A stretch of 32,000 bases of DNA from Bdellovibrionales bacterium. Lineage in GTDB: Bacteria > Bdellovibrionota > Bdellovibrionia > Bdellovibrionales > UBA1609. The translations under genes and the position numbers were made by a program. Shown piece by piece: positions 1 through 32,000 of this stretch (the stretch's first letter is position 1; the number at the start of each line of letters is the position of its first letter). Below the pieces are notes generated by a model that was not told the DNA's origin, did no database searches, and saw nothing but the letters and a program-made list of their open reading frames with translations. The stretch lies in the NCBI GenBank assembly GCA_963692945.1, contig OY843585.1, positions 1,290,001-1,322,000 of the forward strand, in the 5' to 3' direction.

Positions 1-164
1 TGAAGAAATGTTCTTCCGTCTTTGTCTCTGCTATTAGGATCTGCTCCTGCTTTTAAAAGAAGATCTACTTTTTTTGCATTTTCATCTCTAGTCGCTTTAT
101 GAATCTCTTCAGCTATAACAAGAGAATTAAAAAGAAAAAAAATTGAAATTAAAAACATTTTCAT
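1..164 (-). CDS. Ankyrin-repeat protein, family 1 paralog (5' part only; gene runs off the left edge)
   Basis: Absent from the ORF track because no stop lies in the window. The reverse complement of 1-164 reads ATG AAA ATG TTT..., giving MKMFLISIFFLFNSLVIAEEIHKATRDENAKKVDLLLKAGADPNSRDKDGRTFL. This is the same signal peptide and AEEIH..RD.N leader as the complete paralogs. It is preceded by the same 42-bp junction (165-206). Confidence 0.85.
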   Translation of the reverse strand, partial: MKMFLISIFFLFNSLVIAEEIHKATRDENAKKVDLLLKAGADPNSRDKDGRTFL

Positions 165-206
165 AATAATTTAACACCTAAAAAATAATTAACTAACAAA
201 AACATT

Positions 207-1580
207 TTAAAAACTCTCACGACATTTAGAAACAGAAGAAGTTTCATTTTTTTCATTTGCACTAAGCTTGTTTTTAAGAAATTTAACAACTTCTGAACGC
301 CCGTAAAAACTTGCTTGCTGAAGAGCTGTTCTTCCATTTTTGTCTTTGGCATTAATATCAGCACCGTATTCAAGAAGAAGTTTAACAACTTCTAAATTCC
401 CTTTACCACTTGCTTTATGAAGAGCTGTATTCCCATATTTGTCTTTGGCATTAATATCAGCACCGTGTTCAAGAAGAAGTTTAACAATAACAAGTTTTGG
501 ATCTCCTTTATAACTTGCATTATGAAGAGTTGTATTGCCATATCTGTCTTTGGCATTAATATCAACACCTCTTTCAAGAAGAAGTTTAATAACTTCTAAA
601 TGACCTTTACGACTTGCTTGAAAAAGAGCTGTATTGCCATTTTTGTCCTTGGCATTCATATCAGCACCTCCTTTAAGAAGAAGTTTAACAACTTCTAAAT
701 CCCCTTTAAAACTTGCGTTATGAAGAGCTGTATTTCCATATTTGTCTTTGGCATTAATATCAGCACCTCTTTCAAGAAGAACTTTAACAACTTCTGAACG
801 CCCGTAAAAACTTGCTTTATGAAGAGCTGTATTTCCACTTCCATCTTTAACATTAATATCAGCACCGTATTCAAGAAGAACTTTAACAACTTCTAAATAA
901 CCTTTAACACTTGCGTTATGAAGAGCTGTATTTCCATTTTCGTCTTTTCTAGCATGGATATCAACACCTCTTTCAAGAAGAAATTTAACAACTTCTAAAT
1001 CCCCTTTAAAACTTGCGTTATGAAGAGCTGTGCTTCCATATTTGTCTTTAGCATTAATATCAGCATCTCTTTCAAGAAGAACCTTAACAACTTTTGGATG
1101 ACCTCTAAAACTTGCTTTATGAAGAGATGTATTACCATTTTTGTCTTTGGCCTGGAGACCAGCACCGTGTTCAAGAAAAACTTTAACAACTTCTAAATGC
1201 CCGTTAAAACTTGCGTTATGAAGAGATGTATTGCCATTTTTGTCTTTGGCATGGATATCAACACCTCCTTCAAGAAGAAGTTTAACAACTTCTAAATTTC
1301 CGTTAAAACTTGCATTATGAAGAGCTGTCTCGCCATATCCGTTTTTGGCATGAATATCAACACCGTGTTCAAGAAAAACTTTAACAACTTCTGAACGCCC
1401 GTAAGCACTTGCTTCATGAAGAGCTGTCTTTCCATGTCCGTCTTTTATATTAGGATCTACTCCTGCTTTTAAAAGAAGAGATACTTTTTTTGCATTTCCA
1501 TCTCTAGCCGCTACATGAATCTCTTCAGCTATAACAAGAGAACTAAAAAGAAAAAAAATTGAAATTAAAAAGATTTTCAT
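207..1580 (-). CDS. Exported ankyrin-repeat protein, family 1 (457 aa)
   Basis: ATG start at 1578-1580. N-terminus MKIFLISIFFLFSSLVIA|EE looks like a Sec signal peptide. About 12 copies of the 33-aa ANK consensus G.TALH.AS..G.LEVVK.LLE.GADI.AKD. Conserved tail ANEKNETSSVSKCRESF. Confidence 0.92.
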   Translation of the reverse strand: MKIFLISIFFLFSSLVIAEEIHVAARDGNAKKVSLLLKAGVDPNIKDGHGKTALHEASAYGRSEVVKVFLEHGVDIHAKNGYGETALHNASFNGNLEVVKLLLEGGVDIHAKDKNGNTSLHNASFNGHLEVVKVFLEHGAGLQAKDKNGNTSLHKASFRGHPKVVKVLLERDADINAKDKYGSTALHNASFKGDLEVVKFLLERGVDIHARKDENGNTALHNASVKGYLEVVKVLLEYGADINVKDGSGNTALHKASFYGRSEVVKVLLERGADINAKDKYGNTALHNASFKGDLEVVKLLLKGGADMNAKDKNGNTALFQASRKGHLEVIKLLLERGVDINAKDRYGNTTLHNASYKGDPKLVIVKLLLEHGADINAKDKYGNTALHKASGKGNLEVVKLLLEYGADINAKDKNGRTALQQASFYGRSEVVKFLKNKLSANEKNETSSVSKCRESF

Positions 1581-1623
1581 AATAATTTAACACCCTATAA
1601 AAAAATTAACTAACAAAAACATT

Positions 1624-2862
1624 TTAAAAACTCTCACGACATTTAGAAGAAGTTTCATTTTTTTGATTTGCACTAAGCTTGTTTTTAAGAAGTTTAACAA
1701 CTTCTGAACGCCCATAAAAACTTGCGTGCTGAAGAGCTGTTCTTCCCTTTTTGTCTTTGCCATTAATATCAGCACCTCCTTCAAGAAGAACTTCAACAAC
1801 TTCTAAATAACCTTTACCACTTGCTTTATGAAGAGCTGTATTTCCATATATGTCTTTAGCATGGATATCAGCACCGTATTCAAGAAGAATTTTAACAACT
1901 TTTAGATCTCCTTTAAAACTTGCGTTATGAAAATCTGTATTGCCATATTTGTCTTTAGAATGGATATCAGCACCGTATTCAAGAAAAAGTTTAATAACTT
2001 CTAAATAACCTTTACGACTTGCTTGATGAAGAGCTGTATTTCCACCTCTATCTTTGGCATTAATATCAGCACCTCCTTTAAGAAGAACTTTAACAGTTTC
2101 TAAATAACCTTTAACACTTGCTTTATGAAGAGCTGTATTGCCATATTTGTCTTTAGCATTAATATCAGCACCTCCTTTAAGAAGAACTTTAACAACTTCT
2201 GGATGATCTTTAAAACTTGCTTTATGAAGAGCTGTATTTCCACCTCTATCTTTGGCATTCATATCAGCACCTCCTTCAAGAAGAACTTTAACAACTTTTA
2301 GATCTCCTTTAACACTTGCTTTATGAAGAGCTGTATTGCCATACTCGTCTTTGGCATGGATATCAGCATCGTGTTCAAGAAGAAGTTTAACAACTTCTGG
2401 ATGACCTTTAAAACTTGCGTTATGAAGAGCTGTATTGCCATTTTTGTCCTTGGCATTCATATCAGCACCTCTTTCAAGAAGAAATTTAACAAGATCTGGA
2501 TGACCTTTAAAACTTGCTTGATGAAGAACTGTATTGCCATATTTGTCTTTAGCATTAATATCAGCACCGTGTTCAAGAAAAACTTTAACAACTTCTAAAT
2601 TCCCTCTAAAACTTGCTTGATGAAGAGCTGTTCTTCCGTCTTCGTCTTTTATATTAGGATCTATTCCTTCTTTAAAAAGAAGAGATACTTCTTTTGTATT
2701 TCCATCTCTAGTCGCTACATGAATCTCTTCAGCTGTATTTCCATCTCTAGTCGCTACATGAATCTCTTCAGCTCTATTTCCATCTCTAGCCGCTCTATGA
2801 ATCTCTTCAGCTATAACAAGAGAATTAAAAAGAAAAAAAATTGAAATTAAAAAGATTTTCAT
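1624..2862 (-). CDS. Exported ankyrin-repeat protein, family 1 (412 aa)
   Basis: Same signal peptide, ANK consensus repeats and KCRESF tail. The N-terminal leader AEEIH.A.RDGN. is triplicated (39-bp tandem repeat at 2695-2811). Confidence 0.92.
   Translation of the reverse strand: MKIFLISIFFLFNSLVIAEEIHRAARDGNRAEEIHVATRDGNTAEEIHVATRDGNTKEVSLLFKEGIDPNIKDEDGRTALHQASFRGNLEVVKVFLEHGADINAKDKYGNTVLHQASFKGHPDLVKFLLERGADMNAKDKNGNTALHNASFKGHPEVVKLLLEHDADIHAKDEYGNTALHKASVKGDLKVVKVLLEGGADMNAKDRGGNTALHKASFKDHPEVVKVLLKGGADINAKDKYGNTALHKASVKGYLETVKVLLKGGADINAKDRGGNTALHQASRKGYLEVIKLFLEYGADIHSKDKYGNTDFHNASFKGDLKVVKILLEYGADIHAKDIYGNTALHKASGKGYLEVVEVLLEGGADINGKDKKGRTALQHASFYGRSEVVKLLKNKLSANQKNETSSKCRESF
2695..2811. 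repeat. 3 x 39-bp in-frame tandem repeat encoding AEEIH.A.RDGN.
   Basis: Units 2695-2733, 2734-2772 and 2773-2811 (tgtatttccatctctagtcgctacatgaatctcttcagc and close variants). Confidence 0.9.
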
Positions 2863-2905
2863 AATAATTTAACACCCTAAAAAATGATTAACTAACAAAA
2901 ACATT

Positions 2906-4369
2906 TTAAAAACTCTCACGACATTTAGAAACAGAAGAAGTTTCATTTTTTTCATTTGCACTAGCCTCGTTTTTAAGAAGTTTAACAACTTCTAAATGAC
3001 CTTTAAAACTTGCTTGCTGAAGAGCTGTTCTTCCATTTTTGTCTTTGGCATTAATATCAGCACCGTATTCAAGAAGAAGTTTAACAGCTTTTGGATGACC
3101 TTTAAAACTTGCTACATGAAGAGCTGTATTGCCATGTATGTCCTTAGCATGGATATCAGCACCGTATTCAAGAAAAATTTTAACAACTTCTAAATAACCT
3201 TTACCACTTGCTTGATGAAGAGCTGTATTTCCATATCCGTCTTTGGCATTAATATCAGCACCTCTTTCAAGAAGAAATTCAACAACTTTTGGATGACCTT
3301 TATAACTTGCACTATGAAGAGCTGTATTTTTACCTCCATCTTTTACATGAATATCAATACCTCCTTCAAGAAGAACTTTAACAACTTCTGGATGACCTTT
3401 ACCACTTGCTTGATGAAGAGCTGTATTTCCATATCCGTCTTTGGCATTAATATCAGCACCTCCTTCAAGAAGAACTTCAACAACTTTTGGATGACCTTTA
3501 AAACTTGCTGCATGAAGAGCTGTATTGCCATGCATGTCTTTAGCATCAATATCAGCACCTCTTTCAAGAAGAACTTTAACAACTTCTGAACGCCCGTTAA
3601 CACTTGCTTTATGAAGAGCTGTATTGCCATATTTGTCTTTGGCATGGATATCAGCACTTTCTTCAAGAAGAACTTCAACAACTTCTGGATGACCTTTATA
3701 ACTTGCGCTATGAAGAACTGTCTTTCCATATCCGTCTTTTGCATTAATATCAGCACCTCCTTTAAGAAGAACTTTAACAACTTCTGAACTCCCAAAAACA
3801 CTTGCTTTATGAAGAGCTGTATTGCCATATTTGTCTTTGGCCTGGAGATCAGCACCGTGTTCAAGAAGAACTTTAACAACTTCTGAACGCCCGTAAATAA
3901 TTGCTTGATGAAGAGCTGTATTGCCATATATGTCTTTTGCATGGATATCAACATCTCCTTTAAGAAGAAGTTTAACAAGTTCTGGATAATCTTTACCACT
4001 TGCTTGATGAAGAACTGTCTTTCCATATCCGTCTTTGGCATGGATATCAACACCTCCTTCAAGAAGAATTTTAACAATTTCTGAATGCCCGTAAAAACTT
4101 GCTTGATGAAGAATTGTATTGCCATTTTTGTCTTTTTCATGGATATCAGCACCGTATTCAAGAAGAACTTGAAAAACTTCTAAATTCCCTCTAAAACTTG
4201 CTTGATGAAGAGCTGTTCTTCCGTCTTCGTCTTTTATATTAGGATCTACTCCTGCTTTTAAACGAAGAGATACTGCTTTTGCATTTCCATCTCTAGCCGC
4301 TACATGAATCTCTTCAGCTATAACAAAAGAACTAAAAAGAAAAAAAATTGAAATTAAAAACATTTTCAT
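2906..4369 (-). CDS. Exported ankyrin-repeat protein, family 1 (487 aa)
   Basis: MKMFLISIFFLFSSFVIA|EE signal peptide, about 13 ANK repeats, tail ANEKNETSSVSKCRESF. Confidence 0.92.
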   Translation of the reverse strand: MKMFLISIFFLFSSFVIAEEIHVAARDGNAKAVSLRLKAGVDPNIKDEDGRTALHQASFRGNLEVFQVLLEYGADIHEKDKNGNTILHQASFYGHSEIVKILLEGGVDIHAKDGYGKTVLHQASGKDYPELVKLLLKGDVDIHAKDIYGNTALHQAIIYGRSEVVKVLLEHGADLQAKDKYGNTALHKASVFGSSEVVKVLLKGGADINAKDGYGKTVLHSASYKGHPEVVEVLLEESADIHAKDKYGNTALHKASVNGRSEVVKVLLERGADIDAKDMHGNTALHAASFKGHPKVVEVLLEGGADINAKDGYGNTALHQASGKGHPEVVKVLLEGGIDIHVKDGGKNTALHSASYKGHPKVVEFLLERGADINAKDGYGNTALHQASGKGYLEVVKIFLEYGADIHAKDIHGNTALHVASFKGHPKAVKLLLEYGADINAKDKNGRTALQQASFKGHLEVVKLLKNEASANEKNETSSVSKCRESF

Positions 4370-4411
4370 AATAATTTAACACCTAAAAAAAGATTAACTA
4401 ACAAAAACATT

Positions 4412-5281
4412 TTAAAAACTCTCACGACATTTAGAAACAAAAGAAGTTTCATTTTTTTCATTTGCACGAGCCTTGTTTTTAAGAAGTGAAACTACTTTTG
4501 AACGCTTGTAAACACTTGCTTCATGAAGAGCTGTATCGCCATATCCGTTTTTGGCATTCATATCAGCACCTCTTTCAAGAAGAAGTTTAACAACTTCTGA
4601 ATAACCTTCAACACTTGCTTTATGAAGAGCTGTATTGCCATGCTCATCTTTGGCATCAATATCAGCACCTCCTTCAAGAAGAACTTTAATAATTTCTGAA
4701 CGCCCGTAAATAATTGCTTGATGAAAAGATGTATTGCCATGTATGTCTTTAGCATTAATATCAACACCTCTTTCAAGAAGAAGTTTAACAACTTCTGGAT
4801 GCTCGTAAACACTTGCTTTATGAAGAGCTGTATTGCCATATTTGTCTTTGGCATTCATATCAGCACCTCTTTCAAGAAGAAGTTTAACAACTTCTGAGCG
4901 TCCGTAAGCACTTGCTTCATGAAGAGCTGTCTTACCTTCGTTATCTTTGACATGAATATCAGCACCGTATTCAAGAAGAACTTCAACAATTTCTGAACGC
5001 CCGTAAACACTTGCTTTATGAAGAGCTGTATTGCCATATCTTTCTTTGGCATTCATATCAACACCTCTTTCAAGAAGAAGTTTAACAACTTCTGAACGCC
5101 CGTAAGCACTTGCTTCATGAAGAGCTGTCTTTCCATGTCCGTCTTTTATATTAGGATCTACTCCTGCTTTTAAAAGAAGAGATACTTCTTTTGCATTTCC
5201 ATCTCTAGCCGCTACATGAATCTCTTCAGCTAGAACAAAAGAACTAAAAAGAAAAAAAATTGAAATTAAAAAGATTTTCAT
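4412..5281 (-). CDS. Exported ankyrin-repeat protein, family 1 (289 aa, shortest paralog)
   Basis: Same signal peptide (MKIFLISIFFLFSSFVLA|EE), about 7 ANK repeats, tail ANEKNETSFVSKCRESF. Confidence 0.92.
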   Translation of the reverse strand: MKIFLISIFFLFSSFVLAEEIHVAARDGNAKEVSLLLKAGVDPNIKDGHGKTALHEASAYGRSEVVKLLLERGVDMNAKERYGNTALHKASVYGRSEIVEVLLEYGADIHVKDNEGKTALHEASAYGRSEVVKLLLERGADMNAKDKYGNTALHKASVYEHPEVVKLLLERGVDINAKDIHGNTSFHQAIIYGRSEIIKVLLEGGADIDAKDEHGNTALHKASVEGYSEVVKLLLERGADMNAKNGYGDTALHEASVYKRSKVVSLLKNKARANEKNETSFVSKCRESF

Positions 5282-5324
5282 AATAATTTAACACCCTAAA
5301 AAATGATTAACTAACAAAAACATT

Positions 5325-6893
5325 TTAAAAACTCTCACGACATTTAAAAACAGAAGAAGTTTTATTTTTTTCATTTGCACTAACCTTTTTTTTAAGAACT
5401 TTAACAACTTTTAAATGACCTTTACGAATTGCTTGCTGAAGAGCTGTTTTTCCATTTTTGTCTTTAGCATTAATATCAACATCTCTTTTAAGAAGAAGAA
5501 CTTTAACAATTTTTAGATCTCCTTTAAAACTTGCTTTATGAAGAGCTGTATTTCCATTTTTGTCTTTGGCATTAATATCAACATCGTGTTCAAGAAGAAA
5601 TTTAACAACTTCTGAATGTCCGTTAAAACTTGCTTGATGAAGAGCTGTATGGCCAAATCCGTCTTTGGCATTAATATCAGCACCGTGTTCAAGAAGAAGT
5701 TTAACAACTTCTGGATGACCTTTTTCAACAGCTCGATGAAGAGCTGTATGGCCATATTTTTCTTTAGCATGGATATCAGCACCGTGTTCAAGAAGAAATT
5801 TAACAACTTTTAAATGACCTTTACGACTTGCTTGATGAAGAGCTGTATGGCCATATTTTTCTTTGGCATTAATATCAACATCTCTTTTAAGAAGAAGAAC
5901 TTTAACAATTTTTAGATCTCCTTTAAAACTTGCGTTATGAAGAGCTGTATAGCCAGATCCGTCTTTGGCATTAATATCAACATCGTGTTCAAGAAGAAAT
6001 TTAACAACTTCTGAATGTCCGTTAAAACTTGCTTGATGAAGAGCTGTATGGCCAAATCCGTCTTTGGCATTAATATCAGCACCGTGTTCAAGAAGAAGTT
6101 TAACAACTTCTGGATGACCTTTTTCAACAGCTCGATGAAGAGCTGTATGGCCATATTTTTCTTTAGCATGGATATCAGCACCGTGTTCAAGAAGAAATTT
6201 AACAACTTCTAAATGCCTGTTAATACTTGCGTTATGAAGAGCTGTATTTCCATATTTGTCTTTGGCATTAATATCAGCACCGTGTTCAAGAAGAAGTTTA
6301 ACAACTTCTGAACGCCCGTTAAAACTTGCGTTATGAAGAGCTGTATTGCCATTTTTGTCTTTTGCATGGATATCAACATCTCCTTCAAGAAGAAATTTAA
6401 CAACTTCTAAATTCCCTCTAAAACTTGCGTTATGAAGAGATGTATTGCCATACTCATCTTTGGCATTAATATCAGCACCGTGTTCAAGAAGAGCTTTAAC
6501 AACTTCTAAATGGCCTTTATGACTTGCTTGATGAAGAGATGTCTTTCCATATCCGTCTTTAGCATGGATATCAGCACCGCGTTCAAGAAAAACTTTAACA
6601 ACTTCTAAATTCCCTCTAAAACTTGCGTTATGAAGAGATGTATAGCCAGATCCGTCTTTGGCATGGATATCAGCACCGTGTTCAAGAAGAACTTCAACAA
6701 CTTCTGAACGCCCGTAATAACTTGCTTGATGAAGAGCTGTTCTTCCGTCTTCGTCTTTTATATTAGGATCTACTTTTGCTTTTAAAAGAAGAGATACTGC
6801 TTTTGCATTTCCATCTCTAGCCAGTTCATGAATCTCTTCAGCTATAACAAGAGAACTAAAAAGAAAAAAAATTGAAATTAAAAAGATTTTCAT
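5325..6893 (-). CDS. Exported ankyrin-repeat protein, family 1 (522 aa) with internal 399-bp duplication
   Basis: Same signal peptide and tail (..SSVFKCRESF). The block HGADIHAKEKYGHTALHRAVEKGHPEVVKLLLEHGADINAKDGFGHTALHQASFNGHSEVVKFLLEHDVDINAKD occurs twice. Confidence 0.92.
   Translation of the reverse strand: MKIFLISIFFLFSSLVIAEEIHELARDGNAKAVSLLLKAKVDPNIKDEDGRTALHQASYYGRSEVVEVLLEHGADIHAKDGSGYTSLHNASFRGNLEVVKVFLERGADIHAKDGYGKTSLHQASHKGHLEVVKALLEHGADINAKDEYGNTSLHNASFRGNLEVVKFLLEGDVDIHAKDKNGNTALHNASFNGRSEVVKLLLEHGADINAKDKYGNTALHNASINRHLEVVKFLLEHGADIHAKEKYGHTALHRAVEKGHPEVVKLLLEHGADINAKDGFGHTALHQASFNGHSEVVKFLLEHDVDINAKDGSGYTALHNASFKGDLKIVKVLLLKRDVDINAKEKYGHTALHQASRKGHLKVVKFLLEHGADIHAKEKYGHTALHRAVEKGHPEVVKLLLEHGADINAKDGFGHTALHQASFNGHSEVVKFLLEHDVDINAKDKNGNTALHKASFKGDLKIVKVLLLKRDVDINAKDKNGKTALQQAIRKGHLKVVKVLKKKVSANEKNKTSSVFKCRESF
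5468..6207. repeat. Near-perfect tandem duplication, period 399 bp (4 ANK units), inside CDS 5325-6893
   Basis: 5468-5534 is identical to 5867-5933 and about 5566-5808 is identical to about 5965-6207 by direct reading. A short divergent patch lies between the identical stretches. The track's shadow ORFs 5616-5813 and 6015-6212 have identical translations. Confidence 0.9.
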
Positions 6894-6982
6894 AATAATT
6901 TAACACCTAAAAAATGATTAACTAACAAAAAGATTTTCATAATAATTTAACACCTAAAAAAAGATTAACTAACAAAAACATT
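6894..6982 (-). pseudogene. Doubled inter-ANK junction with an orphan start codon: remnant of a deleted family 1 paralog
   Basis: A normal junction is 42-43 bp. Here junction copy 6894-6931 runs into gattttcat (orphan ATG at 6938-6940, reading ATG AAA ATC TTT TT as at every paralog start). A second junction copy follows at 6941-6982. Only the first 4-5 codons of a gene remain. Confidence 0.65.
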
Positions 6983-8548
6983 TTAAAAACTCTCACGACA
7001 TTTAGTAACAGAAGAAGTTTCATTTCTTTCATTTGCACTAGCCAAGTTTTTAAGAAGTTTAACAATTTTTAGATCTCCTTTAACACTTGCTTTATAAAGA
7101 GCTGTATTTCCACCTCTATCTTTAGCATAAATATCAGCACCGTATTCAAGAAGAACTTCAACAACTTCTGGATGGCCTTTATGACTTGCTTGATGAAGAG
7201 ATGTTCTTCCAACGTTATCTTTTGCATTAATATCAGCACCGTATTCAAGAAGAACTTTAACAACTTCTGAACGCCCAAAAAAACTTGCTTGATGAAGAGA
7301 TGTTTTGTCATATTTGTCTTTAGCATGGATATCAGCACCGTGTTCAAGAAGAAATTTAACAACTTCTGAACGCCCGAAAAAACTTGCTTGATGAAGAGCT
7401 GTTTTTCCATCTTTATCTTTTGTATTAATATCAGCACCGTATTCAAGAAAAACTTTAACAACTTCTAAATAACCTTTAAAACTTGCTTGATGAAGAGATG
7501 TTCTTCCATTTTTGTCTTTGGCATTCATATCAGCACCGTGTTTAAGAAAAACTTTAACAACTTCTAAATTCCCTATAAAACTTGCTACATGAAGAGCTGT
7601 GCTTCCATATCCGTCTTTGGCATCAATATCAGCACCTCTTTCAAGAAGAACTTCAACAATTTCTGGATGCCCGAAAAAACTTGCGTTACGAAGAGCTGTA
7701 TTGCCATATTTGTCTTTAGCATGGATATCAACACCGTGTTCAAGAAGAACTTTAACAACTTCTAAATAACCTTTACCACTTGCTTGATGAAGAGCTGTCT
7801 TTCCATATCCATCTTTGGCATGAATATCAGCACCTCCTTCAAGAAAAACTTTAACAACTTCTGGATAACCTTGATAACTTGCTATATGAAGAGCTGTATT
7901 GCCATTTTTGTCTTTGGCATTAATATCAGCACCTCTTTCAAGAAGAACTTTAACAACTTCTGGACGTCTGTAAGCACTTGCTGCATGAAGAGCTGTCTTT
8001 CCATATTTGTCTTTAGCATGGATATCAGCACCGTGTTCAAGAAAAACTTTAACAACTTCTGGATGGCCTTTATGACTTGCTATATGAAGAGCTGTATTGC
8101 CATTTTTGTCTTTGGCATTAATATCAGCATCGTGTTCAAAAAGAACTTCAACAACTTCTAGATGGCCTTTATGACTTGCTTGATGAAGAGCTGTTCTTCC
8201 ATATCCGTCTTTAGCATGGATATCAGCACCGTGTTCAAGAAAAACTTTAACAACTTCTAAATTCCCTCTAAAACTTGCGTTATGAAGAGCTGTTCTTCCG
8301 TCTTCGTCTTTTATATTAGGATCTATTCCTTCTTTAAAAAAAAGAGATGCTGCTTTTGTATTTCCATCTCTAGTCGCTTCATGAATCTCTTCAGCTGTAT
8401 TTCCATCTCTAGCCACTCTATGAATCTCTTCAGCTGTATTTCCATCTTTAGCCGCTCTATGAATCTCTTCAGCTATAGCAAGAGAATTAAAAAGAAAAAC
8501 AATTGAAATTAAAAAAAATCTATCTAAAATGAAAAAAAGAAACTTCAT
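6983..8548 (-). CDS. Exported ankyrin-repeat protein, family 1 (521 aa), first gene of the array
   Basis: ATG at 8546-8548 preceded by AAGGA 8 nt upstream. Divergent longer N-terminus MKFLFFILDRFFLISIVFLFNSLAIA|EE. Triplicated AEEIH..A.DGNT leader (8357-8473), about 13 ANK repeats, tail ..SSVTKCRESF. Confidence 0.92.
   Translation of the reverse strand: MKFLFFILDRFFLISIVFLFNSLAIAEEIHRAAKDGNTAEEIHRVARDGNTAEEIHEATRDGNTKAASLFFKEGIDPNIKDEDGRTALHNASFRGNLEVVKVFLEHGADIHAKDGYGRTALHQASHKGHLEVVEVLFEHDADINAKDKNGNTALHIASHKGHPEVVKVFLEHGADIHAKDKYGKTALHAASAYRRPEVVKVLLERGADINAKDKNGNTALHIASYQGYPEVVKVFLEGGADIHAKDGYGKTALHQASGKGYLEVVKVLLEHGVDIHAKDKYGNTALRNASFFGHPEIVEVLLERGADIDAKDGYGSTALHVASFIGNLEVVKVFLKHGADMNAKDKNGRTSLHQASFKGYLEVVKVFLEYGADINTKDKDGKTALHQASFFGRSEVVKFLLEHGADIHAKDKYDKTSLHQASFFGRSEVVKVLLEYGADINAKDNVGRTSLHQASHKGHPEVVEVLLEYGADIYAKDRGGNTALYKASVKGDLKIVKLLKNLASANERNETSSVTKCRESF
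8357..8473. repeat. 3 x 39-bp in-frame tandem repeat encoding AEEIH..A.DGNT
   Basis: Units 8357-8395, 8396-8434 and 8435-8473. Same unit as at 2695-2811. Confidence 0.9.
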
Positions 8549-8616
8549 AATTTACATCCTTGTTTAAAAATGGTTCAATTATCTAACATTACTTTAGAGA
8601 GATTTTCTAATTTTTT

Positions 8617-8622
8617 ATTATA
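8617..8622 (-). promoter_or_regulatory. Candidate -10 box (TATAAT on the minus strand) upstream of the ANK array
   Basis: Plus-strand attata at 8617-8622 is a perfect TATAAT on the minus strand, about 70 nt upstream of the ATG at 8548. No convincing -35 was seen. The background is AT-rich, so a chance match is likely. Confidence 0.2.
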
Positions 8623-8673
8623 GAATGTAATTATTACACTCTACTTATTTTCTATTTGTAAAAAAACCCTATT

Positions 8674-8823
8674 TTACAGAGAAATTGGTATAAAATTACA
8701 GAGAAATTGGCTTAAATTATAGAGAAACTGGTTTAAATTACAGAGAAATTGTTATAAAATTACAGAGAAATTGGTATAAAATTACAGAGAAATTGTTTTA
8801 AATTATAGAGAAACTGGCTTAAA
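8674..8823. repeat. 7 x 21/22-bp tandem repeat (TTACAGAGAAATTGGTATAAAA family)
   Basis: Units at 8674-8695, 8696-8716, 8717-8737, 8738-8759, 8760-8781, 8782-8802 and 8803-8823. The last unit forms the final 7 codons (FKPVSL-stop) of the mevalonate kinase gene. Confidence 0.95.
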
Positions 8824-9705
8824 TTCTATTCCTAAATTCTTAGGAACTTCCCTATCCCACAAACTGATAACATAACCACCTAAACCTGAACCCGTTGGTT
8901 TGGTTGCTAAAGCCCCTGCCTCTTTTAATTTTTGACTATGAGATTCTAAATCATAAGACAATAAACTGAACTGTCTAAAACAATCTTCTCCTAAAGAAAG
9001 TCCTTCTTGTAATTTTTTCATCATGGATTCCCTATCTTCCGACATCATGGCCGACAAACAAAGTTCAACAGAACGAGCCATCTTTTCATCTATCTTAGCT
9101 AAGTCATCTTGTCGTTGACCTTTGAAAAATTTTTCCACTTTAGAGATACTAAAAAAAGTGGAAGACCTTCTTCCTGAATAAGACAGATACAAAAAAGGTT
9201 TTAATTTGGAAGGCTCTAAATACTTTTGAATTTCTCCTCCCTGAAACAACAAAGGTTTTCCTTCTAAAACAGCAGCAACATCTATTCCACTACTTTGCTT
9301 ATGAAACAAGTCCTCCAATTTTTTAGCAATCTCTTTTAAATCCTCTTTTTGAATCCAAGATTTATGCTGAAATAACAAAGCACAAGCTACAGATAAAATA
9401 GCTGAAGACCCAAGCCCTGCACCAAAAGGCACTTGGCTATCTATATAAATAACCCCTTTTAAATCTTTCCGTTTTTTATTAACTAATGCTAGAGCCTCTT
9501 CAAATAAAGGTGAAAAAGAAAAATCTAAACCAGATTGATCCTGACCACTATGCTTAATACTTAAAGGTTCCTCAGTATCTGTATAAGAAAAATCAATATA
9601 GTAGTGAGTTAAAGGAAAAACAAGAGCTGGTTTAGACCTTAAAACACTATGCTCCCCTGACAGAATCCATTTTGCATAAATTCGTTTTTTAAAATCCATA
9701 AACAC
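8803..9705 (-). CDS. mvk: Mevalonate kinase (GHMP kinase family)
   Basis: N-terminal KWILSGEHSVL matches the K.IL.GEH.VV motif of mevalonate kinases. GHMP motif II is PFGAGLGSSAILSVA and motif III is KPTGSGLGGYVI. The track start at 9705 is GTG; an ATG two codons in (9697-9699) is an alternative start. Confidence 0.85.
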   Translation of the reverse strand: MFMDFKKRIYAKWILSGEHSVLRSKPALVFPLTHYYIDFSYTDTEEPLSIKHSGQDQSGLDFSFSPLFEEALALVNKKRKDLKGVIYIDSQVPFGAGLGSSAILSVACALLFQHKSWIQKEDLKEIAKKLEDLFHKQSSGIDVAAVLEGKPLLFQGGEIQKYLEPSKLKPFLYLSYSGRRSSTFFSISKVEKFFKGQRQDDLAKIDEKMARSVELCLSAMMSEDRESMMKKLQEGLSLGEDCFRQFSLLSYDLESHSQKLKEAGALATKPTGSGLGGYVISLWDREVPKNLGIEFKPVSL

Positions 9706-9763
9706 TTTATTTAAAACTTAAAATAACTCCATTAACAAGACAAATTCAACTCTTAAAAAAATT

Positions 9764-10834
9764 CTACTCCATATCAGAAGATAAAATCAGATGATGAGAA
9801 AATAACTTTTCTATCTCCTTAACCAGATTCTTTTGATCTTGCCTATAAAGTAAATGAATATTCGCACCCGCATCCATAGTCACAATAGGACCATCTTTTT
9901 TTTCTTTCCAAAACCTGTCTAGTTGATTTAAAACCTCATCGGATAAATCCCTTTTGTATTTAAAAGGAGGATTGGAAGTTTCAAAAAGCGAATGCATATC
10001 CATAAACTCATCCCAAGAAATTTCAAAACATTTTTTCCAGTTTTTTGCTTTTAAAGCAACCATTAATTGATTCAATCGGTTTTCTGCTCTTTCAACTCGT
10101 CCTTCAAAATAAAGACTCTCCAAAACCCTTGCATGAGCTTGTCTAGAACTCACTTCTTTAACTCCTCTATCAATAACAATCAATTGATGCAAAAGATTTC
10201 CAAAAGAACATTCGTATTTTGTGGCAAACTCTCCTTTCCAATAAGCCCAAGGAGAAAAAAAAGAACGACAAGAAGAACCTGAACCTATACGACTGATAGC
10301 TGACAAATCTTTTGTTGTTAAACTTTCTATATAGTCCTTACGAGAAGAAACATTTTTAGCCAATTTATAAGCAGCTAAGGTTAAAGCAGAAAAACTAGAA
10401 GCTGAGCTAGCAGCTCCAGAAGATAAGGGAAAATTATTAACAGAGCTTATACTATAAGAACCAGTAAAAAAAAATTTCCTTTTAAGAACTTGAAAAAAAT
10501 CTAGAAATTTTTTTTGGTTCTCAGAAGATAAATCTGTATCAAAAGTAATATCTTGAGAAGAGCGATAGCATTTTTTTTTAGAATTTTCCGAAAAATTTTT
10601 TTCATAAACAAAATAAGAATCAAAAACAAAGGGATTAAGATTATAAGGACGCCACTCATCTTCAAAACTTTCACATTTTTGAATAGTGACTTTTGTTATA
10701 AAATGATTTAGTGAATAGGATAAAGAAGAGTTAAGAGGAATGTTTTTAGAATCCATGTCCTCTTTTTTAAATTCCCTTTTTCCCATGTATTTTATAAGAG
10801 CAAGGTTAGAAAAAGAAGAAGCCTCCCATTTCAA
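9764..10834 (-). CDS. mvaD: Diphosphomevalonate decarboxylase
   Basis: NLALIKYMGKR (compare NIALIKYWGKR), SSGAASSASSFSALT and GSGSSCRSF are the hallmark MVD motifs. TTG start at 10832-10834 overlaps the TGA of the upstream gene, with AGAGG 7 nt upstream. Confidence 0.85.
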   Translation of the reverse strand: MKWEASSFSNLALIKYMGKREFKKEDMDSKNIPLNSSLSYSLNHFITKVTIQKCESFEDEWRPYNLNPFVFDSYFVYEKNFSENSKKKCYRSSQDITFDTDLSSENQKKFLDFFQVLKRKFFFTGSYSISSVNNFPLSSGAASSASSFSALTLAAYKLAKNVSSRKDYIESLTTKDLSAISRIGSGSSCRSFFSPWAYWKGEFATKYECSFGNLLHQLIVIDRGVKEVSSRQAHARVLESLYFEGRVERAENRLNQLMVALKAKNWKKCFEISWDEFMDMHSLFETSNPPFKYKRDLSDEVLNQLDRFWKEKKDGPIVTMDAGANIHLLYRQDQKNLVKEIEKLFSHHLILSSDME

Positions 10835-11739
10835 ATGTCAGCCTCTTTGTTTTTTGTAATGGTGTGGAACTCTACACCGTAAGTTAATTGGCTTTCATCT
10901 GTTAGAATTTCAAAATCCGAAAGTTGTGACTTTACAATCTCTTTGTCTTCTATTTTAAAAAGTAAAATAACTGCCTCTGCACCCATAGCACCACAACCTT
11001 TATAAGCTTGAACTTCTTTAATTTTAGAAAGTTTTTCTAAAATTTCTTTTGTTTTATCTGTAACAAAACCTTTTCTTGCCAAAGTTTTACCATACTCTTT
11101 AATACTATCTATAAACTCATCCTCTTTTTTAGATTTCATACTATCCACACCTCTTTGTGCAATTTCTTTTAAATCAGACACATTGGGAAGTTTCAAAGAT
11201 TTTAAATACTTATGAGTTGCTAATTGCTGACCTGTTTTTAAAACAAAAAAACCTATATCTGGAAAAACAGCTGTTAAAGACTCCACAGATAAAGGATCTT
11301 GTTCAAAAATACAAATTCCTCCAATCCATTGAGAAATAATATCAGCCCCACTAGGCAACCAACCTTCAAATTCCATTTCACGATAAGTTCTCCAAAGTTT
11401 TTGAGGTTGTATTTTCTCAATAGATTCTCCTCTTAAAAAAGAGCTATAGGCATAAAGAATATTAAATTGAGCAGAAGAAAAACCAAACCCTTTATAACCA
11501 TTAAAAGGATCTGTCCATTCTAAAGAAACACCAAGAAATTCCTTAGAATTTTTTTTCATCCACTGATAAGCAGGACTTTTCTTATTTGAGGAATTCATTA
11601 TAGAAGAATTTGCGTCTTTTCTAATAAAACATTTAAACCGAGGAGATGTATTAAATAAAACAGCTGGTCCGTTATCTAAAACTCCATACTCACCCAAAAC
11701 AAAAGTTTTAGAAGGACAAGATATTTCTACAATATTCAT
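10831..11739 (-). CDS. mvaK2: Phosphomevalonate kinase (GHMP/ERG8 type)
   Basis: N-terminal SKTFVLGEYGVL (GEY rather than GEH, typical of PMK). Motif II-like GFGFSSAQ and motif III-like KGCGAMGAEAVILL. Lies between HMG-CoA reductase and the decarboxylase. Confidence 0.7.
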   Translation of the reverse strand: MNIVEISCPSKTFVLGEYGVLDNGPAVLFNTSPRFKCFIRKDANSSIMNSSNKKSPAYQWMKKNSKEFLGVSLEWTDPFNGYKGFGFSSAQFNILYAYSSFLRGESIEKIQPQKLWRTYREMEFEGWLPSGADIISQWIGGICIFEQDPLSVESLTAVFPDIGFFVLKTGQQLATHKYLKSLKLPNVSDLKEIAQRGVDSMKSKKEDEFIDSIKEYGKTLARKGFVTDKTKEILEKLSKIKEVQAYKGCGAMGAEAVILLFKIEDKEIVKSQLSDFEILTDESQLTYGVEFHTITKNKEADI

Positions 11740-11805
11740 AATCTTAGTAAGGTAACCATAAAATTTAATGAATCGCTAATAATTTTTTTATATTTTAATA
11801 GACAC

Positions 11806-13089
11806 TTAAGACCAATGATGTGTCTTTCTCCAATGATTTAAATCTTTAACAGCTTGGGTAAAAGACACTCTTTTTGTTTGTTTTAAAGTATTCATCAAAT
11901 GTTTTTCTAACAAAGATTTTTCTGTAGAAGTAGCTCCTGTTTTTAAAACTAAATTTTTGATATGAAGTTTCATATGACCTTCAATGACCCCTTCTGTCAC
12001 TAAAGCTCTTAGGGCTCCTAAATTTTGAACCAACCCTAAAGAACAACAAAGGGAAGCCAACTCTTCCGAATTAGGAAAACCAAGAATCTTTGAACACAAA
12101 TGAGCTGTAGGATGTAAATTTGTAACACCTCCTACAGTTCCTAACATAAAAGGACCTTCCATAACACCATGAAGATCCCTTCCTTGAACTCTCCACTTGG
12201 TTAAAGAAGTGTATCTCCCTTTGCGACTTGCATAAGCGTGCAATCCAGATTCCACAGCTCTCCAATCATTACCTGTAGCAATAAGCAAAGCATCTATACC
12301 ATTTAAGACACCTTTATTATTTGTAGCGGCTCGGTAAGGGTCTATCTCTGCAAATAAAGAGGCTTCTTCTATTTTTTCAATCAATACAGGGTCTTGATTG
12401 CGAACAATCACTTTTGAACGAACCATTCTTTTATCAGCAAGGTTAGATAGAATACACATAGTCACTTCTTCTTGACTTTCTTTCTCAAGAGGTTCTTTTA
12501 GATATTCACAAACTTGATTGATAAGATTGGCTCCCATAGCATCACAAGTTTCTATATGAAGATGTAAGACGGCCATTTTTTTTGAGTCAGGACGATCTAA
12601 AGAGCGAAGCTCCCAAGATTTAAGCCCTCCTCCTCTTTTCACCATAGCAGAAAGGACTTTCTTATTCACATCTTCTTTCCATGCTGGAAAATTCTTTTGA
12701 ATTGCTTTTTGTAAACGATCAAATTTTTTAACTTTAGCTATTTGTATTTGTCCAATAGAAAGACGACTTAAAACTTCTGTTGTTATCTCCCCATTTTCAG
12801 AAATCCAGCGAGCTGTTTTACTAGCAGCTGCAATAATAGAAGTTTCTTCAACAGCAAGAGGCAAAATATAATCCTTATTATTGATAACAAAATTAACAGC
12901 CACACCTAAAGGCATTTCAAAATAACCGAGAGCATTTTCTATAAAGTCTTCAGCCACTTCAGGAGATTTAAGCCCTCCTGATGTAAGATATAAAATATCC
13001 TCTTTATCTAAATAAGATAACTCCTTAAGTTTATTAAGACGAGCCATGTAATTTAATTTTGAAAATCCTTTTAATCTTGTATCTTCCAT
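11806..13089 (-). CDS. mvaA: HMG-CoA reductase, class II
   Basis: EETSIIAAASK, DAMGANLIN, NNKGVLNGIDALLIATGNDWRAVE and GTVGG match class II HMGR signature blocks. The length of 427 aa is typical of soluble bacterial class II enzymes. Confidence 0.9.
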   Translation of the reverse strand: MEDTRLKGFSKLNYMARLNKLKELSYLDKEDILYLTSGGLKSPEVAEDFIENALGYFEMPLGVAVNFVINNKDYILPLAVEETSIIAAASKTARWISENGEITTEVLSRLSIGQIQIAKVKKFDRLQKAIQKNFPAWKEDVNKKVLSAMVKRGGGLKSWELRSLDRPDSKKMAVLHLHIETCDAMGANLINQVCEYLKEPLEKESQEEVTMCILSNLADKRMVRSKVIVRNQDPVLIEKIEEASLFAEIDPYRAATNNKGVLNGIDALLIATGNDWRAVESGLHAYASRKGRYTSLTKWRVQGRDLHGVMEGPFMLGTVGGVTNLHPTAHLCSKILGFPNSEELASLCCSLGLVQNLGALRALVTEGVIEGHMKLHIKNLVLKTGATSTEKSLLEKHLMNTLKQTKRVSFTQAVKDLNHWRKTHHWS

Positions 13090-14105
13090 TTATTTTCTCC
13101 TCTAATTTCTTTTAAATTTTGAGAACCTGTGCAAAATAAACTCACTTTTAATTCGTATTCTAATTTAGTCATGACTCTATCTAACATGTCTTCCCCTTCA
13201 CTTAAAGCCTTTAAAATAGGGCTAGCAAATCCAACCATTTCTGCTCCGAGAGCAAGAGTTTTAGCTGCATCTAAACCTGTTCTAATTCCTCCAGAAGCCC
13301 ACAAATCATAATCTCTTGTCTTTTCCCTTCCATAAATTAAAGAATCAAAAGTATTAACTCCCCAAGATGCAAAGGTTTCCCCAATACCTGAACGAAAATC
13401 TTCTTTTAAAAAACGACTCCCTTCCAATCTTCCCCAATGAGTTCCTCCTAAGCCACTAACATCTACAGCTTTTAAACCTAAACCGGTTAAACGATCTAAA
13501 CTCACTTGAGAAAATCCACAACCTGTTTCTTTTACAATCAAAGGCACTGGCAATTCTTTGACTAATTTTTTGAGTAATTCCAAACCTCCTTTAAATTGAG
13601 GTGTTCCTTCTTTTTGAAGAGATTCTTGAAGAGAGTTTAAATGAATAATCATTCCTTGAGCTTGAAGAGAATCAATAAGCTGGATAAGACTTTTTGTAGA
13701 AATGGTTAAAGCTTGTGAAAGACCTATATTTCCTAAAAGAATTAAGTTGGGACAAGATTTTCGTATCCTCTTCCACTCTTCCGCTTTTACAGGATTTTCT
13801 AATTGCCCCCTTTGAGACCCCACTCCCATAACCCAAGAATGTTTTTCACAAGCTTGTGCCAATTTGAGATTAAACTCCTCCGAATCTTTCCAACCTCCTG
13901 TCATAGAACAAACAAAAAAGGGAGTTTTTAATTTTTGTCCCAAGCAAGTTTGAGAGATAGACACATCTTCAAGATTTAAATTTGGTAAGGCCTCATGTAT
14001 GAGTTGAACCGAATCCAAACCAGTCCCTTTAAGAGATTGAACATTTTCTTTTAAAGAAAGTTCAAAGTGACTTTTTTTTCTCTTTTCAAAAACACTCTCC
14101 TTCAT
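13071..14105 (-). CDS. fni: Isopentenyl-diphosphate delta-isomerase, type 2 (FMN-dependent)
   Basis: N-terminal RKKSHFE, SMTGG, GVGSQR, ETGCGFS, VSGLGGTHWGRLE and ASGGIRTGLDAAKTLALGA match the type 2 IDI TIM-barrel motifs. Overlaps mvaA by 19 bp. Confidence 0.88.
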   Translation of the reverse strand: MKESVFEKRKKSHFELSLKENVQSLKGTGLDSVQLIHEALPNLNLEDVSISQTCLGQKLKTPFFVCSMTGGWKDSEEFNLKLAQACEKHSWVMGVGSQRGQLENPVKAEEWKRIRKSCPNLILLGNIGLSQALTISTKSLIQLIDSLQAQGMIIHLNSLQESLQKEGTPQFKGGLELLKKLVKELPVPLIVKETGCGFSQVSLDRLTGLGLKAVDVSGLGGTHWGRLEGSRFLKEDFRSGIGETFASWGVNTFDSLIYGREKTRDYDLWASGGIRTGLDAAKTLALGAEMVGFASPILKALSEGEDMLDRVMTKLEYELKVSLFCTGSQNLKEIRGENKWKIQD

Positions 14106-14118
14106 GGAAATCTTTTTT

Positions 14119-14463
14119 TTAATGAAGAGCCTTCTCTACGACTTTTGAAAAAGATTTAGGATGTAAGACAGCAAGATCTGCTAATACTTTACGATCTAGA
14201 GGAATTTCTTTTTTACGAATAGCATTCATTAAACAAGAGTAAGTTGTCCCATTAAGACGAGCCGCTCCGTTGATTCTTTGAATCCAAAGACGACGGAAGT
14301 TTCTTTTTTTATTTCTGCGATCTCTATATTGATAGACTAAAGCTCTATCCGATTTTTCAATAGCCACTGAAAAACAACGACTATTTGCTGAATAAAAACC
14401 TTTCGCTCTTTTTAAGATTTTCTTTCTAAATTTTCTGGCTTTAAAACCTCTTTTAACACGCAT
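14119..14463 (-). CDS. rplT: 50S ribosomal protein L20
   Basis: MRVKRGFKARKFRKKILKRAKGF... is a typical L20 N-terminus. GGAG lies 7 nt upstream of the ATG. Only 13 bp separate its stop from the fni start. Confidence 0.95.
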   Translation of the reverse strand: MRVKRGFKARKFRKKILKRAKGFYSANSRCFSVAIEKSDRALVYQYRDRRNKKRNFRRLWIQRINGAARLNGTTYSCLMNAIRKKEIPLDRKVLADLAVLHPKSFSKVVEKALH

Positions 14464-14481
14464 GATTTTACTCCTTTTATT

Positions 14482-14685
14482 CTATCTAGCTACAAGTTGC
14501 CGTTTAACAGCCTTAACATCTGTACTATCAACATAAGTCATCTTCCCAAGTTGACGCTTTCTTTTTGAAGATTTATTGGAAAGGATGTGCCTCAAACCTT
14601 TTTTCTTCCGTTTAACATTGCCACTAGGTTTTAAACGAAATCTCTTTTGAGTCCCTTTATGAGTCTTGGCCTTATTAGCAGCCAT
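14482..14685 (-). CDS. rpmI: 50S ribosomal protein L35
   Basis: MAANKAKTHKGTQKRFRLKPSGNVKRKKKGLRHIL is L35-like. The start was moved to the ATG at 14683-14685 because AGGAGG sits 5 nt upstream. The 13 extra codons of the track ORF (to 14724) would overlap that RBS. Confidence 0.9.
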   Translation of the reverse strand: MAANKAKTHKGTQKRFRLKPSGNVKRKKKGLRHILSNKSSKRKRQLGKMTYVDSTDVKAVKRQLVAR

Positions 14686-14961
14686 ATTTACCTCCTGTGC
14701 AGGTGGCTTAAAGCTCTTGTACACTGCAATCAGTTTCTTTTTCTAAGGATTTCAGAGTTTAAATCACCCCAAAATCTTTTAAGAAAACCATAAAACCAGT
14801 TTCTTAAGGAATAATCAAGTGATTTTTTTTCAAAAAAGATCTTATTTTACTTTGACTATCTTTGAGACGTTTAGGAGGTTCATTAAGTCTATCCTTCTCA
14901 TTATCTAATAAACTTGAGAATCCATTTATTTTTTTAAGCTCACTAACTTCTAAAACTCTAT

Positions 14962-16191
14962 TTACTTTGTCTCTTCACCAACAGATTTATTAAGCTGCGA
15001 TGAATGAAATTCATCTTTTATTATCTTTCTAATTTTTCTTTCTATATAACCTATCTCAGCCTTTTTGGAACCCCACCGTTTTGCAATTTCCTCTTGAGTC
15101 ATGAAAAGGTTTGAACCCCCCCCCTCAACAAATATACGGTTTTTAGCAATATATATATATAAATCTCTATGCTTCTCAACATGTTTTCTCAATTTCATTG
15201 TTTTTAAATGATTCATTGTCCACTCTTCAATAGGCTCTATGTGGCTTCTTCTATTTAATTCTTTATTTAAAACGACATTCTTCTTTTCCTTAGGATATCT
15301 ATTAAGCTGCGATGAATGAAACTCATCTTTTATCATTTCTCTAATTTGTTTTTCTATGTGACTTATTCTCGTTCTACTAAGACCCCACTTTTTTGCCATT
15401 TCTTCCTGTTCAATCAAATCTACACTCTCATCAGCAAATATACGTTTTTCAACAACCTCTAAATATAAATCTCTATTCTTCTTAACATCTTCTCTCATTC
15501 TCATTGTTTTTAAATGATTCATTGTCCAATCCTTAATTTGTCTTAGATAGATCCTATTTAAAAGAACATCTTCTATTCTAGTAGTTTGATTTCTACTTAA
15601 AAGTATCTCTCCTGTTTCTGCATCAGTATAATTTTTAGGGAGAACATGCCTTATTGCTCCAAGGTGTCCTATACGCTTTCTATATCTAATAATATTATTT
15701 TTAGTGCTTTTCCCTATATAGCCAGAAAGTGGAATGAGCATTCCTTTTTCTTTTCTTTCATAGTATTGTTGAATAATAATAGGAAGTTGTTTCAATCCTT
15801 CTTGAAAATAATCATCATAATGACTTCTTGAATGTCTATCATTAGAAAGGTTATAAGCTATTCTAAAAATAAGTTGAAAGTTTGAAAAATACAAAATCAG
15901 ATAAGATCTTTCATCTTTATTTTTCATATAGAATTTTACTATCTGTAATTCCTCTCCTTCTTCTAACCTAGGATAAAGACTTTTAACCTGTTGTACAGAT
16001 CCATATTTAATCATAGTCTTCAGGAATTTTAATGAGTATTTTTTATCTGAAAATTTACTATCCGTCTCAAGAATATTTTGAACTTCTTTTTGTTCTTGCT
16101 TCGCTTGAGTTTTAAAAACACCCTTGCAAGAATCTGCAAAAACATCTATTGAAAATACTGAAAAATAGACAAGAACTAAAAGAATCCTCAT
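14962..16191 (-). CDS. Sigma-70-like protein with N-terminal signal peptide and two region-4-like HTH modules (paralog 1)
   Basis: The track ORF starts at TTG 16215. The ATG at 16189-16191 (MRILLVLVYFSVFSIDVFA|DSCKG) is preferred, with AGGGATGG 9 nt upstream as in paralog 3. Region 2-like: YLILYFSNFQLIFRIAYNL...DDYFQEGLKQL. Two region 4-like modules: RDLYLEVVEKRIF..EEMAKKWGLSRTRISHIEKQIREMI and RDLYIYIAKNRIF..QEEIAKRWGSKKAEIGYIERKIRKII. Confidence 0.65.
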   Translation of the reverse strand: MRILLVLVYFSVFSIDVFADSCKGVFKTQAKQEQKEVQNILETDSKFSDKKYSLKFLKTMIKYGSVQQVKSLYPRLEEGEELQIVKFYMKNKDERSYLILYFSNFQLIFRIAYNLSNDRHSRSHYDDYFQEGLKQLPIIIQQYYERKEKGMLIPLSGYIGKSTKNNIIRYRKRIGHLGAIRHVLPKNYTDAETGEILLSRNQTTRIEDVLLNRIYLRQIKDWTMNHLKTMRMREDVKKNRDLYLEVVEKRIFADESVDLIEQEEMAKKWGLSRTRISHIEKQIREMIKDEFHSSQLNRYPKEKKNVVLNKELNRRSHIEPIEEWTMNHLKTMKLRKHVEKHRDLYIYIAKNRIFVEGGGSNLFMTQEEIAKRWGSKKAEIGYIERKIRKIIKDEFHSSQLNKSVGEETK

Positions 16192-16213
16192 AGAATAGAC
16201 CATCCCTGACACC

Positions 16214-16242
16214 AAACTAACTACAAACTAAAAATCTGTAAA
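16214..16242 (-). promoter_or_regulatory. Candidate sigma-70-type promoter for paralog 1 (TTTACA-17-TAGTTT)
   Basis: The minus strand has TTTACA (16237-16242), a 17-nt spacer and TAGTTT (16214-16219). The same arrangement is conserved in the homologous leader of paralog 3. Confidence 0.3.
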
Positions 16243-16300
16243 TACTAAGTGTAAAATCTTCACTGATTCATTAAGATAAAACCCCTATTTTTAAACACTT

Positions 16301-17563
16301 TTATTTAAAAAATGTAGAAATATCATCACTATCTTTTCTTAACTTATCAGACTTAATTTTACTTTCTATCATTCTAATAATATTGAGCTCTATCCTAGCA
16401 ACTTTAGAAATAGAAGAATTAAATCTTTCTGCAATTTTTCTAAACACAACCCTATTCTCTTTTAAACTAACAAAAACACGTCCTTCTGCGACAGCAATCC
16501 ATAAATCTCTATTCGTGCCTTTTTGCACTTGCCCTTTTTTCAACCTATTTAATGTCCAATCTTTAATCTCCTTTAAATATTTCTGATCTATAAATAAACT
16601 CTTTTTTAAAAAAGAAACATTTTTATCTTTTATGTCTTCTTTTTTTTGATCTGGCTTTTGAGTAAACTCATCTATTATCCTATCAGTTATTTGAGATTCT
16701 ATTTGTTTCACCCTCTGTGTTGTAATCTTAAATTTTTTTGCAATATTTTTTAGAGTCTCAGGCTCTCTATTTGTGAACATACGGTTTTCAGCAACATACC
16801 GCCACAATTTCCTACTTTTATCTTCTTTCTTTTTTATTATATTATTGAATGTCCAATCCTTAATTTCCTTCAAATAGATGTCATCAGTAACTTCTTTTTC
16901 TATATTAGATTTGGAACGAAATGATTCACTCTCTGTAGTAAATTCTTTTTCTACATCTTGTAATTCAACATTTTTTTGAGACACATGATTTCTCACCAAT
17001 ACATTTTTTTTCATATGTTTCTTAAGACGCAAATCAAGATTCAAACTTGCATAATTCAAAAAGGAGTTATTTTTAACAAAGTCATACTCTTTAATGGCAT
17101 TGGAAAGTATCAAGAGACCTTCTTGAAAATAATCATCATAATTCATCCCTTCACCCTCATGATATCTGATATTTTTATAACGATGAGCCATTTTAGCAAC
17201 AAGCTTGAAATGTGAAAAATACAAAACCCAGTAAGATCTTTCATCTTTAGTCTTTTGATAGTGTTTTAGCATCTGTAATTGATCTTCTTTATCCAAAATA
17301 GAGTAAGTATTCATAATACTTGATATAGAAAGAATCTGACTTGCGTTTTTGAGATAAGCTAGTGAATATTTTTTATCTAAAAATTTACTATCCGTCTCAA
17401 GAATATTTTGAACTTTTTGCTCTTGTTTAACTTGATCCTTTTGAACTTCTTTGTGTTCTCGCTTCTCTTGATCTTTAAAAACACCTTTACAAGAATGGCT
17501 AGAAAAAGCATTCCAAGATAAAAATACAAAAACAAAAAAAATGAATCTACTTATCATAAACAT
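16301..17563 (-). CDS. Sigma-70-like protein with N-terminal signal peptide and two region-4-like HTH modules (paralog 2)
   Basis: Start moved to the ATG at 17561-17563 (MFMISRFIFFVFVFLSWNAFS|SHSCKG), one nt after the TGA of paralog 3 (TGAaATG). Region 2-like: YWVLYFSHFKLVAKMAHRY...YDDYFQEGLLILSNAIKEYDFVKNNSFLNYA. Region 4-like modules: LKNIAKKFKITTQRVKQIESQITDRI and FRKIAERFNSSISKVARIELNIIRMI. Confidence 0.65.
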   Translation of the reverse strand: MFMISRFIFFVFVFLSWNAFSSHSCKGVFKDQEKREHKEVQKDQVKQEQKVQNILETDSKFLDKKYSLAYLKNASQILSISSIMNTYSILDKEDQLQMLKHYQKTKDERSYWVLYFSHFKLVAKMAHRYKNIRYHEGEGMNYDDYFQEGLLILSNAIKEYDFVKNNSFLNYASLNLDLRLKKHMKKNVLVRNHVSQKNVELQDVEKEFTTESESFRSKSNIEKEVTDDIYLKEIKDWTFNNIIKKKEDKSRKLWRYVAENRMFTNREPETLKNIAKKFKITTQRVKQIESQITDRIIDEFTQKPDQKKEDIKDKNVSFLKKSLFIDQKYLKEIKDWTLNRLKKGQVQKGTNRDLWIAVAEGRVFVSLKENRVVFRKIAERFNSSISKVARIELNIIRMIESKIKSDKLRKDSDDISTFFK

Positions 17564-17564
17564 T

Positions 17565-18614
17565 TCATATTTCTTTAAATGAAAATCTGGATAGTATTTT
17601 ATTTCTAAGGTTTTTTTCATGAGCCGTTACAGCTTGGCGAGATATATTGAATTCCTTTGCAATATCTTTTGAAGTTTTTAGGTTTCCATCCATAAATATA
17701 CGAGTATTCAAAATTTCTAACAATACATCTTTACTTTTGGTTCTATTTATTTCTCTCAAAGCAAAGTCATAAACTTTTCTTAGTTTTTCACGACTTTCTC
17801 TTACTTTATACATATCCTCTTTATGGCTAAAAGTATCTAAAAGTTTCTCTGTGCCCTCAACTCGTACCCCCATAATCTGATCAATTTGTTTTTGACCAAT
17901 AAAAAGACTATCATCATAATTATACTCTGAAAGTTTTTTTATTGTATTTTTAACAAGAACTTTATTGTATATAGGATGTTTTTTTATAAATTGTGTCAAC
18001 CAATCTTCTGTTCCATATTCTTTAGGGTTTATTTTCCTTTCATCAATTAAAAGCTTGATTAGAGCTGATATTCTTGTATCTTTTATTCTAATCATACCTT
18101 CTCTATCTTTTCTATACACCATATTTTCATTTTTAATGGCTTGTATTGCATAAGTGGCAAAAGTATTTCCTGAAGAAATATCAAAGTTTTCAATAGATCT
18201 AGACAATGCAATTACACCCGTTTGAAAATAGTCATTAGATACATCATAATCGTTACTTTCAAATTTATACTGATAAAATTTATACTTATAAATAAGTCTT
18301 AAATTTGAAAATAGTAGAATATAAAAAGATCTTTTATCTCTATGTTGACTATAATGTTTGAAGAGCTGTAATTGTTTTTCTGAATCTAGTGCAGGATATT
18401 TATTTGCGATTTTTTTAAAAGGCAAACTTGCACTCATTAAAGAGAGAAGCGAATATTTTTTATCCAAAAAGGGTTCTGTTTTAAAGATATCTGAAACTTC
18501 TTGAACTTTTTTTTGTTCTTTCTTCTCTTGATTTTTAAAAACCTCTTTACAAGAATCTGCAAAAACATCTACTGAAAATACTGAAAAATAAACAAAAATT
18601 ACAAGAATCCTCAT
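17565..18614 (-). CDS. Sigma-70-like protein with N-terminal signal peptide, single region-4-like module (paralog 3)
   Basis: The track ORF starts at GTG 18626. The ATG at 18612-18614 is preferred, with GGGGTG 9 nt upstream (MRILVIFVYFSVFSVDVFA|DSCKE). This paralog has the clearest region 2 match: ILLFSNLRLIYKY...NDYFQTGVIALSRSIENFDISSGNTFATYAIQAIKN, against canonical NLRLV..IA..Y / DLIQEG.IGL..A..KFD...G..FSTYA...IR. Region 4.2-like: SKDIAKEFNISRQAVTAHEKNLRNKI. Confidence 0.7.
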   Translation of the reverse strand: MRILVIFVYFSVFSVDVFADSCKEVFKNQEKKEQKKVQEVSDIFKTEPFLDKKYSLLSLMSASLPFKKIANKYPALDSEKQLQLFKHYSQHRDKRSFYILLFSNLRLIYKYKFYQYKFESNDYDVSNDYFQTGVIALSRSIENFDISSGNTFATYAIQAIKNENMVYRKDREGMIRIKDTRISALIKLLIDERKINPKEYGTEDWLTQFIKKHPIYNKVLVKNTIKKLSEYNYDDSLFIGQKQIDQIMGVRVEGTEKLLDTFSHKEDMYKVRESREKLRKVYDFALREINRTKSKDVLLEILNTRIFMDGNLKTSKDIAKEFNISRQAVTAHEKNLRNKILSRFSFKEI

Positions 18615-18637
18615 AGAATAGACCACCCCTTGACACT

Positions 18638-18666
18638 AAATTAACTACAAACTAAAAACTTGTAAA
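18638..18666 (-). promoter_or_regulatory. Candidate sigma-70-type promoter for paralogs 3 and 2 (TTTACA-17-TAATTT)
   Basis: The minus strand has TTTACA (18661-18666), a 17-nt spacer and TAATTT (18638-18643). It lies in a roughly 105-bp leader (18615-18724) that is about 85-90% identical by eye to 16192-16300. Confidence 0.3.
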
Positions 18667-18815
18667 TGCTAAGTGTAAAATCTTCACTGATTCATTGAGA
18701 TAAAATCTAAGGTTTTGAACACTTTATATTCAGAAAGTGTAAAAATTTTACTTTAGAAATGACCTTGAAGATTTGAAAAAGATTCTCTTAAAAACTTTGA
18801 ATAGATTTTTTTAAA

Positions 18816-19571
18816 TTACTTTTGAGATTTTATGATTTCTACAGTAGGAGTGTTTTTCACTTGAACTGTGGGAGTAGAACGGGAAGAACTTTTAACACTA
18901 GAAGAAGGTTTAACACCAGAAGAAGGCTTAACACCAGAAGAAGGCTTAACACCAGAAGAAGGCTTAACACCAGAAGAAGGCTTAACACCAGAAGAAGGCT
19001 TAACACCAGAAGAAGGTTTAACACCAGAAGTGCTTGATGAATTAGCCGCAAAAATAGTAAAAAGACTTCGTCTTTCCATTTTTGCTGGCATCTCAATAAA
19101 AGCTATATCAGAGATTTTTTCTTCCACTTTCTGCAACAATTTAAACCCTAACTCTTTATGTGCTATTTCTCTTCCTGAAAAAAGAACATTGATTTTAACT
19201 TTATGACCTTGAGATAAAAACTCTCGTGCTTTTTGAAGCTTTATATTAATATCATTTTCATCTGTTCTAGGTCTTAACTGAAGTTCTTTAATAAGAACTT
19301 TGAATTGTTTCTTCCGATTTTGTTTTTCTTTCTTTTTATTTTCAAATTTCCATTTTCCATAATCCATAATTTTACAAGTGGGTGGATTAGAACTAGAAGA
19401 CATTTCTACTAGATCTAAAGATCTATCTTTTGCATAAGTTATAGCCTCTTGCAAAGGCATAACACCTAGCATGGAACCCTCATTATCTATAAGACGAACT
19501 TCATGAGCTCTAATTCTTTCATTAACTCTATGCTTATCTCTTCTTCTACGATCTTTAAAATATCTTTTAAT
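18816..19571 (-). CDS. infC: Translation initiation factor IF-3, ATT start, with C-terminal hexapeptide-repeat extension
   Basis: The track ORF (start 19472) lacks the conserved N-terminus. Extending the frame gives IKRYFKDRRRRDKHRVNERIRAHEVRLIDNEGSMLGV..., where NERIRA.EVRLID..G..LGV is the IF-3 N-domain signature. There is no ATG, GTG or TTG between the in-frame thrS stop (19590-19592) and this motif. ATT at 19569-19571 is preceded by AAGAGGA with an 8-nt spacer. Confidence 0.85.
   Translation of the reverse strand: MKRYFKDRRRRDKHRVNERIRAHEVRLIDNEGSMLGVMPLQEAITYAKDRSLDLVEMSSSSNPPTCKIMDYGKWKFENKKKEKQNRKKQFKVLIKELQLRPRTDENDINIKLQKAREFLSQGHKVKINVLFSGREIAHKELGFKLLQKVEEKISDIAFIEMPAKMERRSLFTIFAANSSSTSGVKPSSGVKPSSGVKPSSGVKPSSGVKPSSGVKPSSGVKPSSSVKSSSRSTPTVQVKNTPTVEIIKSQK
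18901..19026. repeat. 7 x 18-bp perfect or near-perfect tandem repeat (gaagaaggcttaacacca) inside the infC 3' end
   Basis: Units start at 18901, 18919, 18937, 18955, 18973, 18991 and 19009, with partial units on each flank. On the minus strand they encode (SGVKPS)n. Confidence 0.95.
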
Positions 19572-19589
19572 AACAGTTTCCTCTTGAAT

Positions 19590-21527
19590 TTAGATAAGTA
19601 AGGATTTTAGAGACTTGCTTTCTATCTCTTTCAATACAGATTCTTTAAAGTGAGTTAAAGAAATGGAATTAAGGACTGTTCCTTCACGAAGCCGAACAGA
19701 TATAGACTCTGATTTGATCTCATTTTTACCAATAATTATCATATAAGGTATTTGTGCCTGTTGAGATTGTCTGATCTTGTAAGATAATTTTTCACTTCTT
19801 AAATCTATTTTGCAAATAATTCCGTTTTGTGCAAGTTCTTTTTGAATTTCTTGAGAAAATTTATTTTCTTTATCCGTTAAAGGTAAAACTATAACTTGTA
19901 TAGGACACAACCATAAAGGCAGCCTTCCCCTTTCATGCTCAAGATAAACTCCTATAAATCGCTCTAAAGAACCTAAAATAGCTCTATGAACCATAACTGG
20001 CCTTTTTTCTTTATCCTTTTCATTGACATAAGTTAAATCAAAAACTTCTGGCAGATTAAAATCACATTGAAAAGTTCCTAATTGCCATAACCGATCAAAA
20101 GAATCTCTCACATTTATATCTAATTTAGGACCATAAAAAGCTCCATCACCTGGATTTTCTGTAAAAGGTATTTTTAAAACATTAAGAGACTCCCTTAAAG
20201 CTTCTTCCGCTTGATCCCATAATTTATCATCGCCCATACGATTTTTGGGTCTGGTTGATAAACAAATTTCATAATCATTCAAACCTAAAATTTGATAAAT
20301 ATCTTCCAACATTTTTACACCGTTTTGTATCTCTTTAGACAATTGATCTAAACGACAGAAAATATGAGCATCATCTTGACAAAAACTTCTAACACGAGTT
20401 AACCCCTGCAATGCCCCTGTAAGTTCATTCCTATGTAGGCGACCAAAGTCAGCCACTCTCCAAGGCAAGTCTCTATAAGATCTTTTATCTTTTTTGTAGA
20501 GAATACAATGACCGGGACAATTCATAGGTTTAAGATAACTTGGCCGTTCCTCATTAGAGATTTCATACATATTTTCTTTAAAATGGAGTGTATGACCTGA
20601 TTTCTTAAAAAGTTCTTCAGCATAAATTTGAGGAGATATCACCTCTTCATAATCATACTCTTTATATTTTTCTCTTAAAAAATTTTGAAGACGATTGTAG
20701 ATAAATGTCCCTAAAGAAGTGAAAAAAGGACTTCCAGGGGAAAGTTCGCTAAACCAAAAAAGATCTAATTTTTTACCAAGACTTCTATGGTCGTTTTCTT
20801 TGGCTTCCTCTCTTTTTTTCAAAAAAGATTTCAAGTCCTTAGAAGTATGAAAAGCAGTTCCATAAATTCTTTGAAGCTGTTTGTTTTTAGAATCCCCTCG
20901 CCAATAAGCTCCTGATAAAAATAAAATTTTTATAGCACCAATTTGACCAAGATGCTGCACATGAGGTCCTCTACAAAGATCTAACCAAGCTCCTTGTTTA
21001 TAAATACTCACCTCTTTTTCTTCAAGATCTTTAATGATTTCTTGTTTGAGAGTTTCCCCTTTATTTCCAAAATATTTAATTGCTTTATCTTGAGACCAAA
21101 CCTCTTTCACAATCTCATACTTTTGTTTCAGTAATTTCTCCATTTCTTTTTCTATTTTTTGAAGGTCTTCTGGTGTGAACTTTTTATCTGTATCAAAATC
21201 ATAATAAAACCCATCTTCAATAACAGGACCTATAGTCACTTTTACATCTGGCCATAAATTTTGAACAGCTTGGGCTAAGACATGAGCGGCAGAATGCCTA
21301 ATCACTTCCAAAGATTTTTTAGAAGGAAGAGCTACAATTTCCACTTCATCTTTATCTTTTAAAACAGACCTTATATCTCTAACTTCTTTTTCTCCCTTTA
21401 AAACAAAACCTACAGCATCACGAGCTAACCGACTTCCAATACTTTGAGCAAGATCTAAACCTGTTGGAGGAGATTGAAATTTTTTTTCACTACCATCTGG
21501 AAGTTTTATTTTACAACTCATAGACAC
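19590..21527 (-). CDS. thrS: Threonyl-tRNA synthetase
   Basis: 645 aa. The N-terminal KIKLPDGSEKKF is TGS-domain-like. HSAAHVLAQAV is the editing-domain motif. Class II core blocks FGRLHRNE, FCQDDAHIF and HRAILGSLERFIG are present. The track start at 21527 is GTG; the ATG at 21519-21521 is an alternative. Confidence 0.95.
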   Translation of the reverse strand: MSMSCKIKLPDGSEKKFQSPPTGLDLAQSIGSRLARDAVGFVLKGEKEVRDIRSVLKDKDEVEIVALPSKKSLEVIRHSAAHVLAQAVQNLWPDVKVTIGPVIEDGFYYDFDTDKKFTPEDLQKIEKEMEKLLKQKYEIVKEVWSQDKAIKYFGNKGETLKQEIIKDLEEKEVSIYKQGAWLDLCRGPHVQHLGQIGAIKILFLSGAYWRGDSKNKQLQRIYGTAFHTSKDLKSFLKKREEAKENDHRSLGKKLDLFWFSELSPGSPFFTSLGTFIYNRLQNFLREKYKEYDYEEVISPQIYAEELFKKSGHTLHFKENMYEISNEERPSYLKPMNCPGHCILYKKDKRSYRDLPWRVADFGRLHRNELTGALQGLTRVRSFCQDDAHIFCRLDQLSKEIQNGVKMLEDIYQILGLNDYEICLSTRPKNRMGDDKLWDQAEEALRESLNVLKIPFTENPGDGAFYGPKLDINVRDSFDRLWQLGTFQCDFNLPEVFDLTYVNEKDKEKRPVMVHRAILGSLERFIGVYLEHERGRLPLWLCPIQVIVLPLTDKENKFSQEIQKELAQNGIICKIDLRSEKLSYKIRQSQQAQIPYMIIIGKNEIKSESISVRLREGTVLNSISLTHFKESVLKEIESKSLKSLLI

Positions 21528-21591
21528 TTATACTAGCGAAAGGATTATAAAAGGACAACTATTTATTAAATTTGATTTCATTTTTAAGCAC

Positions 21592-22173
21592 TTAGACAAT
21601 GAGATAGTGATTTAAAGTTTGATTGACTTCTTGAAAGAGAGATTGTCTCTCTTTAGATTCTATTTGTATTTTAGAATGATCTTCTAAAGTCTGATTGACT
21701 ATAGAGGTGTAAGAAAATTTCTGAGGAAGAACTCCTTGTAGAAAGAGAATTTTTATTTGAAAACATAATTTTAAATTTTCCAAAGAATCTGTTTTCTCAG
21801 CTTGAACAAGGGCATTGCCTAAAAGATGAAAAATCTCTTTAGAATCATTAAACCCTTCCTGACTGATATCTCCTACAACTTTTAAAAAATAAAAAGCAAG
21901 TTCTAATCTATCATAATCTTTTCTTAAACCTAAAAAAGTATTTATAAACCAAGCCTGTCTCAGTTTATGAAGAGAGTTTTTGGCAGGACGATACTCTACT
22001 CCAATAAAAGAACTTGGCTCTAACACTCCCCCTACAAATCGTTTTTTACTTTTTAAAGCTCCTTTAGCAATAAAACTCATCTGATTACCATTTTCACTTA
22101 AGCCTTTAAGAATCAAATCCGATTCAGAAAACGGAGTAGATTTTAAAACAATAAGTCGCGTTCTTTCTAACAT
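21592..22173 (-). CDS. recO: DNA repair protein RecO (short form)
   Basis: The N-terminal OB-fold pattern LIVLKSTPFSESDLILKGLSENGNQMSFIAKGALKSKKRFVGGVLEP resembles RecO (..VL....GE.D.I......G.....AKGAR...SRF...LEP). Start moved to the ATG at 22171-22173 because AGAGGA lies 8 nt upstream. The track start at 22191 is GTG. Confidence 0.7.
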   Translation of the reverse strand: MLERTRLIVLKSTPFSESDLILKGLSENGNQMSFIAKGALKSKKRFVGGVLEPSSFIGVEYRPAKNSLHKLRQAWFINTFLGLRKDYDRLELAFYFLKVVGDISQEGFNDSKEIFHLLGNALVQAEKTDSLENLKLCFQIKILFLQGVLPQKFSYTSIVNQTLEDHSKIQIESKERQSLFQEVNQTLNHYLIV

Positions 22174-22224
22174 AGAGGTTTTCCTCTTCACTTTCCTTTT
22201 ATTTTATGATTATTTCTTAAAATC

Positions 22225-23490
22225 ATGCAAATATCAATTATTGGAACAGGAAGAATAGGCCTTTGTTTAGGGGCTGTATTAGGAGAGGCTCATTTTAAAA
22301 TCCTTTTCACAGATAAAGACAAAGATAAACTTCAAAAACTTTCTAAAAAACAAATTTCCTTTTATGAACCCTATTTAGAAGAGATTTTAAAAAAAAATTG
22401 GTCGCAATTTGATTGGACAAGCTCTAAAGAAGATATTATTTCTTCAGACATCCTTTTTTTAACTCTAAGTGCTAAAACCACTCAAAATAAACAAGACCTT
22501 TCAGAGATTTTTAATTGGTGTGAAATCATTTCAAAAAACACTAATAAAGAAAAAATTTTAATTATAAAAAGCACATTCCCTATAGGAACAAACCACAAAC
22601 TTAATCTCATAGTTCAAAAACACACTCAAAAAATCTCTATTATCACTTGTCCTGAATTTTTACGCCAAGGATATGCTATTCAAGATATTAAAAAAGGAGA
22701 TCGCTTGGTTATAGGTTCTCAAAATCCCATCGCTACCAAAAAAGTTGAAAGCATTTATAAATCCTTTTACACAGGACAAGTTATACATACAGATCCCGTA
22801 ACAGCAGAACTTTCTAAATTGGCTAGTAACTCTTTTTTAAGTTTAAAAATAAGTTTTACAAATGAAATTTCACAGCTCACAAAAAAATATCAAGCCAACA
22901 GAGAAGATTTAAAGTGTATTTTAGAAACTGATTCTCGTATTGGTTCTTCTTGTTTAAATTCTGGTTTAGGGTTTGGAGGTTATTGCCTACCTAAAGACCT
23001 TCAAATGATTATAGAAGAAGGTCAGAAAGAAAATCTAGATATGAAACTTTTAAAGGCCACTCAAGAAGTGAATAACGAACAAGTGCCTTATTTCTTAAAG
23101 TCTATGATAAAGTATTTTAAAAATTTAAAGGATAAGTCTTTTGCTTTTTGGGGTTTGACTTTTAAAAAAGATACAGATGATGTGAGAGGTTCTCCCGCTT
23201 TGACCTTAGCAAGACAAATGCTTGATGAAGGGGCTGAACTGCATATCTATGAACCTCTTTTACAAAAAAAAGAAATTGTAAAACTATTTCCTCAAAAAAA
23301 AGTTTTTATTTATGATACAGCTTTAGAAAGTTTAAAAAATAAAGATGGACTTATTTTAGGAACAGATTGTGAAAAATTTTTTGTATCTTTAAAAGATATA
23401 AAAAAAGAATTAAAAATCCCTTTTATTTTAGATGGAAGAAACCTTTTTTCTCAAAAAGACCTTAAAGAAGAAGGTTTTGATTGTATTTAA
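22225..23490 (+). CDS. ugd: UDP-glucose/GDP-mannose 6-dehydrogenase family protein
   Basis: N-terminal Rossmann IIGTGRIGL, CPEFLRQGYAIQD (NPEFLREG.A), catalytic-Cys block GFGGYCLPKD, and GLTFKKDTDDVRGSPA. Confidence 0.88.
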   Translation: MQISIIGTGRIGLCLGAVLGEAHFKILFTDKDKDKLQKLSKKQISFYEPYLEEILKKNWSQFDWTSSKEDIISSDILFLTLSAKTTQNKQDLSEIFNWCEIISKNTNKEKILIIKSTFPIGTNHKLNLIVQKHTQKISIITCPEFLRQGYAIQDIKKGDRLVIGSQNPIATKKVESIYKSFYTGQVIHTDPVTAELSKLASNSFLSLKISFTNEISQLTKKYQANREDLKCILETDSRIGSSCLNSGLGFGGYCLPKDLQMIIEEGQKENLDMKLLKATQEVNNEQVPYFLKSMIKYFKNLKDKSFAFWGLTFKKDTDDVRGSPALTLARQMLDEGAELHIYEPLLQKKEIVKLFPQKKVFIYDTALESLKNKDGLILGTDCEKFFVSLKDIKKELKIPFILDGRNLFSQKDLKEEGFDCI

Positions 23491-23508
23491 TCTAGAGATT
23501 TGTAAATT

Positions 23509-24732
23509 TTATTTAAAACTCTTAGCACAAGCAGATTGCTGTTTATTTTTTGAACTTTTCTTATTAGTAGAAACTTCCTCTAAATAACTAATTACCTCTT
23601 TGTTCTTGCTTTGTTTTGCAACATCAATAGCCGTTCCTCCCCATTCATTTTTAATATCCGTTTTCGCACCTTTTGCTACAAGAAGTTGTATAATCTCTAA
23701 AGATTCTTCATTAGCTGCCACATGAAGAGCTGTATCTCCATATGTATTTTTAATATTCATTTTTGCACTCTTTTCTAACAGGACTTTTACAATATCTAAC
23801 CGTTCTTGATGAACGGCGTAATGAAGAGCTGTCTCTCCAGTTTCTTTATCTTTAATATCCATATTCACATCCTTTTCTAAAAGGATTTTTATAATATTTA
23901 GATGCTCCCGCCTAATTGCTACATGAAGAACCGTCTCTCCATTTTCATTTAGAGTATCCACTTTCGCACCTTCAGCCAAAAGAGCTTCTACAATCTCTAA
24001 AGATCCTTTATCAACGGCCACATGAAGAGGACTATCTCCATATACACTCTCAACATTCACTTCTGCACCATTTTCTAACAGAACTTTCACAGTATCTAAA
24101 CTTCCTTGACGAATGACATAATGAAGAGATGTTTCTCCACCTTCATTTAGAATATTCACTTTCGCACCTTCAGCCAAAAGAACTTTTACAATATCTAAAC
24201 GCTCTTGACGAATGGCATAATGAAGAGCTGTTTCTCCTTCTTCATTTTTAATATTCACTTTCGCACCTTCAGCCAAAAGAACTTTTACAGCTTTTAAAAA
24301 TCCTTTATCAACGGCTCTATGAAGAGGTGTTTCTCTCCATTCATTTTTAGTATTCACTTCTGCACCATTTTCTAACAGAACTTTTACAATATCTAAACGC
24401 TTTTCACTAATGGCAGAATAAAGAGCTGTATTTCCATCTCTATCGGGAATATTCATTTTTGCACCTTTAGATAGAAGAATTTTTACAATTTCTAAAGATT
24501 TGTGTGTAACTGCTATATGAAGAGCTGTTTTTCCATCTTTATTTAAAAGATTTACTTCTACATCTTCAGATAAAAGGCTTGTTATGGCTTTTAAATCACC
24601 CACCCAAACAGCTTCATGAAGAGTATTTAATGGAGTGCTTTTATTGGCCATTTTAGACTGAGAAGAAACTTGGAAAACAAAACTTCCAAAAAGAATAATA
24701 TTTAAAATAAATAGTGATTTTTTAATTCTCAT
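23509..24732 (-). CDS. Exported ankyrin-repeat protein, family 2 (paralog a)
   Basis: Start set at the ATG 24730-24732 (MRIKKSLFILNIILFGSFVFQVSS|QSKMANK) by homology with paralog b. About 10 ANK repeats (G.TALH.A......IVK.LL..GAK.NI.N). Tail ..QQSACAKSFK. Confidence 0.88.
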   Translation of the reverse strand: MRIKKSLFILNIILFGSFVFQVSSQSKMANKSTPLNTLHEAVWVGDLKAITSLLSEDVEVNLLNKDGKTALHIAVTHKSLEIVKILLSKGAKMNIPDRDGNTALYSAISEKRLDIVKVLLENGAEVNTKNEWRETPLHRAVDKGFLKAVKVLLAEGAKVNIKNEEGETALHYAIRQERLDIVKVLLAEGAKVNILNEGGETSLHYVIRQGSLDTVKVLLENGAEVNVESVYGDSPLHVAVDKGSLEIVEALLAEGAKVDTLNENGETVLHVAIRREHLNIIKILLEKDVNMDIKDKETGETALHYAVHQERLDIVKVLLEKSAKMNIKNTYGDTALHVAANEESLEIIQLLVAKGAKTDIKNEWGGTAIDVAKQSKNKEVISYLEEVSTNKKSSKNKQQSACAKSFK

Positions 24733-24794
24733 AGCACCCACTTTACTGGCTATAGTGCTGTTCAATCTATAAAAAAATAAAGAATATGTCAAAA

Positions 24795-24937
24795 ACAAAA
24801 CTCTCGTTCAAAAAAGCATTTTTAACTCTTATTTTAATGAGCTTTTCATCGCAAGAGAGACGCTCTTCAAATCTCATTAAAATAAGAGTTGCTTAATAGG
24901 TTTATGTTTGAACTAGAGAAAACCTACTGGTTTTCGC
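24795..24937 (-). repeat. Structured repeat element, about 145 bp (left copy, inverted relative to 26957-27102)
   Basis: It is the reverse complement of 26957-27102 at roughly 90% identity by eye. It contains a perfect 18-bp stem (24824-24841 with 24873-24890, 31-nt loop) and ends in the 18-bp palindrome copy. Confidence 0.85.
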
Positions 24938-24982
24938 ATGAAGGGTTTTGTTCTTCAACCTCAAAAAGTAAAAAAGGTATTC

Positions 24983-25008
24983 CTAGAGAAAACCTACTGG
25001 TTTTCGCA
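24983..25008. repeat. Solo copy of the palindromic motif CTAGAGAAAACCTACTGGTTTTCGCA
   Basis: Identical to 24913-24938. Core is GAAAACC-N4-GGTTTTC. Confidence 0.85.
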
Positions 25009-25070
25009 CATAGAGTTTTGAAAATGGAACTAGAGTTTTGAAGAAACAGGAAGAATAGGACTTTTACAAG

Positions 25071-32000: not shown

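Follow-up and report, generated by a model that had tools for sequence, protein, structure and literature searches.

At the left edge of a 32-kb stretch of DNA (32,000 nucleotides, hereafter the window), genes encoding ankyrin-repeat (ANK) proteins with near-identical ends follow one another head to tail, raising the question of how such an array is built and maintained, and of what its products might bind. The host is a low-GC, small-genome, uncultured bacterium related to the Bdellovibrionota/Oligoflexia.

Organization of the array and architecture of its products

Examination of positions 1-8548 revealed six complete exported-ankyrin genes and one gene cut by the window edge, all on the minus strand. 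The list of open reading frames bears out an initial annotation of the sequence, both in this arrangement and in the lengths of the complete products (289-522 aa). As the left end of the array lies beyond the window, its size of at least seven genes is a lower bound. The genes are as follows:

1..164, minus strand: g7, the edge-cut paralog, first 54 codons, starting at 164 and running past the left window edge
207..1580, minus strand: g6, 457 aa, with signal peptide, N-cap, 11 internal ANK units, C-cap and a tail ending KCRESF
1624..2862, minus strand: g5, 412 aa, with signal peptide, N-cap with its first helix triplicated, 9 internal units, C-cap and tail
2906..4369, minus strand: g4, 487 aa, with 12 internal units
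4412..5281, minus strand: g3, 289 aa, with 6 internal units
5325..6893, minus strand: g2, 522 aa, with 13 internal units
6983..8548, minus strand: g1, 521 aa, promoter-proximal, with 12 internal units, a variant N-terminus and its own Shine-Dalgarno site (AAGGA)

In each of the six complete genes, the reading frame is intact. Plus-strand open reading frames within the array (60-125 aa, e.g., 3212-3589) were rejected as genes, being by-products of the repeat. A foreign origin on the basis of base composition was likewise rejected, given that the GC content of the array (0.34-0.36) matches that of the window and that its GC3 (0.12-0.14) falls below the 0.17-0.23 seen in housekeeping genes. In the 32-kb window, neither Rfam nor tRNA scanning gave a match.

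Each of the six complete products comprises a Sec-type signal peptide, an N-cap, 6-13 consensus-like 33-aa units and a C-cap followed by an 18-aa tail. Ankyrin repeats run throughout each protein (59 internal in-register 33-aa units overall), with Pfam Ank/Ank_2 E-values of 1e-63 to 1e-161 over 7-14 matched stretches in all six. The variation in repeat number initially described stands, with the count itself corrected from about 7-14 units to 8-15 repeats per protein, caps included. Assignment to the Pfam Ank clan, whose tandem 33-residue units bear a G-x-T-(A/P)-L-H motif and stack as helix-turn-helix-hairpins, draws on Ank, Ank_2 and Ank_4 matches, the in-register units, PDB sequence matches (the best being to ankyrin-R and DARPins) and a solenoid model. 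Specifically, the AlphaFold2 model of g3 is a confident eight-repeat solenoid (pLDDT 90.9), from which the tail protrudes as a helical extension of lower confidence.

The signal peptides follow a common pattern (MK, then IFLISIFFLF, then SSLVIA, with EE after the predicted cut), with a hydrophobic core of 10-12 residues, a maximum 12-residue Kyte-Doolittle mean of 2.3-2.6 and V-I-A before the predicted cut. Neither a second hydrophobic segment nor an N-terminal Cys was found in the array proteins. Judged by rule, namely, a basic n-region, a hydrophobic core of 7-15 residues, small residues at -3/-1 and no lipobox Cys, these are Sec/SPase I signals. One signal peptide had initially been assigned to the entire array; this holds for the paralogs other than g1, including g7 (MKMFLISIFFLFNSLVIA before EEIH), whose N-cap is more divergent. 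By contrast, g1 starts 24 nt further upstream, adding 8 residues, such that its signal peptide reads MKFLFFILDRFFLISIVFLFNSLAIA before EEIH. From these features, the array products probably cross the inner membrane via Sec and are cut after V-I-A. The proteins had also been described as secreted, of which export across the inner membrane can be retained; secretion from the cell is not something that a Sec signal shows.

Spacers, transcription signals and recombination

The spacers of the array and the region upstream of it contain the following features:

165..206, minus strand: 42-bp junction between g7 and g6, comprising TAA, an invariant core, a T-run, an AGGTG Shine-Dalgarno-like site and ATG
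1581..1623, minus strand: 43-bp junction between g6 and g5
2863..2905, minus strand: 43-bp junction between g5 and g4
4370..4411, minus strand: 42-bp junction between g4 and g3
5282..5324, minus strand: 43-bp junction between g3 and g2
6894..6982, minus strand: 89-bp double junction between g2 and g1, a normal junction plus a 47-bp duplication
8549..8802, minus strand: presumed promoter region of 254 bp, with a TATAAT hexamer (about 8610) and a weak -35
8671..8825, minus strand: seven tandem copies of a 21-22-bp unit, absent in relatives

The five 42-43-bp junctions lie where they had first been placed, in a list that missed the sixth, double junction. There, a 47-bp unit consisting of the junction and the first 14 nt of the ORF is present in 2.2 copies, yielding a 16-codon mini-ORF whose overlap with the g2 start reads ATGA. 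The 37-nt spacer core, TGTCGTGAGAGTTTTTAAAATGTTTTTGTTAGTTAAT, occurs in six exact copies, as compared to none expected from shuffles, and a Shine-Dalgarno-like AGGTG or AGGGTG lies about 10 nt ahead of each ATG in the array. When the coding strand was scanned, neither a sigma-70-like promoter nor a terminator-like hairpin was found in any junction, in agreement with the earlier view of the junctions as offering ribosome-binding sites without an obvious promoter. As junction RNA structure also did not exceed that of shuffles (z = -0.2 and +1.1), we rejected a hairpin for termination or processing. The region at 8549-8802 is indeed the sole long non-coding stretch upstream of the array, as previously stated. 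The 21-22-bp copies at its upstream end each reproduce the terminal five codons of the mevalonate kinase gene together with its stop (KP(V/I)SL*).

Because the paralogs lie on one strand, with Shine-Dalgarno-like sites of their own and short spacers presenting no promoter or terminator signal or RNA structure, features expected in the sequence of an operon, which further entails one transcript, the simplest reading is that the array is probably a single transcription unit initiated in the 254-bp upstream region. We accordingly infer co-transcription of the array.

Tandem Repeats Finder recovered the 99-bp periodicity noted at the outset, over positions 276-8293. Averaged over the 59 internal 99-bp units, identity within genes amounts to 0.820, as compared to 0.812 between genes, and no positional orthology of units between genes was detected past the first unit. 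At the DNA level, the signal-peptide codons are 93-100% identical across the array genes, the final 20 or so nt of each gene and the junction core are identical, and synonymous diversity is zero at 19 of the 33 codon positions of the ankyrin unit. Further duplications are seen within genes:

5394..6215, minus strand: recent tandem duplication in g2 at an offset of 399 bp (four units), with copies at 5793-6215 and 5394-5816
2695..2812, minus strand: 39-bp repeat in three copies in g5, the triplicated first N-cap helix
8357..8474, minus strand: 39-bp repeat in three copies in g1, found by tandem-repeat detection

The two copies in g2 are identical at 406 of 423 positions, including 248 bp without a mismatch, and exact tracts of 40-107 bp are common to different genes at differing positions. 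Since its products, namely, the 399-bp duplication, the 47-bp junction duplication, the 39-bp triplications and the shared exact tracts, are visible in the sequence, unequal recombination, as proposed in the initial annotation, is more than a possibility. This mode of evolution is seen again in one relative, where two tandem ANK genes with signal peptides are 98-99% identical over the first 184 or so nt and 66-77% identical thereafter.

Variable positions and distribution of the family

Amino-acid entropy of the units is highest at positions 2, 3, 5, 10, 13, 14, 16, 17 and 26. At the DARPin library positions (2, 3, 5, 13, 14 and 33), chosen a priori, pN is 0.347 as compared to a pS of 0.157 over all codons, a ratio of 2.2 (bootstrap 2.0-2.5) that is rough, as the units compared exchange sequence, and possibly inflated, since homogenization lowers pS. 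The nine most variable positions include five of these six (hypergeometric P = 0.003). The exceptions are position 33, an invariant Lys, and positions 16, 17 and 26, which vary despite not being classical binding positions.

At the syntenic site in two relatives (ThrS identity of 80% and 73%), the array is absent, with mevalonate kinase being followed directly by a Na/Ala symporter. Searches of 5.8 billion proteins, GTDB species genomes, JGI metagenomes and viral contigs turned up no protein with the array ends. With a full-length paralog as query, all matches were generic ANK proteins that differed at their ends and did not exceed 50% identity, and a profile restricted to the array ends likewise recovered nothing but generic ANK proteins, all short. 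The 37-nt junction core was absent from metagenome contigs, and protein-pattern scans of metagenome and viral contigs gave only generic N-cap matches; the sole match covering the N-terminus (L033) was rejected as an unrelated high-GC ANK gene. Within the reach of these searches, the tandem array is lineage-specific.

A probable repertoire of exported binders and its alternatives

How, then, might these observations be explained? With somewhat better than even confidence, we view the locus as a lineage-specific, concertedly evolving tandem family of at least seven genes for exported ankyrin binders, in which one chassis carries many surfaces. Following Sec export and cleavage after V-I-A, the mature product would be a pure ankyrin solenoid of 8-15 repeats with a Cys-containing tail. 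The locus would evolve through homologous recombination among its own repeats, with gene conversion and unequal crossing-over holding the signal-peptide codons, tail, spacers and framework codons near-identical. The same recombination would alter the number of units and probably that of genes, as selection keeps the residues of the canonical ankyrin binding surface different between units. The outcome would be a repertoire of exported binding proteins sharing a common chassis and presenting many surfaces, whose targets may be foreign molecules belonging to a host, a prey or a competitor.

The neighborhood of the array adds context. Its upstream neighbor is the mevalonate kinase gene, its neighbors being genes of the mevalonate pathway, and no secretion-system, toxin, peptidoglycan-hydrolase or host gene was found in the 32-kb window, beyond whose left edge the array continues. 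An effector role for the array proteins finds no direct support here. The type IV-secreted ankyrin effectors of Legionella, Coxiella and Anaplasma are defined as lacking a Sec signal, being translocated through a signal at the C-terminus and coming from genomes with a Dot/Icm or VirB system, whereas all members of the array have Sec-type signals and the window contains no type IV secretion genes. Two other kinds of diversified locus were considered and rejected. An integron would have an integrase and cassettes separated by attC sites in the form of imperfect palindromes; junction structure did not exceed shuffles and no integrase ORF was found in the window. A diversity-generating retroelement would have a reverse transcriptase and a paired template and variable repeat; no reverse transcriptase-like ORF was found in the window, and variation is spread over about 60 units instead of one variable region.

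The best-studied ankyrin proteins with Sec signals, RARP-1 of Rickettsia, AnkB of Pseudomonas and Bd3460 of Bdellovibrio, turned out to be periplasmic (bioRxiv 10.1101/2022.02.23.481736; PMC8289219). Like the array proteins, they begin with a Sec signal that precedes ankyrin repeats, Bd3460 coming from the same phylum. They differ in that each is encoded by a lone gene whose partner or context is defined, none lying in a tandem array and none with a reported diversification signature; no DD-endopeptidase or catalase gene lies beside the array. Among better-known expansions, those of Wolbachia, Legionella, Coxiella, Orientia, Rickettsia and sponge symbionts likewise comprise many eukaryote-like paralogs in a reduced low-GC genome, which recombine and vary in repeat number (PMC3563639, PMC3932732). 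Those genes are mostly scattered, often multi-domain, and their products delivered by type IV systems without a Sec signal. In contrast, the array, in a Bdellovibrionota relative, encodes pure ANK proteins with Sec signals, head to tail, with invariant spacers and ends. The F-box/LRR expansions of Parachlamydiaceae, an example of concertedly evolving repeat-protein families, are likewise lineage-specific tandem interaction-module genes in a host-dependent bacterium (PMC4209131). They differ in fold and phylum, and in the array 5' end, 3' end and spacer are homogenized to near identity. Comparable in build are DARPins (designed ankyrin repeat proteins), whose paratope principle has been described (PMC8683736): caps and stacked consensus 33-aa units with a near-constant framework and diversity at positions 2, 3, 5, 13 and 14. 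The array proteins differ in being natural, longer (8-15 repeats) and exported, in having a C-terminal Cys tail, and in their fixed Lys at position 33 and additional variability at positions 10, 16, 17 and 26.

An alternative that we consider rather unlikely is that the array is a periplasmic immunity or inhibitor repertoire neutralizing envelope-attacking enzymes or toxins, the cell's own or those of competitors, modeled on Bd3460 and Imm-ank. A Sec signal delivers to the periplasm only, and diversifying selection would suit a toxin-antitoxin arms race equally well. Bd3460 is an ankyrin immunity protein from the same phylum (PMC8289219), and Imm-ank proteins and homogeneous polyimmunity loci, arrays of related small binders, some ankyrin, that evolve against toxins, have been described (PMC3482391). 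Bd3460-type self-protection entails co-location with the inhibited DD-endopeptidase, whereas the neighbors of the array are mevalonate-pathway genes. Imm-ank genes are expected directly after polymorphic toxin genes or cassettes, or in among them; the window, past whose left edge the array runs, contains no toxin domain, gene or cassette. Known ankyrin immunity proteins are also much smaller than the 8-15-repeat proteins of the array. Were the products instead mere amplified housekeeping scaffolds of the periplasm without diversified function, as RARP-1 and Pseudomonas AnkB, which act there on self partners, might suggest, the absence of the array from the syntenic site of relatives, the lack of orthologs in the protein databases searched and the over-representation of amino-acid changes at binding positions would be hard to accommodate, making this explanation very improbable.

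Homogenized ends, variable middles, recombination footprints, a single conserved terminal Cys and homopolymer tracts (T8 inside signal-peptide codons, T6-7 and G2-3 in spacers) are also consistent with a variable surface-protein (contingency) locus, in which Cys-tethered products would be displayed and recombination or homopolymer slippage would switch that display, evading host immunity, grazers or phages. Loci of this kind are defined by simple-sequence tracts that differ in length within a population and thereby turn genes on or off. Yet none of the six complete genes is disrupted or out of frame, T-runs are commonplace at a genomic GC of 32% and the proteins present no outer-membrane anchor or known surface-sorting domain, such that we regard this account as distinctly unlikely. 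Finally, given such repetitive sequence, including a perfectly duplicated 248-bp stretch, a shorter true locus might have been expanded or scrambled through mis-assembly of the 99-bp repeats. This can hardly be credited, as each gene has its own order of distinguishable, approximately 81%-identical units, reading frames are all intact and an analogous tandem pair is found in the independent assembly of a relative. Moreover, a record with 100% identical ThrS comes from a 1.56-Mb contig, probably the source of the present sequence, suggesting a long-read assembly. The sigma-factor-like protein likewise has a 100% identical entry in the protein libraries.

Returning to the exported binder family, its tail deserves consideration. 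The common ending of about 20 aa initially reported was confirmed in all six complete genes (...SAN(E/Q)(K/R)N(E/K)TS..(K)CRESF). Each protein contains one Cys, in the tail, within a C-x-x-x-F motif, and a bacterial N-glycosylation sequon (E-x-N-x-T) occurs in five of the six tails. The same window encodes two divergent exported ANK proteins, the tails of which contain no such sequon:

23509..24732, minus strand: A7, 407 aa, whose tail, ...SACAKSFK, has a single Cys
25071..26330, minus strand: A8, 419 aa, with the tail ...SNCAKTFCRNCES

C-x-x-x-F also appears after the signal peptide in sigma-factor-like proteins of the same genome and after the signal peptide in exported ANK, Sel1 and TPR proteins of one relative (L017, the only one of five relatives' loci examined in which it was seen), the link between tail and N-terminal motifs resting on a five-residue pattern. 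CaaX prenylation, as in Legionella AnkB, depends on a Cys that sits exactly four residues from the C-terminal end and has two aliphatic residues after it; it was rejected, as Cys here lies five residues from the end and precedes R-E-S-F (A-K-S-F-K in A7). A lipobox was rejected because of where the Cys lies and what surrounds it, and a literature search for a 'CxxxF' signal found nothing relevant. The motif may tether or sort the array proteins after export. A bolder proposal, which we deem unlikely, is that terminal C-x-x-x-F serves this uncultured clade as a sorting or tethering signal that acts after Sec and has no earlier description, marking alpha-solenoid binders (ANK, Sel1, TPR) and sigma-factor-like proteins with signal peptides for delivery to prey or host, the ANK array being its fast-evolving, recombination-diversified, DARPin-style arm. 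Should C-x-x-x-F prove to be a sorting signal, the entire set of proteins secreted by the clade could be defined with its help, and these bacteria might conceivably be delivering transcription factors to other cells.

Bacterial ankyrin expansions as such are already well known. What the array shows unusually clearly is how a bacterium builds and maintains a repertoire of protein binders, with a chassis uniform at the DNA level, change concentrated at DARPin library positions and repeat number visibly changing. Found in an uncultured, small-genome branch related to predators, it points to what this lineage invests in.

Organization of the ankyrin-repeat array

ORF listing placed six complete array genes on the minus strand of 1-8548 and a seventh gene at the left window edge, in agreement with the initial annotation, which had described six complete genes and one edge-cut gene on one strand.

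Genes of the array encoding exported ankyrin-repeat (ANK) proteins
start at 164, running off the window, minus strand: g7, seventh paralog
207-1580, minus strand: g6, 457 aa
1624-2862, minus strand: g5, 412 aa
2906-4369, minus strand: g4, 487 aa
4412-5281, minus strand: g3, 289 aa
5325-6893, minus strand: g2, 522 aa
6983-8548, minus strand: g1, 521 aa, promoter-proximal

Pfam assigned ankyrin over the entire length of all six complete proteins, and in-register cutting revealed a common plan in each, namely, a hydrophobic leader of 20 residues with V-I-A at its end, a 26-residue N-cap (EEIHxAARDGNAKxVSLLLKAGVDPNIK), 6-13 internal units of 33 aa (99 bp), and a C-cap whose helix 2 continues as the tail SAN(E/Q)(K/R)N(E/K)TSS(V)x(K)CRESF. 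The shared tail noted earlier was thus seen, as a ...CRESF pattern, in every complete protein. The claim that each gene encodes the same signal peptide did not hold for g1, whose start differs, being extended by eight residues and preceded by an AAGGA site specific to this gene. The first helix of the N-cap is triplicated (39 bp) in g1 and g5. The best solved-structure matches by sequence were ankyrin-R/B and designed ankyrin repeat proteins (DARPins). AlphaFold2 modelled the 289-aa protein as a confident eight-repeat solenoid (pLDDT 90.9), with the tail as a less confident helical extension.

The five junctions described earlier as near-identical are indeed 42-43 bp each, but a sixth, at 6894-6982, had been missed, being 89 bp long through duplication of a 47-bp unit (the spacer with the opening 14 nt of the ORF). 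A 37-nt core, which extends from the final codons through the stop and half of the spacer, its first half, recurs exactly in each of the six junctions, vs 0 expected, and AGGTG or AGGGTG lies some 10 nt 5' of the ATG in each spacer. Scans of the coding strand revealed no promoter-like or terminator-like sites in any spacer, and spacer RNA folded no better than shuffles. Hence, no obvious promoter location remains other than the 254-bp region upstream of g1, where TATAAT is present and the -35 is poor. The earlier reading of the junctions as offering a ribosome-binding site without a promoter, in an operon-like layout, was accordingly upheld, and the array genes are predicted to be co-transcribed.

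In all junctions, the 11-mer AAAAT(G/C)TTTTT is found just 3' of every stop and at every start codon (ATGAAAATGTTTTT), and the ends of the 47-bp duplication fall in this microhomology. The spacer resembles a degenerate copy of the 5' end of an array gene and holds an 11-codon mini-ORF (MFLLVNHFLGC). A T8 run occurs within signal-peptide codons (ATT TTT TTT CTT) at the 5' ends of g2-g7, and T6-7 and G2-3 runs that differ among copies occur in the spacers (5282-5324 region). As candidate slipped-strand sites, these runs could turn single paralogs on or off.

Homogenized framework and variable positions

Among the array genes, signal-peptide codons share 93-100% identity, and the final ~20 nt of every gene are identical, as is the spacer core. 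The 59 internal units show a mean identity of 81%, being 0.820 within a gene vs 0.812 between genes, with positional correspondence among genes limited to the first unit. Synonymous variation is zero at 19 of the 33 codon positions of the unit, among them three Leu codons that invariably read CTT, against a general preference of the genome for A/T-ending codons; the framework has therefore been homogenized in DNA, beyond mere protein conservation. Exact tracts of 40-107 bp are common to different array genes, often at differing repeat positions, and g2 carries a 399-bp tandem duplication of four units (406/423 identical, 248 bp perfect). The 399-bp, 47-bp and 39-bp duplications arose directly by unequal recombination, or by slippage, in the 99-bp register and, together with the shared tracts, bear out the unequal recombination initially proposed.

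Amino-acid entropy peaks at positions 2, 3, 5, 10, 13, 14, 16, 17 and 26 of the unit. DARPin libraries were reportedly randomized at positions 2, 3, 5, 13, 14 and 33 by Binz and colleagues in 2003. Positions of that kind form the paratope (PMC8683736). These six served as an a-priori test set, thereby avoiding post-hoc choice of sites, and five of them were among the nine most variable positions (P = 0.003). At the six positions pN was 0.347, vs a pS of 0.157 over all codons (ratio 2.2; bootstrap 2.0-2.5), a rough estimate given the exchange of sequence among units. Even so, homogenization alone is unable to lift non-synonymous divergence over synonymous. Selection for differing binding surfaces on a uniform scaffold would be the simplest explanation.

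Array age and the C-x-x-x-F motif in the clade

ThrS identity to database relatives was 70-89%, and the nearest named matches, at 64-68%, were Oligoflexia, Bdellovibrionaceae/Pseudobdellovibrionaceae and Bdellovibrionales MAGs. The loci of five relatives are likewise low in GC (0.33-0.37, with one at 0.48). In two relatives, with ThrS identities of 80 and 73%, the backbone is retained as infC-rpmI-rplT followed by mevalonate genes, and in both, mevalonate kinase is directly followed by a Na/Ala symporter, with no ANK gene there. Neither the array leader nor the tail was detected elsewhere in 5.8 billion proteins, GTDB species genomes, JGI metagenomes and viral contigs. Together, these results argue for the array being a recent, lineage-specific expansion. 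The same evolutionary mode recurs in L017, a relative's locus (ENA ERZ25072174 contig_35, 75% ThrS identity), where two signal-peptide ANK genes lie in tandem, with 98-99% identity across their initial ~184 nt and 66-77% beyond.

A 21-22-bp unit is present seven times in tandem at 8671-8825, the first copy being the true mevalonate kinase 3' end (KPVSL, stop) and the others encoding KP[V/I]SL-stop, each unit with TATAAT or TGTAAT. The repeat is absent in the relatives, in which the Na/Ala symporter comes next, and could be an integration site at the array boundary, reused or duplicated, or a slippage product. A REP/MITE-like hairpin element, TAGAGAAAACCTACTGGTTTTCGC, with the stem GAAAACC/GGTTTTC, occurs in eight copies at 24914-25007 and 26507-26980; these intergenic regions, which flank two divergent ANK genes, also contain inverted repeats of greater length (aactcttattttaatgag / ctcattaaaataagagtt). 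In the IF3 gene, an 18-bp repeat at 18892-19030 (7.7 copies, 97% identity) encodes a C-terminal (SSGVKP)n extension; IF3 in two relatives' loci (L016 and L061) is 148-150 aa, too short for it, and IF3 of other relatives has 189-253 aa.

All six complete array proteins contain a single Cys, five residues from the C-terminus (C-R-E-S-F). The two divergent exported ANK proteins of the window end in ...SACAKSFK (23509-24732) and ...SNCAKTFCRNCES (25071-26330). In other proteins, C-x-x-x-F follows the signal peptide, 2-8 residues past the likely cleavage site. Three sigma-70-like paralogs that match regions 2 and 4 only weakly (14962-18626, minus strand), situated between infC and rpmI and so interrupting the otherwise conserved infC-rpmI-rplT operon, begin with a signal-peptide-like segment followed by their only Cys, in D/H-S-C-K-x-V-F-K. 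About 19 full-length relatives of this family (~30% identity) were found in other genomes, and 13 of 16 inspected had the leader and the motif. In L017, C-x-x-x-F was present in all six exported repeat proteins.

Exported repeat proteins of L017
557-1792, 1-533, 8958-9836 and 14013-16609: three ANK, two Sel1 and one TPR protein

The infC-rpmI gap of L017 is filled by three exported repeat genes and two lipoprotein genes, and looks like a hot spot for exported-protein genes in the clade. The loci of four further relatives showed no example of the motif, and the closest retrievable relative (L015; GCA_029782575.1, JARPSI010165435.1; 89% ThrS identity) encodes small signal-peptide ANK proteins without it near thrS; the contig numbers of this assembly run past 165,000, which is suggestive of a metagenome or host genome assembly. 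A lipobox was ruled out, given the polar or charged residues preceding the Cys, and a CaaX box was rejected; a literature search for such a signal returned nothing. C-x-x-x-F was taken as a putative terminal motif with a link to export in some of the clade. This is an argument, drawn from a short pattern, that the invariant array tail may serve a function, such as tethering or sorting, and is not simply a passenger of gene conversion.

Possible roles of the exported repertoire

The evidence supports the array as a predicted repertoire of exported binders. Diversifying selection argues for a counter-evolving target, be it a host, prey, competitor or toxin, and this is compatible with both an effector- or adhesin-like role and an immunity role. 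The full statement, that this is a repertoire directed at non-self targets, ranks first and is somewhat favored overall. The lack of any secretion system in the window speaks against an effector role. A Sec signal delivers only to the periplasm. RARP-1, AnkB (bioRxiv 10.1101/2022.02.23.481736) and Bd3460 (PMC8289219) offer precedents for ankyrin proteins that stay there, and diversifying selection fits a periplasmic immunity repertoire as well (PMC3482391); with no toxin or hydrolase gene in the 32-kb window and the array proteins being very large, such a repertoire is nonetheless considered rather unlikely. Variable surface display is improbable, a housekeeping scaffold is more doubtful still, and an assembly artefact hardly credible.

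The sigma-factor-like proteins, which bear the same signature of export, are a circumstantial hint that the organism sends proteins into another cell with a bacterial-type RNA polymerase; exported sigma-like proteins would be very unusual. Overall, the initial observation stands after small corrections and its interpretation is partly supported: unequal recombination and an operon-like arrangement are borne out, and secretion past the periplasm and effector activity would be candidate readings. The array itself belongs among the bacterial ankyrin expansions, an already known kind, and stands out for its clean concerted evolution, its DARPin-like variable positions and its C-x-x-x-F tail.

Follow-up and report, generated by a model that had tools for sequence, protein, structure and literature searches.

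Three tandem genes, named P1, P2 and P3, on the minus strand of a Bdellovibrionales bacterium that has a small genome and is related to the predatory Bdellovibrio, encode sigma-70-type subunits that open with a classic secretion signal. This arrangement matters because it is contrary to expectation: sigma factors are subunits of RNA polymerase and are not expected to be exported. As the leading but still tentative reading, our results suggest a Sec-exported, sigma-derived and effector-like family, which would probably still bind an RNA polymerase of bacterial type, and would do so most likely in a cell other than its own. The preliminary description of this DNA had noticed the three open reading frames (ORFs) and their signal-type N-termini; both are present as described, and the observation now extends beyond the window, that is, the whole stretch of 32,000 nt analysed here. 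The genes and their leaders are as follows (a slash marks the predicted cut).

17565..18614, minus strand: P3, sigma-like paralog, ORF of 349 aa starting MRILVIF, with signal peptide, Cys motif, sigma2, sigma3 and one sigma4 module (residues 266-345)
16301..17563, minus strand: P2, sigma-like paralog, ORF of 420 aa counted from MFMISRF, with signal peptide, Cys motif, sigma2 and two sigma4 modules (220-301, 325-402), without sigma3
14962..16191, minus strand: P1, sigma-like paralog, ORF of 409 aa starting MRILLVL, with signal peptide, Cys motif, degenerate sigma2 and two sigma4 modules (205-292, 310-396), without sigma3
18558..18614, minus strand: P3 signal peptide, MRILVIFVYFSVFSVDVFA, predicted cleavage after VFA
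18537..18551, minus strand: P3 invariant Cys motif, C-K-E-V-F, residues 22-26, holding the sole Cys of P3
17477..17563, minus strand: P2 leader, MFMISRFIFFVFVFLSWNAFS/SHS-CKGVF
16114..16191, minus strand: P1 leader, MRILLVLVYFSVFSIDVFA/DS-CKGVF

Taken one by one, the three proteins have a similarity to sigma-70 factors that appears real but weak. In fact, where the preliminary description had read sigma-70 regions 2 and 4 in all of them, P3 passes the cut-offs of Pfam Sigma70_r2 (25.0 bits against 24) and TIGR02937 (44.4 bits against 42.9), P2 passes that of Sigma70_r4 (24.5 bits against 24.1) and reaches 20.7 bits on Sigma70_r2, and P1 falls under all sigma cut-offs (TIGR02937 26.8 bits, E 3e-6; HTH_3 23.3 bits); the best NCBIfam matches are SigK, SigG and RpoH. 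It is the family profile and the predicted folds, beyond these weak single-sequence scores, that make the sigma identity decisive. The profile matches RpoD, SigA and RpoH chains among the PDB sequences across sigma2-3-4, with E values of 1e-25 to 1e-22, and its alignment covers the full length of RpoH. The AF2 model of P3 (pLDDT 78) has sigma-32 (8hkc_E) as its top Foldseek match, the AF2 model of P2 has a confident sigma2 (about residues 50-190) and two HTH domains with disordered linkers between, and for both proteins sigma-32, sigma-S and SigA are ranked top among the fold matches. By HMM, family profile and predicted fold, P1-P3 are thus confirmed as true sigma-70 family proteins.

Strong conservation in the profile consensus falls on D, Q and L within the core-binding region 2.2 (ydDyfQegliaLl) and on Y in region 2.3; among relatives that share only 21-35% identity, D128, Q131, L137 and Y155 in the numbering of P3 hardly change. 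Helices of sigma4.2 type, for example SGERIRQIK, resemble TRERIRQIE; the HTH recognition helices vary, and conservation is highest in the sigma2 helix that binds the polymerase. This core-binding helix in region 2.2 indicates a bacterial-type RNA polymerase as the partner, and docking on it is the most likely activity because this helix and the sigma4 HTH are under purifying selection. These determinants would suit a sigma factor working in its own cell equally well, and region 2.3-2.4 is degenerate in P1 and P2; both observations tell against the effector reading.

In the N-termini of P1-P3 a single basic residue precedes a stretch of 11-13 hydrophobic, uncharged residues (Kyte-Doolittle 2.6-2.75), and VFA/D or AFS/S follows, which is the composition claimed from the letters alone and is called here by explicit n/h/c and charge rules plus comparative evidence. 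For P3, the n-region is +1, the h-region has 13 aa with KD 2.7, and the C-flank has a net charge of -2. A signal peptide is present in 21 of the 26 family representatives and in every member with an intact N-terminus, two of the apparent exceptions being, in the DNA, one truncated gene call and one frameshift. In the leaders passing the rules the n-region is charged +1 to +4, with one at net 0, the h-region is 8-18 aa long, in most cases 11-16, and the C-flank has a net charge no higher than +1. Such a leader occurs in 0/126 ordinary sigma factors from the same search, and such a segment in none of 13 housekeeping proteins of the window, except for the Rossmann N-terminus of Ugd. Ribosome-binding support for the starts is weaker than the preliminary description implied, with nothing better than an AAGGGG/CAGGGA-like motif standing about 11 nt before P3 and P1; the start codons are supported by the conservation of the segment across the family, not by Shine-Dalgarno sequences. 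Moreover, the reading frame of P3 offers no Met from the end of the hydrophobic segment to the invariant Cys, and the first Met downstream is residue 60. The charge distribution and the small-x-small sites fit a cleaved Sec signal and would predict translocation of the sigma body, which makes the earlier suggestion of a sigma factor tethered by an uncleaved signal-anchor less probable. The charge bias across the hydrophobic segment of P3 and P1 is small (+1 versus 0 to -2), a point against the effector reading.

After the signal peptide the family carries the motif C-[KEQR]-x-[VIPST]-F, with a Cys that never varies in alignment A2 of 18 sequences. Beyond this leader Cys, a single Cys remains among 6,221 residues of the family, as compared with a Cys content of 0.74% in ordinary sigma factors and 1.29% in the housekeeping proteins of the window. 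In related Bdellovibrionota the same leader (signal peptide plus C-x-x-x-F) is found also on ankyrin, Sel1, trypsin-like protease, deaminase, decarboxylase and sigma2-RNase H fusion proteins, where the protease is fused to Sel1 repeats and the deaminase and decarboxylase score far under the cut-offs of housekeeping TadA and LysA. The motif occurs in 16/38 signal-peptide-bearing ORFs versus 20/461 background windows, and the exported ANK proteins of the window carry the same single-Cys C-x-x-x-F as P1-P3. With the leader shared among ankyrin, Sel1/TPR, protease, deaminase and decarboxylase proteins, we therefore propose a shared export route. The link to neighbouring exported ANK proteins, put at nine in the preliminary description and counted here as 8 complete ANK ORFs with signal-like N-termini, is strengthened by this motif and by a sister genome, where ANK/Sel1 genes fill the slot between infC and rpmI. 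Expansions of ANK and Sel1 suggest a eukaryotic host, which would have no sigma-dependent polymerase outside plastids, and in this respect tell against the effector reading.

About 25 divergent relatives came out of an exhaustive search, and on the sequences compared the family is lineage-specific to small-genome Bdellovibrionota and not described before. In fact, searches of HMM libraries and literature found no prior description of such a family, in agreement with the first reading of the DNA, which knew of none joining sigma domains to a signal peptide. No relatives were found on viral contigs, and the only PHROG match was weak, to a sigma family. The architecture varies widely: members have from 1 to at least 4 sigma4 copies, sigma3 is lost in P1 and P2, and three clusters are sigma2-RNase H fusions. 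The family also evolves rapidly, since the syntenic ortholog is 24-30% identical where flanking genes are 67-90% identical, and dN/dS in the sigma4 arrays is 0.7-0.8. P0005 lies in an island of at least 10 signal-peptide genes. In their rapid evolution, changing copy number and readiness to shuffle domains, the family genes behave, genetically, like effectors.

The three genes occupy a variable slot inside the thrS-infC-rpmI-rplT cluster, with the following features.

18816..19472, minus strand: infC (IF3), upstream edge of the slot with P1-P3, from the ORF and synteny with L005, L008 and L009
14119..14724, minus strand: rpmI-rplT, downstream edge of the slot
18499..18724, minus strand: P3 5' block, made of some 110 nt before the gene and its first 115 coding nt, near-identical to the P1 block
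16076..16300, minus strand: P1 5' block, homogenised copy of the P3 block
15116..15124, minus strand: G9 homopolymer across P1 codons 356-358, before the second HTH

The slot holds three sigma-like genes in the window, one in L005, and ANK/Sel1 leader proteins in L009. The position of the sigma-like gene, kept in two genomes, could suit a regulator too, which is a further observation against the effector reading. From the P3 stop codon to the P2 start there are 4 nt, and the public annotation starts P2 at 17620, giving 439 aa. The aligned 5' regions of P3 and P1 are 86% identical column for column and near-identical inside the block; the whole proteins are 31% identical. The G9 tract is the only G/C run of at least 7 in the window, with a run of at least 9 in 13/2000 shuffles; a slip of +/-1 there would shorten P1 to 363 or 378 aa, and it is a possible slippage (phase-variation) tract.

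For the exported effector, we infer export itself, cleavage, outer-membrane passage, delivery into another cell and polymerase binding in the following way. P1-P3 would be made as Sec precursors and cut by signal peptidase I at the small-Phe-small site, and the mature protein would leave the cytoplasm with a short N-terminus bearing one essential Cys in its C-x-x-x-F motif. In a target cell, which may be a prey bacterium, a co-resident bacterium or an organelle, it would dock on the beta-prime clamp helices and the beta flap of the bacterial-type RNA polymerase and compete with the resident sigma, so that transcription would be jammed or redirected. Extra sigma4 modules and sigma2-RNase H fusions would then be variants of an "RNA-polymerase-targeting module plus payload" design. 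As for export, in B. bacteriovorus a Sec signal peptide alone lets a reporter out into the supernatant (PMC12622784).

The strongest competitor, which we regard as rather unlikely, is an alternative sigma factor of the producing cell, whose hydrophobic N-terminus would be a regulatory device targeting the nascent protein to the membrane or Sec, there to be held, degraded or exported; as in a pro-sigma or secretion-monitoring design, cytoplasmic activity would increase only on saturation of targeting or export, or on removal of the leader. The retained sigma2.2, 2.3 and 4.2 determinants, the SigK, SigG and RpoH matches and the infC-rpmI position kept in two genomes all agree with it, and a leader common to cargo is expected of a monitor of that export route. 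Precedents exist in pro-sigma-K, pro-sigma-E and sigma-32, which SRP brings to the membrane, and in FlgM, SecM and VemP, which couple regulation to export. However, the charge distribution and small-x-small sites predict translocation rather than retention, the near-total Cys depletion is unexplained for a cytoplasmic protein, and the low identity beside well-kept neighbours is unusual for a regulator. Equally unusual for a regulator are the tandem multiplication, the RNase H fusions and the sigma4 arrays, which cannot all fit one polymerase. Moreover, no protease or anti-sigma partner adjoins any family member, and a search for a promoter motif common to the ANK and sigma-like genes found none.

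More doubtful is the leading idea of the preliminary description, an exported nucleomodulin or another role in a eukaryotic host, with HTH modules used without an RNA polymerase partner. Its export part has gained from the universal leader, the leader shared with other cargo and the Cys depletion. The sigma-like proteins are co-located and have their leader in common with ANK and Sel1 repeat proteins, a kind of protein typical of bacteria that associate with eukaryotes; the assembly that contains the closest relatives has more than 169,000 contigs and may be a host genome, and multiplied HTH modules could bind DNA alone. The nucleomodulin part finds no support: conservation peaks in the polymerase-binding helix of region 2.2 and the recognition helices vary. 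A Pfam scan of P1-P3 found no eukaryotic domain and no nuclear localisation signal was detected, the phylum is largely one of predators of bacteria, and sigma2-RNase H fusions are best understood as acting at a transcription complex.

It is improbable that the exported protein keeps the sigma fold without any sigma activity, as a scaffold for an unrelated extracytoplasmic function: the degenerate region 2.3-2.4, missing sigma3 and low single-sequence HMM scores of P1 and P2 would agree with this, as would the high dN/dS of the C-terminal arrays, but the four core residues are nearly invariant, the family profile matches functional sigma factors over its whole length, and the sigma2 and sigma4 domains are confident in both models. 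Ordinary cytoplasmic sigma factors with wrong start codons, or chance composition in an AT-rich genome, are hardly credible in spite of the weak Shine-Dalgarno support and the abundance of F, I, L and K in such genomes, as independent gene-calling pipelines give the segment and Cys motif in about 25 divergent relatives, P3 offers no Met between the two, and the ordinary sigma factors and housekeeping proteins compared have no such segment, Ugd excepted.

Among known systems, group 3 sigma factors (sigma-32/RpoH; SigK, SigG, SigE) are like the window proteins in the sigma1.2-2-3-4 order (P3), the region 2.2 helix and the region 4.2 HTH, and give their best HMM, sequence-to-PDB and fold matches. 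The window proteins differ in the cleavable-type signal peptide and Cys motif ahead of region 1.2, in scores far under every equivalog cut-off (for example RpoH 40 versus 323; SigK 45 versus 252), in having one to at least four sigma4 modules, in the near absence of cysteine and in their very fast evolution, with P1 and P2 also lacking sigma3; no RpoH-box-like sequence was seen in them by eye. Pro-sigma-K and pro-sigma-E of Bacillus subtilis have membrane-associating N-terminal pro-sequences, which keep the sigma on the cytoplasmic side and depend on the dedicated proteases SpoIVFB and SpoIIGA. Pro-BldN of Streptomyces (BldN is cited in PMC7826278) is a further sigma with an N-terminal extension. 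All three resemble the window proteins in an extension that is membrane-associated, removed by proteolysis or both, whereas the extension in the window has an n/h/c layout with a small-x-small site, is common to exported repeat proteins and adjoins no protease gene. PhyR of Alphaproteobacteria (PMC4598750) likewise recruits a sigma-like fold away from promoter recognition, but it is cytoplasmic, fused to a receiver domain, binds an anti-sigma factor and has no signal peptide. Beyond the fold, it has no sequence relationship with the window proteins. Phages encode sigma factors and appropriators such as T4 gp55/AsiA and SPO1 gp28. In these a foreign sigma-type protein takes over the RNA polymerase of another organism, as we propose here; yet the phage delivers a gene and the protein is made in the victim, while the window protein itself would need delivery. 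Sec-dependent effectors are known in bacteria without injection systems, for example SAP11 and SAP54 of phytoplasmas and the SDEs of Liberibacter. There, as in the release from B. bacteriovorus (PMC12622784), an ordinary Sec signal is the sole recognisable export signal, on proteins with domains that would work in a different cell, while in the window the cargo is a sigma factor, accompanied by a conserved C-x-x-x-F and a single-Cys rule.

The sigma-70-like paralogs P1, P2 and P3 lie in tandem on the minus strand, with thrS and recO upstream of the block and a mevalonate-pathway cluster downstream.

17565-18614, minus strand: P3, open reading frame of 349 aa
16301-17563, minus strand: P2, open reading frame of 420 aa counted from MFMISRF
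14962-16191, minus strand: P1, open reading frame of 409 aa
18816-19472: infC, one boundary of the P3-P2-P1 block
14119-14724: rpmI-rplT, the other boundary of the block
15116-15124: G9 homopolymer inside P1, just ahead of the second HTH

P2 starts 4 nt past the stop codon of P3 (the public gene call places its start 19 codons earlier, at 17620), P3 and P1 have separate upstream regions, and the pairwise identity among the three proteins is 31-42%. The 5' blocks of P3 and P1, namely the first ~115 nt of coding sequence and ~110 nt upstream, are near-identical (86% identity over the aligned 5' regions), despite a protein identity of 31% between the two. The G9 tract is the sole G/C run of at least 7 nt in the 32 kb window, whose G+C content is 32%, and it may be a phase-variation tract, since a slip of +/-1 would truncate P1. 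Long non-coding stretches lie on both sides of the block, at 18615-18815 next to infC (189-201 nt) and at 14725-14961 ahead of rpmI (237 nt). Searching 13000-22000 against Rfam at E up to 1 returned no RNA family, and thus no recognised L20-leader-type element around the block; a scan for sigma-70 promoters and terminators did not beat shuffles, and no promoter motif common to the sigma-like genes and the ankyrin-repeat (ANK) genes of the window was found. As for infC itself, the C-terminal tail of IF3 consists of ~8 SSGVKP repeats from an 18-nt tandem repeat at 18892-19030, and the ortholog in the related locus L005 has a different Ser-rich tail.

Judged by sequence profiles and structure models, P1-P3 belong to the sigma-70 family, with sigma2, sigma4 carrying a 4.2 HTH, and the sigma fold. 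P3 passes the cut-offs of both Sigma70_r2 in Pfam (25.0 bits, cut-off 24) and TIGR02937 in NCBIfam (44.4 bits, cut-off 42.9), with a Pfam GerE score of 21.6; P2 passes that of Sigma70_r4 (24.5 bits, cut-off 24.1) and has 20.7 bits for r2, below cut-off; P1 is under all cut-offs (TIGR02937 26.8, Sigma70_r4 15.7, HTH_3 23.3). These single-sequence scores are marginal. A profile of 18 family members including P1-P3 matched the solved-structure chains of RpoD, SigA, RpoS and RpoH with E of 1e-25 to 1e-20, the match extending from region 2.1 through all of region 4.2 and over almost the full length of RpoH. Moreover, AlphaFold (AF2) models of P3 (pLDDT 78) and P2 (pLDDT 75) have confident sigma2 and sigma4 domains, and their top Foldseek matches in the PDB are all sigma-32, sigma-S or SigA with probability 1.00. 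The sigma-70 regions that the preliminary description had aligned from the sequence alone are thus borne out by both the domain models and structure prediction. The sigma4 module HMM finds one copy in P3, two in P2 and two in P1. Conservation is highest in the region 2.2 core-binding helix (D-D-Y-F-Q-E-G-L-I-A-L-L), the region 2.3 tyrosine and the region 4.2-type HTH, with the D, Q and L of region 2.2 and the Y of region 2.3 near-invariant in the family, an indirect hint that the proteins may bind RNA polymerase core and direct initiation at promoters.

Within the sigma-70 family, P1-P3 are by their profile scores a separate branch: the equivalog cut-offs for RpoH, SigK, SigE, SigG and FliA are reached by none of the three. 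An RpoH identity was rejected (TIGR02392 40.2 bits for P3 and 31.5 bits for P2, cut-off 323), and no RpoH-box-like sequence was seen by eye in the P3 translation. A pro-sigma-K/E identity was rejected likewise (SigK 45 bits, cut-off 252; SigE 29, cut-off 339), and no gene for a SpoIVFB- or SpoIIGA-like processing protease was found in the window or six related loci. Membership of a defence system in PADLOC/NCBIfam came down to MzaA at 17-18 bits (E 2-3e-4), matching a generic sigma2 stretch only, and was dismissed, as was a phage origin of the family after a viral scan and PHROGs.

Sigma factors are the textbook case of a strictly cytoplasmic RNA polymerase subunit. Sigma-70 factors are cytoplasmic and have no export signal, and from this P1-P3 and their whole family depart in having a signal-like n/h/c N-terminus. 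The N-termini read MR/ILVIFVYFSVFSV/DVFA↓D in P3, M(F)MISR/FIFFVFVFLSW/NAFS↓S in P2 and MR/ILLVLVYFSVFSI/DVFA↓D in P1 (arrows mark predicted cleavage), each with one basic residue followed by 11-13 uncharged hydrophobic residues (Kyte-Doolittle 2.6-2.75) and then VFA↓D or AFS↓S. By rule-based and comparative criteria, that is, a basic n-region, an uncharged h-region of ~8-18 aa and small residues at -3/-1, they are predicted Sec signal peptides of the signal peptidase I type. The preliminary description had proposed such peptides behind RBS-supported starts; the n/h/c layout and the small-residue sites hold, and do so family-wide, but the RBS backing is weaker than implied, and given the weak Shine-Dalgarno evidence the start codons of P1-P3 were fixed by homology.

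The survey of relatives, likewise suggested at that stage, recovered a family of the same N-terminal design. HMMER, run exhaustively against 1.84 billion representatives, gave 2,287 sigma-like proteins, and the closest set among them (P0005-P0015, P0017, P0022-24, P0027, P0034, P0095 and P0120) has this design, as have P0152 and P0153 from a later word-index search. In 21 of the 26 family representatives, the n-region has a charge of +1 to +4 (P0024, with net charge 0, is the one deviant among the 21), the h-region has 8-18 aa (mostly 11-16), and the C-flank net charge is at most +1, which indicates an orientation that would translocate the protein body. Two exceptions are artefacts: the open reading frame of P0009 runs further upstream in the DNA, to MKIKIYYLSFVLFLISFKMFPQVCEEPF, and a frameshift splits the signal peptide of P0019. 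The predicted cleavage sites are markedly uniform across the family (AFS, SFS, VFA, IFA, AFA, GFS), and an N-terminal hydrophobic segment is found in 0 of the 126 ordinary sigma factors from the same HMMER hit list. In the other searches, the word-index protein search found only P3 itself when queried with P3 and was swamped by ordinary sigma factors when queried with the family profile; a scan of genome contigs of species representatives, a set without the genome of the window, returned one unrelated Coriobacteriia sigma only, and metagenome and viral scans with family patterns gave no match.

One cysteine is invariant in the family, 2 to ~50 residues past the hydrophobic core, in a motif with the consensus C-[KEQR]-x-[VIPST]-F (such as CKEVF, CKGVF, CQRIF, CEAPF and CLKTF). 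A lipoprotein of the signal peptidase II type was considered and rejected: no [LVI][ASTVI][GAS]C directly follows the h-region, and both the preceding residues (ADS, SHS, GET, AND, SQE, ANP, SND) and the variable spacing are wrong for a lipobox, while normal lipoboxes (LTSC, LTNC, LASC) occur on other proteins within the same loci. Past this leader cysteine there is a single Cys among the 6,221 residues of the family, compared with 0.74% in ordinary sigma factors (Fisher p ~1e-17) and 1.29% in the housekeeping proteins of the window (p ~1e-21). Such depletion is expected for proteins in, or crossing, an oxidising compartment with one reserved thiol, and is hard to explain in a cytoplasmic sigma factor.

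The leader, namely the signal peptide together with C-x-x-x-F, is also carried by other proteins of the related Bdellovibrionota loci L002, L003, L004 and L009.

L009:557-1792 and L009:14013-16609, minus strand: leader-bearing ANK and Sel1 proteins
L004:3349-4962, minus strand: trypsin-like protease fused to eight Sel1 repeats, with leader
L003:11872-13290, plus strand: leader-bearing PLP decarboxylase
L003:14199-14762, minus strand: leader-bearing cytidine/MafB19-type deaminase
L002:8001-8828, plus strand: leader-bearing sigma2-RNase H fusion

Its bearers in L009 are three ANK proteins plus one protein each of the Sel1 and Sel1/TPR kinds, and three clusters consist of sigma2-RNase H fusions with the leader. 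Housekeeping identities were rejected for the deaminase (TadA, 70 against a cut-off of 150) and the decarboxylase (LysA, 144 against 298). At least eight unrelated cargo types carry the leader. C-x-x-x-F is present in 16 of the 38 signal-peptide-like ORFs of the compared loci; for comparison, it is present in 20 out of 461 background windows and, within the same proteins, in none of 95 windows at other positions. These counts include paralogs and thus overstate independence. The leader looks like a lineage-specific export tag in related Bdellovibrionota.

Eight ANK-repeat proteins with signal-like N-termini (MKIFLISIFFLFSSLVIAEE...) are encoded in the window itself, at 207-8548, 23509-24798 and 25071-26390, all on the minus strand. 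Here a cysteine motif stands at the extreme C-terminus (KCRESF, SACAKSFK and SNCAKTFCRNCES, each ending at the stop codon; CAKTF). Over 3,513 residues these proteins contain 10 cysteines in all; eight of the cysteines lie within the terminal motif, and six of the eight proteins have no other Cys. Hypothetically, this motif would be the same element as the N-terminal C-x-x-x-F, placed at the opposite end. CaaX prenylation was rejected by inspection, as the Cys lies 4-5 residues from the end, not 3. The ANK genes are also accompanied by repeats. A 20-nt hairpin-like repeat, GAAAACCTACTGGTTTTCGC, has eight copies, six of them exact, at 24918-25007 (plus strand) and 26507-26976 (minus strand), all intergenic around two ANK genes, with none expected by chance; it is perhaps REP- or MITE-like. 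A 22-nt tandem repeat, TTACAGAGAAATTGGTATAAAA, has ~6.7 copies at 8674-8817, immediately upstream of the six-gene ANK cluster.

The nearest named relatives of the ThrS of the window are from MAGs labelled Oligoflexia (68% identity), Bdellovibrionaceae/Pseudobdellovibrionaceae (64% and 57%) and Bdellovibrionales (64% and 57%), and many further relatives are on contigs of 1.2-2.4 Mb, the contig of the window being 1.56 Mb. Among such genomes the gap between infC and rpmI is a variable slot: it holds three sigma-like genes in the window, a single one (P0007) in L005, where synteny is otherwise the same, two lipoproteins with leader-bearing Sel1, Sel1/TPR and ANK proteins in L009, and genes of other kinds, unrelated to these, in L008 and L010. 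The flanking proteins of the window and of L005 are 67-90% identical, whereas the syntenic sigma-like proteins are merely 24-30% identical. Family members also occur at other sites, as a tandem pair in L006 and in an island of at least 10 signal-peptide genes in L003. Their architecture varies as well, P3 being sigma2-3-4 while P1 and P2 have lost sigma3 and have two sigma4 modules, and the number of sigma4 modules in further members is two, three or at least four. For the pair in L006, dN/dS is 0.3-0.4 over the leader and sigma2-3 and reaches 0.7-0.8 over the sigma4 array. The 5' end of the pair is homogenised (dS 0.075 versus 0.55), as it is in P3 and P1. In these L006 paralogs (L006:6083-9842; 616 and 613 aa, three sigma4 modules each), a linker of ~46 residues, rich in Ser, Glu and Pro, separates the signal peptide from the Cys motif. 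In two unrelated loci a family member has a gene for an AAA_14/DUF4143 ATPase ~0.7-1 kb upstream (L002:6212-7351 and L004:5941-7050), a neighbourhood that may be a coincidence.

Taken together, these features describe an effector-like family that would be exported and whose basis is a working sigma scaffold, because the Sec-type leader is universal and shared with protease, Sel1 and ANK proteins, and because the family is depleted of cysteine, evolves fast and in modules, and is placed in variable slots. The main rival is a sigma factor that would serve its own cell, gated by membrane targeting, export or proteolysis. It accounts for the conserved sigma determinants and has analogues in pro-sigma-K/E, SRP-targeted sigma-32 and FlgM- or SecM-type logic; however, it leaves unexplained the topology signals, the scarcity of cysteine, the arrays of sigma4 modules and the rate of evolution. 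A nucleomodulin, as suggested in the preliminary description, is possible, and so is a decayed family in which the sigma fold is kept as a scaffold; an annotation artefact is effectively excluded.

If the family is exported, we think that its target would be a bacterial-type RNA polymerase outside the producer, since conservation is highest in the polymerase-binding helix, and the sigma2-RNase H fusions fit the logic of an RNA-polymerase-addressing module plus a payload. For release of a reporter into the medium, B. bacteriovorus requires no more than a Sec signal peptide (PMC12622784). Past the periplasm, we infer that the proteins would cross the outer membrane, enter a target cell and bind the polymerase of that cell. 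A bolder proposal, possible though rather doubtful, is that this small-genome clade of Bdellovibrionota secretes sigma proteins and sigma2-RNase H fusions to attack or reprogram another cell, where they would dock on the RNA polymerase in place of the resident sigma, and that the leader would address cargo to a new export route for effectors. Besides sigma proteins, this route would carry ankyrin, Sel1, deaminase and protease cargo.

The family retains the polymerase-binding and DNA-binding parts of a sigma factor, yet in its build, conservation and diversification it resembles a secreted effector. If it is exported, a universal polymerase-docking module would have become a tool used between cells, and the family would be a new class of natural RNA-polymerase-directed proteins with relevance to antibacterial design; if it acts in attack or reprogramming, it would be the first takeover of transcription by a delivered sigma protein instead of a phage gene. 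If the proteins instead remain in their own cell, no earlier sigma factor would have had its activity gated by the Sec pathway, so that both outcomes would be new. In addition, the simple sequence rule (signal peptide, one cysteine, C-x-x-x-F) serves to find the putatively exported repertoire of an uncultured Bdellovibrionota branch, including deaminase, decarboxylase, protease and RNase H cargo.

In Pfam, NCBIfam, PHROGs and PADLOC, no curated model for sigma factors with signal peptides was found. In the part of the literature covered, no relevant paper on secreted, exported or membrane-bound sigma factors was found, and a large ECF survey mentions N-terminal extensions solely as pro-sequences; the earlier impression that no family of such architecture has been described agrees with these searches. 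There is a substantial chance that the family is more than a variation on known sigma factors. It shares its fold and domains with group 3 sigma factors. Pro-sigma factors also have an N-terminal extension, which in their case is removed by proteolysis, but they are cytoplasmic. Sec-dependent effectors have the same export logic as proposed here with a different cargo, phage sigma factors the same proposed effect with a different delivery, and PhyR is a case of the sigma fold being repurposed.
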